Shown here: piece after piece, positions 1 to 62,152 of the stretch
How the letters are laid out: each line of letters opens with the position of its first letter
How positions within the stretch are numbered: position 1 is the stretch's first letter
IMG/VR virus record: IMGVR_UViG_3300035168_000171
Span: 1 to 62,152 of that record
Origin: a virus
Taxonomy: Duplodnaviria; Caudoviricetes
Length of the DNA stretch: 62,152 bases
Reading direction: 5' to 3' (one strand)
Made by a program: the position numbers and the translations under genes
The notes under the pieces: model-generated
What the model saw: the letters and a program-made list of their open reading frames with translations, nothing else
What the model was told of the DNA's origin: nothing
The model's database searches: none

Positions 1-165
1 ATCCGCAACGAAGTTGAGATCCTGAAGTTCGGCCTCGGTGTCTGCCGCAGCCGGGACTGACGTCCCTTCCACGTACCCCATGCGAAGATCAGTCGCGCCA
101 AGGTCGTCCCACCCACCTTGCATCAATATGAGCTTGCCTCGGTTCGTCAGCCAATGGTTTGCCAT
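1..165 (-). CDS. 5' part of the virion fibre-associated protein (duplicate of 60947..61408, truncated by the window edge)
   Basis: Starts MANHWLTNRGK like 60947..61408. Confidence 0.85.
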   Translation of the reverse strand, partial: MANHWLTNRGKLILMQGGWDDLGATDLRMGYVEGTSVPAAADTEAELQDLNFVAD

Positions 166-212
166 GTAGTTTCTCCCTTACGATCCCAGATGCCTGGAAT
201 CTAGCCTGTCTG

Positions 213-581
213 TCAGCTGCTGTACATCTGATCGGGATCATTTGCCCCGAGTAGACCTGTGACAGCAGCCGCAGCAAGTCCGACAAGGACGGGTGCGGCA
301 ATCCCTCGTTTGACTCGGCGGTCGGCTACGAGCGTGAGCCCGAACGCGAGCCATGTTCCCATGCACCAAGGACAGTGCCACATATGGAACAATTTCGGCC
401 AGCGTGTTTCTTCTTCATCTTCCGGCTCGAGCGCACCACCAAGTTCGGCCGAATCAGTGACTTCGACCTTGACACCGAACAACCAACCGCGGGCCCGACG
501 TGAGATCACGTCGACAGCGATGAGTCGCCAGAGACGGTAAGCGGCACCGCCGATGAGGGGAACGGCGATGAGCGGATTCAC
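213..581 (-). CDS. Small membrane protein, DUF1360-like
   Basis: Hydrophobic segments and a WHCPWC motif; GTG start overlaps the upstream TGA; frame is conserved in the second repeat copy. Confidence 0.7.
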   Translation of the reverse strand: MNPLIAVPLIGGAAYRLWRLIAVDVISRRARGWLFGVKVEVTDSAELGGALEPEDEEETRWPKLFHMWHCPWCMGTWLAFGLTLVADRRVKRGIAAPVLVGLAAAAVTGLLGANDPDQMYSS

Positions 582-949
582 GCCGGGAACGGAATCGGTT
601 TGCCAGACTCCGTCCACATCTCCGGTTCCGGTTCAGCGGGCAGCTGCGCAAGGAAGTTGCGGGCCGGGCCGCGGAGATGCTTGGGGGTTTGACAGCCACA
701 GGAGGCACGAGCGAAAGCGAAGTCGGTCGGGCCCTCGGCGAGGAGTGTGCCGGAGAGAACTCGCCCTCGGATGCGGGGCTCTTCGGTGAAGCGGAGGGTG
801 ACGGGGTAGACGTCGCTGCTCTCCGGGAAGAGGGCAAATTCGGTGTTGGCAGTCTGGATGAGTCTGGCGCGAAAGGCGCCGGTGGACCCGATCTGGGCCG
901 TGCCGAAACTGTCAACCTTCCGGCTGGTGACTTGTCGCTTCGCCTTCAA
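578..949 (-). CDS. Hypothetical protein (CGC motif)
   Basis: The second repeat copy encodes the same protein through synonymous changes plus a 2-aa indel, which supports coding status. Confidence 0.85.
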   Translation of the reverse strand: MKAKRQVTSRKVDSFGTAQIGSTGAFRARLIQTANTEFALFPESSDVYPVTLRFTEEPRIRGRVLSGTLLAEGPTDFAFARASCGCQTPKHLRGPARNFLAQLPAEPEPEMWTESGKPIPFPA

Positions 950-958
950 TGGACCCTC

Positions 959-2611
959 CTACGTGCGGGCGGACTTCTTCCCGCGGTGCCAGCGTATCAT
1001 TGCACCGGGCCTTCTGCTAACAGCCCGCATCGCGGTGCTTGTACCTGGGAAGCTGGCAGTGACATCCTCGAAGCCGGCACGGCCCCACAGGTAGGTACAG
1101 GCCCAGACCATCGCATCCATCCGGTCCGGGCTCTCGGTAGTGACACCCTCGACGTACGTCGTGAGTTCCTCTTCGAGGAGGGGGTGGTGACCGACAAGGT
1201 GGCCCCGGAAGTCGTCCCGCTCCCAGAGGAGAGCGATCGGCTCGGCGCGGGCGCCCTTCGACCCCCGGCCCCGTGCCGTGGCCGGAATGATGGTGATCTC
1301 ATCGAGGAGGTCGGCTGCTTTCAACACGGCTCGGATCGCGTCGCCGCCGGAGTCATTCTCCGGGATGATCGGCGCATTGTGCGTGATGGCAAGATCAACT
1401 GCGACTCGAGACCATTGTTCGGCGGTGCGTCCCTTCAGGCTGGCGTCCTCAACGACGTAGAGGTGCCTGTCGTTCGTCATGTGGACGAGGCTGATGCCCG
1501 TCGTGCCGGTGCTGTTCGCCGGGTCGACACCCACAGCTGAGCGGGTGATGTGCCGGTCCTCGTCAGCGAGCATTGCGTAGAAGTCTGCGATATCCGGGAT
1601 CCTCGAGCGCTCCAGGTGTTCCTGCACCCAGTATGCGCCTTCAACATCCTCGAGCACCTGCCCGAGGACCTCTTGCGCGTAAAGGCGGGTGCCCTTGTAC
1701 ATCCGCTCGAGTTCTTCGAGCCAGAGCGGGTCGGCGTGCTTGTTATCATGTGCAGTTGCGGCAGAGATCGCGACGGATTTGTCTTTCTTCCAGTCCCGGA
1801 TGATCTTCAGCGGCCGTGGGGTGGTGGTGCAGATCCACTTCGCCCCTTTCCTGCGTCGGCTGAGGCGGGCCTGACGTTCGGCCTCAACGATCTGCGGATT
1901 CGCGGCAGCTTCCTCAAACCAGTCCGCATCGACGTTGCCGACCGCGCGCAAGCGGTCCGTATCTCGAGGTGTGGGCGTGCCAATGACGTAGCACACAGAT
2001 CCGTTCGGCCAGACCAACTGCGCGCCCCCGGGGTGGGCTGGTTTCCAGCGGACTTGGTAGTTGCTGGCAGCGAGAATCCCGGACGGGCCTTCGACGCAGG
2101 ATGCGACGGCGTCACCGAAGCTAGGCGCGATGATCCGGCCGCGAAGGGAGGGCCGGCTGGACATGAAACGGTGCAACCACCTCGAGCCGGCGTACGTCTT
2201 GCCGGCGTTTCTGCCGGCGAGCATCACCCAGCCTGTGATGCCGTTATCCGGGTCGTCGTGCTCCGGGGGCGGGATCTGGTGGCTGGCGAGGGCCTGGCCG
2301 GAGTGGGGGGCGAGTCGCTCGAGCGCTTCGGCGACTTGGGCTGCGAAGCCGTCGTCGGGTTCGGGGTCGCCGTAAATGACATCCCCGTTCTGCTGTCGTG
2401 CGATTGGAATTTGGACGGGCGCCGGAAGGGCCGGGCCGGACGGCGGTGCGAAGACTTTCCCGGCCGGGACTCCGCGATCTCGCTCTTGGAGGACGTGTGC
2501 GAAGAGTACGCCTGTGACATCCGGAGTGGGCGGGACCGTCTGGAGGAGGGACCGGAAGTCAACGGGCGGGGGAGGGCCGGAAGAGAGGTCGTCGTCCGGG
2601 TCGTAGAGCAC
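959..2611 (-). CDS. terL: Terminase large subunit
   Basis: Walker A AGRNAGKT, Walker B DWFEE, coupling motif TTTP, nuclease VGVDPA and SPDRMDA; Pro-rich N-terminal extension. Confidence 0.93.
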   Translation of the reverse strand: MLYDPDDDLSSGPPPPVDFRSLLQTVPPTPDVTGVLFAHVLQERDRGVPAGKVFAPPSGPALPAPVQIPIARQQNGDVIYGDPEPDDGFAAQVAEALERLAPHSGQALASHQIPPPEHDDPDNGITGWVMLAGRNAGKTYAGSRWLHRFMSSRPSLRGRIIAPSFGDAVASCVEGPSGILAASNYQVRWKPAHPGGAQLVWPNGSVCYVIGTPTPRDTDRLRAVGNVDADWFEEAAANPQIVEAERQARLSRRRKGAKWICTTTPRPLKIIRDWKKDKSVAISAATAHDNKHADPLWLEELERMYKGTRLYAQEVLGQVLEDVEGAYWVQEHLERSRIPDIADFYAMLADEDRHITRSAVGVDPANSTGTTGISLVHMTNDRHLYVVEDASLKGRTAEQWSRVAVDLAITHNAPIIPENDSGGDAIRAVLKAADLLDEITIIPATARGRGSKGARAEPIALLWERDDFRGHLVGHHPLLEEELTTYVEGVTTESPDRMDAMVWACTYLWGRAGFEDVTASFPGTSTAMRAVSRRPGAMIRWHRGKKSART

Positions 2612-2618
2612 GCGGCGG

Positions 2619-2648
2619 ATTGTAACAGGGGGCGGGGGCGGATGTCAG
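2619..2648 (-). promoter_or_regulatory. Leaderless promoter for terL
   Basis: CTGACA-N18-TACAAT, 7 nt upstream of the GTG start at 2611. Confidence 0.6.
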
Positions 2649-2758
2649 GCCCGGCGCCTGGAGAAGATGAAGATGAAGAGGAGGAGGAGGAGGGCGAGGA
2701 TGATGAAGATGGTCCAGAGCACGAGGAGGGGTACCCCGTCAGGGTGGGGGTGAATCAT
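2645..2758 (-). CDS. 37-aa single-pass membrane protein
   Basis: MIHPHPDGVPLLVLWTIFIILALLLLLFIFIFSRRRA; below the ORF-track size cutoff. Confidence 0.55.
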   Translation of the reverse strand: MIHPHPDGVPLLVLWTIFIILALLLLLFIFIFSRRRA

Positions 2759-2885
2759 GGACGTCGCTCATGACGTGGATTGCGAAATCGGGGGTAGAAG
2801 CGAAATGCTGGTGGCAGGTCGGGCAGCGGCGGATGAAGGTTTGGTTGTTGTGCTTGCAGCGTAAGAGGAGGGCGCGGCGTGACAT
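2739..2885 (-). CDS. Small C2H2 zinc-finger-like protein
   Basis: CPTC...F...H...H; start overlaps the upstream stop (TGATG). Confidence 0.5.
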   Translation of the reverse strand: MSRRALLLRCKHNNQTFIRRCPTCHQHFASTPDFAIHVMSDVHDSPPP

Positions 2886-3043
2886 CAGGGTCCTTTCGGG
2901 TCCGGGCGTGTTTGGAGTTCGGTTTCGAGAACAGCAATGCGTTCGCGTAGTGCGATGTTCTCGGCTTTCAGACGTCTGAGGGCGTTCGTGAGGGCGGCCG
3001 ATTCGGCGTAATCGTTGAAGCCGTAGTAAGGGCCGTGAATCAC
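2885..3043 (-). CDS. Small coiled-coil protein
   Basis: GTGA overlap with the upstream gene; LKAENIALRERIAVLE heptads. Confidence 0.55.
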   Translation of the reverse strand: MIHGPYYGFNDYAESAALTNALRRLKAENIALRERIAVLETELQTRPDPKGP

Positions 3044-3237
3044 ACTGGGTCCTGGAAGTCTTCGTCGGTGACGGGGCGATCGGGGAGGAAGGGGTAGGTG
3101 ATGAGGAGGGTGATGAGGGCGAGAAGGAGGAGGCCGGTGATGCGGAGGGGGCTGAGGACGGGGAAGAGGGGGGAGAGGATGAGGAGGATGAGGCACCAGG
3201 GGACGGTTAGGGCGGAGATGAAAGCGACGAGGCGCAC
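3040..3237 (-). CDS. Small membrane protein
   Basis: Two hydrophobic segments; start position uncertain. Confidence 0.5.
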   Translation of the reverse strand: MRLVAFISALTVPWCLILLILSPLFPVLSPLRITGLLLLALITLLITYPFLPDRPVTDEDFQDPV

Positions 3238-3491
3238 GAGGACAGTGTAGCAGAGGGAAGGGAGATTGTACAATATGGGAGGGGGGTCTCGTGGGCGAAA
3301 GGTGTCGAGTGCGGGCTCGGCAAGCCGTCCCCACGGTACAGGCCACCCCCAGTCGAGCTTGGCAGACGCGCGAGACCCCTGCCAGAGCGGCGCCAGCAAG
3401 CGGATACCCAATCGAGGCCTGCAGGCCAAGCAGACAATGCTACTTCAAGCCAGCCAAGCGAGGCAGTGCTCAGATTTCAAGCAGAAATGTC

Positions 3492-3520
3492 TGGACATTC
3501 GGCTTCCAATGTTGTACAAT
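3492..3520 (+). promoter_or_regulatory. Early promoter P1
   Basis: TGGACA-N17-TACAAT. Confidence 0.85.
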
Positions 3521-3569
3521 GAAATCATCAGGTCGGAGCATCCAGCCCCGCCAGACAGTCAGGATCCAC

Positions 3570-3752
3570 ATGCTCACTCAGGACTACGTCAACAGCCTCG
3601 AGCGCCTCGCGCGCCTCGACCTCGGCCCCGACGCCCACCCAGATGACGTCACGTACCACATCGGGTACCTCCTCGACCTCACGGCCGCTCAGTTCCAACG
3701 CTACCTCGCGCGCCTCGGCCTCCACTCCGGCCCCCGCAACAGGTGCTTCTGA
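3570..3752 (+). CDS. Small early protein
   Basis: MLTQDYVNS..., AGGA upstream, directly after P1. Confidence 0.7.
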   Translation: MLTQDYVNSLERLARLDLGPDAHPDDVTYHIGYLLDLTAAQFQRYLARLGLHSGPRNRCF

Positions 3753-3763
3753 CATCGATTGCC

Positions 3764-3806
3764 GCCAGACAGGCAGGCTCCCGGGTTCAAGCCCCGGGCT
3801 GGCACT
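3764..3806 (+). ncRNA. tRNA-like mini-element R1
   Basis: GCCAG-acaggcaggct-CCCGGG-TTCAAGC-CCCGGG-CTGGC-ACT. Confidence 0.75.
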
Positions 3807-3843
3807 CCGGTCCACTCAGGACCGGGAGAACAGGATTGACCAC

Positions 3844-3975
3844 ATGACCACCACCAACCCGTGGGGTATCCACTGTGTCGACTGCACAGTCGAGCAGCCC
3901 TGCCCCCGCTGTGCCGAGCAGATTGCCGCCGAGCACGCCTACCTCCTCCGTACACGTCACGATCACGACGCCTAG
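3844..3975 (+). CDS. Small CxxC...CxxC zinc-binding protein
   Basis: MTTTNPWGIHCVDCTVEQPCPRC; GGAG/AGGA RBS. Confidence 0.65.
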   Translation: MTTTNPWGIHCVDCTVEQPCPRCAEQIAAEHAYLLRTRHDHDA

Positions 3976-4012
3976 CCAGCAGGCATCCGGGTGCGAGCCC
4001 CGGATAGGCACT
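3970..4012 (+). ncRNA. tRNA-like mini-element R2
   Basis: GCCTA-gccagcaggca-TCCGGG-TGCGAGC-CCCGGA-TAGGC-ACT. Confidence 0.75.
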
Positions 4013-4046
4013 CCAGGCCCACGCCTGGGAGAACAGGATTGACCAC

Positions 4047-4205
4047 ATGACAGCAGCAAGCAAGCTGCATGCCTACCAGGCAGCAGTTGACTTCAAGTTC
4101 GATCACACGGTCGAGGGCACGCCAGCTTGGCACGCCGCCGACCAGGAGTGCGATCGGCTCTGCTACGACTTCGTCGTAGCTAGCCACCGGGAGCGCGACT
4201 TGTGA
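4047..4205 (+). CDS. Small early protein (52 aa)
   Basis: MTAASKLHAYQ...; same start-associated sequence as 3844; GTGA overlap with the next gene. Confidence 0.65.
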   Translation: MTAASKLHAYQAAVDFKFDHTVEGTPAWHAADQECDRLCYDFVVASHRERDL

Positions 4206-4438
4206 AGGCCGAGCTCATCACCCAGGTCCGCGAGGACGACCACGAGTTGTTCCTCATCCGCTACAAGTGCGAACTTTGGGCCTTCGTCTACCACGACGAC
4301 CCAGCACTTGACTTCGTCGTCGACCCGGCAGGCTACTGCCGAACCGACATCTGGGACCCCTTCGGCGCCTACAGCCACCCGATGGTCCCAGAGGACCTCT
4401 GGGTCGAGGTCGAGAACTTGATCACAGCCAACAACTAA
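4202..4438 (+). CDS. Small early protein
   Basis: ORF track; translational coupling. Confidence 0.7.
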   Translation: MKAELITQVREDDHELFLIRYKCELWAFVYHDDPALDFVVDPAGYCRTDIWDPFGAYSHPMVPEDLWVEVENLITANN

Positions 4439-4464
4439 CCCGTCGAGTCAAGGACCTCGACGGC

Positions 4465-4509
4465 GCCCTCACCAGCAGGCACCCAGGCGCGAGCCCTGGG
4501 GAGGGCACT
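4465..4509 (+). ncRNA. tRNA-like mini-element R3
   Basis: GCCCTC-accagcaggca-CCCAGG-CGCGAGC-CCTGGG-GAGGGC-ACT. Confidence 0.75.
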
Positions 4510-4532
4510 CGACTACCAGAAGGGAATTGACC

Positions 4533-4763
4533 ATGACAGGAGCCGAGCTCATCAAGGCGGCCCAAGCGGGCGACTTCGCCCACTTGGCCCCCAGGGACAG
4601 TGCCGAGGACACCCTCCAGCTCTACCTGGACTGCAACCACTTGGCCCGGCTGGGTGGCGCTCCCTGCGTCATCTGCGAGTCCCCGGATCACGCAGCCGAG
4701 GATTGCCCAGATGGGGCAGCCTGGGACGCGCTCGAGCAGGACCCGGCAGACCGGGAGTTCTGA
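4533..4763 (+). CDS. Small protein with CxxC-x4-H-x4-C zinc knuckle
   Basis: CVICESPDHAAEDCP. Confidence 0.7.
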   Translation: MTGAELIKAAQAGDFAHLAPRDSAEDTLQLYLDCNHLARLGGAPCVICESPDHAAEDCPDGAAWDALEQDPADREF

Positions 4764-4769
4764 TTGATC

Positions 4770-4812
4770 GCCTGACCGGCAGGCATCGAGGTTCGAGCCC
4801 TCGACAGGCACT
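4770..4812 (+). ncRNA. tRNA-like mini-element R4
   Basis: GCCTG-accggcaggca-TCGAGG-TTCGAGC-CCTCGA-CAGGC-ACT. Confidence 0.78.
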
Positions 4813-4845
4813 CCGCCACCCAGGCGGATGACAAGGAGAACAGCA

Positions 4846-4995
4846 ATGAGCAACTACCCCGACAGGCTCGTCCAGAAGGACGGCACGGTCATCCGGCCGG
4901 CCGTCGACCCGGACTCCCTGCGCAGGCAGGCCCACATCCGGCGCGAGCGCGATGCCCTCGCCCGCTTGATCTTCGAAGTGGAATCGACGACGTGA
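4846..4995 (+). CDS. Small early protein (49 aa)
   Basis: AAGGAG RBS; MSNYPDRLVQKDG. Confidence 0.65.
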   Translation: MSNYPDRLVQKDGTVIRPAVDPDSLRRQAHIRRERDALARLIFEVESTT

Positions 4996-5126
4996 GCCCG
5001 GCAGACGACCTCATCGAGGGCATCGAGCCCGAGATCCACGAAGAGGTGATCCGTTGGATCGCCGACCACTACCCAGAGGTCGCCCAGGCGGCGATGGAGT
5101 GGTTCGTGATGCCGCTTGAAGGGTGA
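4992..5126 (+). CDS. Small early protein (44 aa)
   Basis: GTGA overlap; acidic helical peptide. Confidence 0.55.
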   Translation: MSPADDLIEGIEPEIHEEVIRWIADHYPEVAQAAMEWFVMPLEG

Positions 5127-5163
5127 CTGGCAGGCACCGGGGTTCGAGCCCCCGGCACCCACT
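5121..5163 (+). ncRNA. tRNA-like mini-element R5
   Basis: GGGTG-actggcaggca-CCGGGG-TTCGAGC-CCCCGG-CACCC-ACT. Confidence 0.78.
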
Positions 5164-5191
5164 GGGAACCAGAGATCTTCCCACAAATGTC

Positions 5192-5220
5192 TGGACAAAC
5201 CAGCTTGAACATGTTACAAT
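5192..5220 (+). promoter_or_regulatory. Early promoter P2 (leaderless)
   Basis: TGGACA-N17-TACAAT-6nt-ATG. Confidence 0.85.
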
Positions 5221-5226
5221 GATCTC

Positions 5227-5604
5227 ATGACCAACGACAAGGAGAATCAGATGACACCAGCAGCCAAAGTACTGCTCCAACTCGCCGAGCGAGTGACGGG
5301 CGCTGAGCGCGAGCTCGAGAAGGGCCCGCTCTACTGGGTCAACAGCCGAGCCGAGCGAGTCGCCAAAGCCCTCGCCGAGGGCGAGAACATGAATAGCCTT
5401 GGCGAACTCCAGTCCACTGGCCCCGGCTTCGATGTGGCAATCGCCACCCTCGAAGCCTACGCCAGCGCCTTCGCCACCGCCCTCCGCGCCCTCCAGGGCG
5501 AGCCCCTCGACCAAGGAGAGAGCGATTGGCTCGACCATATCATCGACGGCTCCCCGCGCCTGACCAACATCCGACGCCAGATCATCAAGGAGATGGTCAA
5601 GTGA
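5227..5604 (+). CDS. Hypothetical helical protein
   Basis: ORF track; alternative start at 5251 with AAGGAG. Confidence 0.75.
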   Translation: MTNDKENQMTPAAKVLLQLAERVTGAERELEKGPLYWVNSRAERVAKALAEGENMNSLGELQSTGPGFDVAIATLEAYASAFATALRALQGEPLDQGESDWLDHIIDGSPRLTNIRRQIIKEMVK

Positions 5605-5816
5605 CCGCCGCCCGCTGCCAGGGTAAGCGCCAGATGTGGCGCAATCACCGGTTCGGCACGTTCAAGTGCGGAAACAAGGCCACCTGGATCGTCACCACCC
5701 AGGTCGGCACCAGCCAGCGCCATTACTGCTGCGACGACTGCGATTGCTACCGCTCGATCGCGCAGGGGTACCCCACCAGCAACACCCAAATCAACCAGAC
5801 AGGAGACAGCAAGTGA
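5601..5816 (+). CDS. Cys-rich small protein
   Basis: GTGA overlap; CCDDCDC. Confidence 0.6.
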   Translation: MTAARCQGKRQMWRNHRFGTFKCGNKATWIVTTQVGTSQRHYCCDDCDCYRSIAQGYPTSNTQINQTGDSK

Positions 5817-6031
5817 CCGTAACCGAACTCCAGGCAGCCCTCCAGGCAGCCCTCGACAGGGGGCTGCCACCGGAGACCACAGTCGTCATCGAATTGGACC
5901 ACAACTTCGAGTTCTGCGTCGCCAAGCTCCTCGGCGACCCGAGCGAAGAGGACCCCGGCTGCGACATGTGGTTCACCCTCAGTTACGGCGAAGTGGCCGA
6001 CTGCCGCTCCACCCCCGGGGGGATGCCATGA
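5813..6031 (+). CDS. Hypothetical protein
   Basis: AGGAG RBS; GTGA overlap. Confidence 0.6.
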   Translation: MTVTELQAALQAALDRGLPPETTVVIELDHNFEFCVAKLLGDPSEEDPGCDMWFTLSYGEVADCRSTPGGMP

Positions 6032-6225
6032 TGTTCACCGCACAGCAGGCCCGCTCGAAGGCCAGGTGGGTGTCCCAGTACGTCAAGGGAGCCTACGGCA
6101 TCCAGATCATCGAGGACTTCGATTCAGGTTCAGCCTGGGTCCGCTTCCGCAACAGTTGTGGTAACGAGCGGACCATCAGCAACCTGGAAGAGTTCATCGC
6201 CTACCGTGACACGGAGGGCCAGTGA
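6028..6225 (+). CDS. Hypothetical protein
   Basis: ATGA overlap. Confidence 0.6.
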   Translation: MMFTAQQARSKARWVSQYVKGAYGIQIIEDFDSGSAWVRFRNSCGNERTISNLEEFIAYRDTEGQ

Positions 6226-6563
6226 TCCAGACCTTCCTCCCCGTCTACGCCGCCCTCCGGCTCACGGGCCCACCCAAGCCGACCGTCCTCGGCGCCTGCA
6301 TCCGGATTCTGCTCCTCGCAGTCCTCGCCCCCTTCGTCGTCCTGGGTCTCATCCTCACCCTGCTTGTCCGCCTCATTCAAGCCGAGGCCCCTGCCAGACG
6401 CCCCGAGCCGCCCCCGTTCGACTACAAGCAATGGCAGGTCCGAGCCGCTCGCGCCAAGCAAGCTCGCAACATCGACGCCGCTCGTCGGCGCCAAGCCAAC
6501 AAGCTCCGCGGATTCGCCGGCTCCGTCGCCGAACTCCGCCAAATACAAGGAGAGACAGAATGA
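6222..6563 (+). CDS. Membrane protein
   Basis: Long hydrophobic segment; GGAGG RBS. Confidence 0.65.
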   Translation: MIQTFLPVYAALRLTGPPKPTVLGACIRILLLAVLAPFVVLGLILTLLVRLIQAEAPARRPEPPPFDYKQWQVRAARAKQARNIDAARRRQANKLRGFAGSVAELRQIQGETE

Positions 6564-6629
6564 CCTACCTCGAAGCCTTCGCCCCCGCTTGGGTGGCAGC
6601 CCTACTCGACCTGGCGGGTCAGATTCCGC

Positions 6630-6658
6630 TGGACGACCGGCCCTCGTCATAGTACAAT
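6630..6658 (+). promoter_or_regulatory. Early promoter P3 (leaderless)
   Basis: TGGACG-N17-TACAAT-7nt-ATG (6666). Confidence 0.75.
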
Positions 6659-6665
6659 GTCACTC

Positions 6666-6941
6666 ATGACCGAGACTCAGACCCTCCCAGCTGCGGCATT
6701 CGTCGCCCAGTATCCGCCCAACCACTGGAACGAGAGCGAGGACTGGATGACCGAGCTCAGGGAGCAATTGCTCGATCCATTCTCAGCCGGCATCCTGACC
6801 GAACTCATCCGAGCCTTCCAAGACGGTGAGGCTCAGGTCAACCCCGTCATCGTCGACCCGCAGGGGGTCGTAGACGGCCACTCACGGACCCTCGCCCTCT
6901 GGATTGCGGGCCTCCCAATCAACTTCGAGGTCCGGCCGTGA
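6666..6941 (+). CDS. ParB/sulfiredoxin N-terminal-like protein
   Basis: PVIVD..GVVDGHSR motif. Confidence 0.6.
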   Translation: MTETQTLPAAAFVAQYPPNHWNESEDWMTELREQLLDPFSAGILTELIRAFQDGEAQVNPVIVDPQGVVDGHSRTLALWIAGLPINFEVRP

Positions 6942-7201
6942 GTCCGCACCAATTCGCAGTTGGCGACCCAATCCGAACCTCAGTCACCATCCGCTCCGGC
7001 CGCTATCGGGACCGTCCCGGCTTCGTCGTCACCGTCAACCACGGCGGCGGGCCCGCAGGCGCACCCGAGTACGGGGTCATCCTCGGCACCACTCGACCGC
7101 AATGGCGCCGGGAACCGGACCGCACTCACGAGGTCCTCTACGACAGCGACCAGATTGCCTGGTTCGCCCCTCACGAGCTCAACCCCCGCCCGGAGCACTG
7201 A
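6938..7201 (+). CDS. Hypothetical protein (SH3/KOW-like)
   Basis: FAVGDPIR...WFAPHEL pattern. Confidence 0.55.
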   Translation: MSPHQFAVGDPIRTSVTIRSGRYRDRPGFVVTVNHGGGPAGAPEYGVILGTTRPQWRREPDRTHEVLYDSDQIAWFAPHELNPRPEH

Positions 7202-7622
7202 CAGGCACCGCAATCTCCGAGGATTCCGCCTCGATTGCCAACAACTGCTGTCGCAACACCCCCGGCGCTCGTGCACGTACCTCCGCAGGCAGGTCCAACG
7301 CCTCCAACGTTGCCAACAGCACACGCGCCACCAACTCCGCTCTGCGCTCCTCAACCTTGACAACCCGCTCCTCCAGGCCCAATCTCACGGCCGTCTCAGA
7401 CGCCTTCCTCAATGCCTCCCTCTCACCCCTGTACAACCTCAACCACGGCGCCCACTCTTCAAGCAAGCTATCATCCGTCGGGGCCTCCGACACTTTCACC
7501 CCCAACCAAGCAACATGCCCCGCCCCCCTTCTCACCTCCTCAAGCAATGCCATGAACGGATTGATGCCTCTCTCCGCCCCGTACCTCCGGGCTTGTTCCT
7601 TTGCAATTTCCACGTTACTCAT
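7179..7622 (-). CDS. Probable terminase small subunit-like protein
   Basis: P..ALLEEVRR.AGHVAWL...WLRLY..ER...GLEER pattern typical of proteins encoded upstream of TerL in actinophages; GGGAGG RBS. Confidence 0.6.
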   Translation of the reverse strand: MSNVEIAKEQARRYGAERGINPFMALLEEVRRGAGHVAWLGVKVSEAPTDDSLLEEWAPWLRLYRGEREALRKASETAVRLGLEERVVKVEERRAELVARVLLATLEALDLPAEVRARAPGVLRQQLLAIEAESSEIAVPVSAPGGG

Positions 7623-7635
7623 TGTACAACCTCCC

Positions 7636-7653
7636 TGCCACATTAATGTGGCA
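7636..7653. promoter_or_regulatory. Perfect 18-bp palindrome
   Basis: TGCCACATTAATGTGGCA; degenerate copy TGCCACATTATCCTGGCA at 7707-7724. Confidence 0.65.
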
Positions 7654-7752
7654 TGCGCCAAACTTACCCTCTGTACGCGAAGAGGGCTATTTCGGAATCA
7701 ATGAAATGCCACATTATCCTGGCACAAATTTCGTCGCCAACTACTATACACA

Positions 7753-10107
7753 TCACGGCCAACTACTCTCTGTAGTCGCACTCATCCTCCACCCTCGATA
7801 TCCCATCACTCTTCGACCATCCACCAAATTCACTCGGACCTTCTCCATCCCTCTCTCACGCAATGCGTACGCAAGCTTCGTCGGCCCCATCGGCTTCACC
7901 TGTTCCGCACTACACCACGCCACATACACAGTGTACATCTCATCCCAAATCGCCACGTCATCTCGACCCCCGACCTCAAGTGTCTCCGACAACCACCGTC
8001 GCACCGGATCCGACCTAAGAGCGTGCTCCTCAACCTCCACATCCGACCTTGGCGGTCGTCCCAACTTCCCACTTTCCAACATCCGCGCCAACCCCTCCCA
8101 CGCCCACCAGAGGATCGCCGCGCCGGCCCCTTCCGATTCTTCCAACCACGTCTTCACACCCGGATCCCGGCCCACCCGATCCAACGGGACCTCCATTCCG
8201 AGGAACATCATCCGCTCCAAGAGGGCAGTATCCCGCGTGTCCGGGACGTGGTTGGTGTGCACCCAGAGTTTGAACTGCCCGCGATATTCGATCGACCCTT
8301 GATACAATGCCCGGGCGACGATGGTGTCGCCACCCGTCGCCGCCTTGATCACACCCTCGTCCAACCTCGTCCCGACCTTCATCTCATTCACTGTCACCAA
8401 CCGCGCACCCCGCGCCCGGTACAGCGCCTCCTGCACATTCACGCGCGAGTTTGCCACAATTGTCTCAGCCGTCCACCCCACCGCATATTCACCGAGCGCC
8501 CGGGCGAACGGCTCTGTCACCGTGCTCTTCCCAGTATTCGCGGGGCCGTGCATCGCGAGGATCGCTTTCTCACCGTCCAGGCCGGTCAGGCAGTACCCCA
8601 TCCAACGTCGCAACCATTCGCGATCCGCTTCATCCGGGATCCGCTCCTCAACTACCCGCTCCCAGACCTCATCCCGGGCCCCCCAAACGAACGGCACCCG
8701 GGTCATCTTTGTCACCAGATCGCCGGGCCGCGAAGGTCGCAATGCACCCGATCGAAGGTCCACCAGACCGCCCGGCGTGTTCAACACCATCACATCCGCG
8801 TCAAGCTCTCGGGCTTTCACAACGAAGGCGTCCCGGGCGTAGTTGAGGCAGGCGTCACGCCCCTGTACGGTGCCAAGCCGGTTCGCACGGCGGATCAGGA
8901 TTGTGTATCCGTCCGGGCCGGCATCGGCAGCCTGTCGCACAAGCTCGTGCCCCAACTCGACGATCACGCGGTGCCGAACCAATCCCTCATCTACGACCCA
9001 ACGCTGCCCGTCCCAGGCCAGCCACCCCATCCCGGCGTTCCACAACAAGCGTCCCGCCGCAAACCCTTTCAACTCGAGGGCGTTCTCATGATCCGGGCCA
9101 ATCGCTTCCGGAGGCTCACCGAGTATCGCCGGGCCGGCAGGCGGAGGTAACGGCAGAGGTACCGCCGGTCCCTGCTCTGCAACCTCAATCAGAGCATCGG
9201 CTACCCCCGGACTCTCCGCCCAAGCCGACAGCTCACTCCCGACTTCTGACGGACGGTACTTTGCCCAAGCACCGGCCACCATCGCGAGCACATCGACCTC
9301 AGACCACGGGCCCTTGTCCGGGTCCGTCCGGAGCAGCATCATCGCGTCAATCGCCGCTCGGTCCGCAACCTGCCGGGCGTACCCGCGCCGACGAAGCGAC
9401 GCCGTGAACGCGAGCAGAGCCGACCGTTGCCCGCCAGAGCCTGTCGCACCAACACGTACGACCTCCGAGGCAAGCCACTCGTCGGGCCCCGCATTGCCAT
9501 CTTCACCGGACCAATCCGCGCCATCCTCGGGGGCATTGGGATTGGCAGCGAACGCCATCGACACCAACCACGCAGGTGCGGGTCGAAGCGCCGTACCTCC
9601 CGTTATCAGGTCATACCGGCCGGCATCACTCCAACTCCCGGGCGCTGCAACCCAACCACCCTCTGCGATCACGTCCAGGCCGGCACCGTACGCCATCCTG
9701 TGCTTCCTCAACCCAGCGCACTCCGGCGTCCACTCGAAGTAGTAGTGCCAGCCACCACCGGGGGTCGTCACCATGAACGTATCCGGCGGGAGCTCGCCGT
9801 ACTCGCTGATCATCCGTGCGAGTGTGACGTCGCCGCCGTTGCGCGGATCGATGTCCAACACCCACAACCGAGATTCCGCCCCACACACGATGCCTGGCGA
9901 GTGCCCGAAGTTGATGCCCCACCACGCTCGGACATCATCTTCCGTCTTGAATGCCGCGCCGGCCTGCCACCCCCTGATCTGCGGGACCTTCCGGCCCTCC
10001 AACAGCATCCAGGGCAGCACCTGCCACCCCAACCGAACCGACGCCACGGCAGCCTGCCCGTTCCGGTTCCTTCGGTGTTCGATGTCTCCGACGCTTACCG
10101 TTGCCAT
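7753..10107 (-). CDS. Bifunctional primase-polymerase / D5-like SF3 helicase
   Basis: Prim-Pol WVLDIDPRNGG and TPGGGWHYYF; D5_N region; P-loop GPANTGKST. Confidence 0.92.
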   Translation of the reverse strand: MATVSVGDIEHRRNRNGQAAVASVRLGWQVLPWMLLEGRKVPQIRGWQAGAAFKTEDDVRAWWGINFGHSPGIVCGAESRLWVLDIDPRNGGDVTLARMISEYGELPPDTFMVTTPGGGWHYYFEWTPECAGLRKHRMAYGAGLDVIAEGGWVAAPGSWSDAGRYDLITGGTALRPAPAWLVSMAFAANPNAPEDGADWSGEDGNAGPDEWLASEVVRVGATGSGGQRSALLAFTASLRRRGYARQVADRAAIDAMMLLRTDPDKGPWSEVDVLAMVAGAWAKYRPSEVGSELSAWAESPGVADALIEVAEQGPAVPLPLPPPAGPAILGEPPEAIGPDHENALELKGFAAGRLLWNAGMGWLAWDGQRWVVDEGLVRHRVIVELGHELVRQAADAGPDGYTILIRRANRLGTVQGRDACLNYARDAFVVKARELDADVMVLNTPGGLVDLRSGALRPSRPGDLVTKMTRVPFVWGARDEVWERVVEERIPDEADREWLRRWMGYCLTGLDGEKAILAMHGPANTGKSTVTEPFARALGEYAVGWTAETIVANSRVNVQEALYRARGARLVTVNEMKVGTRLDEGVIKAATGGDTIVARALYQGSIEYRGQFKLWVHTNHVPDTRDTALLERMMFLGMEVPLDRVGRDPGVKTWLEESEGAGAAILWWAWEGLARMLESGKLGRPPRSDVEVEEHALRSDPVRRWLSETLEVGGRDDVAIWDEMYTVYVAWCSAEQVKPMGPTKLAYALRERGMEKVRVNLVDGRRVMGYRGWRMSATTESSWP

Positions 10108-10112
10108 TCGCC

Positions 10113-10182
10113 CTCCTTATCTCATCCATCCCAGAGCGACCGGAGGGAGCGGATAAGGAGCGACACTCCCTCCGGTCCTCTG
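10113..10182 (-). promoter_or_regulatory. Structured 5' leader of the primase gene (hairpin with anti-SD loop)
   Basis: Stem GACCGGAGGGAG/CTCCCTCCGGTC plus CAGAG/CTCTG; loop CUCCUUAUC is complementary to the SD region GAUAAGGAG. Confidence 0.7.
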
Positions 10183-10281
10183 TGCCGACCTCGCCGTCGC
10201 GAGATGCCACACCGTACCACCCCGGCCGCCGGCCCGTCCAGGCCCGGCGCCAACTTCCCGCAACTAGACCACACAAATGTT

Positions 10282-10310
10282 TGGACAAGTGCCATCAAAT
10301 ATGTTACAAT
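10282..10310 (+). promoter_or_regulatory. Early promoter P4 (leaderless)
   Basis: TGGACA-N17-TACAAT-6nt-ATG (10317). Confidence 0.85.
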
Positions 10311-10316
10311 GTTCTC

Positions 10317-10484
10317 ATGACTAAGATACCGGCAACCAGCGAACAGGCACTCACCGCCCTCCGAGCAGCCGAATTCACCGAAGGTGAGATACACGAACTC
10401 ATCGGCCGCCTGTCGATCCTCGCACCTGATACACTCATCGAAGCAATTCGCCGCACCAGGACAGATCGCCCGTGGCGCCCATGA
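10317..10484 (+). CDS. Small early protein
   Basis: Leaderless ATG after P4. Confidence 0.65.
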   Translation: MTKIPATSEQALTALRAAEFTEGEIHELIGRLSILAPDTLIEAIRRTRTDRPWRP

Positions 10485-10684
10485 CTCGCTATCGCATCCG
10501 GTTCACCTGTCACGGCAGCCCCACCGGCAAGGACATCGTCCGCGAGGACATCCTCCCGGCCGACCCCGACTCCGGCCTCTCCGCTCACATGTTCTTCCTC
10601 TCCGGCGCAGAGCCCGGCGCCGTCATCACCGTCGTCCAGGGCACGTACGTCCGGACCTGGACCCTCCTGGAGATCATGTCATGA
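10481..10684 (+). CDS. Hypothetical protein
   Basis: ATGA overlap. Confidence 0.6.
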   Translation: MTRYRIRFTCHGSPTGKDIVREDILPADPDSGLSAHMFFLSGAEPGAVITVVQGTYVRTWTLLEIMS

Positions 10685-10887
10685 TCCCCTGTCGCACCTG
10701 CGGGGTCTTCAGTCCGGACTGCCAGCACCCTGAGTGCCCGGTTCGCCGAGAGCATCCGATCCCTGACTCAGCACCCGTCATCCACTTCACCCCCGAGTCC
10801 GCCGGCTTCCAACCCCAGGACGACGCGCCCCCGTCCACCATCCGTACCGTCCGCCGCGACGGCCGTTGGATCAGGCTCGAGCCGTGA
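10681..10887 (+). CDS. Cys-rich small protein
   Basis: MIPCRTCG..C.HPEC; ATGA overlap. Confidence 0.55.
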   Translation: MIPCRTCGVFSPDCQHPECPVRREHPIPDSAPVIHFTPESAGFQPQDDAPPSTIRTVRRDGRWIRLEP

Positions 10888-11075
10888 ACGATTTCCCCGA
10901 CTTCGTCGCCCACTACGGCTTCAAGCGCATCTACAAACAGGGCAGCATCGCTGTCCGTTGCATCCCTTGCGACGCCGAGTTCCCCAGGCCCGAAGGCTCG
11001 GTCATGCGCAGTCACGCCCGCAAGTGCCCGGTCGCTCCTCGTGAGTACCGCATCCCGGGGGTGTGCGACTCATGA
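10884..11075 (+). CDS. Small zinc-finger-like protein
   Basis: CIPC...H...C; GTGA overlap. Confidence 0.55.
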   Translation: MNDFPDFVAHYGFKRIYKQGSIAVRCIPCDAEFPRPEGSVMRSHARKCPVAPREYRIPGVCDS

Positions 11076-11238
11076 TCGGTGATGGACCTTTCTACAGCCG
11101 CAACACCAGGATGTGGTGTTTCTACATCGACGGGGAACCGATGACCACGGCTGGCGAGGTGCGCTATTGGCTCACTGCTGAGGATGCTCGCGACGTCGCT
11201 GAAACTGAAATCTACGGACCGCGAAGAAAGGCGAAGCA

Positions 11239-11517
11239 GTGATCGTCAACCGCGTCGTCCAGACCCACAAGGCAGCCCAGGCCGGCGCCCACCTCAGCGC
11301 TCGCGTCTCCCCGGACCGCGGCATCCGCGACACCCTCCGCAACCAGATCATCCGTAGCAACGACGCTGCACAGACCGTCGTCAACTCGACGCGCACAAGT
11401 CGCTTTCCAGACGTCTACTGTTGGTGCCAGCTCACTATCGTCCGCGGCACCTGGGACCGGATCGCCGCCGGCCTCACCGAGTCCTGCGGCGCCCCCGGCT
11501 GCGAGGAACCGACGTGA
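11239..11517 (+). CDS. Hypothetical protein
   Basis: GAAAGG RBS; CWC...CGAPGC. Confidence 0.55.
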   Translation: MIVNRVVQTHKAAQAGAHLSARVSPDRGIRDTLRNQIIRSNDAAQTVVNSTRTSRFPDVYCWCQLTIVRGTWDRIAAGLTESCGAPGCEEPT

Positions 11518-11644
11518 CGTATCGTCCCGGTACACACAACGGTCCATCGCACTGCGCGCACGGCCGCACGATGGCGCAGGACAACTGCCCCGAGTGCTGG
11601 GAGTGGCGCGGCTGGAAAGATCCGAAAGATCTTCCACAAATGAC

Positions 11645-11673
11645 TGGACAACCGCATCCGAACATGGTACAAT
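11645..11673 (+). promoter_or_regulatory. Early promoter P5
   Basis: TGGACA-N17-TACAAT; upstream AGATCTTCCACAAATG nearly identical to P2. Confidence 0.85.
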
Positions 11674-11724
11674 GATCTCAGACGGTCGGATTCCCCGCCC
11701 GCACAGAGACAAAGGACAGATCAC

Positions 11725-12645
11725 ATGACACAGACCACAGAACGTCGCCGGTTCTCCGGCACACTGAACTTCCCGGAGCCGGTCAAGCGCGGCGAGACCG
11801 CACTCCGCCGGGCCGGCATCGACTGGGAGGTCACCACGACCGACCTCAGCGAACTCACCGGCAAATCCGGCGGGGAGCGCTGGCAGGCCGCAGTCCGGAC
11901 CGACACCGACACGATGATCGGGGTCAACGGCCGCCGGCACAGCCTCATCCAGAACACCGCACTCGCTGAGCTCGGCGACACCATCGTCCAGATGAACGAC
12001 GGCTTTGCCTACGCAGGCGGCGGCTCGATGTACGACGGATCGAAGACCTTCCTGGTCCTCAGCTCGGACAAGGTCCTCCACTTCGGTGACAACGACGACA
12101 CCGGCTTCCAATCCGTCCTCCTCGTCAACGACTTCGACGGCAACTGCCCGCTGCAGGCCATCGGCTTCGTCGGCCGGATGCACTGCACCAACCAGATGAA
12201 CGGCCTCCTCCGTCGCAAGACGGGACACCGGCTCGTCAGCGTCAGTCACACACAGTCGCACACCTGGAAGATCGAAGCAGCCAAGGACACCCTCCGCGCA
12301 CTCGCTCACGAGATGGATGACCTCGAGGTGGAGATCCAGCGCCTGCTCGAGTTCGAACTCAACCGGGGCGACGCCGCCCTCCTCGCCGCCGGCCCGGCAC
12401 CCAAGGCGACCGGCGACAACGAGCGGGCGATCACCGCTCACGAGAACCGGATGACGGCCTTCCTCACCGAGTACACCCGGCCGTACAACCAACACCTCGA
12501 TGGCACAGCGCTCGGCGCGGTGATGGCAGCCCAGGGCATCGACGAGCACATCAGCCGGACCGCAGACCGCGAAACGGCTCGCCTCAACCGAATCATCGGC
12601 GCCAACTTCCCGACGATGCGGCGAGTCCTCGCCGCCGTCTCATGA
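11725..12645 (+). CDS. DUF932/DUF945 family phage-plasmid protein
   Basis: AGIDWEV, VRTDT, IQN, LLVNDFDG, R..CTNQ motifs. Confidence 0.8.
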   Translation: MTQTTERRRFSGTLNFPEPVKRGETALRRAGIDWEVTTTDLSELTGKSGGERWQAAVRTDTDTMIGVNGRRHSLIQNTALAELGDTIVQMNDGFAYAGGGSMYDGSKTFLVLSSDKVLHFGDNDDTGFQSVLLVNDFDGNCPLQAIGFVGRMHCTNQMNGLLRRKTGHRLVSVSHTQSHTWKIEAAKDTLRALAHEMDDLEVEIQRLLEFELNRGDAALLAAGPAPKATGDNERAITAHENRMTAFLTEYTRPYNQHLDGTALGAVMAAQGIDEHISRTADRETARLNRIIGANFPTMRRVLAAVS

Positions 12646-12893
12646 TGCCCAGCGCGGTACCTCCTCCGGACTCCGGTCCGGGGGAGGAGATCTTCCGGCC
12701 GTACAGTGTCGGCCTCTGTTACGCCTCGGTGTGCACCAACCTCGACGACGTCACTGCAACATGGCGACTCAACCGTGATCATCCGACAGGCGTCGGCCCG
12801 TGGAAGATCGCCGATGAGCCTTTCGTCAGCGGTCATCCGAATCCGACGCCGTGCCCTACGTCGCCCGGTCGACACATCCTGTTCTCATGCTGA
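12642..12893 (+). CDS. Hypothetical protein
   Basis: ATGA overlap. Confidence 0.65.
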   Translation: MMPSAVPPPDSGPGEEIFRPYSVGLCYASVCTNLDDVTATWRLNRDHPTGVGPWKIADEPFVSGHPNPTPCPTSPGRHILFSC

Positions 12894-13186
12894 CCGTCCT
12901 GAGCGACGTCAAGCCCTGGGAGGCCTTTGGCACCTCAGACACCAGCCCGATGGTGCGGGTATGTCTCAACATCCCCAGGGATTGGGAGCCTCCACCGGAC
13001 GCTGAGGTGCACCAGGGAGTCAGTCTGATCACGATCCACGTCCACGGTGACGACCCATCACTCGCCTTCATCCATGTACGGGGCCTCCGGGAGGACGCCG
13101 TCCGCACTAAGTGGTTGAACGTTCAGAAAGTCTGGAGCGACCCGAAGGTCCGCGATCTGATGTGGCACCCTCGCCCTCGTCGGTAA
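12887..13186 (+). CDS. Hypothetical protein
   Basis: Coupled ORF followed by a hairpin. Confidence 0.55.
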   Translation: MLTVLSDVKPWEAFGTSDTSPMVRVCLNIPRDWEPPPDAEVHQGVSLITIHVHGDDPSLAFIHVRGLREDAVRTKWLNVQKVWSDPKVRDLMWHPRPRR

Positions 13187-13192
13187 GGACGC

Positions 13193-13222
13193 CAGAAGAG
13201 TACCGTTCGCGGTACTCTTCTG
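13193..13222 (+). terminator. Terminator-like hairpin
   Basis: 13-bp stem CAGAAGAGTACCG-TTCG-CGGTACTCTTCTG, just before P6. Confidence 0.7.
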
Positions 13223-13262
13223 CCACACCTGACAGTCCCGCACAAATTTCTCGAATTTCTGC

Positions 13263-13291
13263 TGGACACCCGCACTCATTCATAGTACAAT
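13263..13291 (+). promoter_or_regulatory. Early promoter P6 (leaderless)
   Basis: TGGACA-N17-TACAAT-6nt-ATG (13298). Confidence 0.85.
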
Positions 13292-13297
13292 GATCTT

Positions 13298-14089
13298 ATG
13301 ACCAACGACCAAACACCAGACCTCAACCTCATCATCAAGATCGAGAAGTTGCTCGCCCAGAGTGAGGACCCGACTTGCAGCCCGGCAGAGCGTGAGGCCT
13401 TCCAGGCCAAAGCGTTCGAACTCATCGAGCGTCACCGCATCGATCGGGCACTCATCGGCGGACACCTCGCCGCAGACGACATCATCGTCACGGACACCGT
13501 CGGCGACTTCAACGGCATCTACGGACGGGTACGCATCGAGATCGTTGACGCCGTCGCCCGTGCCTTCGACACCAAGCTCTTCTGGACCGGCTACCAGAAC
13601 ACCCGCCGCCTGAAGGCGTACGGATTCCGGTCCGATGTCGACCAGGTGATCGCCCTCTCCAATCGGCTCCTCTCCGACGCCGACCTCCGGGTCCAATTCG
13701 TTGAGCCTCCCGAATACGTCGACATGTACAACTCGTCCGGCGGCCGCTACCGCAGCCGAGTCGGTGCCGTCCAAGCAGCGACCATCCGCGAGCGTCGCGG
13801 ATTCTACTCCGGGTATGCCGATGAGATCGCACGTCGACTTCGTGCAGCGCAGCAAGCGGCCAAGACCTCCGCTACCGAAGCGGGTGTTGATGTCACCTCT
13901 GCCGCGCTCGTCCTCGTCGACCGCAAGCGCCAGGTCAACGACCAGTTCCGCTCTCAGGTCTCCACAAGGGCCGCCAACGGCATCGATGGGGGCGGCAGTG
14001 GCGGATACAGTCGCGGGCAGGATGCCGGCCGTAACGCCGACCTCTCACACAGCAACCAGGTCGGCTCCCGGAAGGCGCTTGGACGATGA
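13298..14089 (+). CDS. DUF2786-domain protein
   Basis: KIEKLLAQSED...EREAFQAKAFELIERHRID; C-terminal G...GR.ADL. Confidence 0.85.
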   Translation: MTNDQTPDLNLIIKIEKLLAQSEDPTCSPAEREAFQAKAFELIERHRIDRALIGGHLAADDIIVTDTVGDFNGIYGRVRIEIVDAVARAFDTKLFWTGYQNTRRLKAYGFRSDVDQVIALSNRLLSDADLRVQFVEPPEYVDMYNSSGGRYRSRVGAVQAATIRERRGFYSGYADEIARRLRAAQQAAKTSATEAGVDVTSAALVLVDRKRQVNDQFRSQVSTRAANGIDGGGSGGYSRGQDAGRNADLSHSNQVGSRKALGR

Positions 14090-14256
14090 GTTGGGAGCGC
14101 ACCGAGCGCGAACTCGCCATCGACCCAGCACTCACCCCTGAGGTCAGGGTCGCCAATGCGATGCAGCCGTACTTCCACAACTTCACAGCGTCACTCATGT
14201 TCGCTGACTGGCTCGTCCTCAACTGGGACTCAGTAAAGCAGAGTGTGGAATTGTGA
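14086..14256 (+). CDS. Small protein (56 aa)
   Basis: 4-nt overlaps on both sides. Confidence 0.55.
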   Translation: MSWERTERELAIDPALTPEVRVANAMQPYFHNFTASLMFADWLVLNWDSVKQSVEL

Positions 14257-14753
14257 GCACAATCGAGGATGAGGCCGTCTACGACGCCCAACGCCTCGCC
14301 TTCGCAGGCACACCGCTCGCGGACAAATTCGATCGCCGCTCACTGATCGCCGAGACCCGAGAGATCGCCAACAATCCGTGGATCGTCCCATTCGTCGGGC
14401 AGGTGACAGTCGAAGAGGCATCTGTTCGACTCACCCAGTGGGCCGCTTACGCCAACGGACAGACGATCCGGTTCGCACCGAACATCGTCAGTCGGTACAC
14501 CGCTGTTCACGAACTCGCCCACGTCGTCGCCAAGCGTGCCCACGTCGGCGGCACCAGTCATGGTCCCGGCTTCCGCGCGATCTACGCCGAACTCGCAGCT
14601 GTCGTCTACGGCTTCCAGTACGGCCGCCTCCTTCGCGAGGCCTTCCACGAACAGGGGCTCGAGGTTGGCCCCGCCCTCCTTCCGCTACCTGCCAGCCCGA
14701 TCATCGACATCGACCGCCTCGCGGATGCTGGCAGTGAGGTACGGTGGTTGTAG
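14253..14753 (+). CDS. HExxH metallohydrolase (TIGR04338/Rv0185-like)
   Basis: VYDAQ, HELAHVV, HGPGF motifs. Confidence 0.8.
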   Translation: MSTIEDEAVYDAQRLAFAGTPLADKFDRRSLIAETREIANNPWIVPFVGQVTVEEASVRLTQWAAYANGQTIRFAPNIVSRYTAVHELAHVVAKRAHVGGTSHGPGFRAIYAELAAVVYGFQYGRLLREAFHEQGLEVGPALLPLPASPIIDIDRLADAGSEVRWL

Positions 14754-14967
14754 TGGACGACGTCCTTCGCGATGACACCGGTCGCGTCATCTGGATGCGC
14801 CGCTCGAATTGCGCCCGGCGGACCGAGTTCCCGGGCCCCGGCAGCGGACGACCCCGCGCCGAGAAGAACACCGGCATGACCCCGGCGCACTCTGTCTCGC
14901 GGACCGGCGATTGGCCAGCCCACGCGCACAACAACCCGGACTACAGCACTCCAGGAGGAAGATCACG

Positions 14968-15507
14968 ATGACGTTCATACCAGGCGCCGGAGACGGTAGC
15001 GCAGGCGGTCGTTGGTACAGCGGTGGAAGTGGAGGCGGAGGCGGAGGCGCGAGCTGGAGTGGAGCCGACTGGACTCAGCAACTGTTCAACGATGGATTAC
15101 TCACCGAAATCAAACAACCAACCAAAGACAAGGACAACGACATGAAGTACACCAACGAAGAAGCGAAGAAACTCGCCAATGAGATCCTCGCAGAGCGTCG
15201 CACCGAGGGCTTGCGGGAGCGGGTCGAGGCAGCAGTCACGCACCTGACCGAACTGTTTGCTGGCGCCGGCGATGGCAGTGTCTTCAGCTTCGCTCGGGAG
15301 TTCGATGAGAAGACGTGGCACTACGCCGCGATCAAGTCCGGCGGCAAGTGGTTCAGCACGGGCAACGTCACAGCTCTCCAGGCCGCGACCGACGACGAGT
15401 TGATCACCTGGCTGATCGGCCTCGAGATCTACGCCGAGAGCGACATGCTCGCCGTCGCGAAGACGACCCAGCCGGCCCTCATCGAGGGCACCGCCACCGA
15501 CGACTGA
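14968..15507 (+). CDS. Hypothetical protein with Gly-rich N-terminus
   Basis: GGAGG RBS; YAAIKSGGKWFSTG domain. Confidence 0.7.
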   Translation: MTFIPGAGDGSAGGRWYSGGSGGGGGGASWSGADWTQQLFNDGLLTEIKQPTKDKDNDMKYTNEEAKKLANEILAERRTEGLRERVEAAVTHLTELFAGAGDGSVFSFAREFDEKTWHYAAIKSGGKWFSTGNVTALQAATDDELITWLIGLEIYAESDMLAVAKTTQPALIEGTATDD

Positions 15508-15515
15508 AGAAACAC

Positions 15516-15544
15516 TGGACATCCTCACGAGAACATGGTACAAT
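15516..15544 (+). promoter_or_regulatory. Early promoter P7 (leaderless)
   Basis: TGGACA-N17-TACAAT-6nt-ATG (15551). Confidence 0.85.
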
Positions 15545-15550
15545 GTCATT

Positions 15551-15850
15551 ATGACCAAGACACAGACACCCATCTACGAAGTGCAAGTGCAGGAATTCAT
15601 ATCCCAGCACGCAAGCAGGCACTGTGAATTCACACTCACCGAGTGCCAAGCCGCGATCGCCTACACCGTCACGCCGATCATAGGTACTCCGCAAGCCATT
15701 GAGTACACGACCTTCGTCTGCCGGGAGCACCTCGGCGAGGTCATTGCCCTCCGCCTGGCCGGGACATACGATGTGCGCCCAGATCGACACGACGGGTGTC
15801 ACCACTCCCGCGAGCACGACCTCGACTGCGACGACGAGCGGGCCCGATGA
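15551..15850 (+). CDS. Hypothetical protein
   Basis: Leaderless start. Confidence 0.65.
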   Translation: MTKTQTPIYEVQVQEFISQHASRHCEFTLTECQAAIAYTVTPIIGTPQAIEYTTFVCREHLGEVIALRLAGTYDVRPDRHDGCHHSREHDLDCDDERAR

Positions 15851-15999
15851 TCGGCCTCTTCGTCGCCGTTGCCATGGTCATTGCGGCGTACATCGACGTC
15901 AGGCGCCTCCGTTACCAACGCATCACACGTCAGTGGATGGCAATGGACCTCCAACGCACTCGTGTCGCCGCGAAACAGCACTCCAGGAGATCGCGGTGA
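15847..15999 (+). CDS. Small membrane protein
   Basis: ATGA overlap; N-terminal hydrophobic segment. Confidence 0.55.
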   Translation: MIGLFVAVAMVIAAYIDVRRLRYQRITRQWMAMDLQRTRVAAKQHSRRSR

Positions 16000-16568
16000 T
16001 CTGCACCCCCGCCGAACGTGACCTGATCGTCGCAGGCGCAACGCAACTCGTCGCGCCGGGTGATCTGTTCCCGGCCACCGGCTGCGACACCTGCGCCGAA
16101 GACCACACGACCGACTACCACTACAGTCACGACCACGCCCAATACCACGGCGGGCGGAACGGGGCCGTCGCCCCTCAGCGTTGGGTGGACGCAACCGGGC
16201 CGTGCCCGCACCCTTACATCAACGAGGCGACCGGCAAATGCGTGTGGGACGGCAAGGACTGCATCGACGGCCGCAAGCGTGAAGCGCTAACTGTGGCGGT
16301 CGGCTACGCGCCATCAAACCTCGGTGACCCTCCTGACGCAGAACGCGAGTTGTGTGTGGTCACGTTCGCTTACGCCACCGTGGAAGTCCTGCCGGTCGTT
16401 CAGTTCACTGGCAAGCAGGAGACGCCATCCGGCCGGTATGTGCTCTTGGGGTCGCAGCCAGACGATCCAACAGTCCTCATCCCGAACGAAGTCGTCATCC
16501 CACTCAACCCGCTGCCGGTTCCGGGCCGTGATTGGGTCGTGCTACTCAACAACGTGGAGCTGACATGA
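15996..16568 (+). CDS. Hypothetical protein
   Basis: AGGAG RBS; GTGA overlap. Confidence 0.6.
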   Translation: MICTPAERDLIVAGATQLVAPGDLFPATGCDTCAEDHTTDYHYSHDHAQYHGGRNGAVAPQRWVDATGPCPHPYINEATGKCVWDGKDCIDGRKREALTVAVGYAPSNLGDPPDAERELCVVTFAYATVEVLPVVQFTGKQETPSGRYVLLGSQPDDPTVLIPNEVVIPLNPLPVPGRDWVVLLNNVELT

Positions 16569-17323
16569 AACGTTATGACGCAGGAATTGTGGCAGTGTTG
16601 TGCCTGATCATGGCGATCTTACTCGGCTTGGCCATGGGTAGTTGCATCGACATGCGTGATCCTGCAGGCCCGGAGTCTGCCCCCATTGCCACCTTACCGC
16701 CCCCTCCGTCCACCGTATGGCAAACCACTAATCTGCCACCCCCGATCACACAGGCTGCAACGACGACAGCGACAGCTGCCCGAGCTGAGGTGCAGATCCC
16801 CGTCTCCGAGCCGCCGCCAGCTCCGCCAATGTCACCGATGGACCGGGTGAACGCCATCGAATACTTCTGGGGGTATCCGATCCCCGGCATGGAGGCGTAC
16901 CGGATTGTCGCCGCCTCGCGTGGCTGGTCCGACGACGACATTGCCCGCTGGGACGACTTCTTCTTCCAGGTCATGTCGCGTGAGTCAGCGTTCTGTTGGA
17001 ACGCTCGAGCCTGGTCGCACGGAACGTGGATGGGGATGTCATGCACCCACGGCTTCGACCCGAACACCGGCCGCTACGCCCATCAAGGCAACCGCGACGA
17101 CGTCGGGTTCGGTCAGATCACCAACATCCTCCGTACTCCCGCGGGCGGACTGTGCCGCGACGAAGGCATCTGCTCGATCCAGCAGACCATCGCAACACCG
17201 TGGTCGTCGATGACAGCGTTCGTGAAGGTCGTCGAAGACGGTGGCAAGCAAGCCTGGTGCTACCAGGGCAGTACTCACCGTCCGAGAGGCTATTGTCAGA
17301 CGCAATATCCCGATGTTCCATGA
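16565..17323 (+). CDS. Membrane-anchored lytic transglycosylase-like protein
   Basis: N-terminal TM/signal, P/T-rich linker, VMSRES and DVGFGQI lysozyme-fold motifs. Confidence 0.65.
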   Translation: MKRYDAGIVAVLCLIMAILLGLAMGSCIDMRDPAGPESAPIATLPPPPSTVWQTTNLPPPITQAATTTATAARAEVQIPVSEPPPAPPMSPMDRVNAIEYFWGYPIPGMEAYRIVAASRGWSDDDIARWDDFFFQVMSRESAFCWNARAWSHGTWMGMSCTHGFDPNTGRYAHQGNRDDVGFGQITNILRTPAGGLCRDEGICSIQQTIATPWSSMTAFVKVVEDGGKQAWCYQGSTHRPRGYCQTQYPDVP

Positions 17324-17346
17324 TCAAACAACATGAAAGGCATCAC

Positions 17347-17979
17347 ATGAAACACAAGGCAGCGGGCGGAGTACTCCTCGGGGTGCTTGCCTCATTTACC
17401 GCATTTGACGCCGTCTCGGCGCATACGTTCAATCACACGCCGACCTGCGCCGGCCTGTCATGGAGCGCCACCCTCTACAATGCCCAGGAAACCAACACGA
17501 TCGTCGTCACCATCGACGGCGCGGTGGTGTACTCCGACGCCAACTTCGGCACCACCGACACCGGCTCGAGGAGCTGGAGCCAGACCGTCGACCACAGTTA
17601 CTCGATCGTCGTCAACGCTCCCGGCACCGCATACGACCACAACAAGTCAGGAGTGCAGAAGGCATGTCAACCGGAACAGACAACGACAACGACGACGGCG
17701 CCTACGACTACCACGACCATCCCGGCGACCACGACCACATCACCACCCACGACCACCACGCCGCCCACCACCACGACCGTAACGGATCAGTCATCTACCA
17801 CCACAACGAGTCCACCGACGACATTGAGCGTCGAGTCATCCACGACGACTCCGAATCCGACTGATCCGCCAACACCTCCGCGACTCCCGCCAACCGGCGC
17901 ATCAACATCGATCCTTCTGGCGGCACTGATCGCTATCACCCTCGGTACTGCAGCGGTCAGCGTCGCCCGTCGCAGGTAA
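17347..17979 (+). CDS. Secreted LPxTG sortase-anchored surface protein
   Basis: Signal peptide ending AVSA, beta-rich domain, Thr-rich stalk, LPPTG followed by TM and RRR tail. Confidence 0.8.
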   Translation: MKHKAAGGVLLGVLASFTAFDAVSAHTFNHTPTCAGLSWSATLYNAQETNTIVVTIDGAVVYSDANFGTTDTGSRSWSQTVDHSYSIVVNAPGTAYDHNKSGVQKACQPEQTTTTTTAPTTTTTIPATTTTSPPTTTTPPTTTTVTDQSSTTTTSPPTTLSVESSTTTPNPTDPPTPPRLPPTGASTSILLAALIAITLGTAAVSVARRR

Positions 17980-17990
17980 CGGCACACCCG

Positions 17991-18020
17991 GACCTGCCAG
18001 TGTGCCCCCACTGGCAGGTC
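17991..18020 (+). terminator. Terminator-like hairpin
   Basis: 12-bp stem GACCTGCCAGTG/CACTGGCAGGTC, just before P8. Confidence 0.65.
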
Positions 18021-18026
18021 CCGGGC

Positions 18027-18055
18027 TGGACAACTCACGAGAAATATGGTACAAT
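18027..18055 (+). promoter_or_regulatory. Promoter P8 (leaderless)
   Basis: TGGACA-N17-TACAAT-6nt-ATG (18062). Confidence 0.85.
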
Positions 18056-18061
18056 GTTCTT

Positions 18062-18307
18062 ATGACAACGACACAGACAGAATCCTTCAAGTTCCACCGA
18101 CTCGGCACCGCGTACAACGGCAGCCCCCTCTGGGATGTGTTCTCACCAGCCGGTGAGTTCATCGGATCCACAGCCAAGAGCAATGGCAAACGCGGCGCGA
18201 CATGGATCGTTCGCTTCCAACAGCATCCGTCACTGACTTGGATGTCCTGCGGCGGATTCCGCAGCCGTGAGGCCGCCGCTCAATTCCTCGCAAGGCAGGA
18301 ATCATGA
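18062..18307 (+). CDS. Hypothetical protein
   Basis: Leaderless MTTTQTE start. Confidence 0.7.
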   Translation: MTTTQTESFKFHRLGTAYNGSPLWDVFSPAGEFIGSTAKSNGKRGATWIVRFQQHPSLTWMSCGGFRSREAAAQFLARQES

Positions 18308-18549
18308 GGAAGTTCATCCGCGACGTCGTCCTTCGCTCTGCTGAGATCATCAAAGAGCGCGAGCGGAAGGCGCAGGCACCAGATGGTCCATTCGACCTCG
18401 GTCAGCCCAGCGCTTGCATGTTCTGCGAGGACCGCCCCCAGATCATCATCGTCCAGAACGGTCGGCAAGCTTTCCTTTGCCCTGAACACCTCGCCCCCTT
18501 CGTCATTGACTGGACGACCGCTCACGAGTTGACACTGGTCCGGCTATGA
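18304..18549 (+). CDS. Small CxxC protein
   Basis: CMFC...CPEH. Confidence 0.65.
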   Translation: MRKFIRDVVLRSAEIIKERERKAQAPDGPFDLGQPSACMFCEDRPQIIIVQNGRQAFLCPEHLAPFVIDWTTAHELTLVRL

Positions 18550-18914
18550 ACGTCGTTGATCGTCACGGCTGGTTGGTGCTCTCTTCTGCTTCAAGTCGGA
18601 AGGAACACGTCGACCTCATACCTCATGACCCGCAGGGGTGCCAGGGCTGTCGCTGGTTTGAGACCCGGCTCAGTCGCAGAGATGATGAGTACCGGGTTGA
18701 GATGATCGGCAGGTCGAGGGTGGAAGGCGAAGTGGATCGCATCCGCGTCGAGTACACCACCTCACCTGGGGCCATCATCGACTACCTCGCAATGGGCGAG
18801 CCCGGTAGGCGGTACATCCCGAAGGTCAGCCGGAAGGTACTCCATGAGGCCGGCGACATCGATGAGGACATCATTGACGCACTCGACGACTTTGACGCGG
18901 TGAATCAGCGATGA
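18546..18914 (+). CDS. Hypothetical protein
   Basis: CQGCRWFE; coupled ORF. Confidence 0.7.
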   Translation: MNVVDRHGWLVLSSASSRKEHVDLIPHDPQGCQGCRWFETRLSRRDDEYRVEMIGRSRVEGEVDRIRVEYTTSPGAIIDYLAMGEPGRRYIPKVSRKVLHEAGDIDEDIIDALDDFDAVNQR

Positions 18915-19516
18915 TCATCCTCCTCGAAGGTCCCGACGGGGCAGGCAAGAGCACCCTTCGCGACGAACTCGTCCGCGTGCACACAGAGGAAGGTCGCGGA
19001 GGCAGCGCCGTCTGGAACCGTGGACCCTTCACGGCAGCGCACGGCCCCTGGGAGGAGTACGTGCAGGACCTCCTTCAATTGACCCCAAACCCAGACTGGC
19101 TCGTCGTGATGGACCGCTGGCACCTCGGCGAGTTGGTGTACGGGCCGATCTTGAGGGGTGCAAGTCGTCTGAGCCTAGCACAGTGTCGCTGGATTGACTC
19201 TCTGCTCCGAGACAGGGGCGCATTGTATGTTCACGTCTATGCACCCAGCCCGACGCTCATGAAGCGTCTCGCGGAGCGCGGCGACGACCTCGTCGACCCG
19301 CACCTCCTGCCGAAGATCAACAATGCGTATTGCGGTCTGTTCCAGGAAGTGTTCTGGATGACCCCGGGTCCGAAGATGAAGACCATCAATACGGATCTCA
19401 ACCGGGTAAGCGCTATCGCGCCAGCCATCCTGGCGTCCGCTCGGATGGAAGCATCTGTCGCAGCGTACCGACCATCGACACCCACCTACGAGGAGATGAA
19501 CCCATGGCCTACATGA
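18911..19516 (+). CDS. dNMP (thymidylate-type) kinase
   Basis: IILLEGPDGAGKST; MDRWHLGELVYG; L.ERGDD. Confidence 0.88.
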   Translation: MIILLEGPDGAGKSTLRDELVRVHTEEGRGGSAVWNRGPFTAAHGPWEEYVQDLLQLTPNPDWLVVMDRWHLGELVYGPILRGASRLSLAQCRWIDSLLRDRGALYVHVYAPSPTLMKRLAERGDDLVDPHLLPKINNAYCGLFQEVFWMTPGPKMKTINTDLNRVSAIAPAILASARMEASVAAYRPSTPTYEEMNPWPT

Positions 19517-20364
19517 CGGACTACGGCGATGACTGGCGCAGCGGGTACATGTCCGTTGTCAGGCGTGTGGAACGATTCTATGACACGCTCACTGCGAGCC
19601 GAGCCGGCGACGTACGCGAGATCGATGACTTTGTCTTCACGCTCGCCCCGGGTGCGATCGATCTTCCACTCGGCGTCGGGCGCAAGATCAACACCAACCT
19701 CGCCGCAGCTGAGGCCCTTCAACTCTGCGCGGGTGTCGAACTGCCCCGTCTCACTGAGGCCGTCGCAGCACAGGTCGCCGGCTACGTCCGAGAGGATGAC
19801 GGTACCGTCCACGGGAATTACGGCGGGCGAGTCAGCCTTCAGATCGCGGACGTCGTCAACAAATTGGACGCCGACCCAACGAGTCGGCAGGCAGTGATTC
19901 AGATTTGGAACAAGAATCTGGATAGTGAGTACCGTCAACCGATGCCCAAGGACATCCCGTGCACGATCGCGCTTACATTCCGCGTCCGGGATGAGTTGCT
20001 CCTCCTCAGCGTCGTCATGCGATCGAGCGACGTCTGGCTCGGTATGCCATTCGACGTGTTCCAATTCCGTCAGCTCCAGCGAACCGTCGCTCACCTCCTC
20101 GGCTACGACATCGGCGAATACTGTCACCATTCAATCTCGATGCACCTCTACGAGAAGGACCTCGAGCGGGCCAGGTCACTCACCTTCGACGACGAGTGGA
20201 AACTCGCCGACCCGTTGCCCGAAGGGATCTTCGCGACTACCGCGCTTGCCCTCCCGTCGACTGCATTCAGCATCCTCAACGGCGTGAATCTCAAGTCGCG
20301 ATCACATCAGTGGTACCACACTCGATTGGGGGCGGCGTGGAAGCAGGTCGAGGCGATCTCATGA
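19504..20364 (+). CDS. Thymidylate synthase superfamily pyrimidine (hydroxy)methylase
   Basis: SRQAVI, catalytic DIPCT, MRSSDVWLGMPFD, SMHLYEKD. Confidence 0.9.
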   Translation: MAYMTDYGDDWRSGYMSVVRRVERFYDTLTASRAGDVREIDDFVFTLAPGAIDLPLGVGRKINTNLAAAEALQLCAGVELPRLTEAVAAQVAGYVREDDGTVHGNYGGRVSLQIADVVNKLDADPTSRQAVIQIWNKNLDSEYRQPMPKDIPCTIALTFRVRDELLLLSVVMRSSDVWLGMPFDVFQFRQLQRTVAHLLGYDIGEYCHHSISMHLYEKDLERARSLTFDDEWKLADPLPEGIFATTALALPSTAFSILNGVNLKSRSHQWYHTRLGAAWKQVEAIS

Positions 20365-20822
20365 CCCGCCCAACCTGGGATGAGGTCTGGCTCCAGGCCG
20401 CGGCCGTTGTCGCCGAGCGCAGCCTCTGCTCGCGGGCGCATGTCGGCGCTGTCATCACGGACTCACGCAATCGCATCATCAGTACGGGGTACAACAATCC
20501 GCCGGCCGGCTTCAATCACGGCAGTATGCCGTGCATCAATTGGTGCCCTCGAGCGAACAAGACGGACGACTTCCATCCTGAGTACGATGACTGCTACGCC
20601 CTTCACGCTGAAGCGAATGCGCTCATAGCAGCCGACCGCTCGACGTGGCAGGGCGGCACCATCTATGTCCTCGGCGACTGTTGTTTCAACTGTGCGAAAC
20701 TGATTGCGAACAGCGGACTTGCGCGAGTCGTCGTGAAGGTCGACCAGACCAGCGATCACCGGCAACCGGCGAAGACATATCGATTCCTGCGCGGACTCAA
20801 CATCGAAGTTGAGGTTGTATGA
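20361..20822 (+). CDS. dCMP deaminase
   Basis: RPTWDE, RSLCSR..VGA, HAEANA, CCFNCAK. Confidence 0.92.
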   Translation: MTRPTWDEVWLQAAAVVAERSLCSRAHVGAVITDSRNRIISTGYNNPPAGFNHGSMPCINWCPRANKTDDFHPEYDDCYALHAEANALIAADRSTWQGGTIYVLGDCCFNCAKLIANSGLARVVVKVDQTSDHRQPAKTYRFLRGLNIEVEVV

Positions 20823-22600
20823 GTTCACTCGCCAACGTCCAACTCCATCTCGTGGATGACCTCGCGACAGCGAATGAGATGATGCGTTGGTTGGGCGAGC
20901 GGCGCGATGGTGGAATTGCCGTCGACACTGAGACTGAGGGGTTGCGCATTGAGCACGACAAAGTCCGACTCGTGCAGATCGGTGATGAAGTGCACGGATG
21001 GGCGATCCCGTGGCAACGGTGGGGCGGTGTATTCCTGGAAGCGATGGACCGGTATGAGGGTCGCCTGATCTTCCACAACCTGAAGTTCGATGTCGGGATG
21101 ATCCGTGCAACCTGCGACTACCAAATGCCACAGGACCGCTGTGACGACACGATGCTGATGGCGCACGCCATCGAACCAAACATGTCCGGCGGCTTGAAAC
21201 AACTCGCCGGTCGGTATGTCGATCCCATGGCGCTCGCTCTTCAGGATCAGTGGAAGAGCAGTACGGGTTGGACGTGGGCGACAGTCCCAGTTGATTACGA
21301 GCCGTATTGGACGTACGCAGCGATGGACACCGTCCTCACTACTCGACTCGCCGCTGTGCTTGCGCCGAAGGTTCGTGAGATGGGCGCTCAGCGAGCATAC
21401 GAACTCGAATTGGCCGCAACCTGGGTCGTTGAGAAGATGGAGCGGAACGGCATCATGGTCGACCGGCCATTCGCCAGTGAGGCGCTCGTATCGTTCCGGT
21501 CATACGCCAAGTCTGTCAGTGATTGGTGCGCTGAACACTACGGCGTCCGGCCGAGTCAGAATGCATCGGTCGCGCAACGACTGATCGCCGACGGTATCCC
21601 GCTTGACAAGACAACCGGCACTGGTGCGGTCCAACTCGACAAGTTCGTGCTCGGTCCGATCGCACACCTACATCCACTCGCAAATGCGGTTCTTGAACAC
21701 CGTCGGTACTCCAAGCTTGCGTCGACGTACCTCCGACACTTTGTTGAAGAGACGTCAGATGAAGATCCGCGACTCCATCCAAGCATCAAGTCGTGTGGCG
21801 CTGTGACGACGCGCATGACGATGAGTGCGCCCAACCTCCAGAATCTGCCACGCTCGTCCGAGGACAATCCGGCTGCAATCACGGTTCGTAAGGCGCTGAT
21901 CGCGTCACCTGATCACACGCTGTTGATGGTCGACTACGACCAGGTCGAGTTGAGGTTCCTCGCTCACGTATCGCAGGACCCCGGGCTGATCGCGGCATTC
22001 ACCGACCCAGACGTCGATGTGTTCACGGCCATCATGCGTGAGTTGTGGGCCGAGCCGACGCTCCAGCGGAAGGACGAGCGCAGGCAGCATACAAAGAATG
22101 CCATGTACGCGATCGGGTATGGTGCCGGTGCCGCCAAGTTCGCGAAGACGGCCGGACTCCCACTCGAATACGGTCAAACGATGTACGCCATGATTGCAGA
22201 CCGGTACCCGATGATGAAGGGCCTCAACCGTGAGATTGAAACTCGGGCTATGCAACGCAAGTCAGCCGAAGGCATCGCCTACGCCCGCTCACCGCTCACT
22301 GGGCAGATACACCCAATGGACCACGACCGGGTGTACACGCTCGTCAACAAACTGGTGCAAGGTGCCGCAGCCGAATTGCTGAAGATGAAGTTGGTTGAAC
22401 TCGACCACGCCGGCTTCGGTCCGTACCTCGTCCTGCCAGTGCATGACGAGATCATCTTCGACATGCCGACGGACCAACTGCCTGAACTCACTCACACTGC
22501 TTGTGACATCATGGCCGACGACCGTCTCATCAATGTCCCCATCACTGTCGCGCCATCGATCGGTCAGTCGTGGGGATCCAAGGAGGATTATGTCCCGTGA
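20819..22600 (+). CDS. polA: DNA polymerase family A (3'-5' exonuclease + polymerase)
   Basis: AVDTET, FHNLKFD, PNLQNLP, DYDQVELR, motif B KNAMYAIGYG, VHDE. Confidence 0.95.
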   Translation: MSSLANVQLHLVDDLATANEMMRWLGERRDGGIAVDTETEGLRIEHDKVRLVQIGDEVHGWAIPWQRWGGVFLEAMDRYEGRLIFHNLKFDVGMIRATCDYQMPQDRCDDTMLMAHAIEPNMSGGLKQLAGRYVDPMALALQDQWKSSTGWTWATVPVDYEPYWTYAAMDTVLTTRLAAVLAPKVREMGAQRAYELELAATWVVEKMERNGIMVDRPFASEALVSFRSYAKSVSDWCAEHYGVRPSQNASVAQRLIADGIPLDKTTGTGAVQLDKFVLGPIAHLHPLANAVLEHRRYSKLASTYLRHFVEETSDEDPRLHPSIKSCGAVTTRMTMSAPNLQNLPRSSEDNPAAITVRKALIASPDHTLLMVDYDQVELRFLAHVSQDPGLIAAFTDPDVDVFTAIMRELWAEPTLQRKDERRQHTKNAMYAIGYGAGAAKFAKTAGLPLEYGQTMYAMIADRYPMMKGLNREIETRAMQRKSAEGIAYARSPLTGQIHPMDHDRVYTLVNKLVQGAAAELLKMKLVELDHAGFGPYLVLPVHDEIIFDMPTDQLPELTHTACDIMADDRLINVPITVAPSIGQSWGSKEDYVP

Positions 22601-22901
22601 TGAACCGCCGTCACATGGCACTCGTTCGAGGTACAACTGGCGATTTGGACCGTGCAATTGCGATGCGTGCACAGCCGCGAACACGGCAGATAAGCGAACT
22701 CGTCGCACTGCCATACGCGCCGGTACTTATGCACCGCGTCCGTATCGACAGCCCAAGCGTCGCATCAAACTCCCGGAGAAGTACATCCTTCTTCCGCCGC
22801 ACGGTACTTATGAGCGGTATCAGTCTCGTCTTTCTCCTTGTCATGATGCATGTTGTCGCGAAGCGAATGCGGCGCACGTGAGAGAGTGGAGAATGGAATG
22901 A
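22590..22901 (+). CDS. Small protein with two HGT...Y...CxCxxC repeats
   Basis: HGTRSRY..CNCDAC and HGTYERY..CHDACC; AGGAGG RBS. Confidence 0.7.
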   Translation: MSRDEPPSHGTRSRYNWRFGPCNCDACTAANTADKRTRRTAIRAGTYAPRPYRQPKRRIKLPEKYILLPPHGTYERYQSRLSPCHDACCREANAAHVREWRME

Positions 22902-23353
22902 CCCTCATCCTCGCTGTTGATCCTGGCAATATGACCGGTTGGGCGTGCATACAGACGACAGATCACTGGTACCCCCAGCATGTCATCGCGGGACAGAATG
23001 AGTCTGATGAATTCCTCGACTGGATCGCAGATGGGTGGAACCTCGACCAGGATCATCTCATGCTCGTTGAGACCTTCACCGTCACTGCCCAGACCGCTCG
23101 TCTCAGTCAGCAACCAGTACCGATGGAAGTCATCGGCGTCCTGAAGTTCCTCGCTCGCCGCTCCAGCGCTCAACTCCAGATGCAGACTCCAGCAGCTGCC
23201 AAACGATTCTGTTCCGACGCCCAACTGCGGAAGATCGGCCTCTGGCAACCCGGCAAGGACCACGCTCGCGACGCCATCCGGCACCTCATCTTGGGAATAG
23301 TTACCCACGGGACTGGACAAGCACGCGAAGAGTTGATACAATCTCTAATATGA
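22898..23353 (+). CDS. RuvC-like Holliday junction resolvase
   Basis: ILAVDPGNMTGWA, VETF, HARDA. Confidence 0.8.
   Translation: MTLILAVDPGNMTGWACIQTTDHWYPQHVIAGQNESDEFLDWIADGWNLDQDHLMLVETFTVTAQTARLSQQPVPMEVIGVLKFLARRSSAQLQMQTPAAAKRFCSDAQLRKIGLWQPGKDHARDAIRHLILGIVTHGTGQAREELIQSLI
23314..23342 (+). promoter_or_regulatory. Promoter P9
   Basis: TGGACA-N17-TACAAT-7nt-ATG (23350). Confidence 0.75.
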
Positions 23354-23375
23354 CGACGACACAGACAGGACGCTG

Positions 23376-25181
23376 ATGCCTCACGTCCACGTCAGACACG
23401 ACACCCCCGCCAAGCGATTGGACGTGTCGTGCGATTGGTCTGACAAAGAACTGATCAAGACGGTGCCTGGCGCCCGCTGGGATGCGAACCGGACGGTCTG
23501 GCACGTACCGATGACTTGGGCTGCTGCCGTGCAGCTCAGAGGTACGTTCGGTCACCGCCTCACGATGGATGACGTCGTAAGGGATTGGGCGCGCGTTCGC
23601 AGAGAAGAGGTCGAGACGGCGCGCAAGTGGCACGACGTCATCGATCCTGGCGTGGAGGTCGAAGGCCTCTACCCTTGGCAGGTCGCTGACTACTACTGGG
23701 CGAACGCCGCCGGCAGCGGGATGTTGCTCGGTAACGATCAGGGAACTGGCAAGACGATGGCCGTCGAGGTCGCTCTCCGCAGTATGGAAGGCGCCCTGCC
23801 CGCCCTCGTCATCTGCCCGAATAGCGTCAAGCGAGTCTGGGAAGCTGAAGCGGCTCGAGCGATGCCGGATGTCAACGTGTACGTCATCGGCGGGGGCGCT
23901 ACTGCTCGACAGAAGACGATCGCTGCCGGACTCGCCGATTCGCGTGGCGTACTCGTCATCAACTACGAATCACTGCGATCTCACTCTAGGCTTGCGCCTT
24001 ACGGCAGCATTCGGTTGAAGCGGTGCCAGGCTTGCGGCGGTGAAGACCCGAAGGTACGCCCCGCTCAGTGTCATAGTCACCACAAGGAACTGAACGGTAC
24101 GGGCGTCATCAAATCGGTCGCGATCGATGAAGCGCACCGTTTGAAGGATCCGAAGAGTCAGCAGACACGAGCCGTGTGGGCAGTCTGTCACGATCCCTCT
24201 GTGACACGTCGGATCGCCATGACCGGCACACCGATCGCGAATCACATCGGCGATCTCTGGTCGATCATGCACGCCGTCGCGCCAGACGAATACCCGACAC
24301 GTTCAGCCTTCCTCGACCGCTACGCACAGATGAGTTGGAACGCCTTCGGTGGACTCGATGTCGTCGGCCTTCGACAGGACCACGCTGCCGAGTTCTATTC
24401 CTTCTTCGACGCCCGGTACCGTCGCATCACCAAGGCGCAGGCTGCACCCTGGCTGCCAGATAAGTACCGCAGCGTCAGGTACGTGTCACTGCCGACAAAG
24501 ATGCTGAAGGCGTACCGGGAACTCGACGAGCAACTCATCACGCGGCTCGATGACGGAACGATCGTCTTCGCATCCAACAACCTCACGCAATCAACACGTC
24601 TCCTCCAGATGTCGTCTGCTTATGGGACAGTTGAGGCCGATGGACGGTACATCCTCACCGAGCCGAGTCCGAAATTGGACGTGATGGAGGAAATCCTTGC
24701 CGAGCGTGAGGGCCGTCCACTCGTTGTCGCGGCACTCAGTCGTCAACTCATCGATCTCGCCGCAAAGCGACTCGAGAAGAGTGGCGTATCGTTTGGCCTG
24801 ATCACGGGCGCCATCCACGAGAGTGACCGGAGACGGAACCTCGATGCCTTCCAAGCAGGCCGGCTCGCGGCGTTGCTGGTGACCATCGGAGCGGGCGGTG
24901 AAGGCCTCACGATGACAGCGGCTGACACCATTCTCTTTCTCCAACGGTCCTGGAGTCTCATCCAGAACTTGCAGATGGAGGACAGGGTGCACCGCATCGG
25001 CAGTGAGATTCATGATGCCATCCACGTCATCGACGTCATCACGGAAGGCACGATTGAGGAGGACCAAATCTTGAGAATACATGACAAGTTGACACGCCTG
25101 GAAGAGGTCCGCCGTGACGGGCTTGACTTCGCTGTCGCCGGGTCCGACGATCTACGAGTAACAGAGAAGAGTACATCATGA
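23376..25181 (+). CDS. SNF2-family DNA helicase
   Basis: DQGTGKT, IDEAHRLK, MTGTPIAN, GEGLTMTAA, QMEDRVHRIG. Confidence 0.93.
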   Translation: MPHVHVRHDTPAKRLDVSCDWSDKELIKTVPGARWDANRTVWHVPMTWAAAVQLRGTFGHRLTMDDVVRDWARVRREEVETARKWHDVIDPGVEVEGLYPWQVADYYWANAAGSGMLLGNDQGTGKTMAVEVALRSMEGALPALVICPNSVKRVWEAEAARAMPDVNVYVIGGGATARQKTIAAGLADSRGVLVINYESLRSHSRLAPYGSIRLKRCQACGGEDPKVRPAQCHSHHKELNGTGVIKSVAIDEAHRLKDPKSQQTRAVWAVCHDPSVTRRIAMTGTPIANHIGDLWSIMHAVAPDEYPTRSAFLDRYAQMSWNAFGGLDVVGLRQDHAAEFYSFFDARYRRITKAQAAPWLPDKYRSVRYVSLPTKMLKAYRELDEQLITRLDDGTIVFASNNLTQSTRLLQMSSAYGTVEADGRYILTEPSPKLDVMEEILAEREGRPLVVAALSRQLIDLAAKRLEKSGVSFGLITGAIHESDRRRNLDAFQAGRLAALLVTIGAGGEGLTMTAADTILFLQRSWSLIQNLQMEDRVHRIGSEIHDAIHVIDVITEGTIEEDQILRIHDKLTRLEEVRRDGLDFAVAGSDDLRVTEKSTS

Positions 25182-25444
25182 ATCACTCCACCACCATCCA
25201 ATGGACGCTCCGCCTCGCGGACGCCGCGCTCATTCATGACACCTTGCGCGACGCCGCCCGCCAGGCCGAGCAGAGCGCCGACTACTTGGAAGGCCCTCGC
25301 TACGCCGAACAAGAGCAGGCCAAACAAATGGCGAAGCCAAAAGAGGAACGGGGCGCACCGTGGACCCTGTCCACGCATGATCTCGAACGCATCGGTGAGA
25401 GCAGAGCCAAGGCCGCCAGACTCTATGACCTTGCCGAGGCGTGA
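25178..25444 (+). CDS. Hypothetical protein
   Basis: ATGA overlap. Confidence 0.65.
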   Translation: MNHSTTIQWTLRLADAALIHDTLRDAARQAEQSADYLEGPRYAEQEQAKQMAKPKEERGAPWTLSTHDLERIGESRAKAARLYDLAEA

Positions 25445-25596
25445 TGGCGAAGGCAGAGATCACCGTCACGGTGAAGGACTTCGACAAGGTCAAGGAGCTG
25501 TTCGAAGCGGCCTCGGCCGTGCTTCCGTACGTACCTCGAGGGCGACGACAGTCACGTCTCGCTCGCGCACTCACGGCCTTCTCGGAGGAGTCATGA
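25444..25596 (+). CDS. Small protein (50 aa)
   Basis: TGATG overlap; MAKAEITVTVKDF. Confidence 0.55.
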   Translation: MAKAEITVTVKDFDKVKELFEAASAVLPYVPRGRRQSRLARALTAFSEES

Positions 25597-26147
25597 TCGT
25601 CGCATTCGACTTCGACGGCACTGTCTGCGACAGCATGGGCGGATTGGAAGACCTCGCCGTGAGTGTCATCCGACGTCACTGGGACATCGCTGACGAAGAT
25701 GTGATCCGGGAACGGTACCGTGAGACGGCGGGCGACCCATTCGACGTACAGTTGCCGCGAATCATGAGTTCCAACGGCCGTGAGGTGAGTATTGCTGCCG
25801 CGGAATACGCCATCGAGAAGATCAACGTAACAATGCAATCAGCACCGAAGTGGAACGTGATCGACGTCATGAGTGACTTGGTCGTTACCGGTGCAGGGGT
25901 TCACGTTATCTCATCCACGACGGCGCCACTGATTCGTATGTGGCTGCGGAAGCACTTCGACAAACTTGAGTATCGCATTCACTGTCACGGCATCGACATG
26001 GGAACGAAAGTCGAGAACCTCACGAGGTGCCAGCCGGACTACTTTGTCGGTGACAGCGTTAGTGATTGCATTCGCGCCGCGCAAGTTGGAGTCAAATTCT
26101 TCCACGTTGACTCAATCGAGGACCTCCTCGCCGAGGTACTGAAGTGA
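25593..26147 (+). CDS. HAD-family phosphatase
   Basis: FDFDGTVCDS, ISS, K, FVGDSVSD. Confidence 0.88.
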   Translation: MIVAFDFDGTVCDSMGGLEDLAVSVIRRHWDIADEDVIRERYRETAGDPFDVQLPRIMSSNGREVSIAAAEYAIEKINVTMQSAPKWNVIDVMSDLVVTGAGVHVISSTTAPLIRMWLRKHFDKLEYRIHCHGIDMGTKVENLTRCQPDYFVGDSVSDCIRAAQVGVKFFHVDSIEDLLAEVLK

Positions 26148-27079
26148 GTGCAGAGGCATACCGCGAACTCTTCGTCGACTTCTGCCGAGCCGAACTCGCG
26201 AGCGGCGGTCCCGATCCGCAGGTGACACTCGTCGGCCGTGCTGTCCGAGAGCGAACGGATCTCGTGCCGGCCGAACAGGCTGTCAGGTGCGGCTTGTTTG
26301 TCGTGCCATACACAGTCGGTGCCGGAGCAGTCCTTTGGAATCTCCGCGATTGGGGGCAGGCAGATTGGGCGTCCTTTCTTATCGAGCACAAGGACGGATT
26401 CCCGATGCGACGTGAGCGTCGGTCGGTCTGGGGCGACGACCGTCGCAAGTTGATGGAGTCCGTCGTGTCATGGATCGACTTCTGCTATCGCGTCCTCCCT
26501 GACGCAGCCGACGGTACGTACGATGAGTTGTACGCGAGCATCGGCAAATACGTGAAGTACTTCGGCAGGTACGCGACGATGAAGGTCATTGAGACGATGC
26601 ACCAGGCCGGCCTTCACGTCCCGGCGCAGTCGTCGATCGTCGCCAAAGGTGCGAAATACCCTCGGAAGATGCTCGCAATGTTATTCCCTGAGCATGCCGA
26701 ACGGATGAACTCGAAAGCGAACGACACCGAGACGATCAAGCTCGCAAATGATCTCGCCTACATGGCGTATCAATTCATCGGCGAGCGCGCAACATGGTTC
26801 CAACTCGAGACCCTCCTCTGTAACGCTAGGCAGGCGCACGATGGTAAGTACCCGGGCCGGAGTCACGATCGCGAGCTCGCGCACTGGCGGAAGGCCAATG
26901 GGTACTTCAGGCGAAAGGGGATGGACCTTCGAGAAGTCATCCCATTCTACGGACTGCGGCAGACGCTGTTCCCGCACGAGTATCTCGGCGAACTTGGCGC
27001 TCCGCCCTGGTGGCAGTCGAGAGAACACCTGGAAGTCGCCCAGAAAGAGAAGGTACGCGGTGCCCTGGCAGATCGATGA
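26144..27079 (+). CDS. Amino acid:DNA transferase-like protein (aGPT-Pplase2, HhH glycosylase fold)
   Basis: GGPDP, RRERR, KYFGRYA, LETLLC...GKYPG motifs. Confidence 0.7.
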   Translation: MSAEAYRELFVDFCRAELASGGPDPQVTLVGRAVRERTDLVPAEQAVRCGLFVVPYTVGAGAVLWNLRDWGQADWASFLIEHKDGFPMRRERRSVWGDDRRKLMESVVSWIDFCYRVLPDAADGTYDELYASIGKYVKYFGRYATMKVIETMHQAGLHVPAQSSIVAKGAKYPRKMLAMLFPEHAERMNSKANDTETIKLANDLAYMAYQFIGERATWFQLETLLCNARQAHDGKYPGRSHDRELAHWRKANGYFRRKGMDLREVIPFYGLRQTLFPHEYLGELGAPPWWQSREHLEVAQKEKVRGALADR

Positions 27080-27476
27080 TCAACTGTGGGTGTGCGGCAC
27101 ACCGACTCTTGAGCAGACTGTTGCGCGCAATTGGACAGCAGGCGTCACGGTTTGCACCAAGTTGCCACCCACTGACGTGCGTAACGTACTTACATGGTGG
27201 CAGCACATTCCCGTGAGAGATGGGAAACGTCTTCAAGTTGATGACTATGTTCGTGCTCGTGATTACGTCCTGGCAATGCTGCAGAACGGACATCGCGTCG
27301 TCATCAACTGTCTTGCCGGCCGTAATCGCTCATGTCTCATCGCCGCTCTCGTCCTGATGGAGCGATATCAAATCGACGGCGCGAGTGCGGCGTACATAGT
27401 ACGTGCTCGCCGACCGAACGCACTTGTCAACCCGGTCCACCTCGAGTGGCTCACGAGTCTGGAGGCTCGAACATGA
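27060..27476 (+). CDS. CX5R (PTP/dual-specificity) phosphatase
   Basis: VVINCLAGRNRS; VRARRP. Confidence 0.85.
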   Translation: MPWQIDDQLWVCGTPTLEQTVARNWTAGVTVCTKLPPTDVRNVLTWWQHIPVRDGKRLQVDDYVRARDYVLAMLQNGHRVVINCLAGRNRSCLIAALVLMERYQIDGASAAYIVRARRPNALVNPVHLEWLTSLEART

Positions 27477-27676
27477 TTGAACGTCAAGCAATGCGCAGCA
27501 CCAAGAAGGAACTCACCGATTGGCTCAACGAGGACGTCGTCGAGTTCGTCATCCGACGTCACAAGCACGACGGCCAGTCATATACCGAGATCGCGGCAGA
27601 ACTGCGCAAGAGCGGATTCTCGGTGACGACGAAGATGCTCGTCAACTGGGTGTATGAGAGCAAGAGGACGAAGTGA
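27473..27676 (+). CDS. Helix-turn-helix DNA-binding protein
   Basis: GQSYTEIAAEL...VTTKMLVNW. Confidence 0.7.
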   Translation: MIERQAMRSTKKELTDWLNEDVVEFVIRRHKHDGQSYTEIAAELRKSGFSVTTKMLVNWVYESKRTK

Positions 27677-27912
27677 TCTCCGACGACGATCGCGAATTAT
27701 GCGGCCCGAGTGTCGACATCTGCGCATGGTGCAGCGATTCCGAGTGTGATGGGATCTCGTGCATCGCATCCCTTGACGTAGAGAATGCTGAGGATCACCC
27801 AGCGATCGAGCAACTCCAGGCATGGATCAGACGTGGTCGTTTCTTCGAGCAAGTTGAGCGAGTTCTTGCGGAATCTGAGAATCGTCCAATCCCTTCAAGG
27901 TGGGGATCATGA
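27673..27912 (+). CDS. Small Cys-rich protein
   Basis: Coupled ORF; CAWC. Confidence 0.55.
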   Translation: MISDDDRELCGPSVDICAWCSDSECDGISCIASLDVENAEDHPAIEQLQAWIRRGRFFEQVERVLAESENRPIPSRWGS

Positions 27913-28679
27913 TCCTCAACATCCGCGGCTCGTCGTGCAGCGGCAAGTCCACCAACCTCTATCGCCTCCTGCAGGACTATCCCTCAGTTGAGGTGTGGGA
28001 GAAGGTCGGCTGGAACAAGGTGAAGCCTCGGCAGGTCGGTCACCTTCTCGCCGGCGGGTTGTTCATCGTCGGTCCGTATGCATCGACAGCAAAGACCGGC
28101 GGGATGGACATGTTGATGCCGGGTAAGACCGAACTCGTCACGAGTTGGCTCGAACGAAATTGCGCGATCTATTCGCATACATGCTTCGAGAGCATGATGG
28201 CGAGCCTGGCGATCGGTCGCTATCACGAACTTCGCAAGCGCCTCGACGTTACGCTCGGCGTCCAGAACAGCATCACATTCGCCTTCCTTGACACACCGCT
28301 CGAGGTCTGTCGTGAGCGCATCCTGTCCAGGAATGACGGGAAGGGACCGACCGGGAAGGGCATCAACGAGGAAGCGACCGTCGATCACCAGTGGAAGCGA
28401 GTCCGACAGATCAGGGAACGCTTCGTTGAGAAGGGCGAGCGGTGCGAAACCCTCCCGTACGAGTCGTCGTATGAGGTGATGATTGCCCTCCTCATGTCCG
28501 GCGGGTGGGACCCCTTCTCGTCACCACCGCCTCAGCACGCCAAGGTCAAGACTCGGGTCTCACTCGAGCAGGTGTACCGCGAAGTCGCGGCTGGTCAATA
28601 CCCTGATGCGGACCCAGATCGCATCCAGCGATTCAAGAATGAAGTCGCGAAACACTCTGAGAAATTCCCACAGGTGTAG
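27909..28679 (+). CDS. P-loop kinase resembling 5-hydroxymethylpyrimidine DNA kinases
   Basis: ILNIRGSSCSGKST, VGPY....GGMD, FLDTPLEVCRERI.SRN. Confidence 0.7.
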   Translation: MILNIRGSSCSGKSTNLYRLLQDYPSVEVWEKVGWNKVKPRQVGHLLAGGLFIVGPYASTAKTGGMDMLMPGKTELVTSWLERNCAIYSHTCFESMMASLAIGRYHELRKRLDVTLGVQNSITFAFLDTPLEVCRERILSRNDGKGPTGKGINEEATVDHQWKRVRQIRERFVEKGERCETLPYESSYEVMIALLMSGGWDPFSSPPPQHAKVKTRVSLEQVYREVAAGQYPDADPDRIQRFKNEVAKHSEKFPQV

Positions 28680-28683
28680 ATAT

Positions 28684-29154
28684 ATGACTAAGAGAAAGAA
28701 CGGGTATCACCGCATCTTCATCGAAGCAAACGGCCCAGGACCATGGCCGTGCTACGGATGTGACGAGTTAGTCACTAAGTTGCTCATACACCACTTGGAT
28801 AAGGACGCATCGAACAACGACCCAAACAATCTTGTCGCGATGCATAGTCCATGTCACCACAGATTGCATCAACTTGGAAGGAAACACTCAGACGAGTCGC
28901 GCCAGAAGATGAGTGAAACGCGATTAGGTAAGAAACTCTCGCCGGAACATAGCCGAAGAATTGGTGAAGGACATCGCGGGAAGATCATTTCGGCTGAACA
29001 CCGAGCTGCATTACGAGCGTTTCGGCTCGGGAGGCCTATGGTGCAACGTCTGTTCAAGTGCGGTGATTGTGACTTGATAACAATCGGATCAGCTCTTCAT
29101 CCACACCAGAAAGCGACAGGGCACCAGGGTAAGACTGAGGTTGGCACGACATGA
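28684..29154 (+). CDS. HNH homing endonuclease with NUMOD3-like repeats
   Basis: IHHLDKDASNNDPNNL...CH..LH; GRKHSDESRQKMSE; lower GC. Confidence 0.85.
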   Translation: MTKRKNGYHRIFIEANGPGPWPCYGCDELVTKLLIHHLDKDASNNDPNNLVAMHSPCHHRLHQLGRKHSDESRQKMSETRLGKKLSPEHSRRIGEGHRGKIISAEHRAALRAFRLGRPMVQRLFKCGDCDLITIGSALHPHQKATGHQGKTEVGTT

Positions 29155-30095
29155 GGTACTTCACCAACTCGGAGATGTCCACCTTCCGCGACTGCCGTCG
29201 CAAGTGGTGGCTGGGGACATACCGTCGGCTGCGACCAAAGGCGCGAAAGTTGGTGGGGCCAGCACCAATCGGATCTCGGACGCACCAGGCGCTCGCGCAG
29301 TGGTACGTGCCAGAGGGTACACCGCGAATGGACCCGCGTGAGGCGCTTGAGGCGATCATCACGCAGGACAGGGCGGACCTGCTCGCCTCACTCGGCGAGG
29401 ATGAGGTCGCGAACGGTGAGACCGTGAAGGAGTTCGAGAAGGAGAATGACCTTGTCCGGGCGATGATTGAGGGATACGTCCAGTGGCTCGAGGAGACCGG
29501 CATCGATAGCGACTACCGGGTCATTGGCAGTGAAGTCGCAGTTGAGTACAAGTTTGCTGATGGGCTCTCGATCGCAGGTCGGATCGACACGCAACTCGAG
29601 CGGATCAGCGATGGCGCACATCTCGGCATGGACCACAAGACGGGCGACTTCGGTAATCTCCGGAAGCAACTACCCATGGACGAGCAGATGTTGTTGTATG
29701 AGATTCTCAGGCGACTGACAACCGACGGTCGTAGCGACGGCATGCTGTTCAACATGATCCGGAAGGTGAAACGAACAGCCGCCGCCAAACCACCATTCTA
29801 CGAGCGCCTCCCGGTGCCATTCAATCAGCACCAAATCAACAGCGCATGGTACCGGGTGATGGCGATCATCAATGACATCCTCGCTGTGACCGCTCGGCTT
29901 GACTCAGGGGAGTCTCACCTTACTGCGGCGTACCCGCGCCCGAACAAGGATTGCTCGTGGAAATGTGAATTCTTTGCGGTTTGCACAATGTTCGATGATG
30001 GCAGTCGCGCTGAAGACATGATACAATCTCTATACGTCGTCGGCGATCCCCTCGACAGATACCCGGACCTTACAGGAGGGACCGCCGATGAATGA
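29151..30095 (+). CDS. PD-(D/E)XK Cas4/RecB-like exonuclease
   Basis: CRRKW, G...H, GRID, DHKT, QMLLY, CSWKCEFFAVC. Confidence 0.88.
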   Translation: MRYFTNSEMSTFRDCRRKWWLGTYRRLRPKARKLVGPAPIGSRTHQALAQWYVPEGTPRMDPREALEAIITQDRADLLASLGEDEVANGETVKEFEKENDLVRAMIEGYVQWLEETGIDSDYRVIGSEVAVEYKFADGLSIAGRIDTQLERISDGAHLGMDHKTGDFGNLRKQLPMDEQMLLYEILRRLTTDGRSDGMLFNMIRKVKRTAAAKPPFYERLPVPFNQHQINSAWYRVMAIINDILAVTARLDSGESHLTAAYPRPNKDCSWKCEFFAVCTMFDDGSRAEDMIQSLYVVGDPLDRYPDLTGGTADE

Positions 30096-30867
30096 CCCGA
30101 GGACGCTGAGCATCCTTGTTCACGCCGAGAGCAAGGTTGGAAAGTCCACGCTTGGGGCAACATGTCCCGCGCCGGTCTGCATCCTCGATGCTGAGGGTGG
30201 CACCAAATTCTTGCCAGGTAGCCCATACCTCACGCAGAGGCTCGGTCGGCCATTCGTAGTTACGCACTGGGAACCGTCACAGCCACCACCAATTCCCGAC
30301 GGAACATGGGATGCTGCCGTCGTGACAGTCCGTAGTTGGCAGGATGTCCAATACGCGTGGCAGTGGTTAGCGCAGGGCAATCATTACTTTGCGTCAGTCG
30401 TCGTCGATTCGATCACAGAAGTCCAACGTCGTGCCAAGGCAAACTTGAAGGGCACTGAAGCGATGTTGATCCAGGACTGGGGTCAACTCCTCACGGTTAT
30501 GGACACCGTCATTCGCGGATTCCGCGACCTTACCATCGACCCGTATAACTCGATTCGGGTTGCGATGTTCGTTGCTGAGACTCGACAGATCGACGGCAAG
30601 TTTCGCCCGTACATGCAGGGGCAAATCAGCACATCCCTTCCGTACTGGGTCGATGTTTGCGGGTATCTCTATGTCGACCAGATCCCGGATGCCAACGGAC
30701 AGAACACGCAGACTGTTCGTCGCCTGCTCGTCAATCAGACGGCACTCTACGAAGCTGGCGAACGAGTCCAAGGTCTCGTTGGCCCCGTCGTTGATCACCC
30801 TGACATCTACCAGATGCTTGAACTTATTTATCCGCACTACACACAACCACAGGAGACAAACGCATGA
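30088..30867 (+). CDS. Sak4-like (AAA_24) annealing ATPase
   Basis: ESKVGKST, LDAEGG, VVVDSIT. Confidence 0.82.
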   Translation: MNDPRTLSILVHAESKVGKSTLGATCPAPVCILDAEGGTKFLPGSPYLTQRLGRPFVVTHWEPSQPPPIPDGTWDAAVVTVRSWQDVQYAWQWLAQGNHYFASVVVDSITEVQRRAKANLKGTEAMLIQDWGQLLTVMDTVIRGFRDLTIDPYNSIRVAMFVAETRQIDGKFRPYMQGQISTSLPYWVDVCGYLYVDQIPDANGQNTQTVRRLLVNQTALYEAGERVQGLVGPVVDHPDIYQMLELIYPHYTQPQETNA

Positions 30868-31622
30868 GCACAATCGACTTCGGCGCCCTCATGGCCGAGG
30901 CAGGCGAGGGATTCCAGCCGGTTCCATCAGGACCGTACAATGTTCAAGTCTCGAAAGCCGAGGCAGTCACATCATCGACGGGCAAGCCCATGATCAAGGT
31001 GCAACTCAGGATCATCGGCGGACCGCATGACGGCCGACTCCTCTTCGATCAGTTCGTGATCACGGCCGGCAATCCGAATGCTCTTGCATTCTTCTTCGAT
31101 CACATGGCCGCATTCGGACTCGACCGTCCGTGGTTCGCCCAGAACCCGCCGATGGAGACGGTCGCCGCGACACTCATGAACCGGCAAGTCGCCGTCAGCG
31201 TGGGTATCAAGCAGTTCAAGGGCAGTGACCGCAACGAAGTCCAGGCATACAGTGCTATCGCTAGCGGGCAGATCGGCGGCGTCGCACCGACCGGATACGG
31301 TCCTGGCGCCGGTGTTCCGCAAGCCGCTCCAATTCCGCAAGTCGCGGCCCCCGTACCGGTCCCTCAGGCTCCCGTCGCGGCCCCTGTTGCACCTGCCCCC
31401 ATCGCGCCGCAGGTCGTACCTCCGCCGGCCGCGATCGCGCCGCAGGCTCCCGTTGCTCCTCCGGCGCCAGTCGCCCAGGTCCCGCCGCCGGCACCTGTCG
31501 CACCTCCTGCGCCTGTCGCTCCCGTCCAGGAAGTGCCGCAGGCTCCAGTCTCACAGGCTCCCGTTGCTCCGGCACCGGTCCCGGCCGCTCCGTACTCGGC
31601 CAACGACGAAGAGCCGTTCTGA
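30864..31622 (+). CDS. DUF669-like ssDNA-binding protein with Pro/Ala-rich tail
   Basis: PSGPYNV...SSTGKPMIK...RNEV; acidic C-terminus DEEPF. Confidence 0.8.
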   Translation: MSTIDFGALMAEAGEGFQPVPSGPYNVQVSKAEAVTSSTGKPMIKVQLRIIGGPHDGRLLFDQFVITAGNPNALAFFFDHMAAFGLDRPWFAQNPPMETVAATLMNRQVAVSVGIKQFKGSDRNEVQAYSAIASGQIGGVAPTGYGPGAGVPQAAPIPQVAAPVPVPQAPVAAPVAPAPIAPQVVPPPAAIAPQAPVAPPAPVAQVPPPAPVAPPAPVAPVQEVPQAPVSQAPVAPAPVPAAPYSANDEEPF

Positions 31623-32158
31623 TGGCGGCCCCACTCTCGATTGAGGTTCCGATCAGGATCAAGTCACTCGACGTACCGATCAACCTGCAACTCAATGTCA
31701 CCGCGAATCTCGCGGTCGAGATGGAGGCAGATCGGTCCAACTTCGAGGACGTGGGTGACTTCCACCGTAAGTTCGACCTTCACACGAGTGACGACTGTGT
31801 CGGTCCCACCAACATCACAGACGAACTCATCGAGTTCAGAACGCAATTCATGCAAGAAGAGCTTGATGAGTTCATCGACGCCATCAACCGGATGGATCAC
31901 GCCGACGCATTTGATGCCCTCATCGATCTCGTCTATGTCGCGATGGGCACCGCCCACCTCTTCGGCTACCCGTGGCAGGATGGTTGGGACGAAGTCCAAC
32001 GGGCGAACATGACCAAGCAGCGTGCAGCGACAGCAGATCAATCCAAGCGCGCCAGCACCTGGGACGTCGTGAAACCTCCGGATTGGACGCCGCCGGACAT
32101 CGCCGGCGTACTCAAGGAGGCCGGGTTCGATGTGTCATCACTAGAGGAGAGCAAATGA
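31622..32158 (+). CDS. MazG-like nucleotide pyrophosphohydrolase
   Basis: EELDEF, DALIDLVYVAMG, EVQRANMTK, KPPDWTPPD. Confidence 0.88.
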   Translation: MAAPLSIEVPIRIKSLDVPINLQLNVTANLAVEMEADRSNFEDVGDFHRKFDLHTSDDCVGPTNITDELIEFRTQFMQEELDEFIDAINRMDHADAFDALIDLVYVAMGTAHLFGYPWQDGWDEVQRANMTKQRAATADQSKRASTWDVVKPPDWTPPDIAGVLKEAGFDVSSLEESK

Positions 32159-32595
32159 AGGAACTAACCCAATCCGAATACGATGAGTTGGTCCGCAAGG
32201 CCGGTAGCTACAACGACGACGCCCGCTTCGTGAAGATGATCGCGCGAGGCGCCGCCGTGGTGCTCGTCGTGCTTGTCGGTCTGATCTTCGTGTGGAAGCT
32301 GATCAACCCGCAGTTGATTCTCTACAAGGCCAACACGGAGAAGCAGTCACAAATCGCCATCTCGAAGGCGAAGGCCGACGCCGCCGTCCACGAGAAGCGC
32401 GCCGAGATCACGCGCGCCGAAGGTGTCGCTGAGGCCAACAAGATCATCGCCTCGTCGATCACGCCGGAGTACATCACCTGGCTATACGTCGACCAGCTCG
32501 ATCGCATCGAAGGCCAGATCATCTACATCCCCACCGAGGCCGGCATCCCGATCCTTGAAGCCAACCGACTCGTTCAGGAAATGCAAGCACCATGA
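32155..32595 (+). CDS. Membrane protein, band-7/SPFH C-terminal-like
   Basis: Single TM; RAEGVAEANKII...IYIPTEAGIPILEA. Confidence 0.7.
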   Translation: MKELTQSEYDELVRKAGSYNDDARFVKMIARGAAVVLVVLVGLIFVWKLINPQLILYKANTEKQSQIAISKAKADAAVHEKRAEITRAEGVAEANKIIASSITPEYITWLYVDQLDRIEGQIIYIPTEAGIPILEANRLVQEMQAP

Positions 32596-32789
32596 ACTTC
32601 GGTAGCTACCGCGTCGTGGGCGTCTATGAGGACACAATCGAGTTGTGGGATGGTGAGTCCAGAATTGAGCCGACTCACCCGGCGCCCGCGACGATGATCT
32701 GCCCTGTCGGCAACCCGCACGCATTCCAAGTCGACGACATCGTGGACCTGGTCGTCGTACTACGAGAACGGAAAGATCCGGATGGTTGA
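32592..32789 (+). CDS. Hypothetical protein
   Basis: ATGA overlap. Confidence 0.55.
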   Translation: MNFGSYRVVGVYEDTIELWDGESRIEPTHPAPATMICPVGNPHAFQVDDIVDLVVVLRERKDPDG

Positions 32790-33993
32790 CTTCATCGCCT
32801 GTCAGAGTTTCGCAGGTGGAATGGACATGGGTGCGACCCTGGCCGGTCTGCGGATGATCCACAAGGTCGAGAACGTTGGCGGGTTCGGTATCCCGAACTG
32901 CGACAAGAACCGGCACCTCCTCGGGTACGACTGGAAGTACCAGGCCGAGGCACCAGCAGGCTGGGAGGTTCTCGACGCAGAGGTCGTACTCGGCAACCCG
33001 CCGTGTAGCGGATTCTCAGTTGCAAGTAACGTGGAGTTCCGCGGTGCCGACAGTCCAATCAACCACTGCATGTGGGACTTCGCCGACTATGTCGCACGAG
33101 TCAAGCCGCAGATCGCCGCGTTCGAGAGTGTCATGCCGGCGTACAGTCGTCCTGACGGTCGCAAGTTGATGGGTGACTTGCGGGAATACCTCGAAGCGAT
33201 CTCGGGCCTCAAGTACGACCTCACGCACGTCAAGCACGACGCAGCAGCCGTTGGTGGACCGTGCACTCGACGTCGGTACTTCTGGGTTGTCCACCGCATA
33301 CCCTTTCGTGTCGATCCGACGCCGGTGACTCTGCAACCGACGTGGGGTGATGCGATCGGTGACCTCGTCGACATGCCAGGTGACAACTGGGAGTTCCAGC
33401 GGTACGGAGCGATTCCGTCGTCGCTGTGGGCGACGCATCGAGTGCGAGGGCTGGCAGGTACGGACGGGCACTGGTCACCGCCACTCACCGACAGGCGTGG
33501 GAGTCGACTCGCCATCCTTCTTGAACAAGAGCCATGGGAGCCTGGCACGAATTACGAAGAGGTCCTCAGACGCAGGACAGTACGGATGGGCGGACATCCT
33601 GGTGAACCGTGGACACCGGATGAGATCGCTCAGCACGAACGACGGGGGTGGACATCCGGGTACTTTCCGACCACGAGATGGAAGTGGGACCGCCCGGGGT
33701 ACGTGATCTACGGCGGCGCGATCGGCAACGTGATTCATCCGTACTTACCAAGACGAATCACGCACCGTGAAGTTGCTCGAGCGATGGGATTCCCAGACAC
33801 CTGGAAGATCGCGCCGCTCGCCGACGATAAAGGCCTCAAGGACTATTGGGGCAAAGGAATCACCGTACAGTGCGGACAGTTCCTCGGAAGGTACATCAAG
33901 CTTGCTGTCGAGGGTGACGTGTCCGAACTCCCGAAAGGTGCATCAGTCGGTGACAGGGAATGGTTCTACGATGTTCGTCCAAGGAGGAAATGA
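32782..33993 (+). CDS. DNA (cytosine-5) methyltransferase
   Basis: FAGG (I), GNPPCSGFS (IV), FESV (VI), RRRYF (VIII), REVARAMGFPD (IX). Confidence 0.88.
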   Translation: MVDFIACQSFAGGMDMGATLAGLRMIHKVENVGGFGIPNCDKNRHLLGYDWKYQAEAPAGWEVLDAEVVLGNPPCSGFSVASNVEFRGADSPINHCMWDFADYVARVKPQIAAFESVMPAYSRPDGRKLMGDLREYLEAISGLKYDLTHVKHDAAAVGGPCTRRRYFWVVHRIPFRVDPTPVTLQPTWGDAIGDLVDMPGDNWEFQRYGAIPSSLWATHRVRGLAGTDGHWSPPLTDRRGSRLAILLEQEPWEPGTNYEEVLRRRTVRMGGHPGEPWTPDEIAQHERRGWTSGYFPTTRWKWDRPGYVIYGGAIGNVIHPYLPRRITHREVARAMGFPDTWKIAPLADDKGLKDYWGKGITVQCGQFLGRYIKLAVEGDVSELPKGASVGDREWFYDVRPRRK

Positions 33994-34253
33994 TGACTAC
34001 GCGTGATGGGATCGGCTCTCCTCGGAGAAGGGAAGTCATCGAACGGGATGAGGCGGCCCTCCAACTCATCCACCGACGTGCCGCGGAAGGCCTCTGTACG
34101 AGGCTCATCGACATTCGTCGATCGCTCACTGAGCGTGAATCGGGACTGTCCCGAGGGCAGTGCTACTACGTTGTGAAGCGGCTCGAGGCCGCCGGGCACA
34201 TCGAACGGCGTGCCGGTTACCTCTGGTGCATCGCTGAGGATGGGCTAGCGTGA
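33990..34253 (+). CDS. Winged-HTH-like protein
   Basis: LSRGQCYYVVKRLEAAGHIER. Confidence 0.6.
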   Translation: MMTTRDGIGSPRRREVIERDEAALQLIHRRAAEGLCTRLIDIRRSLTERESGLSRGQCYYVVKRLEAAGHIERRAGYLWCIAEDGLA

Positions 34254-34287
34254 CCCCTCAGCTTGTCTCTCTTTGGAGGAATACACC

Positions 34288-34506
34288 GTGATGGATAGCT
34301 TTGCTGTCATCAAGCGGAATCATGACACGGCCAACAAGGTGCAGTGGATTCTCGGCTTGCTCGACGACCACTGGACTGACGTGCAGGTTGCATTCGGCAC
34401 GGATGAGGTCGCTACGGCGAAAGTCACCTTGCTCCTCACCGGTGATCAATTGCGGGCATTGGCGGCCGTCGCCTTCCAACGCAATGCACTCCATGACCCT
34501 GATTGA
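34288..34506 (+). CDS. Hypothetical protein
   Basis: GGAGG RBS. Confidence 0.55.
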   Translation: MMDSFAVIKRNHDTANKVQWILGLLDDHWTDVQVAFGTDEVATAKVTLLLTGDQLRALAAVAFQRNALHDPD

Positions 34507-34753
34507 CGAAGAGATCATCACAGAGATCTCACTCGGCGACGAACGCCCGCACATTGCCTGCTGTCTCGTCGATACGTTCTTCTGCGGTCGGCCGTTCCAC
34601 CCTGAACTCCTCGCGACTGAGGATGATCAAGAAGATGATTGCTGTAAGACGTGCATCGAGATCCGGTACGAAATGCGATGTCCTCCGCATAACCCGCGAC
34701 ACTCACACTGCCCGCTCATGTTGACGCGTGTTTGTCGCGGCGTATCACACTGA
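34493..34753 (+). CDS. Cys-rich small protein
   Basis: HIACC...FCG...CCKTC; abuts the convergent endolysin stop. Confidence 0.6.
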   Translation: MTLIDEEIITEISLGDERPHIACCLVDTFFCGRPFHPELLATEDDQEDDCCKTCIEIRYEMRCPPHNPRHSHCPLMLTRVCRGVSH

Positions 34754-35716
34754 TCAGCGCTGTTGCGCCCGCCACAAGGCGGACAGTTCGACGTCGTTGT
34801 AATCGCCGTTGGCATAGGTGGACCCGAACGGGTCCTGAGTGTTCTGCTGGTTCTCGTCGATCGATACGTGGCGTCGGCCGCGATCACGCAGCAATGACAT
34901 GTACCCGGCCCGGTCGAGTTCCTTCATCGGTACACCGGCTGACTTGTCGATCTCAATCGAGTCGCCGTCCTGGGCGTGTTCGATCGAGTCGAGGCCGACG
35001 CGATCGATGTGCGGCCCGGGCCAGCGGTCAAGCCTATAGCTGACGATGTACATGTCGGTGATCCTTCCAGATGGTGGAGGTGGCAGGTCAGGTTGATTCT
35101 CGAAATCAAGCACAGCCTGTGGGATGACGTCACCTTCAACCCACTGGATGTGCCACGGCTCCGACTGAAGTGACCAAGCGAATCCGAACCGGCGAGCATT
35201 GGCAATCAGCCAGTCAAGTGCCGGGGTCCAGCCGACGATCCCAGCCGACGTCTTCAATGCCCCATCGATCGCACAGCCCCACCCGTGCGGTGACGTCCCT
35301 GGCACGGCGGCGGTCGCCGGGTATTTCGGTTGCGTCGGAGTACCGATGTTCTTCTTGATCCAGAACTCAGACGCATAACCGAGTGACGGAGCTGCAGGCC
35401 ACCGTTTCCGATTAGCACTCGGGGCGGCATTGTACGTCGTTTGACTAACCGGCTCGTAACGAGCGAGGAATACCGCGAGCTGAACCTCGTACGTACGGTA
35501 GGTATCGGCCACAAATGTCCACCACAGTGTCCACCCTCCTGCCTTCAGTGCCGCATCTGCGAGAGCAAACCATCCACGAGCAACCGTATGATGTAGCCGA
35601 GCCAAACTTGCAGTATCTGGTAAGAGTTGTACGAGCAATACGCCATCGATATGGCCATTCGGTTGGCCCATCAGATCAGACGGCGGAACAGTTGACTTGA
35701 CTGGAAGAACAGCCAT
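34754..35716 (-). CDS. Endolysin, M15 (VanY-like) peptidase
   Basis: YRTYEVQ, PGTSPHGWGCAID, EPWHIQW. Confidence 0.88.
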   Translation of the reverse strand: MAVLPVKSTVPPSDLMGQPNGHIDGVLLVQLLPDTASLARLHHTVARGWFALADAALKAGGWTLWWTFVADTYRTYEVQLAVFLARYEPVSQTTYNAAPSANRKRWPAAPSLGYASEFWIKKNIGTPTQPKYPATAAVPGTSPHGWGCAIDGALKTSAGIVGWTPALDWLIANARRFGFAWSLQSEPWHIQWVEGDVIPQAVLDFENQPDLPPPPSGRITDMYIVSYRLDRWPGPHIDRVGLDSIEHAQDGDSIEIDKSAGVPMKELDRAGYMSLLRDRGRRHVSIDENQQNTQDPFGSTYANGDYNDVELSALWRAQQR

Positions 35717-35725
35717 GATGATAGC

Positions 35726-36640
35726 TTACACTGCGCCTTGGAATTGAGTGCCGAGTCGCCATCCAGCATCGCGGGCGAGGTAGCGGATGACAATGATCCC
35801 AGATCCACCAGTTCCGCCATTGAGAGCCGGGAAGTTACGTTGTGCCCCGCCACCGCCACCACCAGATCCGATGTCACCCCCTTGCGCAGGATCACCGGCG
35901 TCACCACCACCACCATTTCCACCACTTCCAGGTGTAGGGCCGAGGTTACCGCCACCACCTCCACCGCCGCCATAGAATATTGACGACCCTGTACGCAAGC
36001 TGTTCGAAATGCCGTCACCACCATTACCAGGAGCACGAGGTGGACTCGTTGCGCCAAGCACGCCAGGGAATCCTGCTTGTCCAGCACCACCACCTCCACC
36101 AGCGCATCGTGCATCTTGAACACCATTCCCGCCGTTGAATCCGTTGATACCGGTCGCCGTGCCGCCTGTTCCTGGTGTATTCGGGAAGTTGGTTCCACCA
36201 CCACCACCACCTGATGCACCATTCCCACCATTGGTCGTGCCGCGACCGCCAAAGCCACCGCCTATAGCTGTGACAACAGCACCAATCGATGAGTCAACAC
36301 CATTCGTAGCTGGAATACCGGGAGTTCCTCCACCACCAATCGTCAATGCCGTCGTTCCTGTGAGTGCCGCGATCGTGTCCGGCACCACGTCGCCCGCACC
36401 ACCACCAGCACCACCGATACCATTCTGGGAGTTGCCTCCAGCGCCACCACCACCGACGACGAGCACGTCAATGAACGGCGGGGGGTCGGCGACGAGGGTC
36501 AGGTCGCAGGTGAACGTGGTTCGGTTGGCGTCCGTGCGAACGAACGTGTGAACGGCATATGGTCCGTAGAAGGTGAGAATATGTCCGGCAGAACTATGTC
36601 CGACGAAGTTCGAGGCATTGTAGCGCGGGCCGAGCGTCAT
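35726..36640 (-). CDS. Glycine-rich tail/fibre protein
   Basis: VHTF, LVVGGGGAGG...GGSGIIVIRY. Confidence 0.8.
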   Translation of the reverse strand: MTLGPRYNASNFVGHSSAGHILTFYGPYAVHTFVRTDANRTTFTCDLTLVADPPPFIDVLVVGGGGAGGNSQNGIGGAGGGAGDVVPDTIAALTGTTALTIGGGGTPGIPATNGVDSSIGAVVTAIGGGFGGRGTTNGGNGASGGGGGGTNFPNTPGTGGTATGINGFNGGNGVQDARCAGGGGGAGQAGFPGVLGATSPPRAPGNGGDGISNSLRTGSSIFYGGGGGGGGNLGPTPGSGGNGGGGDAGDPAQGGDIGSGGGGGGAQRNFPALNGGTGGSGIIVIRYLARDAGWRLGTQFQGAV

Positions 36641-36641
36641 G

Positions 36642-37049
36642 TCACGTGGTAAGCACGACGCCGATGTTGTTCGCTGTGCCGGCGCCGATGCTCGTGATCT
36701 CTAATTGGATGTCATCGCCAACGACAACTGGAACTGCAATGCTGAGTGTTTGAGTTCGCGTCGACGCTGTTGTGACAGAATCGACGACGGAGCTGCCTAC
36801 GAGAATGTCGATTCCCAAGACAGCCTGTCCATCTGCCATGACGATGATGAAATTGACGAGTGACATGTCGGCGGTAACTGGCCACGGCGGGCCAAGGTCT
36901 GTGAAGTTCGCCGCACCTGGCCAGGAGAATGTCGGAAACGCGGATGCTCCGCCACCAGACCCAGGACTGTTGCCAACACTGATCGCGCCCAATCGCTTAT
37001 TCGGGTCGAAGATCGGATCAAGCGGTCGTAATCCGCGAGTCTGAGTCAC
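36642..37049 (-). CDS. Minor tail protein
   Basis: Position; beta-rich, GDDIQLEI. Confidence 0.65.
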   Translation of the reverse strand: MTQTRGLRPLDPIFDPNKRLGAISVGNSPGSGGGASAFPTFSWPGAANFTDLGPPWPVTADMSLVNFIIVMADGQAVLGIDILVGSSVVDSVTTASTRTQTLSIAVPVVVGDDIQLEITSIGAGTANNIGVVLTT

Positions 37050-38941
37050 GACTGCACCGACCCGCGCACGACCTGATTCCGTCCTCCAAGTTGCTGGAGG
37101 AGGCGAGTCGTCTTACGTTCTGGCACATCGAGTTTGGCATTCAACTCGAGGGTCCAGACTGCGAATCCGAATGTCCCCGATTGCGGGTCATCATCCTGGG
37201 TGGCTTGAATACTGAGGACCCGAACGACTTCGGTCCCGCCGCCAGCCGCTGGCACCGTGACGTAGTCACCGACTTCGAATGCCTCGTACGGACAATCCGC
37301 CGTTGATACCGGTTCGATCACGGCGACGATCGCAGGGTACTGACTCTGTGCGCGACGAAGGAGTTCATTCTCACCCTGGAGGATCGCTTCCATCTCAGAT
37401 GGAGCGTCAGTCGAGAATCCATCTTCAACAGCAGTCCCATACGCCGTGATGGCCGCTGCGTCTGGTACGACGACGTAGCCACCTTCCCACTGCACCATGA
37501 GGGTGTTAGCATACGGAGCTGTCGCACTCCGCTCGAAGGCAACGAGATTCACTCCGGCTGCGAATGTCGCAGCAGACGTCGGACTTGCGGGAGCTCGACC
37601 GCGCTCCACGTCGAGAATCCACGTCCCGGGCTGGACGTGCCAGTTGATCCATCCTTGCGCATCGAGTTCTTCGAGCGCGTTCATGAGTGTGGACCAGACC
37701 TCAACGGCGAATGTCGGAAGATCAGGTCGTGTGACACTCGCTACTGAAGGACGCCAATCATCGCTGTTTGAGTCATCTGTGGCAGTGAATGTGTTCGAGT
37801 TGTAGATCGTCATCGCTCCGCGTGCCGTTGCCTCGTCGATGAGTTTCTGGATGATCTCCCCTGGTGTCCAACCCGGCCACGTATCTGGATCGTACATGCT
37901 GACCCACGTGTCATCCGATGTGAGGATGTACGTTGGTGGCACCGAGAATGCATCACCTTCGATGTACGCCGCGAATATGAGTCCGCCCGGGCTGCCGAAC
38001 GTAGCGCCGCCGGCGAAACTCTCGGCTGGGCACGCCGGCCATACGATTGCAGCGCCGTCGCCGAGATCGGCGTAACTGATGTTGTAGACGGCAGCAGCTA
38101 CCGTGTATGTCCCAGCCGGAAGCCATACCGTTTGTTCCTTCCAACCCTGCCAGATCCATGCGTCACCATTGAGGATCTCTTCACCGAGAATCGGCACCCC
38201 CTCGATGAAGAGAGTGAAGAAGTTGTCGCCTGTCACCGTGAATGTGATAGGCGCTCCGCCGCCGAGTGTGAACTCACCGCGGAAGAAATAGTACCCAGGG
38301 TCATTGTAGTTGGGCATGACCGACGAGTCTGGTCTGATCCAGAACGTGTCGACGTAATTCGCAGTTGGGACAGCATCCACCAAGTTGAATGAGTTCGTTG
38401 TCCACGGGAATCCGATCGGCGCCGGGTACCAGATTCCATCTGGAGCGATCTGTGCATGTCCGTAGCAATCCATCGTCGTGACGCCGTCGAGATACTCCTG
38501 ATACGCGACTGCATCGGGCCACGCGCCAGCACCCGGATACGCCGGACTCGCGAAGCTGAACAAGCGCCACGTCGTGCCGATCATGAATTTGAGGTCATAC
38601 TCTGGATAGGTGATCGCATCATCCATGATGCACGCCCAACCACGACCCGAGATCGATACAACCTGATCAAACTCTTCACCCCGCTGAATCACGCGGTATT
38701 GCGGCTTGCCTTCGATCTTGAATGTGAAGCGGACCGTGCCTTCAACGAGGCAATTGACGTATCGTCCCGGGAAGAGTTGTGCACTACCAGCCTCCGACAA
38801 GGATAGTGATACCTGACCGCGGCCCGGCCCATTCTCCTCATCGTAGAACTCAATGCCGAATGCATTGGCAAGCGGCGTTCCACTGACGGGTGTTCCGGTG
38901 TTGTCGAGCAACTGAGCCGTCATGGCCCTTGGGTACGTCAT
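37046..38941 (-). CDS. Minor tail (baseplate hub-like) protein
   Basis: Second gene after the tape measure; FEVGDYVTV; internal beta-sandwich insert. Confidence 0.75.
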   Translation of the reverse strand: MTYPRAMTAQLLDNTGTPVSGTPLANAFGIEFYDEENGPGRGQVSLSLSEAGSAQLFPGRYVNCLVEGTVRFTFKIEGKPQYRVIQRGEEFDQVVSISGRGWACIMDDAITYPEYDLKFMIGTTWRLFSFASPAYPGAGAWPDAVAYQEYLDGVTTMDCYGHAQIAPDGIWYPAPIGFPWTTNSFNLVDAVPTANYVDTFWIRPDSSVMPNYNDPGYYFFRGEFTLGGGAPITFTVTGDNFFTLFIEGVPILGEEILNGDAWIWQGWKEQTVWLPAGTYTVAAAVYNISYADLGDGAAIVWPACPAESFAGGATFGSPGGLIFAAYIEGDAFSVPPTYILTSDDTWVSMYDPDTWPGWTPGEIIQKLIDEATARGAMTIYNSNTFTATDDSNSDDWRPSVASVTRPDLPTFAVEVWSTLMNALEELDAQGWINWHVQPGTWILDVERGRAPASPTSAATFAAGVNLVAFERSATAPYANTLMVQWEGGYVVVPDAAAITAYGTAVEDGFSTDAPSEMEAILQGENELLRRAQSQYPAIVAVIEPVSTADCPYEAFEVGDYVTVPAAGGGTEVVRVLSIQATQDDDPQSGTFGFAVWTLELNAKLDVPERKTTRLLQQLGGRNQVVRGSVQS

Positions 38942-39465
38942 GCAAATCGGCCGCCCGGGATGCTGATCTGAAGTGTCCCGACCCAAATCGACGGAGAGCA
39001 CGGATCGGCAGCCGGTGCAAGAGCGTACGATTGAGTGACGACACCATCAACATGAATGTCTGCAGCACGGTTTGCCGCACCGGGCACGGTAAGAGTCGCA
39101 ACCCGGATACCTGACACCGGAGAAACAACCGGCAGGAAGACGTTCAAGCGTAGGTACTCAAGGTTGGCCCTCAGTGCTGACCGAGTATCCACCGTTTCAG
39201 CAGCACCGGTCTGCCCGATGACATCGCCGACAACGATCAATCGTAGATCGTGACGCGTTACGGTCATTCGTCGTGGGTATGCGATGACTCCGGTTGCGCC
39301 GGGAAGAACACGATCCTGTCCGCGAACATCGAAATCGGCCCACAGCTTGACGAGTCCGCCTTCACCTCGTTCATCTCCAACGATCCCCCAAGCGCCGTTA
39401 GCAGGGTTCATGGAGATGGTACTGATGGTGAGTACTCCCTCGACGTCAGTATTGACAAGTGGCAT
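38938..39465 (-). CDS. Distal tail (Dit)-like protein
   Basis: Directly after the tape measure (TGATG overlap); RGQDRVLPGATG. Confidence 0.7.
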   Translation of the reverse strand: MPLVNTDVEGVLTISTISMNPANGAWGIVGDERGEGGLVKLWADFDVRGQDRVLPGATGVIAYPRRMTVTRHDLRLIVVGDVIGQTGAAETVDTRSALRANLEYLRLNVFLPVVSPVSGIRVATLTVPGAANRAADIHVDGVVTQSYALAPAADPCSPSIWVGTLQISIPGGRFA

Positions 39466-42400
39466 CAGCGCGGTCCTTGGATCGGTCTGTACTGACTCCA
39501 ACGAGACGGGTCGTATCGTCCGCCACTCCCGGCTGCGGCGCTCGATGCTGCTACGACTTCACTTGCCGTTTGTCGCGGACTGCCCGACTCATTGATTGTG
39601 ATGTCATTGTCGATCAAGACTTGAGTGGCAGCCTCTGGCTGGATGATTCCAAGCTGCACGCCGCGATTGATGAAATCCTCGAGCGTCGGGCCGGCACCAG
39701 GATTGGGCACACCCTCGGGGCTGATGACACCACCAAGACTGAGGATCATCTGCGTTCTGAAGATGTCAGCGAATGACGCGCCAACGATTTGCGCCATCGC
39801 ATCGAGTGCGACCGGATCGAACACGAGTTGACTGTTGAAGTCGAGTGTGATCTGACGTTCGGCCTCTTTCGCAGCATCGACAATCTGTTGCGTCGTGTTC
39901 TTCTGATCGATCGTTGGCAGAAGGTCATTCGTATCCAGAACATCTTGGATCGCTTCTTGAACAACCATGGCAGCCTCTGGAGTGATGATCGCCTCGGTTG
40001 TGACTTCCGCGTGAATCTCACCGATTGCAGCTTGTACCTGTTCCTGACTGAACTCAACGTCGAGTTGCATTTCCGCCTGAAGCGCGTCGAGTTGCGCTTG
40101 GAGTCCGAGTACGCTTGCGTCAGCACCCGTGATGTTCGAGAATAGTGTGCCGATTTGCTCCGGGTCGAGGATGCCTGCAAACCACCCTTGGATCTCAGCA
40201 GCAGCCTGCGGCGTGAATCCTGACGTCCAATCGAGCGTGCTGATGCGATTGAGTGCCTCGCCGAGTTCCTGACTGATCGATCCATAGACCGGCTCGAGGA
40301 GTCCAATGATCTCTTCCGGACTGAGGCCCTGTTCCAGACCAAGTTGGAAGATTGACCCGAGACCCTGCCCAGCTTGCCCGAGTGCCTGGCGAACCATCGC
40401 CTCACCCTGTGGTCCACCAAGGAGAAGTCCTTCCTCGATATTGGCACCGATGCTGGGGATATCGAGCACGAGATCGTCGATCGCGCCCTGGATTCCTCCT
40501 GTTCCGCCGAGGAAGAACTCATCGAAGGCCTTACGTGCTTCGTCTGCGGCAGCGGTGGCATCCCGTAGTGCCGCCGAGACTTGATCGATCTGCGCCCGGA
40601 GTCTCGTCGTCCGCTGATCTTCGAGCCGGCGGATCGCTTCCCGAATCACATCAGCAGTCGCACCGAGCTGTCCGTACTTCGCAATCAACGGGTCGACGGT
40701 CTCAGTCGTCTGTTCGGTAACCAAGCCGAGTGCCTCAATGACGCCTGCAAGTCCCTGATCGTTGAGGAGGTCTTCAATCTCTCCGAGCGACAGACCATAC
40801 TCATCGACAAGAGCACCGACCAAATCACGAGCCTGCTGCCGGACCGACTCTTCAGCAACACGGAAATCGAGATCCGCGAGTACGCCAGCAGGTGATTGCA
40901 TCGCATCAGTGACGTCTTCCGCGAGGCCGACAAGCGACTGGAGGAACGTGTCAATCGACGCTTCAGGCGGCGGCGTGAGGAGTTCAGCGAGTGCGCGTGC
41001 AGCATCATCTGCGACAGTTTCGAGTACTTTGATGAGATCGGTCGCATCTTCGATCATGTCGATCGGAATCTCGATGATCTGCCCGCTTGACAGCCGAATC
41101 GGTCTGACTTCTCTCGCGGCGAAATCGGCTAGCAGATCCTTCATCTCTTGCATTGCGCCCAACCAACCCTCGATCTGAGTTGGTGCACCGGCGATAGCGG
41201 CGTTGAGTGCGTCGATGATTTCGACCATAGCGCGAGCTCGCGCGAGTTCTTCCTCATTGAGAAGGAAATCAGCAAACTCTGTACGAAGGGCGTCCTTCAA
41301 TCCAGGGTCAAGGGATAGTCCGCTAAGGAGGATGTCAAATTCTTCAACGGTGTCGATGCCCTGCCGGAGTGTTGGCAGTAGCCGTTCCACTTCCGTGCGA
41401 ATGCTGTCGACTTCGACCTGATTGAGTGCCGTCAGCTGCTGATCGATACCTTCGAGCAAACCGGAGCGGATATCGCCCGACGGTAATTGCTCGTACTGTG
41501 CAGCGAGTTCCAACAGCGACTGTCGCATCTCATCTGCACGGGTGCTGAATTCCTCGAACGTGGGAGATCCGGCGGACAATTCTGCGGATAGCGCACTTGA
41601 CGCTTCTGCAACCTCACGGGACCATGTCTCGAATTGCTTAGTGCCGCCGAACAATTCGTAGACGCCGCGGGCAAGCGACTGGAACGGCTTCTCGAGCAAG
41701 GACACTTCACGATACAGCCAGTCAATGTCGCCTTGAGCGCCTCGAATGGCGGCCGTCCACGCTCCGATTGCGGCAGCACCTAGCGCAAGTGGACCGGCCA
41801 ACCGAGTAACCGCAGTGATCGCGGCGGCAACTCGCGGGGCAAACCCAGCGAATGCGAGTCCAGCTGCCCCCGCTTGAAGTTGAAGACTTACGAGAGCGCC
41901 ACGGAGTGCGTTCATTCCTGTGAACCCGGACGCAATCGCTGTTTGGATGTTCATAGCGACAAGCGCGGCGGTAAGAAGCCCAATCGCAACAGCAGCGGCA
42001 GGAGCGACACTATCGATAAGTTCAAGAACATCAGCAACAAGTTCGATGCCCAGCGCAGTCGCGTTCAAGACTTCAAGGAGCGCAGGCCCGAATACAAATA
42101 TGAATGCAGCGCCGGCGTCAAGAATGTCTGGCGCAAGAATACCGATGACGTTAGCAAGTTCTCGAATCCCGTCCGCGACGATTGGGAGAGCGTCTCGGGC
42201 GAGTATGTAGAGGACACCGAGGAATCGACCAATCGCTGGGAATGTCGGCTGCAAACTTGAGAACACGTCCTGGACAAGATCGATGGCGCCAGATAGCGCA
42301 TCACTGACTTCAGATCCAAATATCGAAATCGCACTAACGACACCCTCAAGTGAGTCACCAGCAGTCGCATCGCTGAGCCAACCAGAGAATCTCTCAGCGA

Positions 42401-43265
42401 CTCTGCCAACTGAGTCGGCTAGCGACTGAAGAAGATCATTGAACGGCTCGAGCGCACCTGCAAGCTCAAAGAGACCGTCACCACCTTCAGTCACAAGACC
42501 GCGTAAACCTTCTCGGATGTCACCGATAGCCGTTGTCAGCACACCACCGCTGAATGCCCCGATGAACGGCTCGACGATGGCGCTGCCAAGGGCTTTGAAG
42601 ATGTTCCCGAGACCCTGTACCTGCACACCGAACGTATTGAGGAGTTCCGGAGCGACGTCGCCAAATGTTTCCTGCAGGTGATCGTTCAAGATGGGAATGA
42701 CGTCTTCGGCGAGCAACAGACTCTGTCTGCCGAGTTCCATCACCTCGCCGGTTGTCTTACCGATGGCCTCAGCAATCACCGCGTACGCATTGATACCGAC
42801 TTCTGAAAGCTGACGAGCCTCATCACCTTCAAGCCAACCACGGCCCTGGATCTGACCGATCGCTCGGGCCAACTGCGTGGCTCCCTGCGTACCCTTACCG
42901 AGCGCTACCGAAGCAAGCGTGATGTTCTCGGCGAGTTCGCTGACAATGTCGTTTGACACATCGAACGTGAGCAGGAGTTGCGCTGCCCGTGACAGTGTCT
43001 TCGCGTCGAAGATCGGACTGTCAAGCGACAGTGTGGCGAACTCACGCATCGTGTCGCGGGCCACTTCCATCGACCCTGTGAGAGCTGAGAACAGCGCTGT
43101 CGTCCGCTGCATCTCTGTGTTGAATTTGACACCGGCACCGACAAGTTCGGTCGCGATGATCGCAGCCGCTGCTGTAGCGGCGAGTCCGATGCCTGCTATC
43201 GCTCGGTTGACAGCACTAGTGTTGGCCGAGACATCGAAATACAGGTCACCAATCTTGGTGGCCAT
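39465..43265 (-). CDS. Tape measure protein
   Basis: 1266 aa, helical and Ala-rich; AIGQIQGRG tape-measure domain; follows the chaperones. Confidence 0.92.
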   Translation of the reverse strand: MATKIGDLYFDVSANTSAVNRAIAGIGLAATAAAAIIATELVGAGVKFNTEMQRTTALFSALTGSMEVARDTMREFATLSLDSPIFDAKTLSRAAQLLLTFDVSNDIVSELAENITLASVALGKGTQGATQLARAIGQIQGRGWLEGDEARQLSEVGINAYAVIAEAIGKTTGEVMELGRQSLLLAEDVIPILNDHLQETFGDVAPELLNTFGVQVQGLGNIFKALGSAIVEPFIGAFSGGVLTTAIGDIREGLRGLVTEGGDGLFELAGALEPFNDLLQSLADSVGRVAERFSGWLSDATAGDSLEGVVSAISIFGSEVSDALSGAIDLVQDVFSSLQPTFPAIGRFLGVLYILARDALPIVADGIRELANVIGILAPDILDAGAAFIFVFGPALLEVLNATALGIELVADVLELIDSVAPAAAVAIGLLTAALVAMNIQTAIASGFTGMNALRGALVSLQLQAGAAGLAFAGFAPRVAAAITAVTRLAGPLALGAAAIGAWTAAIRGAQGDIDWLYREVSLLEKPFQSLARGVYELFGGTKQFETWSREVAEASSALSAELSAGSPTFEEFSTRADEMRQSLLELAAQYEQLPSGDIRSGLLEGIDQQLTALNQVEVDSIRTEVERLLPTLRQGIDTVEEFDILLSGLSLDPGLKDALRTEFADFLLNEEELARARAMVEIIDALNAAIAGAPTQIEGWLGAMQEMKDLLADFAAREVRPIRLSSGQIIEIPIDMIEDATDLIKVLETVADDAARALAELLTPPPEASIDTFLQSLVGLAEDVTDAMQSPAGVLADLDFRVAEESVRQQARDLVGALVDEYGLSLGEIEDLLNDQGLAGVIEALGLVTEQTTETVDPLIAKYGQLGATADVIREAIRRLEDQRTTRLRAQIDQVSAALRDATAAADEARKAFDEFFLGGTGGIQGAIDDLVLDIPSIGANIEEGLLLGGPQGEAMVRQALGQAGQGLGSIFQLGLEQGLSPEEIIGLLEPVYGSISQELGEALNRISTLDWTSGFTPQAAAEIQGWFAGILDPEQIGTLFSNITGADASVLGLQAQLDALQAEMQLDVEFSQEQVQAAIGEIHAEVTTEAIITPEAAMVVQEAIQDVLDTNDLLPTIDQKNTTQQIVDAAKEAERQITLDFNSQLVFDPVALDAMAQIVGASFADIFRTQMILSLGGVISPEGVPNPGAGPTLEDFINRGVQLGIIQPEAATQVLIDNDITINESGSPRQTASEVVAASSAAAGSGGRYDPSRWSQYRPIQGPR

Positions 43266-43540
43266 CAGAGTCCTTTACCGAGTGCCGTCCTGAACATGTC
43301 AAGCTCGTTTGATACTACCTCGTCAGAAACCTGCTCAGCCATCCCCGGTAGTGGACGTATGAGATCGATCCTCAATTTGTCGACTGCCTTCTTCGGAGCA
43401 CCGTCAGTCAGGTAGTGCCATACGACATTGAGTGCTTGTCGTACCGGGAGTTCCCAGATCTTCACTCCACGGGCAATCGCCCAACCGTCGAAATCATCAC
43501 CGACGGCGACCCAGATCAGCCGGACCGCCGCCTCGTAGGG
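43265..43540 (-). CDS. Tail assembly chaperone, -1 frameshift extension
   Basis: The -1 frame reads PYEAAVRLIW...DGWAIARGVKIWELP and overlaps the RPT end of the upstream chaperone. Confidence 0.7.
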   Translation of the reverse strand, partial: PYEAAVRLIWVAVGDDFDGWAIARGVKIWELPVRQALNVVWHYLTDGAPKKAVDKLRIDLIRPLPGMAEQVSDEVVSNELDMFRTALGKGL

Positions 43541-43848
43541 CGGTTCCCGGACTGCCCGAGGAGGTAACGCGCGATCTCGTTGACCTGATCGAGGTCGAAG
43601 TCATCGTTGGGATCTTGAAGTCGTCCAAGCACTCGCTCAGCCTGTTCATCGCCGAGACCCTCACCCAACCAGTTGAGGAGATCTCGGACACTGTCACCAT
43701 CGCTAGACGGCTTGTCGAGTCCGACCGTCGTGATCGCGGTCATGATCAGCGCAGCCCGCTTGGGCGGCGTGAATGTGAACGTCTCGCCGTCAAGTGTAAA
43801 CTCAACAGCCTGTCGTTCACGCTGCTTGGTAGTGAAGTCCTTCGCCAT
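43516..43848 (-). CDS. Tail assembly chaperone
   Basis: Ends GNRPTRRRSG; position before the tape measure. Confidence 0.8.
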   Translation of the reverse strand: MAKDFTTKQRERQAVEFTLDGETFTFTPPKRAALIMTAITTVGLDKPSSDGDSVRDLLNWLGEGLGDEQAERVLGRLQDPNDDFDLDQVNEIARYLLGQSGNRPTRRRSG

Positions 43849-43858
43849 GACCCTCCAG

Positions 43859-44281
43859 TCATTCGGACCGAATACGAGGTGCGGTCCGTGTAAACGTGAG
43901 ACGACGTGACGCCCTCTCGATGCCAGATTGTATCATGTTCTCAGGCGGTGAGGAACCTGGGTGATTGACTGATGGTCCGTAGAACATTCGCCCCTCACGC
44001 TGCCAAAAGAATGTGAGCTGCGATGCATTCTTGACGACAATCCTGTGCTCTTTAGACTTCTTGACGGTAACTCTCAGATGAGTGCCTCGCGTGCCGCGTG
44101 TAATCGTCGAATGTACTGGCCACCAAGCACCGCCGGCTCGTTCTCTGAAGACGCCCTTGATCTCCTTAGTCACGTTTCCTGCGAATCCTGCAACGACAAA
44201 CCCGACGGCACCGTCACGATCTTTGAGTTCGCGATCAAGTGCTCGCTTGTCGAGTCGAACGTCAACTGTGGTTTTGAACAT
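43859..44281 (-). CDS. Tail completion / neck protein
   Basis: VNHPG motif; position. Confidence 0.65.
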   Translation of the reverse strand: MFKTTVDVRLDKRALDRELKDRDGAVGFVVAGFAGNVTKEIKGVFRERAGGAWWPVHSTITRGTRGTHLRVTVKKSKEHRIVVKNASQLTFFWQREGRMFYGPSVNHPGSSPPENMIQSGIERASRRLTFTRTAPRIRSE

Positions 44282-44766
44282 CAGCAGTTACATCCGGCCA
44301 TCCGAAATCGGAATGTCCAAACGCCACCGACGCACTTACCTAACGGCGGAATTGGACGCCAGCTTTCAACGATCAAGTCACGACCTTCGACACCCCAACA
44401 GCACATGATGGCACGACGGAGTGCTTGTCGATCATCTTCTTGACGTTGGGCATCTTCTGTGATGAGATCTACATCTGGTAATTCACCGCCGTCTTGAAGG
44501 GAACCTTTCTGACAGCGGACGATGCCGAGCTCGACCGTTTCGTTGAGTGGCGCCGCGCAAGTTGTCGGTAGTCCACTCGGCTCGGGCCAACCAACCAGCG
44601 TGTCGCCGTGTCCGACCCAGATCTGACCGTTGCCGTGGAGTGTCGCTTCGCACGAATCGTGCGGGGCGTTCAGCCCCGGGTACACGAACTTGCGACATAC
44701 CGGAAGGTCAATCTCCTCTTCCGCGCAGTCGAGGAGATCATGAAGGGCATCGATCAGATCCGTCAT
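44281..44766 (-). CDS. Tail terminator-like protein
   Basis: LGIVRC...P.GKCVGG; position. Confidence 0.65.
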   Translation of the reverse strand: MTDLIDALHDLLDCAEEEIDLPVCRKFVYPGLNAPHDSCEATLHGNGQIWVGHGDTLVGWPEPSGLPTTCAAPLNETVELGIVRCQKGSLQDGGELPDVDLITEDAQRQEDDRQALRRAIMCCWGVEGRDLIVESWRPIPPLGKCVGGVWTFRFRMAGCNC

Positions 44767-45446
44767 GACGACTCAGAGCAGGTCCAGGTCGTCTGGCGTG
44801 GACGCCTGATGTCTGGAGTGAAGACTGCCGACCTCTTCCACGGGCCCATCTTGGCATTGTTCGTCGTGATCCAGTCGTCGATCACCCAGATGCCGGTGAA
44901 TCCATTCTCGAGACCTGAGAAGTTGTCGATCATTCCCATGGTGAGACCTTCACGAGTGACCGTCGTGAGTCGCTTTGGAAGCTTGCACGTCTGGTCATTA
45001 CAGATCGACTTTGCGTACTCACAGGCGAGGATTCCAGCGATCAACTCTCCACCTGGCGGGATCGGCTCACCCTTCAAGTATGTGACTGACCAATCACCAT
45101 GGAAGGTACCGCCATCAAGACGGACCAGGAACGCGTAGTCGTCGACGCGAAGATCGCAGGGATCGATGTCTTCGCCGGCAACGACGAGTTCAAGCGGCTC
45201 AGCAATGGGACCCGGAAGGAGAATCTCAGATATCCGACACATCGAGCGGTACCGATCGAAGAGCCAGCAACACTCCTCACTCTCATTCGTGTACGTGACC
45301 TCACAGGGACCGAAACGCTGGTTGGTCCACTCCCAGAGGCGATTGATCGCCCACTCATCGACCATGGCCTGGATGTTGTTGTCGAGGTTCTGGTACGGAG
45401 CGCAATCTCCGCAGCATCCACTGATGTCCCAGCCACACGCCGGCAT
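44763..45446 (-). CDS. Head-to-tail adaptor
   Basis: CKLPKRLTTVTREG...TGIWVIDDWI. Confidence 0.75.
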   Translation of the reverse strand: MPACGWDISGCCGDCAPYQNLDNNIQAMVDEWAINRLWEWTNQRFGPCEVTYTNESEECCWLFDRYRSMCRISEILLPGPIAEPLELVVAGEDIDPCDLRVDDYAFLVRLDGGTFHGDWSVTYLKGEPIPPGGELIAGILACEYAKSICNDQTCKLPKRLTTVTREGLTMGMIDNFSGLENGFTGIWVIDDWITTNNAKMGPWKRSAVFTPDIRRPRQTTWTCSESS

Positions 45447-45476
45447 GTGAGCAGACTACCACGCCGCTGTGAGGTA

Positions 45477-47681
45477 TTACAGAGGCCCGAGGCTTGCTTC
45501 TCGCGATTCAGCGGCCCCTGCGGGGTAAGATATCGCTGGCGCCAATGGCCCGCCGTCCTCGCGGAGGATCGCGAGCATTGCCTCGACGTCGGGTTGAGCA
45601 TCCGCTGAAACATGATGAACAGCGTGTGTGAGAGCCCGCCCAGCGTCCGGGACACGACCTGCAGCTTGCGCGTAACGGACTACGAGCGCTGTTGCCGGGT
45701 CGTCCATCGTTGGCCGCATCACCTTTCCGTCGACAGGTGGATGATACCAGTGGAGGGCCGGCCCGTCGATCCGGTTGATACCGCCGCCAAGACACCCGGC
45801 TGCCAAATCGAATGCCCGATCTTCGTGTCCCCACTCGACGAATCGTTCGTCGTACCCGCCGAGTTGCTTCCAGAGCGTAAGCGGTATGGCATTCGCACCT
45901 GAGACATGATTCCGACGGCGACGGTTTGTCTTAGCGAGTTGGTGCGCATCGATCTTCTCCATCGATCGTTTCTGCATTTGCCTTGTTGTCGCCGAACTGA
46001 GTCGCGTGTACGTCGTAAAGGCATGCGTCATCTGTCCGGTCACCATCGCAGAACGGGCAGCGTCGTAGATTTGCACATGGGGCACCCATGTGTCAGCATC
46101 AACGAATACCAGAACGTCTGCGTTACCCGCCCACCGAGCCGCGTCATTGCACATCGCCGACCGGCTATCTCCTACCCCCTCGAAGATCGGCAGGTTGGCA
46201 GCCTTCCACCAACGAACGCACCACTCATGAGCATTACGCCGCCATGGTTCATCTGGGTTGTTCCACGGCATGCACAGAGCAATACGAAGTTCGGGCATCA
46301 CGATCGTAGGCGATTCGGGTTTGACTGTCGGACGAATACGCTGTCGCTTCAGATTGGCTGCATGCTGGGCAGGAGTGCCCCAACTGTGGTGCCACTTATG
46401 TTCGAGGAAGACCCAGGGTTGCCCGCCGCTCTGGCCGAGTCGCGCCTTCTCTAGGTAGTGCGCTGGATAGAACGCACCTGGCGGAAGGAGGAGAACATCG
46501 TCACGGCCGGGGAGGATCTCGGTCGTTCCACCCGGACCTGACGCCCATGCATCCTGACCGCCCTCAATCGCCTCACGGGCACGCCCGATCAGATCAAGCC
46601 AGGCTGGGTGCTCTTTGACAGCGCCCATCACGGCGTCGGGTACGACCTTCTCATCTTCCCAAGCGGCGAACGCCTTGCACTGGAGGAGTGGATCAAGCGG
46701 TCGGTATGGTTCGACGTCGCTGTCGACGTATACGCCTCCGTGCGTGTAAATCGCCTCGAGCCGGATGAGACCGGCCTTCTGCGCTCCATTCTGACATCGC
46801 TCGAAGAGATCGCCTGTCATCGGCCAATCAACCGGATCAATCGGCTCACGGTACGTTCTGAGGTCCCAGTCCGGATGGAGTTCTCCGAATTGCTCCCACC
46901 ACCCCTCAACCTGCGCGCTCGTCACTTCAGGGACGGTCCGGTGGAGAATCCGAGGGATCGTACCGACTGCCCGTTCATCGTTGAGATTGAGATTGAGTAG
47001 ACGCTGGAGTCGTTCTGGATTCCACCTGACGGCTTCGTAACGACGCTTGAGTGCCTGATTCCGTATATAGGTGACAGACTTGCGTGACGCTTCGGGGGAT
47101 TCTGGGTGCCAAAGATGGAAGCACTCACCCTGCACATTGTGGATCGGCATGTTGGTCATCGTTTCGCACGCAATGTGAAACCCAGTGTCTTCGAATCCCC
47201 AGCCGACAAATCGCTCATCAAATCCGCCAACCGCGTCCCACGTCGATCGCGACACTGCCACAGCGCAACTCACACTATCGGTGTACGTCCGACGGATCAT
47301 CCTACTGCGGTGCCAGTCGCCGACGTATCCGTCGAGAATCGACATCGTGGCATGTTGACTCATCATATGACGTTTGTCGTGCGCGACAGCGAGTCCGCCT
47401 GTCCTGACGGCGTATTCGATGGCTGTACGAATATCTGCCGGATTACTGACTGTGTCACTGTCAATGATCAATGCCGCGTCCCATCGACCGTCAGCGTCAG
47501 CGTCAGCAAGTACAGATGCGGTATTGATCGCTGCAGATCTGTTGAAGGGGCCTGCATCATGATGACCCTCATAGATGGGCATAGCCGTGTGATGTTCGAG
47601 CCATCGCTTGCGACAGAACTCCCAAAGTCGGTCCCGATGGCCATGATCGAGTCGTCGTGGTACGAGGATGACGATCCTCAC
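45477..47681 (-). CDS. Three-domain glycosyltransferase (GT2-like + DXD/GT32-like + GT2-like)
   Basis: FNRSAAIN/IDSD/GGFDERFVGWGFED; IPRILH/GGVYVDSD; VDAD/GGYDERFVEWGHED. Confidence 0.88.
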   Translation of the reverse strand: MRIVILVPRRLDHGHRDRLWEFCRKRWLEHHTAMPIYEGHHDAGPFNRSAAINTASVLADADADGRWDAALIIDSDTVSNPADIRTAIEYAVRTGGLAVAHDKRHMMSQHATMSILDGYVGDWHRSRMIRRTYTDSVSCAVAVSRSTWDAVGGFDERFVGWGFEDTGFHIACETMTNMPIHNVQGECFHLWHPESPEASRKSVTYIRNQALKRRYEAVRWNPERLQRLLNLNLNDERAVGTIPRILHRTVPEVTSAQVEGWWEQFGELHPDWDLRTYREPIDPVDWPMTGDLFERCQNGAQKAGLIRLEAIYTHGGVYVDSDVEPYRPLDPLLQCKAFAAWEDEKVVPDAVMGAVKEHPAWLDLIGRAREAIEGGQDAWASGPGGTTEILPGRDDVLLLPPGAFYPAHYLEKARLGQSGGQPWVFLEHKWHHSWGTPAQHAANLKRQRIRPTVKPESPTIVMPELRIALCMPWNNPDEPWRRNAHEWCVRWWKAANLPIFEGVGDSRSAMCNDAARWAGNADVLVFVDADTWVPHVQIYDAARSAMVTGQMTHAFTTYTRLSSATTRQMQKRSMEKIDAHQLAKTNRRRRNHVSGANAIPLTLWKQLGGYDERFVEWGHEDRAFDLAAGCLGGGINRIDGPALHWYHPPVDGKVMRPTMDDPATALVVRYAQAAGRVPDAGRALTHAVHHVSADAQPDVEAMLAILREDGGPLAPAISYPAGAAESREASLGPL

Positions 47682-48271
47682 GACGGAGCTGTCCACTCGC
47701 AGATCGCGACGGCATTCGCCCACGGACCGTATTCGCTAACAACCGGAAACTCATCCTGCAACCACCCATCGCCGCATCGACTGATGGTGCATGATCGCGT
47801 GAAATCCATGAGACCGCGATTGACCATATCATCGAGACTGCTATCAACGCCAGTCGGGAACGTCACAAGCAACTTCCCGCCAGGACGGGTGAGTCCTTTC
47901 AGTACGCCTACCGCAGCAGTACCCGCGCCTGTGTGTTCGATCGTCGAAATCGAACAGACCCACGGGTACGTGATCTTGCCACCGCGAGGCAATGGCTGAA
48001 GATTGAGCAAATCTGCTTCGATCACCTGCTGTCGTTGGTACCAAGCCGACTTCTCATACAGATCGATGACATTGTGCCGCCGTCGATCATAATGGCCGAG
48101 TACGTTGCCGACCTCGAGGCCGCGGTGGATCATGTTTGCAGGGATCTGAGTCTCGAGCCACCAGTGCGCGATCGCAACCTCGACCATCCGTTCATTCAGG
48201 TGCGTGAGGTTGTACATGTGAAGGAAGTACGGAAGGATCTCATCATGATACTCGAACTCGGTGTCAGACAT
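47678..48271 (-). CDS. SAM-dependent methyltransferase-like protein
   Basis: NERMVE, LEVGN, SISTIEHTG, PGGKLLVTFP. Confidence 0.7.
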   Translation of the reverse strand: MSDTEFEYHDEILPYFLHMYNLTHLNERMVEVAIAHWWLETQIPANMIHRGLEVGNVLGHYDRRRHNVIDLYEKSAWYQRQQVIEADLLNLQPLPRGGKITYPWVCSISTIEHTGAGTAAVGVLKGLTRPGGKLLVTFPTGVDSSLDDMVNRGLMDFTRSCTISRCGDGWLQDEFPVVSEYGPWANAVAICEWTAPS

Positions 48272-48920
48272 ACGGACTCCTTCTCGGCAGGATATCTTCG
48301 ATGAACTCCTTGAGTGATGCGAGACTCATCGGCGAGGACGACAGGAATGGCCCATCCGGGATAGCACCTCGAGCGTTACGCACTTTCGCATTGTGCGTCC
48401 GCTCTCCTCCGATACGGCATATGTTGCCGTACCATGTTCGCCATTTGATACCGCCAGGCGAGAGTTCAAACGCTTTGAAGACATCATCACGAATGATTGG
48501 CAATGGGACGTGTGTCCCGTCGTATGTGAGTGCATCTGGCATGTCGAGTGCAGCGATCGTCTTCTTGAATCGCTTCCCGATCTGATCACTCGGATGATAA
48601 TCAGCAGCTGGCCCGCCGTGAAGGATCGGCACCCGCTCGAGAGGCACCATGACGTAGAAGTCATCGTTGAAGTACACGCATTCGTCTGCGATGTCTGGAT
48701 CGTGAAGTGCCCCCTTGAGATTTGCCTCAATTGAGTCGAACTTACTCCGAGAGAGTCGGGGGACTGGCGCATGTACGACGTTCTTCACCCAGGTGGGGCA
48801 CGAACCGCCGATGATGACTCGACGATGCGGCAGATTCCCGAGTGAGCGGAGTGAGTATCTCAGCGCGTTATTCCGCTCGCCAGGCTTGACGACGTACACG
48901 ATGTCTGGCAGGTCGTCCAC
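48264..48920 (-). CDS. Stealth-family-like sugar-phosphate transferase
   Basis: DIVY, LRYSLRSL, SIE, YFNDDFY, THVP. Confidence 0.72.
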   Translation of the reverse strand: MDDLPDIVYVVKPGERNNALRYSLRSLGNLPHRRVIIGGSCPTWVKNVVHAPVPRLSRSKFDSIEANLKGALHDPDIADECVYFNDDFYVMVPLERVPILHGGPAADYHPSDQIGKRFKKTIAALDMPDALTYDGTHVPLPIIRDDVFKAFELSPGGIKWRTWYGNICRIGGERTHNAKVRNARGAIPDGPFLSSSPMSLASLKEFIEDILPRRSPYV

Positions 48921-48926
48921 CATGAC

Positions 48927-48935
48927 ATTGTACCA
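48927..48935 (-). promoter_or_regulatory. Extended -10 promoter for the glycosylation cassette
   Basis: TGG-TACAAT-6nt-GTG; weak -35. Confidence 0.55.
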
Positions 48936-48945
48936 TAACCCTATT

Positions 48946-48979
48946 GGCGGGTGCCCCCGCTCGCGAAGGGACACCCGCC
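48946..48979 (-). terminator. Hairpin after the major tail gene
   Basis: GGCGGGUGUCCC/GGGGCACCCGCC 12-bp stem with one G-U pair. Confidence 0.6.
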
Positions 48980-49010
48980 GGAGGGTCAGGCGGCGAAGCC
49001 TGACGCCGGT

Positions 49011-49715
49011 TCAGCTACTGCCAACGAGCGGCAGGCAGCCGCAGAACGCATCTGGCGCCGGGATGGACGTCCACTGCAGATGCGCGTGCGCGTCGCTGGG
49101 AAGCGGATCGATCAGCGGGCCGGCGACATTCGCGACGTCCTGCGCGACGACATCGTACGGGCCGGAGAGCCAGGCACCGTTACCCTTGGTGTAGCCGGCG
49201 ACAGTAAAGTTGATCGCGTCGTTGGCGATGGTGAAGTCGCCAAGCGGTCCCGCGATGACGTACGGGAAGAGGACGTATCCGAGGCTATCGACCGGATTGA
49301 CCGAGTCAGGCGGGCAGTCAACGCCGGGAACACCCATCCAAACCTCAAGCGCGTACCCGCCAACCTTGACGCCTTCGAGCGTTTGGAAGCCGACAATGGT
49401 CAACCCGTCGTAGTCGTAGACGGGGTTGGAGTGCGTCACGAGACTCATCAGCGACGGATCGACTTCGCAGAATTCGATCGAGAGCGTGTGGTTGGTGAAG
49501 ACATCCGGCGCCCGGAGCTGGTAACACAGCTCGCCTGCGGCGTTCAACGGTCGGATGCTCGTTCCAGTGATGGTCTCACTGCCGACCGAGACTTGGACGA
49601 ATCCGCTCGATACGACACGAGCGCAGTCATCGTCCTCGATCGGGGCACCGCAGGCATCGACTGCAGTGACTCTGAGGCGACGGCCCTGGGCGAAGGGGAA
49701 ACACTGTGCGGGCAT
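49011..49715 (-). CDS. Major tail protein
   Basis: GRRLRVTAVDACG...NAAGELC...FCEVDP...GPYDV, actinophage type. Confidence 0.85.
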   Translation of the reverse strand: MPAQCFPFAQGRRLRVTAVDACGAPIEDDDCARVVSSGFVQVSVGSETITGTSIRPLNAAGELCYQLRAPDVFTNHTLSIEFCEVDPSLMSLVTHSNPVYDYDGLTIVGFQTLEGVKVGGYALEVWMGVPGVDCPPDSVNPVDSLGYVLFPYVIAGPLGDFTIANDAINFTVAGYTKGNGAWLSGPYDVVAQDVANVAGPLIDPLPSDAHAHLQWTSIPAPDAFCGCLPLVGSS

Positions 49716-49716
49716 G

Positions 49717-50496
49717 TCAGGAGCCTCCGGTGCATACTGTAACGGGGAAGGTTACGGTCAGGTTCAGGCAGGGATCGAACACGGCAAGCGCCAATCTCTG
49801 CGCGTACGCGGCGTCTGTGTTCTGGCGCCACTTCATCGGCGGAAGACCGGTGACACCATCAACGAGGGGGTAAGCAGTAGTGACACCAGCGAATACCGGT
49901 CCGGTCGCCCAGAGACTCACCTCATCGACTTCCGGCACGGGATAACCAGGACTGATGATGATCGGAATTCTAGCAGGACTGAGTCCATTGTCGTCGATGA
50001 GGTCCTGCGAACGAAGGTAGGCAGCTGCCCGGAATGGTACATGAATGACGGCGTCCGCTCCGAAACCGACATCAGCGATTGCCTGCTCGAGACATGACAT
50101 CGCGTCAACAGCCGCAGTGCCAGCCGTGATCAGATCAGCATCGGCTAGTGCCGGGTTGGTAGTGCCAGCACCCGTCGCGAGCAGACGCCCTAGTGCCCAC
50201 TCAGTTGTGGACTCGAGACGATCGGCCGCGATGTCGGTATGACCCAACTTCGACAGCGTGGAACACGCCGATGACTGCTGGACGAAGATCGGCTCGAAGA
50301 AGACGCCTTCTCCAGGACGAATTTCAGTCCGGTCGGTGACGACACAGGGAAGATGGAACTCGGGCTCTTGGCACCCTGTACCGAGGAACCCGACACCATT
50401 CTCCCAGCCGTCCGGGAGCGGAAGGGCCTGGGCGAGAATTCCGCCAGGCAAGCGCCTTCCGCTGCCGAGATCGACCGGCTCATGAAGCATCGTCAT
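49717..50496 (-). CDS. Second capsid-type protein (pentamer-like / minor capsid)
   Basis: Follows the capsid gene; WENGV, PGYP, WATGPV. Confidence 0.65.
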   Translation of the reverse strand: MTMLHEPVDLGSGRRLPGGILAQALPLPDGWENGVGFLGTGCQEPEFHLPCVVTDRTEIRPGEGVFFEPIFVQQSSACSTLSKLGHTDIAADRLESTTEWALGRLLATGAGTTNPALADADLITAGTAAVDAMSCLEQAIADVGFGADAVIHVPFRAAAYLRSQDLIDDNGLSPARIPIIISPGYPVPEVDEVSLWATGPVFAGVTTAYPLVDGVTGLPPMKWRQNTDAAYAQRLALAVFDPCLNLTVTFPVTVCTGGS

Positions 50497-52181
50497 GCGG
50501 ACTCGTCACATCCGGGGGCGTTCATGCAGATCCCGACGGGGATGTTCAGTCGCTTGGCGTTGCATCCGCGAGCGAGGACTGCACCGAAGTCTTCGGCGAA
50601 GGCACCGACGGCGTTCTGACGGGCGAGGTCCATGTCGCGGATCTCAACGCCCATATTGAAGCCGCCGCCCTCGAGGTATGAGTAGTACCCCTCGGGTGCG
50701 AGGATCGTGCTGGCCAGCGCCGGATAGTCGGCCAGGGGACCGTCTTCCTGCACTCCTGGCTCGATCGGATCGGTGTCGATCGACCAGGTGAGGTTGGTGT
50801 TGGCCTGGGCAGCGACCGACGCGATCATGCTGTCGACGACCGTGGGGTCCTGAACGTCGACGAGGCGCCGGTTGATCAGGTCGTTGTGGATTGCTCCACG
50901 CATCCAGCCGGGGAGCCACTGGTGAAGTTGGACGTCGGTGTAGCGCTGATCCTGACGGATGGTGTCCGAAGCGAGGCGAAGGCCGGTTGCCCAAGTCGTG
51001 AAGACCGAACCGGTCGCCTCGACGGTGTGCGTGGAGCTGACACCAGCGATCATCTGCGTCCAGGTCTTCAACTCGGCAAGCCGAGCCTGCAGGGCGAGGG
51101 TCGCCTGCAGGATTGCCACCCACTGTTCGGTGGCGAAGCGCCGCTGGAACTCACCGATGGTCAGGCACCGGTAGATCGCGTCGACGATGGTCGTGTCCGC
51201 CTCCGGACATTCGATGAAGGCGCATTCCTTCCACGTCTCGGGATCTTCCGGATCGACGGCTTCGTCCTGCGAGCAGAGCCACGTCCAGACGCCGTCATCC
51301 GGGAGACAAACGGCCGGGAAGTAGGTGACCGCTCCGGTGCTCTGGACGCCGATGGTCGGGAGTGAGTTGCGAATCGGCGTATCCGTCGAACTCAGAACGT
51401 TCTGCGAACGGATGGGCGTCGGAAGCGAGCAACAACCGCCAGCAGCAGCAACGGCCTCCGGGCCAGTAAGGCTGTCGAGGAGTCGAGTGTTCCCTTCGGG
51501 CGTACCGGGCAGGATGAAACCCTCATCCATGTGATTCTCGAACTGGATGATCTCGGTTCGACCCTTCGACGGCGAACGGACGAAGCGCCGGAATGCATCC
51601 GCCGCTTCGTAAAGGGTCGGGGCTGTGGTGACCTCGTGCCCAAGGATGTAGATCGAAGCACCGCCAGCACCGGCTGCGATCGCCTCAGGTGCGGGGGCCG
51701 GCGGGCGGACCCGAACTCGAGCGGCGGCTTCGCGGAGTGACAGCGTCCGAGCGGCGGGCGTCCGAGCGACTGCGGCGGCGACCGGAATCTGCTCAGGCTC
51801 GGCACCGACGGCGGGCGGAGGGAGTTCGACGACGGGCGCGACTTCACCTTCGACGGGCGGAACTTCTTCCGCCTCTTCACCTTCGACAGGCGGAACCTCT
51901 TCAGGCTCTTCCGGCGCATCCGGATCCTCGACCTCGGCGACGAGTTCGGCGACCTGCTCCGCGAGAGCGGCGGCCTCGGCCTCGGCCTCGGTGAGGGCAG
52001 TGCCCGCCGAACTGAACGCGGAGCGGAGTGTGGTCAGGACCTCGAGGTCCGGAGTCTCACTCCGCGCCTCGGCGTGAATCGCCCTGGCGAGTTCGGTCCG
52101 AGCGGTCGTCAACTCGTCGATCGTTGGGCGATTGTCGCCGCCGATCCTTTCGATGATCGCGAGAATCGCTTCGAGGTCCAT
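50493..52181 (-). CDS. Major capsid protein with N-terminal scaffold-like region
   Basis: Coiled/acidic N-terminus; AAGGCCSLP, K.C..I.CP, LGVEIRD-like motif, AFAEDF. Confidence 0.85.
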   Translation of the reverse strand: MDLEAILAIIERIGGDNRPTIDELTTARTELARAIHAEARSETPDLEVLTTLRSAFSSAGTALTEAEAEAAALAEQVAELVAEVEDPDAPEEPEEVPPVEGEEAEEVPPVEGEVAPVVELPPPAVGAEPEQIPVAAAVARTPAARTLSLREAAARVRVRPPAPAPEAIAAGAGGASIYILGHEVTTAPTLYEAADAFRRFVRSPSKGRTEIIQFENHMDEGFILPGTPEGNTRLLDSLTGPEAVAAAGGCCSLPTPIRSQNVLSSTDTPIRNSLPTIGVQSTGAVTYFPAVCLPDDGVWTWLCSQDEAVDPEDPETWKECAFIECPEADTTIVDAIYRCLTIGEFQRRFATEQWVAILQATLALQARLAELKTWTQMIAGVSSTHTVEATGSVFTTWATGLRLASDTIRQDQRYTDVQLHQWLPGWMRGAIHNDLINRRLVDVQDPTVVDSMIASVAAQANTNLTWSIDTDPIEPGVQEDGPLADYPALASTILAPEGYYSYLEGGGFNMGVEIRDMDLARQNAVGAFAEDFGAVLARGCNAKRLNIPVGICMNAPGCDESA

Positions 52182-52283
52182 TTGATCCGTCTCCTCAGTC
52201 GCTGTAGTTCTGTGGGTGCCGCGCTATGCGCTGCGGCCCTCCGACTGCGCTATGCGACTGCGCGGTGGACCTATCTGGTGCGG

Positions 52284-52312
52284 ACTGTAGCAGGCCGCTG
52301 TGCCTTTGTAAA
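52284..52312 (-). promoter_or_regulatory. Capsid operon promoter
   Basis: TTTACA-N17-TACAGT with TGn extension. Confidence 0.6.
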
Positions 52313-52314
52313 CC

Positions 52315-52659
52315 TCAGTCGGAATTCGATGGGTTCTTGAACAACTTCGGCTTGGTGGCAGAATCGTTGCCGTCGAGTGCCTTCTTGAACTCATTGACGA
52401 CGGTAGCAGATGCTCCGTACGTGAGACCGATGAACAGCAATGACAGCCCGCTAGCGGCATTGAAGGGGACGTCGGTGCCTGGAATTGGGATACCGCTGAA
52501 GTCGGTCTCGGCGAACAGGAACACGCCGATTACGCCGGCAGCCCACACCGACAACTGAGTCAGTGCACTACCCCATTGAGTGTTCTTGAGGTAGGCGAAG
52601 AAGTTGATGACGGTGATGATCAGCGACGTAAGAAGCGCTGCTGGGAGGATTACTTCCAA
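52315..52659 (-). CDS. Holin-like three-TM protein
   Basis: Three hydrophobic segments; charged C-terminus. Confidence 0.55.
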   Translation of the reverse strand: MEVILPAALLTSLIITVINFFAYLKNTQWGSALTQLSVWAAGVIGVFLFAETDFSGIPIPGTDVPFNAASGLSLLFIGLTYGASATVVNEFKKALDGNDSATKPKLFKNPSNSD

Positions 52660-52684
52660 TGGATTCTCCTAACGTAAGGTGCAA

Positions 52685-54022
52685 TTACTCTTGCACTTCT
52701 TGCGACCGCAGGTGCGCAGCGTACATCTCTCCGAGAGCGAACTCCATACGGCGAAGTCGCTCACCGACGTCATCGCTCACGAGTTCAGCATCATGCCAAG
52801 TGCCACATCCCTCGCCGACGACAGATGCTGATGCAGCCAGGCCGCCCGTGTATTCCTGGTACGTCATCCAGCCCTTCGGGAATCCGCCGACATTCACGGC
52901 TGGCAAACCGACGAGCGTCGCACGACTCCGTGTCCCGTTGACCGGATACTCCCAGTGTCCCGAAACATCACTTGCTTCAAAGGCGTAGATCTGTTCCTTT
53001 GTCGCACCAGGCCGGATCATTCCCGAGAACCATACCCCGTAGCGGTCCAGGCCAACCCGAACATCCGCAACTGCGTGTCCAGTGTTGTCATAGAACTGAG
53101 TCGCCTCGAGGACGCCGATCCCGGTCTGACAGTGACCACCACTGACGCAAATCACGCCAGTACGAAGGCCGCCGGCAGCAGGTGCCCGCCCGCGCATGAA
53201 TCCTTGGAGATCGCCATCAGGCGGGTTGACGCACTTATCAGGGCGCCCCCGGAGGCAGATGCCCTGCGGTGTGATGTGTCCATACGCGTGACTGTCGTCA
53301 GTCACCGTCGTCGGGCAGCTCCAGATGCTCCGGTCCGGGTCGTACCGCAGGCGTGCGTCAGTCGTGAAATCGCCAAACTTCGGGTCCTGGAACATCCACT
53401 CATGACCGGTCCAGTCACCCGACATCGCCGATGCAGCAATGGCGCCTGTCGCGATAGCGAGTTCGCCCGACGCGGCGAGACCGAATCGTTCACCGTCGAC
53501 CATGCAGATCGCGGCAGTGTCGACGATCGCGAGATGCCGGACCCGAGCGGACGTCGTAACGTACAGGACGTCATCCGCTGCGAATCGGGCCACCACAATC
53601 CGTTCACCGTCACTAGATTCCTCGAGCTGCGGCGGATCGATGCTCGCTTCCTGGACTGCACCAACCTCGATGAGTTCGCGCTTGACTCGTACCTCGACGT
53701 CTTCGCTATCCAAGCGGAGTGACACGCCGACGGCACCCTGCTCGAGGACCTCACGTGCCCGATCGACCAGTGCTTGAAACTCTTCAACGTCGCTGTCCTC
53801 GACGTATCCGTCACCCCAGATCACGCCATTGGACCGGCGGGTGATGCTCTCAATGGCACCGAGTACAGACCCGGAGTGATCGCCATCTTCAGAATCCCAG
53901 ACGATCGGAACCGGCAACACGCCGTCCCACGTGAGCGAATTGTGCTCAAGCAGACGACCATCTCCGGTCGGTTCACCTTCGACCGCTAGCGGCCCTGCAA
54001 CGGGTGTCCGTCTCCGTACCAT
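52685..54022 (-). CDS. Capsid maturation protease
   Basis: EGEPTGDGR, YGHI, YDNTG.AVADV, SGHW, VNVGGFP; lies between portal and capsid. Confidence 0.82.
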   Translation of the reverse strand: MVRRRTPVAGPLAVEGEPTGDGRLLEHNSLTWDGVLPVPIVWDSEDGDHSGSVLGAIESITRRSNGVIWGDGYVEDSDVEEFQALVDRAREVLEQGAVGVSLRLDSEDVEVRVKRELIEVGAVQEASIDPPQLEESSDGERIVVARFAADDVLYVTTSARVRHLAIVDTAAICMVDGERFGLAASGELAIATGAIAASAMSGDWTGHEWMFQDPKFGDFTTDARLRYDPDRSIWSCPTTVTDDSHAYGHITPQGICLRGRPDKCVNPPDGDLQGFMRGRAPAAGGLRTGVICVSGGHCQTGIGVLEATQFYDNTGHAVADVRVGLDRYGVWFSGMIRPGATKEQIYAFEASDVSGHWEYPVNGTRSRATLVGLPAVNVGGFPKGWMTYQEYTGGLAASASVVGEGCGTWHDAELVSDDVGERLRRMEFALGEMYAAHLRSQEVQE

Positions 54023-55779
54023 CAGATCTCCTCTAACTCGACCGGGGACACTAGCACTGTTTCGGCGATCACATCCACCATCTCATCCGGCACCGGAGGC
54101 AGCGGCCACGAGCAGCAGGTAGCAAGGCACCAATCTGTGAATCGATCAGCAAGTAATTGACGACTTACTGAATTTGGATGTCCTTGTCCCAACCACCAAT
54201 CTGCGAGTTGATCAGTTGCGGGATGAATTGCAGCACGAAGATCGATACCGAGACTTGCGAGTCGATCCACACCGAGCAAACTTGGGAGCCGACCGTTCGA
54301 TACGGATTCAGGGTCAATCTCTAACGGAGGTTCGATACCGGCGCCATTGAGTCGTCCGAGTCGGGTCCGGGCAGCAGCACCGACTCGAGAAACGGCGGTC
54401 CGGGCTGCCATGGAAACAGCGGCCCGGAGAGCCTCAGTTGCTCCATCCGACAGAACTGAACCAGACGCTCGAACAGGCTCATTGCCGGCAACCTCACTGG
54501 GGTCAAGTTCTCGGGCGGCACCTGGGTTACTTCCCTTCCGGAGGAGGACGATCCGGTCGAGGTCTTCTTGAGTGGCGGCATCTTCTTCCTGGATGCCTGA
54601 AACTCGACGGACGAATGCGGCATTGACGAGTCCGCGGTCGTAGAGATCCTTCGCATCGGCGACACTGTGCCGACGAGCGAGAAGTTCAGTGGCATCCGGA
54701 TTCACCATGACGCGCTTGTCGTCAAACTCTTCCGCGAGGATCATCTTCAGTGCTCGCGCGTAGATACGCCCGACGAGTTTAGCGATCGGCTCGAGGTGGC
54801 TACGGTACGTCGACTCTTCGACTTGGAATGCGACGGCTCGGTTCGTCGCGGTCATACCGAGCAGAATCTCGGGTGCGATCGGGAACCCCCAGGCGAGGCG
54901 TTGGATGAGGAATCGCATCTTGTCGTCGAGTCGCTCATCGAATCCGTCTGTCGGTGGACGTGTCCATTGAACTGCTCGAGCACCATTTGACAGCGCACCG
55001 GTCATCATCTCGAATGGACCACGGAGAAGGATTGGGGATGCGCTACTTCGCCGCGGGTCGACGATTTGCGCATTGATCGCTTCCTCAAGGCTAGCTGAGA
55101 AATCACCACCCGGCGTTGAAAGATCAAACTCATTCGCGACGGTCAGAATCCCCATCTGCGCGATTCGACTACGGTTCTGACTGTACGCGAGGTCCTGAAC
55201 CTGCTCAATCTCTTCGAGCACATCGATGACACCACGGAGTGGCGGGTCAGCGACCGTCGGCTTGGCCGGGTGGGGCCAGATAGCGCGAAGGTTGAGATCC
55301 GCTCCCTCAAGCAACTCTTTCCGGTGGTCGTCAACGACGCTGACCGGAAGCCAGAGCGCATCGGGGTCACCGGCGAATACCGGACCGGCCAATGCCTCAA
55401 ATCCGGGCTTGCCGGACAAAGTCTCGAGCGCCGCTTCGGTCATTGCAACGTAGTTGAGTTCGCCGGCAACGATCAGGTTGGTCGTGATGTTGATCGTCGA
55501 CTCGTTGTTCGCGACTTTGAGCATGAGCTCGTCGGATTCAGCCTGGTCAAGCGTCTTTCCGTCAATCGCGACGTCCCAATGGATGCGGCCGATCTGTTCA
55601 GAGATCCAGCCCATGACAGAGCGGACTTCGCCGATCGCGCCCTGATTCGCGCGAAGTCCGGCTGAGTTCGTTCCGTCTGGGGCGCCGTAGTACCGCCATG
55701 CCTTGGCTTGCCATCCCAGATTGGCGGTAGCGATTGCGCCGCCCTGACCGAGGAGTACTGCGCCTGCTGCACTGACCAT
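54022..55779 (-). CDS. Portal protein
   Basis: WQAKAWRYY...IGEV, WPHP, RLA...PEILLG. Confidence 0.85.
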   Translation of the reverse strand: MVSAAGAVLLGQGGAIATANLGWQAKAWRYYGAPDGTNSAGLRANQGAIGEVRSVMGWISEQIGRIHWDVAIDGKTLDQAESDELMLKVANNESTINITTNLIVAGELNYVAMTEAALETLSGKPGFEALAGPVFAGDPDALWLPVSVVDDHRKELLEGADLNLRAIWPHPAKPTVADPPLRGVIDVLEEIEQVQDLAYSQNRSRIAQMGILTVANEFDLSTPGGDFSASLEEAINAQIVDPRRSSASPILLRGPFEMMTGALSNGARAVQWTRPPTDGFDERLDDKMRFLIQRLAWGFPIAPEILLGMTATNRAVAFQVEESTYRSHLEPIAKLVGRIYARALKMILAEEFDDKRVMVNPDATELLARRHSVADAKDLYDRGLVNAAFVRRVSGIQEEDAATQEDLDRIVLLRKGSNPGAARELDPSEVAGNEPVRASGSVLSDGATEALRAAVSMAARTAVSRVGAAARTRLGRLNGAGIEPPLEIDPESVSNGRLPSLLGVDRLASLGIDLRAAIHPATDQLADWWLGQGHPNSVSRQLLADRFTDWCLATCCSWPLPPVPDEMVDVIAETVLVSPVELEEI

Positions 55780-58700
55780 CAGAGGTCAGCTTCCGAGCAA
55801 TTGACGACGAGTCGTATGTCATCTGCAGCGATGACGCCCGCAGTTCCATAGAACTTCACGATGTACGGGCCGTCGTCTGTGAATGGCGTCGGGAAAGTGA
55901 ATGTCCACGTCCCGACAGTCGGATTCTCGAGATCTGTTTCGTCGTACTCATCGATGGTGGTCCCATCCGGGTTGCGAACTCGAACGAGGATACTCGTCGG
56001 GTCTGCCGGATTCCCATCGATATCCGTGAAGAGTCCTGTGACAGTCGGTTGATCGCCGACGTCATACTCTGCTGGAACACTCGATGTGGACAGTACCACG
56101 CGAGCGGAATCTACCACGAGAACGACATCTGGGCTACTGACGCTGAGAATGACATCACCGATTTGGTCAATACCACCAACCTGCACTGCGACGCCGATGA
56201 GAGTGAGGATAGCAACTGGGACATTGAATGTCGCGACGCCGCCACCCGTAAGTTGCAGCGGTACAGGCGTAAGAGTGAGGATCGCTGCCGGAATAACGAC
56301 GACGACGCCAGCAGCACCGACCTCAACGAGTGGCACCAATCCAGACAGAACGATCGTTGCTGGCGGAATTGCCAGCGCTGCGGTACCAACTCCAACAACG
56401 GTGGGCGTTACGGCGGATAATGTCAACACCGCAACAGGGATGACGATTGTTACTGCCGCACCTGCGATAGCAGGCGGTACACCCGACAACGTCAGGACAG
56501 CCGGCGAAATGGCAAATTGAACATTACCCGCTCCAACCAACGTCGGAGCGACGCCCGAGAGTGTGAGAGTCGCAGGTGGGATGGCGAAGAATTGCGGGCC
56601 GCCTTCAGCCGCCACCGACGGTGCGACACCCTGAATGGTAACAACGCCTGTTGGAATCGTAATGAGCGCAGCACCAGTCGCGTCGACATCTGGTGAGAGT
56701 CCTGACAGCGTAAGAATAGCTGGCGGGACAACGAGTGTCGCTACACTCGAGCCGGCAAGCGTAGGCGCGACACCGCTGAGTGTGAGCACGCCGACCGGGA
56801 CGGCGACCCCTCCGACGCCTGTCCCGGTCAGCGCTGGTGCGATTCCGGACAGCGTCAGCACTGCCGTTGGAATCACTACGGGAGCGGCGCCCGCTGGGGC
56901 AACGGACGGCGCAATCCCCGAAAGAGTCAATATGGCGGTTGGAATCTCGATGTTGGTAGCGGCCTCAACGAGCAGTATCCAGTCGCCGTCACCGTCAGAG
57001 TTGGTACCAAGCGAGCCAAACGACTGAGCAGATCCAGTGCCGAACGCACCGAGGGTCGTGTAGGCAGCATTGGTTGGGTCGAACTTACGAACGACGACGC
57101 CCGTGACCGCAGAGAATTCTGTCAGGTCGAGCGTAAGTGTCGCTGATCCACCGTGCGGTCGGTATACGACAGCGAGAACCCCAGTTGCGCCGGTATCATC
57201 GAATCGCGCCGCCGAGCGCGTTGCTCCAGTGCCTTCACCTGATGTCAGGAACGTGTCGGTGGTATCCGGCACCATCGCTGCCCACGCTTCATCGAGTGAC
57301 ACGACGAATGCCGCGAATCGTTCGAGATCGAGTGAGCCCTGCGAGTTGAATTCAGCGGCGTAACCAGAACCGAACAACCAGATCGGGTTATTACCGAAGA
57401 TCGCGTATGTCGCTCCGCTGACCAACGGGCCATACATGAGAGACCGGAGCATCGCATTCGTGATGCCGTCATTCTCATAACGCCCTTCGAGGAAGCCGGT
57501 CGGCATGGTCGGGCTTGCCGCCCACCCTGCCTGGGTATGAAGGGCTGCTTCATTGTCATTGCGGAAGTAGACGGTGTCGAGGTCGTAATCGACGCCCGAA
57601 CTCTCCCACGCATCAGATCCGAGTTGCTCTACTCCGCCGACTGTGACAAGATGCGAAGTGACGGCCTGGATGGCGTCCGACATCGCCGCTTCACGAGCCT
57701 CTTCGGTGGCGGATGGATTCTTATCGTGACCAATCAGCCAGATGATGTTCGGCCACGCGGCGTAGCGTGTGCCGATTGACGTACCATACGTCGTCATTTG
57801 CCCGTTTGTCGCAGCGACGATCTCAGTGTCCCAACCTTCTTCGGTGCCGGAGAATCCAAGATAGGCGGGGCAAATCAAACAGGTGATCCCAAGTCGATAC
57901 GACTCGGACACAGCGTGATCAACGACGTCCCAGTAATCGTCATTGATCGCCGACTGGAATGCTGTCCCAGTGAACGGCGAGTCGTTGTTGTCGTTGTTCG
58001 GAGCATTGTCTGAGAATAGATGCTCGATCGCATTCCACAGGACGAGGTTGACGCCCTTCGCTGCCCGATCTTCGAGATACGTCGTGATATCCGCAGTCGA
58101 CAACTGTGCGACGAGCGACCATCCGGTGTCACCTGCACCGAACCATGGATCACCATTCTCGTCGACCAGATACCTCGAGTTGCCGGACACTGCGACGGGG
58201 AAATGCCCGAGGTGAATCGCGATGTTGACGCCCGAGAGGGTGACGGTGGCGACCGGCAGTGTGAACGACGCGATACCGACGCCAGCGATCGCGGGGGCGA
58301 GACCGGACAATATCAAGGTTGCTACCGGAATCGGGATGTTGACCGCTCCCTCTACCAATGTCGGCACCACGCCGGACAGGGTGAGAGTCCCGGTCGGGAC
58401 GGCGAGGGTAGCCGCGCCTGCTCCCGCCACCGCCGGTGCGATTCCGGACAGCGTGAGCGTCGCGGTCGGGACATTGATGTTCTGTACCGTCGAGGCCGGG
58501 CGCAGGGCGATAACGACGGCGGCCCACTGGTCGGTGCCGACAAGGACCTGATTGAACGTCGGCGCAGTCACCGAACCGGCGGTCGCCTGCGTCCTCGCCG
58601 CTGCGGCGTCGGCGTGATCGGCGCCGGTGGTGGTGTCATAGTCGACGCCGCCATAGAGGAGACCGAAGTTGCCAGGGGTGGACAGGTTGATGGCGTTGTC

Positions 58701-59783
58701 GTCTGATGTCGTGACGCACGCGACGACGACGGCGTTGTTCGTGACGGTGGTGATCCCGGTCGGAGTAAACGTCCCGGCGGCATTCGACTCCGACGGCACC
58801 GCCGTCGCGTCCATCGCTGTCGTGGTGTCGACACCGCGCCAGATCTGGCACTGCACCGACATCCCGTCGGCGGTGTCACCGGTCCACGCCGGCAACGACT
58901 CCGACGCGGTCAACTTCTTGTAGTAGACGGAGCAGCGGATGTCCTGCGCGCCGATCTCATTGAGTTGCGTGCCGGCCTTCGTCCAGTTCGTCGGCGTTGT
59001 GAACTCGCCGGTGTCGGCGATCGTCTCGCCGAGATGAACGATGGCGAGGTCGTCGGCGACCGCGGTGTAGCCGGTCGGGTAGGTCGGGGTGGCGGTGGTG
59101 GTGCCGACGACCTGTGCGCCGACGCCGATGAGGTATGGGTTTGTCTGCGTCGCCGGCGCGATGGTGACGACCGCGATGTTGTAGAGGCCCGTCGTCGTCC
59201 AGTTCAGGTTCGAGGTGCCGGTACTCGAACCCGCCGCGCCCATCCACTTGTAGTAGATGGCATTGGCGTTGCCGCCGAAGCCATAGAGGTCGAGTGTGAT
59301 CCAGCCGGTCGGCGGCGTGGCCGGGATCGTGCCGGGGGTGATGACGAAGGCGATCGCCAGACAGTCGGCGGCGGTCGTGGTGACGGAAGGGAAGTTGGCG
59401 TTCGTCGCCGAACCCGACGTCGAGTTGGAACCGTCGATCGGTGTCGTCGGATGCGACTCGACGAGTCGCAGCATCGCCCCGTCGTTGTACTGCGAGGTGC
59501 CGGTGATCGTCGATGTGTACGTCGGCCCCTCGGAGCCGTCGGCGATGCGCCGCTGGAGTCGGGCGAGCTGCTGCGCGCCACCCGACGCCGTGCCGTACGA
59601 CGCGATGACGTCGGTGAACCCGGTGATGGCCCCCGGCACCGTCACCGTCGGGGCGTTGTAGTTCACCAGATGGGTGAGCAGCAGATCGTTGGTTGCGAGG
59701 CCACCCGGCTCCGCCAACGAGATCGAGGCGTTGCCGCCGTTGTCGTCGAGGAACTCGGTGTGGATCGCGTAGAGGGCGGTCAA
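55779..59783 (-). CDS. 1334-aa virion fibre with DUF4038/GH140-like glycosidase inserted into a repeat shaft
   Basis: Two N-terminal beta domains; ~15 ~24-aa PxAxLTLSGxxP repeats; NSRYLVDENGDPWF..GDTGW, YLEDRAAKG.N, EGRYE; C-terminal Ig-like domain. Confidence 0.75.
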   Translation of the reverse strand: MTALYAIHTEFLDDNGGNASISLAEPGGLATNDLLLTHLVNYNAPTVTVPGAITGFTDVIASYGTASGGAQQLARLQRRIADGSEGPTYTSTITGTSQYNDGAMLRLVESHPTTPIDGSNSTSGSATNANFPSVTTTAADCLAIAFVITPGTIPATPPTGWITLDLYGFGGNANAIYYKWMGAAGSSTGTSNLNWTTTGLYNIAVVTIAPATQTNPYLIGVGAQVVGTTTATPTYPTGYTAVADDLAIVHLGETIADTGEFTTPTNWTKAGTQLNEIGAQDIRCSVYYKKLTASESLPAWTGDTADGMSVQCQIWRGVDTTTAMDATAVPSESNAAGTFTPTGITTVTNNAVVVACVTTSDDNAINLSTPGNFGLLYGGVDYDTTTGADHADAAAARTQATAGSVTAPTFNQVLVGTDQWAAVVIALRPASTVQNINVPTATLTLSGIAPAVAGAGAATLAVPTGTLTLSGVVPTLVEGAVNIPIPVATLILSGLAPAIAGVGIASFTLPVATVTLSGVNIAIHLGHFPVAVSGNSRYLVDENGDPWFGAGDTGWSLVAQLSTADITTYLEDRAAKGVNLVLWNAIEHLFSDNAPNNDNNDSPFTGTAFQSAINDDYWDVVDHAVSESYRLGITCLICPAYLGFSGTEEGWDTEIVAATNGQMTTYGTSIGTRYAAWPNIIWLIGHDKNPSATEEAREAAMSDAIQAVTSHLVTVGGVEQLGSDAWESSGVDYDLDTVYFRNDNEAALHTQAGWAASPTMPTGFLEGRYENDGITNAMLRSLMYGPLVSGATYAIFGNNPIWLFGSGYAAEFNSQGSLDLERFAAFVVSLDEAWAAMVPDTTDTFLTSGEGTGATRSAARFDDTGATGVLAVVYRPHGGSATLTLDLTEFSAVTGVVVRKFDPTNAAYTTLGAFGTGSAQSFGSLGTNSDGDGDWILLVEAATNIEIPTAILTLSGIAPSVAPAGAAPVVIPTAVLTLSGIAPALTGTGVGGVAVPVGVLTLSGVAPTLAGSSVATLVVPPAILTLSGLSPDVDATGAALITIPTGVVTIQGVAPSVAAEGGPQFFAIPPATLTLSGVAPTLVGAGNVQFAISPAVLTLSGVPPAIAGAAVTIVIPVAVLTLSAVTPTVVGVGTAALAIPPATIVLSGLVPLVEVGAAGVVVVIPAAILTLTPVPLQLTGGGVATFNVPVAILTLIGVAVQVGGIDQIGDVILSVSSPDVVLVVDSARVVLSTSSVPAEYDVGDQPTVTGLFTDIDGNPADPTSILVRVRNPDGTTIDEYDETDLENPTVGTWTFTFPTPFTDDGPYIVKFYGTAGVIAADDIRLVVNCSEADL

Positions 59784-59798
59784 GCGCGCCCCTCCCCG

Positions 59799-60947
59799 TT
59801 ACGGGGTGACCCGAATGTCGTCGAGATGCCAGGTTGTCGAGATGACAGCGCCATCCTTGGTTGGCGTGTAATACTTGAACTCGAACATCACCTTCGATGG
59901 CACCGTGGGGAATGCGCCGGCACGCTGGTGCGACAAGAGCACGGACCCGGTCTGCGGATCGAAGATCCGAGTACGCAATTGCCCGGCTCCGTTATCTTCG
60001 AAGCACATCGGGTAGCGGGTTGCGACATCGCCGTTGGCATCGAACGCATTCCACTGGTTGATGTTGCCGTTGATGCCGAGTTTGCCGAGCCATGCCGATG
60101 GGCCTGACCAAAGCGTGACTGCGTAGTTCGCCTTGGGGTATACGACGACCTCTGGGCGTCCTTCGACGGCACTGGCAATGGATGACTCAACGAACAGATC
60201 GGGAGCGTCAGCAGGGATGACTCCGACTTCAAACCATTGCCGGGTACCCATGTCGGTCAGGTTGATCGACCAGCACACCGATGCCGCGCCCTGCATGTTG
60301 AACGTTCGGTTCGGGCTTGCGAACATGATGCTGTACCCGGACGTGTCACCCTCCGAGAACATCACGTGCTGAGCGCACTCGTAGAATCCCTCTTCGGTAT
60401 TCCCACGGTGCACAGTGCGCTTCAGATCGGGCGTTGAACACTGTTCGGTGTGGTCGGCAGGCCATTGCGTCTGAGCGATGAGCGTATTGTCACGACGCCA
60501 GAGTCCGTGCCGCATCTGACTCTCGAACTGCCCGGGGCTGTTGAAGTCGACGGCGAATGCCTGATTGGGCAGCACCGTCGTGGTGGTCGTTGGCGCGACG
60601 GTCGTTGAGGTGGTCGTGCTCGACGTCGTGGTACTCGTCGTCGTGGTAGTTTCCGGGATTGTCGTCGTTGTCGTCGTAGGAGGCGAGGTAGTCGTCGTGC
60701 TGGGCGGTGTAGTTGTCGGTGCGACAGTCGTTGTCGGCGTCGGAGCGAAACAATCGTCCGGATCGAGGTTGGAGGGGGCTGAGAATTCGCCGGTCGGGTC
60801 GCGCTGGACATCATAGACGACGTGACAGGGAGCGACGACACTGTCATCTTGCGCAGCGATGTCGATGACCGCAATAGTGCTGACAGCACCGAAACCCGCA
60901 AGTGCGGCGAGTGCGGCAGCGCCTCGGCGCCACGACATCGCACTCAT
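59799..60947 (-). CDS. Secreted protein with Thr-rich linker and beta-sandwich domain
   Basis: Signal-like N-terminus, TTTT stalk, C-terminal WHLDDIRV. Confidence 0.75.
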   Translation of the reverse strand: MSAMSWRRGAAALAALAGFGAVSTIAVIDIAAQDDSVVAPCHVVYDVQRDPTGEFSAPSNLDPDDCFAPTPTTTVAPTTTPPSTTTTSPPTTTTTTIPETTTTTSTTTSSTTTSTTVAPTTTTTVLPNQAFAVDFNSPGQFESQMRHGLWRRDNTLIAQTQWPADHTEQCSTPDLKRTVHRGNTEEGFYECAQHVMFSEGDTSGYSIMFASPNRTFNMQGAASVCWSINLTDMGTRQWFEVGVIPADAPDLFVESSIASAVEGRPEVVVYPKANYAVTLWSGPSAWLGKLGINGNINQWNAFDANGDVATRYPMCFEDNGAGQLRTRIFDPQTGSVLLSHQRAGAFPTVPSKVMFEFKYYTPTKDGAVISTTWHLDDIRVTP

Positions 60948-61408
60948 TAGACTGCCCGATAGAGGTCAGTGATCGTCGCAGTGATGTCTGAACCGTTGGT
61001 CGGCACGCCTGGCGGGTCAAGCCAGAACACCGACAGCAGCGGGCTGTCGGCGTCGTTTGTGACGAGTTGGAACACAAACCCGCCGATGATGTCGTCACCG
61101 GTCGCGACGGCCGAGAGTGTCTCGTTGCCGGCGTCCATGTTGACGCGGTTGTTCGTGTCATCTTCGGTTGCGTTGGTGCGATCGAGCGTCATGCGAGCGT
61201 AGTTCGCCGCGGTTGGTTCATCAACACCAGTGAGTGCGAGGAAATCCGCAACGAAGTTGAGATCCTGAAGTTCGGCCTCGGTGTCTGCCGCAGCCGGGAC
61301 TGACGTCCCTTCCACGTACCCCATGCGAAGATCAGTCGCGCCGAGGTCATCCCATCCACCTTGCATCAGAATGAGCTTGCCTCGGTTCGTCAGCCAATGG
61401 TTTGCCAT
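60947..61408 (-). CDS. Virion fibre-associated structural protein
   Basis: YARMTL...DDTNNRV.MDA...PTNGSDIT, a pattern commonly found next to fibre genes. Confidence 0.65.
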   Translation of the reverse strand: MANHWLTNRGKLILMQGGWDDLGATDLRMGYVEGTSVPAAADTEAELQDLNFVADFLALTGVDEPTAANYARMTLDRTNATEDDTNNRVNMDAGNETLSAVATGDDIIGGFVFQLVTNDADSPLLSVFWLDPPGVPTNGSDITATITDLYRAV

Positions 61409-62152
61409 GTGATTTCTCCCTTACGGTCCCAGATGCCTGGAATCTAGCCTGCCGATCAGCTGCTGTACATCTGATCGGGGTCATTTGCCCCGAGCAGACC
61501 TGTGACAGCAGCAGCCGCAAGTCCGACAAGGACGGGCGCAGCAATCCCTCGTTTGACTCGACGGTTGGCTACGAGCGTGAGTCCGAACGCGAGCCATGTT
61601 CCCATGCACCACGGGCAATGCCACATGTGGAACAACTTCGGCCAGCGTGTTTCTTCTTCATCTTCCGGCTCGAGCGCATCACCGAGTTCGGCCGGATCAG
61701 TGACTTCGACTTTGACACCGAACAACCAACCGCGGGCCCGACGTGAGATCACGTCGACAGCGATGAGTCGCCAGAGACGATAGGCAGCACCGCCGATGAG
61801 GGGGACGGCGATGAGCGGATTCACGCCGGGAACGGAATCGGTTTGCCAGACTCCGTCCACATCTCGGGTTCGGCAGGCAGTTGTGCGAGGAAATTGCGGG
61901 CCGGGCCCCGGAGGTGCTTCGGGGTCTGGCACCCGCAGGAGGCCCGGGCGAAGGCGAAATCGGTCGGGCCCTCGGCGAGGAGGGTGCCGGAGAGGACTCG
62001 TCCTCGGATGCGGGGCTCTTCGGTAAAGCGGAGGGTGACGGGGTAGACGTCGCTGCTCTCCGGGAAGAGGGCAAATTCGGTGTTGGCAGTCTGGATGAGT
62101 CTGGCGCGAAAGGCGCCGGTGGACCCGATCTGGGCCGTGCCGAAACTGTCAA
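61244..62152. repeat. Terminal direct repeat, copy 2 (diverged)
   Basis: Matches 1-915. Confidence 0.95.
61456..61824 (-). CDS. DUF1360-like membrane protein, second allele
   Basis: Differs from 213..581 by three amino acids. Confidence 0.7.
   Translation of the reverse strand: MNPLIAVPLIGGAAYRLWRLIAVDVISRRARGWLFGVKVEVTDPAELGDALEPEDEEETRWPKLFHMWHCPWCMGTWLAFGLTLVANRRVKRGIAAPVLVGLAAAAVTGLLGANDPDQMYSS

What the first reader, a model, noticed from the sequence alone, without database searches (positions are those of the whole stretch)
18911..28679. Base-hypermodification pathway whose synthase carries the cytosine-specifying Asp
Seen: dNMP kinase, TS-superfamily enzyme and dCMP deaminase (18911-20822); later an amino acid:DNA transferase-like gene (26144) and a P-loop kinase (27909); also a MazG-like pyrophosphatase (31622). 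The synthase reads MRSSDVWLGMPFD. Established: E. coli ThyA has Asn177 at this position (dUMP) and T4 dCMP hydroxymethylase has Asp179 (dCMP). Characterised kinase/transferase pairs (M6-, ViI-type phages) act on 5-hydroxymethyluracil. Inference: either hm-dCMP is made and deaminated to hm-dUMP (an indirect route to hypermodified T), or the kinase/transferase pair decorates 5hmC, which would be an undescribed cytosine hypermodification. A third option is a methyl-dCMP to dTMP route.
Basis: partly seen in the sequence, partly recalled or inferred. Interest (0 to 1): 0.8.

Follow-up and report, generated by a model that had tools for sequence, protein, structure and literature searches.

The report
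Hydroxymethylcytosine-type phage DNA hypermodification pathway
This soil phage makes a hydroxymethylated pyrimidine with an enzyme that carries the active-site signature of phage T4's cytosine hydroxymethylase, and it also carries the DNA kinase and transferase that other phages use to decorate thymine, so its DNA probably holds a decorated cytosine that has not been described chemically.

Summary
In detail: all named genes are present and match their families. The only thymidylate-synthase homologue (19504-20364) has D-C-D-D at ThyA positions 143/146/169/177. T4 gp42 has the same pattern. The dUMP hydroxymethylases of M6 and Goe9 have D-C-D-N.

- **Pre-replicative cassette:** the synthase lies in a widely conserved block of dNMP kinase, synthase, dCMP deaminase and PolA.
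- **Transferase:** 26144-27079 has the PUGT fold (Z 16.7).
- **Kinase:** 27909-28679 is a homologue of M6 gp54.
- **New element:** a CX5R dual-specificity phosphatase follows the transferase in 33 of 35 related loci and is fused to it in some.
- **Likely nucleophile:** 20 of 36 loci place an inositol-1-phosphate synthase just upstream. The attached group in this family is therefore probably inositol or its phosphate, not an amino acid. The window lacks that synthase but keeps a HAD phosphatase.

Whether cytosine or thymine is decorated remains open. A complete relative with the Asp-type synthase and the module has no deaminase, which favours 5hmC. The window's coupled deaminase and a conserved C5 methyltransferase keep the indirect thymine route alive.

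Earlier notes of this scan reported similar pairings on other DNA. My searches found no paper describing them.

The parts
18911..19516 (+). dNMP (thymidylate-kinase-like, YorR-type) kinase. Inferred to phosphorylate the modified dNMP. Its end overlaps the start of the synthase gene.
   Evidence: phrog_761 E 2.9e-17. Nearest solved structure is YorR 2axp/3kb2, E 7e-5. A homologue lies upstream of the synthase in 77 of 80 related loci.
19504..20364 (+). Thymidylate-synthase homologue with the T4 gp42-type signature. Predicted dCMP 5-hydroxymethylase.
   Evidence: PF00303 71.8 bits. Best solved match is MilA CMP hydroxymethylase 5b6d, E 3.4e-16. D150/C153/D176/D184 correspond to ThyA 143/146/169/177, identical to T4 gp42, whereas M6 gp58 and Goe9 gp29 have Asn at the last position. 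149 of 151 nearest representatives share D-C-D-D. All ThyA equivalog models fall far below their cut-offs (best 69 bits against 327). It is the only TS homologue in the record, and there is no ThyX.
20361..20822 (+). dCMP deaminase, overlapping the synthase stop codon.
   Evidence: PF00383 64.4 bits; phrog_174 E 3.7e-39. Present next to the synthase in 76 of 80 related loci.
25593..26147 (+). HAD-family phosphatase (DxDxT motif in MIVAFDFDGT), overlapping the transferase start. Inferred inositol-phosphate (or other sugar-phosphate) phosphatase.
   Evidence: PF13419 HAD_2 24.2 bits against cut-off 23.8. GGAGGA lies before the ATG at 25593. Homologues sit between Ino1 and the transferase in L007 and L011.
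26144..27079 (+). PUGT-fold (ADDT / aGPT-Pplase2 lineage) DNA transferase. Inferred to replace the phosphate of a 5-phosphomethyl pyrimidine in DNA by a nucleophile.
   Evidence: PF18724 31.0 bits against 26.2. AlphaFold model pLDDT 96.5. VIA-align Z 16.7, rmsd 3.0, 243 residues aligned to PaMx11 gp46/PUGT 8z2n, next fold Z 9.9. The Foldseek top 3 are also PUGT. Residues matching PUGT D24, E92, K150, E243, T244 and C247 are present, and W146 is Tyr.
27060..27476 (+). Dual-specificity (CX5R) phosphatase. It starts at GTG 27060 inside the end of the transferase gene and is a conserved partner of the transferase.
   Evidence: PF00782 46.3 bits against 33.5. Asp, Cys and Arg of the active site are invariant in 16 of 16 aligned homologues. 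It lies directly downstream of the transferase in 33 of 35 loci and is fused in L032/L033. Fused database proteins are P0040, P0047 and P0073. Start codon and GAGAAGG seen.
27909..28679 (+). P-loop DNA kinase of the 5-HMUDK lineage (ORF opens at GTG 27900; probable start ATG 27909).
   Evidence: PF18748 21 bits against 27 for the window protein, but 16 of 19 family members match at E<=0.01. tblastn to M6 gp54: 28% identity over 79% of the query, E 8e-8. Walker A motif GSSCSGKST. The model has a generic NMP/polynucleotide-kinase fold. Present in 24 of 35 loci.
31622..32158 (+). MazG-like nucleotide pyrophosphohydrolase. Inferred to prune an unwanted dNTP; which one is unknown.
   Evidence: PF01503 59.9 bits. 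Nearest solved structure is DR2231, E 1.5e-5. Syntenic MazG-like gene in DSL-LC01.
32782..33993 (+). C5 cytosine DNA methyltransferase homologue. Associated with Asp-type synthases in phages that carry the module; its role in the pathway is unresolved.
   Evidence: PF00145 62.7 bits. The family is present in 5 of 5 other records with an Asp-type synthase plus the module and in 0 of 5 with an Asn-type synthase. It lies inside the cluster in L011 and L035. Motifs NPPC, E-S-V and R-x-R seen.

Best explanation
This is a two-stage pathway that builds a hypermodified cytosine.

**Before replication (inferred from signatures).**
- The T4 gp42-like synthase converts dCMP to 5-hydroxymethyl-dCMP.
- The adjacent YorR-type dNMP kinase, together with host NDP kinase, raises it to the triphosphate.
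- The phage PolA incorporates 5hmC, possibly replacing only part of the cytosines.
- As in T4, the deaminase mainly feeds dUMP to the host's dTMP synthesis.

**After replication (inferred by homology to M6, ViI and PaMx11).**
- The gp54-like kinase phosphorylates the 5-hydroxymethyl group in DNA.
- The PUGT-fold transferase flips the base out and displaces the phosphate with a nucleophile.
- In this transferase clade the nucleophile is most likely myo-inositol or inositol phosphate. Relatives encode their own inositol-1-phosphate synthase. This phage lacks it and would draw on the inositol phosphate of a presumed actinobacterial host, using its HAD phosphatase.
- The tightly coupled CX5R phosphatase either trims the phosphate of the attached or incoming inositol phosphate, or clears unreacted 5-phosphomethyl bases. 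This step is the least certain.

The result would protect the DNA from host nucleases.
For: **Synthase**
- D-C-D-D at ThyA 143/146/169/177, the same as T4 gp42. The dUMP hydroxymethylases M6 gp58 and Goe9 gp29 have D-C-D-N.
- The residue rules (N177D for dCMP, L143D/E for hydroxymethyl, D169N for 5-hydroxy-dCMP) were read in PMC13326640 sections 24 and 28.
- The best solved match is MilA.
- 149 of 151 nearest representatives share the signature.
- There is one TS homologue and no ThyX in the record, which is 85% complete.

**No deaminase in some relatives**
- Record G002 (L011) is 100% complete and carries C5MT-Ino1-HAD-transferase-DSP-kinase-kinase-like-TS(Asp) in one cluster.
- It has a single TS homologue and matches neither PF00383 nor TIGR02274.
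- The same holds for G001 (L035, 83% complete).

**The deaminase is ancestral to the cassette**
- It lies next to the Asp-type synthase in 76 of 80 related loci, whatever the downstream modification genes are.

**Module membership**
- Transferase: Z 16.7 to PUGT.
- Kinase: homologous to M6 gp54.
- DSP: adjacent in 33 of 35 loci and sometimes fused.

**Inositol link**
- PF01658 scores 123 bits in L011 and L035.
- Homologues lie 1-2 kb upstream of the transferase in 20 of 36 loci.
- The control genome Corynebacterium glutamicum has the family.
- The nearest cultured relatives of the synthase infect Gordonia.

**Transferase pocket**
- All 7 transferases paired with an Asp-type synthase have Glu at the PUGT E243 position.
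- Gln occurs there in 4 of 12 Asn-type partners.
Against: - The window's deaminase is translationally coupled to the synthase, and dCMP deaminases of other systems accept 5-substituted dCMP (recalled, not tested). hm-dCMP could therefore be converted to hm-dUMP.
- All characterised ADDT and 5-HMUDK enzymes act on 5hmU. In the PUGT crystal a metal held by E243 and T244 contacts thymine O4, and the window keeps Glu-Thr at the matching positions.
- The transferase tree does not follow the synthase type. L035 (Asp-type) nests among Asn-type partners with 100/99 support, and no alignment column separates the two groups.
- A conserved C5 cytosine methyltransferase implies that at least some cytosines keep a free C5.
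- The nearest solved relative of the MazG-like protein is DR2231, which I recall as a dUTPase. This gives no sign of a dCTPase.
- The window has no inositol-phosphate synthase, so the inositol reading rests on relatives.
- There are no chemical data for any phage of this group. The sequencing runs that hold this DNA are kept only as assembled contigs.
Confidence: 0.5

Rival explanations
1. Indirect route to a hypermodified thymine. The Asp-type synthase makes hm-dCMP, and the coupled deaminase converts it to hm-dUMP. 5hmU enters the DNA, and the kinase, transferase and phosphatase act on 5hmU as in M6, ViI and PaMx11. Cytosines stay canonical and are methylated at some sites by the C5 methyltransferase.
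For: - The synthase and deaminase genes overlap (19504-20364 and 20361-20822).
- The kinase is homologous to M6 gp54, which acts on 5hmU-DNA (PMC8989533 passages).
- The transferase keeps the Glu-Thr pair that holds the metal on thymine O4 in PUGT.
- The same Ino1-transferase-DSP-kinase module occurs with Asn-type (dUMP) hydroxymethylases in 12 loci, so 5hmU is a proven context for this clade.
- A C5 methyltransferase is conserved in all 6 Asp-type records.
Against: - G002 (100% complete) and G001 have the Asp-type synthase and the module but no dCMP or dCTP deaminase family member.
- The deaminase is ancestral to the cassette, present in 76 of 80 loci. It also coexists with a dCMP hydroxymethylase in T4 (recalled).
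- No phage is known to make hm-dUMP this way. My literature searches did not address this route.
Confidence: 0.3
2. Both pyrimidines are targets. The module accepts any 5-hydroxymethylpyrimidine in DNA. Because some hm-dCMP is deaminated, the DNA carries both 5hmC- and 5hmU-derived adducts.
For: - The transferase clade switches between Asp- and Asn-type synthase partners at least twice.
- In the PUGT complex the enzyme contacts mainly the DNA backbone.
- The window encodes both the Asp-type synthase and the deaminase.
Against: - There is no precedent, and nothing here was tested directly.
- A dual product would need the dNMP kinase and the polymerase to accept both nucleotides.
Confidence: 0.12
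3. There is no hypermodification of a hydroxymethyl base. The synthase is a dCMP methylase (5m-dCMP, then dTMP by the deaminase) or an ordinary thymidylate synthase. The kinase, transferase and phosphatases then serve an unrelated function.
For: - N177D variants of thymidylate synthase methylate dCMP. PDB 1njc, the third-ranked match, I recall as the L. casei N229D variant with dCMP; the N177D rule itself is cited in PMC13326640 section 24.
- The window's own kinase score is below the Pfam cut-off.
Against: - The ThyA-L143 position is Asp, as in T4 gp42, M6 gp58 and Goe9 gp29.
- All ThyA equivalog models are missed by a wide margin.
- The transferase fold and active-site residues match PUGT.
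- The module is linked to hydroxymethylase-type synthases in 18 of 18 loci where a synthase is in range.
Confidence: 0.05

Closest known systems
Thymidine hypermodification pathways of Pseudomonas phages M6 and PaMx11 and Salmonella phage ViI (dUMP hydroxymethylase, 5-HMUDK kinase, amino acid:DNA transferase / PUGT)
   Same: - Two-stage logic: a TS-fold hydroxymethylase acts before replication.
- A P-loop DNA kinase homologous to M6 gp54.
- A PUGT-fold transferase (Z 16.7) with the same catalytic residues.
   Different: - The synthase has Asp, not Asn, at the base-specifying position.
- No PLP decarboxylase, radical SAM enzyme, FAD lyase or acetyltransferase was seen in the ORFs I scanned.
- A CX5R phosphatase is an obligatory partner in 33 of 35 loci, and a HAD phosphatase is present.
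- The clade is linked to inositol-1-phosphate synthase.
- PUGT W146 is replaced by Tyr.
- The protein matches only the C-terminal half of the Pfam ADDT profile and has no tblastn match in 50,697 phage records.
T4 pre-replicative hydroxymethylcytosine pathway (gp42 dCMP hydroxymethylase, gp1 dNMP kinase, cd dCMP deaminase, gp56 dCTPase, glucosyltransferases)
   Same: - The same active-site signature as gp42.
- A dNMP kinase, a dCMP deaminase and an all-alpha NTP pyrophosphatase are encoded alongside.
   Different: - Only 20-30% identity outside the active site. T4 gp42 was not among the top PDB hits.
- The kinase is YorR/thymidylate-kinase-like rather than gp1-like.
- No glycosyltransferase lies in the replication module. 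Decoration would go through phosphorylation and substitution instead.
- A C5 methyltransferase is present.
Actinomycetia phage DSL-LC01 (metagenome-assembled) and Gordonia phages Sixama, GodonK and GMA2
   Same: - Same gene order of kinase, Asp-type synthase, deaminase, PolA, RuvC and helicase.
- Same D-C-D-D signature.
- DSL-LC01 also has a MazG-like gene and a C5 methyltransferase downstream.
   Different: - They lack the transferase-DSP-kinase module.
- DSL-LC01 instead has genes annotated as glycosyltransferase and UDP-galactopyranose mutase.
- No base analysis of these phages was found (passages of PMC4524720).
MilA CMP 5-hydroxymethylase (PDB 5b6d)
   Same: Best solved sequence match (E 3.4e-16), with Asp at both the 143 and 177 equivalents (PMC13326640 section 24).
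   Different: MilA acts on the ribonucleotide in an antibiotic pathway. The residues said to select ribose were not examined here.

Membership tests
Thymidylate synthase superfamily (PF00303) | Profile match above the gathering score | tested here: met
   71.8 bits against 24.3, covering residues 109-224.
Canonical thymidylate synthase ThyA (NCBIfam equivalogs) | Score above the equivalog cut-off | tested here: not met
   The best model scores 69.1 bits against a cut-off of 327. Eight models matched and all are far below their cut-offs.
dCMP hydroxymethylase (T4 gp42 class) | Catalytic Cys at ThyA 146 | tested here: met
   C153 in DIPCT aligns with the Cys of T4 gp42.
dCMP hydroxymethylase (T4 gp42 class) | Asp instead of Asn at ThyA 177 (cytosine specificity) | tested here: met
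   D184 aligns with the Asp of T4 gp42, whereas M6 gp58 and Goe9 gp29 have Asn. The rule was read in PMC13326640 section 24.
dCMP hydroxymethylase (T4 gp42 class) | Acidic residue at ThyA 143 (hydroxymethyl rather than methyl product) | tested here: met
   D150, the same as T4 gp42, M6 gp58 and Goe9 gp29. The rule was read.
dCMP hydroxymethylase (T4 gp42 class) | Enzyme converts dCMP and methylene-tetrahydrofolate to hm-dCMP | not testable with these tools
   Needs an enzyme assay.
5-hydroxy-dCMP synthase (RB69 gp48 class) | Asn at ThyA 169 (D169N) | tested here: not met
   The window has D176 in MRSSD. The rule was read in PMC13326640 section 28.
Amino acid:DNA transferase (PF18724 ADDT / aGPT-Pplase2; PUGT) | Profile match above the gathering score | tested here: met
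   31.0 bits against 26.2, but only profile positions 115-229 of 232 are matched. A profile of 33 relatives hits PDB 25qc, an ADDT-domain protein, at E 0.006.
Amino acid:DNA transferase (PF18724 ADDT / aGPT-Pplase2; PUGT) | Two-helix-bundle PUGT fold | tested here: met
   Model pLDDT 96.5. VIA-align Z 16.7, rmsd 3.0, 243 residues aligned to 8z2n_B; the next fold (Ogg) scores Z 9.9. The Foldseek top 3 are PUGT, E 4e-3, TM 0.53-0.57.
Amino acid:DNA transferase (PF18724 ADDT / aGPT-Pplase2; PUGT) | Active-site residues of PUGT (D24, E92, W146, K150, E243, T244, C247) | tested here: met
   D24, E91, K147, E222, T223 and C226 are present, and W146 is replaced by Y143. D24, E91, Y143, K147 and C226 are invariant in 33 sequences.
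Amino acid:DNA transferase (PF18724 ADDT / aGPT-Pplase2; PUGT) | Nucleophile is an amino acid and substrate is 5-phosphomethyl-dU in DNA | not testable with these tools
   Doubt comes from gene context: an Asp-type synthase partner and Ino1 upstream in 20 of 36 loci.
5-hmdU DNA kinase (PF18748; M6 gp54) | Profile match above the gathering score | tested here: not met
   The window protein scores 21 bits against 27. 16 of 19 aligned family members match at E<=0.01, best 2.2e-7.
5-hmdU DNA kinase (PF18748; M6 gp54) | Homology to an experimentally characterised member | tested here: met
   tblastn to Pseudomonas phage M6 41694-42269, which is PPM6_gp054: 28% identity over 79% of the query, E 8e-8. 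The gp54 activity was read in PMC8989533.
5-hmdU DNA kinase (PF18748; M6 gp54) | Phosphorylates the 5-hydroxymethyl group of a pyrimidine in DNA | not testable with these tools
   The fold search gives only generic P-loop NMP/polynucleotide kinases. No HMUDK structure was among the matches.
Dual-specificity phosphatase (PF00782) | Profile match and the CX5R plus general-acid Asp active site | tested here: met
   46.3 bits against 33.5. D54, C84 and R90 are invariant in 16 of 16 homologues.
dCMP deaminase (PF00383) | Profile match above the cut-off, with HAE and CxxC zinc motifs | tested here: met
   64.4 bits against 25. HAEANAL and CFNC are seen in the translation.
C5 cytosine DNA methyltransferase (PF00145) | Profile match, PC catalytic motif and ENV motif | tested here: inconclusive
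   62.7 bits against 22, and NPPC is present, but the ENV motif reads ESV (ECV in DSL-LC01). Activity is unknown.

The most novel reading that the evidence does not exclude
This would be a natural non-glycosyl hypermodification of cytosine. 5hmC in DNA is phosphorylated by a gp54-like kinase. A PUGT-fold transferase then couples it to myo-inositol (or its phosphate), working with a dedicated CX5R phosphatase, to give an inositol-bearing cytosine.

The same portable Ino1-transferase-phosphatase-kinase module serves hydroxymethyluracil phages and hydroxymethylcytosine phages alike. In the cytosine lineages it recruits a C5-methyltransferase homologue that may take part in the chemistry rather than simply methylate DNA.
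Probability: 0.35. Interest if true: 0.85.

Novelty: new variant of a known kind. Interest (0 to 1): 0.72.

Why it matters
All kinase-and-transferase DNA hypermodifications characterised so far start from 5-hydroxymethyluracil. Known decorations of hydroxymethylcytosine are sugars, plus a carbamoyl group (the latter recalled, not read here).

A phosphorylation-substitution route on cytosine, or an inositol adduct on either pyrimidine, would add a new class of natural DNA base. It would also add a new enzyme trio (kinase, transferase, CX5R phosphatase) for site-directed DNA derivatisation, and a new target class for modification-dependent restriction systems.

The comparative result is testable with cloned genes:
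- The module appears with both synthase types.
- The Asp-type synthase cassette is very widespread, with at least 588 relatives in IMG/VR.
- Most of these phages probably carry some still-unknown derivative of hydroxymethylcytosine.

Tried and rejected
- **Megablast** of 18911-28679 against 50,697 phage records found no match. tblastn of the transferase found no match at E<=1e-3. No annotated close relative could therefore be used.
- **Specificity-determining positions.** I compared transferases paired with Asp-type and Asn-type synthases. No column separates the groups, and the tree needs at least 2 switches. Of 36 rows, 28 were used; I dropped duplicates L002, L004, L005, L009, L020 and L033 and fragments L013 and L034.
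- **Kinase fold search.** It returned only generic P-loop kinases, so it says nothing about substrate.
- **NCBIfam.** No model reached its cut-off for any of 9 proteins.
- **Complex prediction** of transferase plus DSP, using alignments A1 and A4: verdict 'no answer', score 0.00 against the mark of 0.32. This is no evidence either way.
- **The look-up of sequencing runs.** It listed 14 soil-metagenome runs, all kept as Logan contigs. Contigs cannot show base modification.
I used the search for related loci instead.
- **Literature searches.**
  - 'Dual specificity phosphatase' occurred in none of the 15 hypermodification papers listed.
  - The terms 5-PmdC, phosphomethylcytosine, 5hmC kinase and the like gave one unrelated paper.
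  - Inositol with hypermodification, 5-hmdU or aGPT-Pplase gave no paper linking them.
The contig maps and tables of PMC8989533 (Figure 2 and supplements) may show clusters with the phosphatase or Ino1 that I could not see.
- **Methyl-dCMP to dTMP reading.** I considered and rejected it because position 143 is Asp and ThyA equivalog scores fail.
- **5-hydroxy-dCMP synthase reading.** I rejected it because D169 is retained.
- **DSL-LC01 'glycosyltransferase'.** A homologue occurs in 41 of 80 loci, but the gene has no Pfam glycosyltransferase match. That label is the depositor's only.

Full report
**What the window is.** The window is a complete IMG/VR virus record of 62,152 bases. It is linear, and CheckV estimates 85% completeness. 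GC content is about 60%. Eleven soil-metagenome runs hold at least 76% of the sampled words of 19000-28600, but only as assembled contigs. No annotated phage is close at the DNA level. The nearest cultured relatives of its synthase infect Gordonia, so an actinobacterial host is an inference.

**Observation.**
- 18911-19516 is a thymidylate-kinase-like P-loop kinase (phrog_761 E 2.9e-17).
- 19504-20364 is a thymidylate-synthase-fold protein (PF00303, 71.8 bits).
- 20361-20822 is a dCMP deaminase (PF00383, 64.4 bits).
- 26144-27079 matches PF18724 ADDT above its cut-off (31.0 against 26.2 bits), although only over the C-terminal half of the profile.
- 27900/27909-28679 is a P-loop kinase. Its own PF18748 score (21 bits) is below the cut-off of 27.
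- 31622-32158 is MazG-like (PF01503).

The same stretch also holds a HAD phosphatase (25593-26147) and a CX5R dual-specificity phosphatase (27060-27476; PF00782, 46.3 bits). A C5 cytosine methyltransferase lies at 32782-33993. HAD, transferase and phosphatase overlap one another, each with its own ribosome-binding site.

**The synthase.** PMC13326640 (sections 24 and 28 read) gives residue rules in E. coli ThyA numbering:
- C146 is the nucleophile.
- N177 selects dUMP, and Asp there selects dCMP.
- L143 is hydrophobic in methylases and Asp or Glu in hydroxymethylases.
- D169N marks 5-hydroxy-dCMP synthases.

I aligned the window protein with reference enzymes taken from public records.
- The window, T4 gp42, DSL-LC01 and Gordonia phage Sixama all read D-C-D-D at 143/146/169/177.
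- The dUMP hydroxymethylases M6 gp58 and Goe9 gp29 read D-C-D-N.
- Two further positions co-vary in the same alignment: Thr against Asn after the Cys, and Met against Asn before Arg-Ser.

Other results agree.
- The best solved match is MilA, a CMP hydroxymethylase (E 3.4e-16).
- Every NCBIfam ThyA equivalog is missed by a wide margin.
- Of the 150 best representatives among 8,440 hits, plus the window, 149 of 151 read D-C-D-D and all have the Asp at 177.
- The record holds one TS homologue and no ThyX.

I therefore read this enzyme as a dCMP hydroxymethylase. This is a prediction from signature residues, not a measured activity.

**The pre-replicative cassette is old and common.** IMG/VR holds at least 588 relatives of this synthase clade. 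In the 80 closest loci:
- all 80 read D-C-D-D;
- 77 have the kinase upstream;
- 76 have the deaminase downstream;
- 77 have PolA next.

DSL-LC01 and Sixama show the same order. The overlap of synthase and deaminase in the window is therefore inherited with the cassette. It is not a special feature of phages that own a transferase. Only 3 of the 80 loci have the transferase: two lie on the same contigs as L003/L004, and the third is L114. In 41 of the 80 there is instead a homologue of a DSL-LC01 gene that its depositors call a glycosyltransferase. Pfam does not confirm that label.

**The post-replicative module.**
- *Transferase.* The transferase family has 76 database relatives. A model built on 33 of them is very confident (pLDDT 96.5). 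Its best structural matches are the PaMx11 gp46/PUGT crystal structures: Foldseek ranks 1-3, and VIA-align Z 16.7, rmsd 3.0 over 243 residues, against Z 9.9 for the next fold. The residues that PMC11472151 (Results part 1 read) places in the PUGT active site have counterparts here: D24, E91, K147, E222-T223 and C226. W146 is replaced by Y143.
- *Kinase.* It aligns with M6 gp54, the characterised 5-hmdU DNA kinase (28% identity over 79% of the query, E 8e-8). The M6 record mislabels that gene as small terminase. Sixteen of 19 family members match PF18748 at E<=0.01.
- *Phosphatase (new relative to the published pathways).* In 35 IMG/VR loci that encode the transferase, the CX5R phosphatase follows it directly in 33. 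One of the two exceptions ends 260 bases after the transferase. Phosphatase and transferase are one reading frame in L032/L033. Three database proteins also combine both domains. Its Asp, Cys and Arg are invariant in 16 of 16 sequences.
- The kinase is present in 24 of the 35 loci.

**The inositol link.** Pfam scans of genes flanking the module in L011 and L035 found myo-inositol-1-phosphate synthase directly upstream (123 bits). Homologues lie 1-2 kb upstream of the transferase in 20 of 36 loci, with either type of synthase.

In L007 and L011 a HAD phosphatase homologous to the window's sits between that gene and the transferase. The window and its nearest relatives (L001-L006, L013) lack the inositol-phosphate synthase; the window and L001-L005 keep the HAD gene.

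My inference is that this transferase clade attaches inositol or inositol phosphate rather than an amino acid. A phage of an inositol-rich actinobacterium could then dispense with its own synthase. The role of the CX5R phosphatase is the weakest point. It may trim a phosphate from the incoming or attached inositol phosphate, or it may remove unreacted 5-phosphomethyl groups.

**Cytosine or thymine?**

*For cytosine:*
- The synthase signature points to dCMP.
- G002, the genome of L011, is 92 kb and 100% complete. It holds C5MT-Ino1-HAD-transferase-phosphatase-kinase-kinase-like-synthase(Asp) as one cluster. It has a single TS homologue and no member of the dCMP-deaminase or dCTP-deaminase families.
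- G001 (L035, 83% complete) is the same.
- In those phages a 5hmU substrate would need a host deaminase.

*For thymine:*
- The window's deaminase is coupled to the synthase.
- Every characterised kinase and transferase of these families acts on 5hmU.
- In PUGT a metal bound by Glu-Thr touches thymine O4, and the window keeps Glu-Thr.
- The transferase tree does not track the synthase type. The window sits in a 99/99-supported clade with only Asp-type or unknown partners, but L035 nests among Asn-type partners with 100/99 support.
- No alignment column separates the groups.

The module seems to move between hydroxymethyluracil and hydroxymethylcytosine phages. I put the cytosine reading at about 0.5, the indirect thymine route at 0.3, a mixed outcome at about 0.1, and everything else at 0.05.

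**An unexplained correlate.** A C5 cytosine methyltransferase homologue is present in the window and in 5 of 5 other records that combine an Asp-type synthase with the module. It is absent from 5 of 5 records with an Asn-type synthase.
- In L011 and L035 it lies inside the cluster.
- GC content ranges overlap between the groups.
- The homologues keep NPPC and the Arg motif but read E-S-V or E-C-V where the family has E-N-V.
- The sample is small and partly related by descent.

If real, the correlation means one of three things: replacement of C is partial, C stays canonical, or the homologue has a role on 5-substituted cytosine.

**Comparison with what is known, and novelty.** The activation chemistry is that of the M6, ViI and PaMx11 thymidine pathways. 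The precursor enzyme is of the T4 gp42 class. Neither family membership is in doubt at the fold level, but the substrate base and the nucleophile are untested.

In the open-access library:
- 'Dual specificity phosphatase' occurs in none of the 15 hypermodification papers listed.
- No relevant paper was found for phosphorylated hydroxymethylcytosine.
- No paper connects inositol with these enzymes.
- Supplements were closed, and subscription journals are not covered.

Earlier AI notes of this scan report similar pairings on other genomes: T4-like marine phages and an 80-kb soil phage with Ino1 in a thymine-type operon. A note on this genome describes the transferase between two phosphatases. 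These are leads, not evidence. What I tested myself agrees with them.

I rate this a new variant of a known kind of system.

**Limits.**
- Nothing here is a measurement of chemistry.
- The complex prediction gave no verdict.
- Only contigs of the sequencing runs were available.

Noticed in passing
window 32782-33993; L011 7094-8248; L035 12386-13477: A C5 cytosine methyltransferase homologue accompanies the Asp-type synthase in all 6 records with the transferase module. It is absent from 5 of 5 records with an Asn-type synthase. In two relatives it lies inside the modification cluster. Its ENV motif reads ESV.
   Followed up: partly
L011 8307-9374; L035 8363-9442; 20 of 36 transferase loci: A myo-inositol-1-phosphate synthase lies directly upstream of the transferase-phosphatase-kinase module, with either synthase type. 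The window itself has none.
   Followed up: partly
L035 15558-16133: A nucleoside 2-deoxyribosyltransferase-like gene lies right after the Asp-type synthase. The pairing recalls MilA/MilB of mildiomycin biosynthesis (recalled from memory). It could hydrolyse a dNMP.
   Followed up: no
NC_007809.1 41685-42248 (L120 3492-4055): M6 gp54, the characterised 5-hmdU DNA kinase, is annotated 'terminase small subunit' in the RefSeq record. PHROGs family phrog_800 carries the same label, which mislabels the window's kinase.
   Followed up: yes
window 28681-29154: An HNH/NUMOD3 homing-endonuclease-like ORF sits between the DNA kinase and the PD-(D/E)XK exonuclease. In relatives L001-L005 its homologue lies after the exonuclease instead.
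   Followed up: no
L042-L118 (41 of 80 loci), about 8 kb downstream of the synthase: Most phages with the same Asp-type cassette carry a homologue of the DSL-LC01 gene annotated as glycosyltransferase, followed by a conserved hypothetical gene. Pfam finds no glycosyltransferase family in it. In DSL-LC01 it lies next to a gene annotated UDP-galactopyranose mutase.
   Followed up: partly
window 31622-32158 and 18911-19516: The MazG-like protein is closest to Deinococcus DR2231 among solved structures. The dNMP kinase is closest to YorR (3kb2), the same PDB hit that PMC13326640 Table 1 lists for the nucleotide kinase next to the DLP3 5-hydroxy-dCMP synthase.
   Followed up: no
window 7753-10107 (-), 959-2611 (-), 34754-35716 (-): A primase-polymerase/D5-type helicase, a T4-type large terminase and a VanY-type peptidase were identified while scanning the rest of the record. 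No PLP, radical SAM, FAD or acetyltransferase tailoring enzyme appeared among the 10 ORFs scanned.
   Followed up: partly
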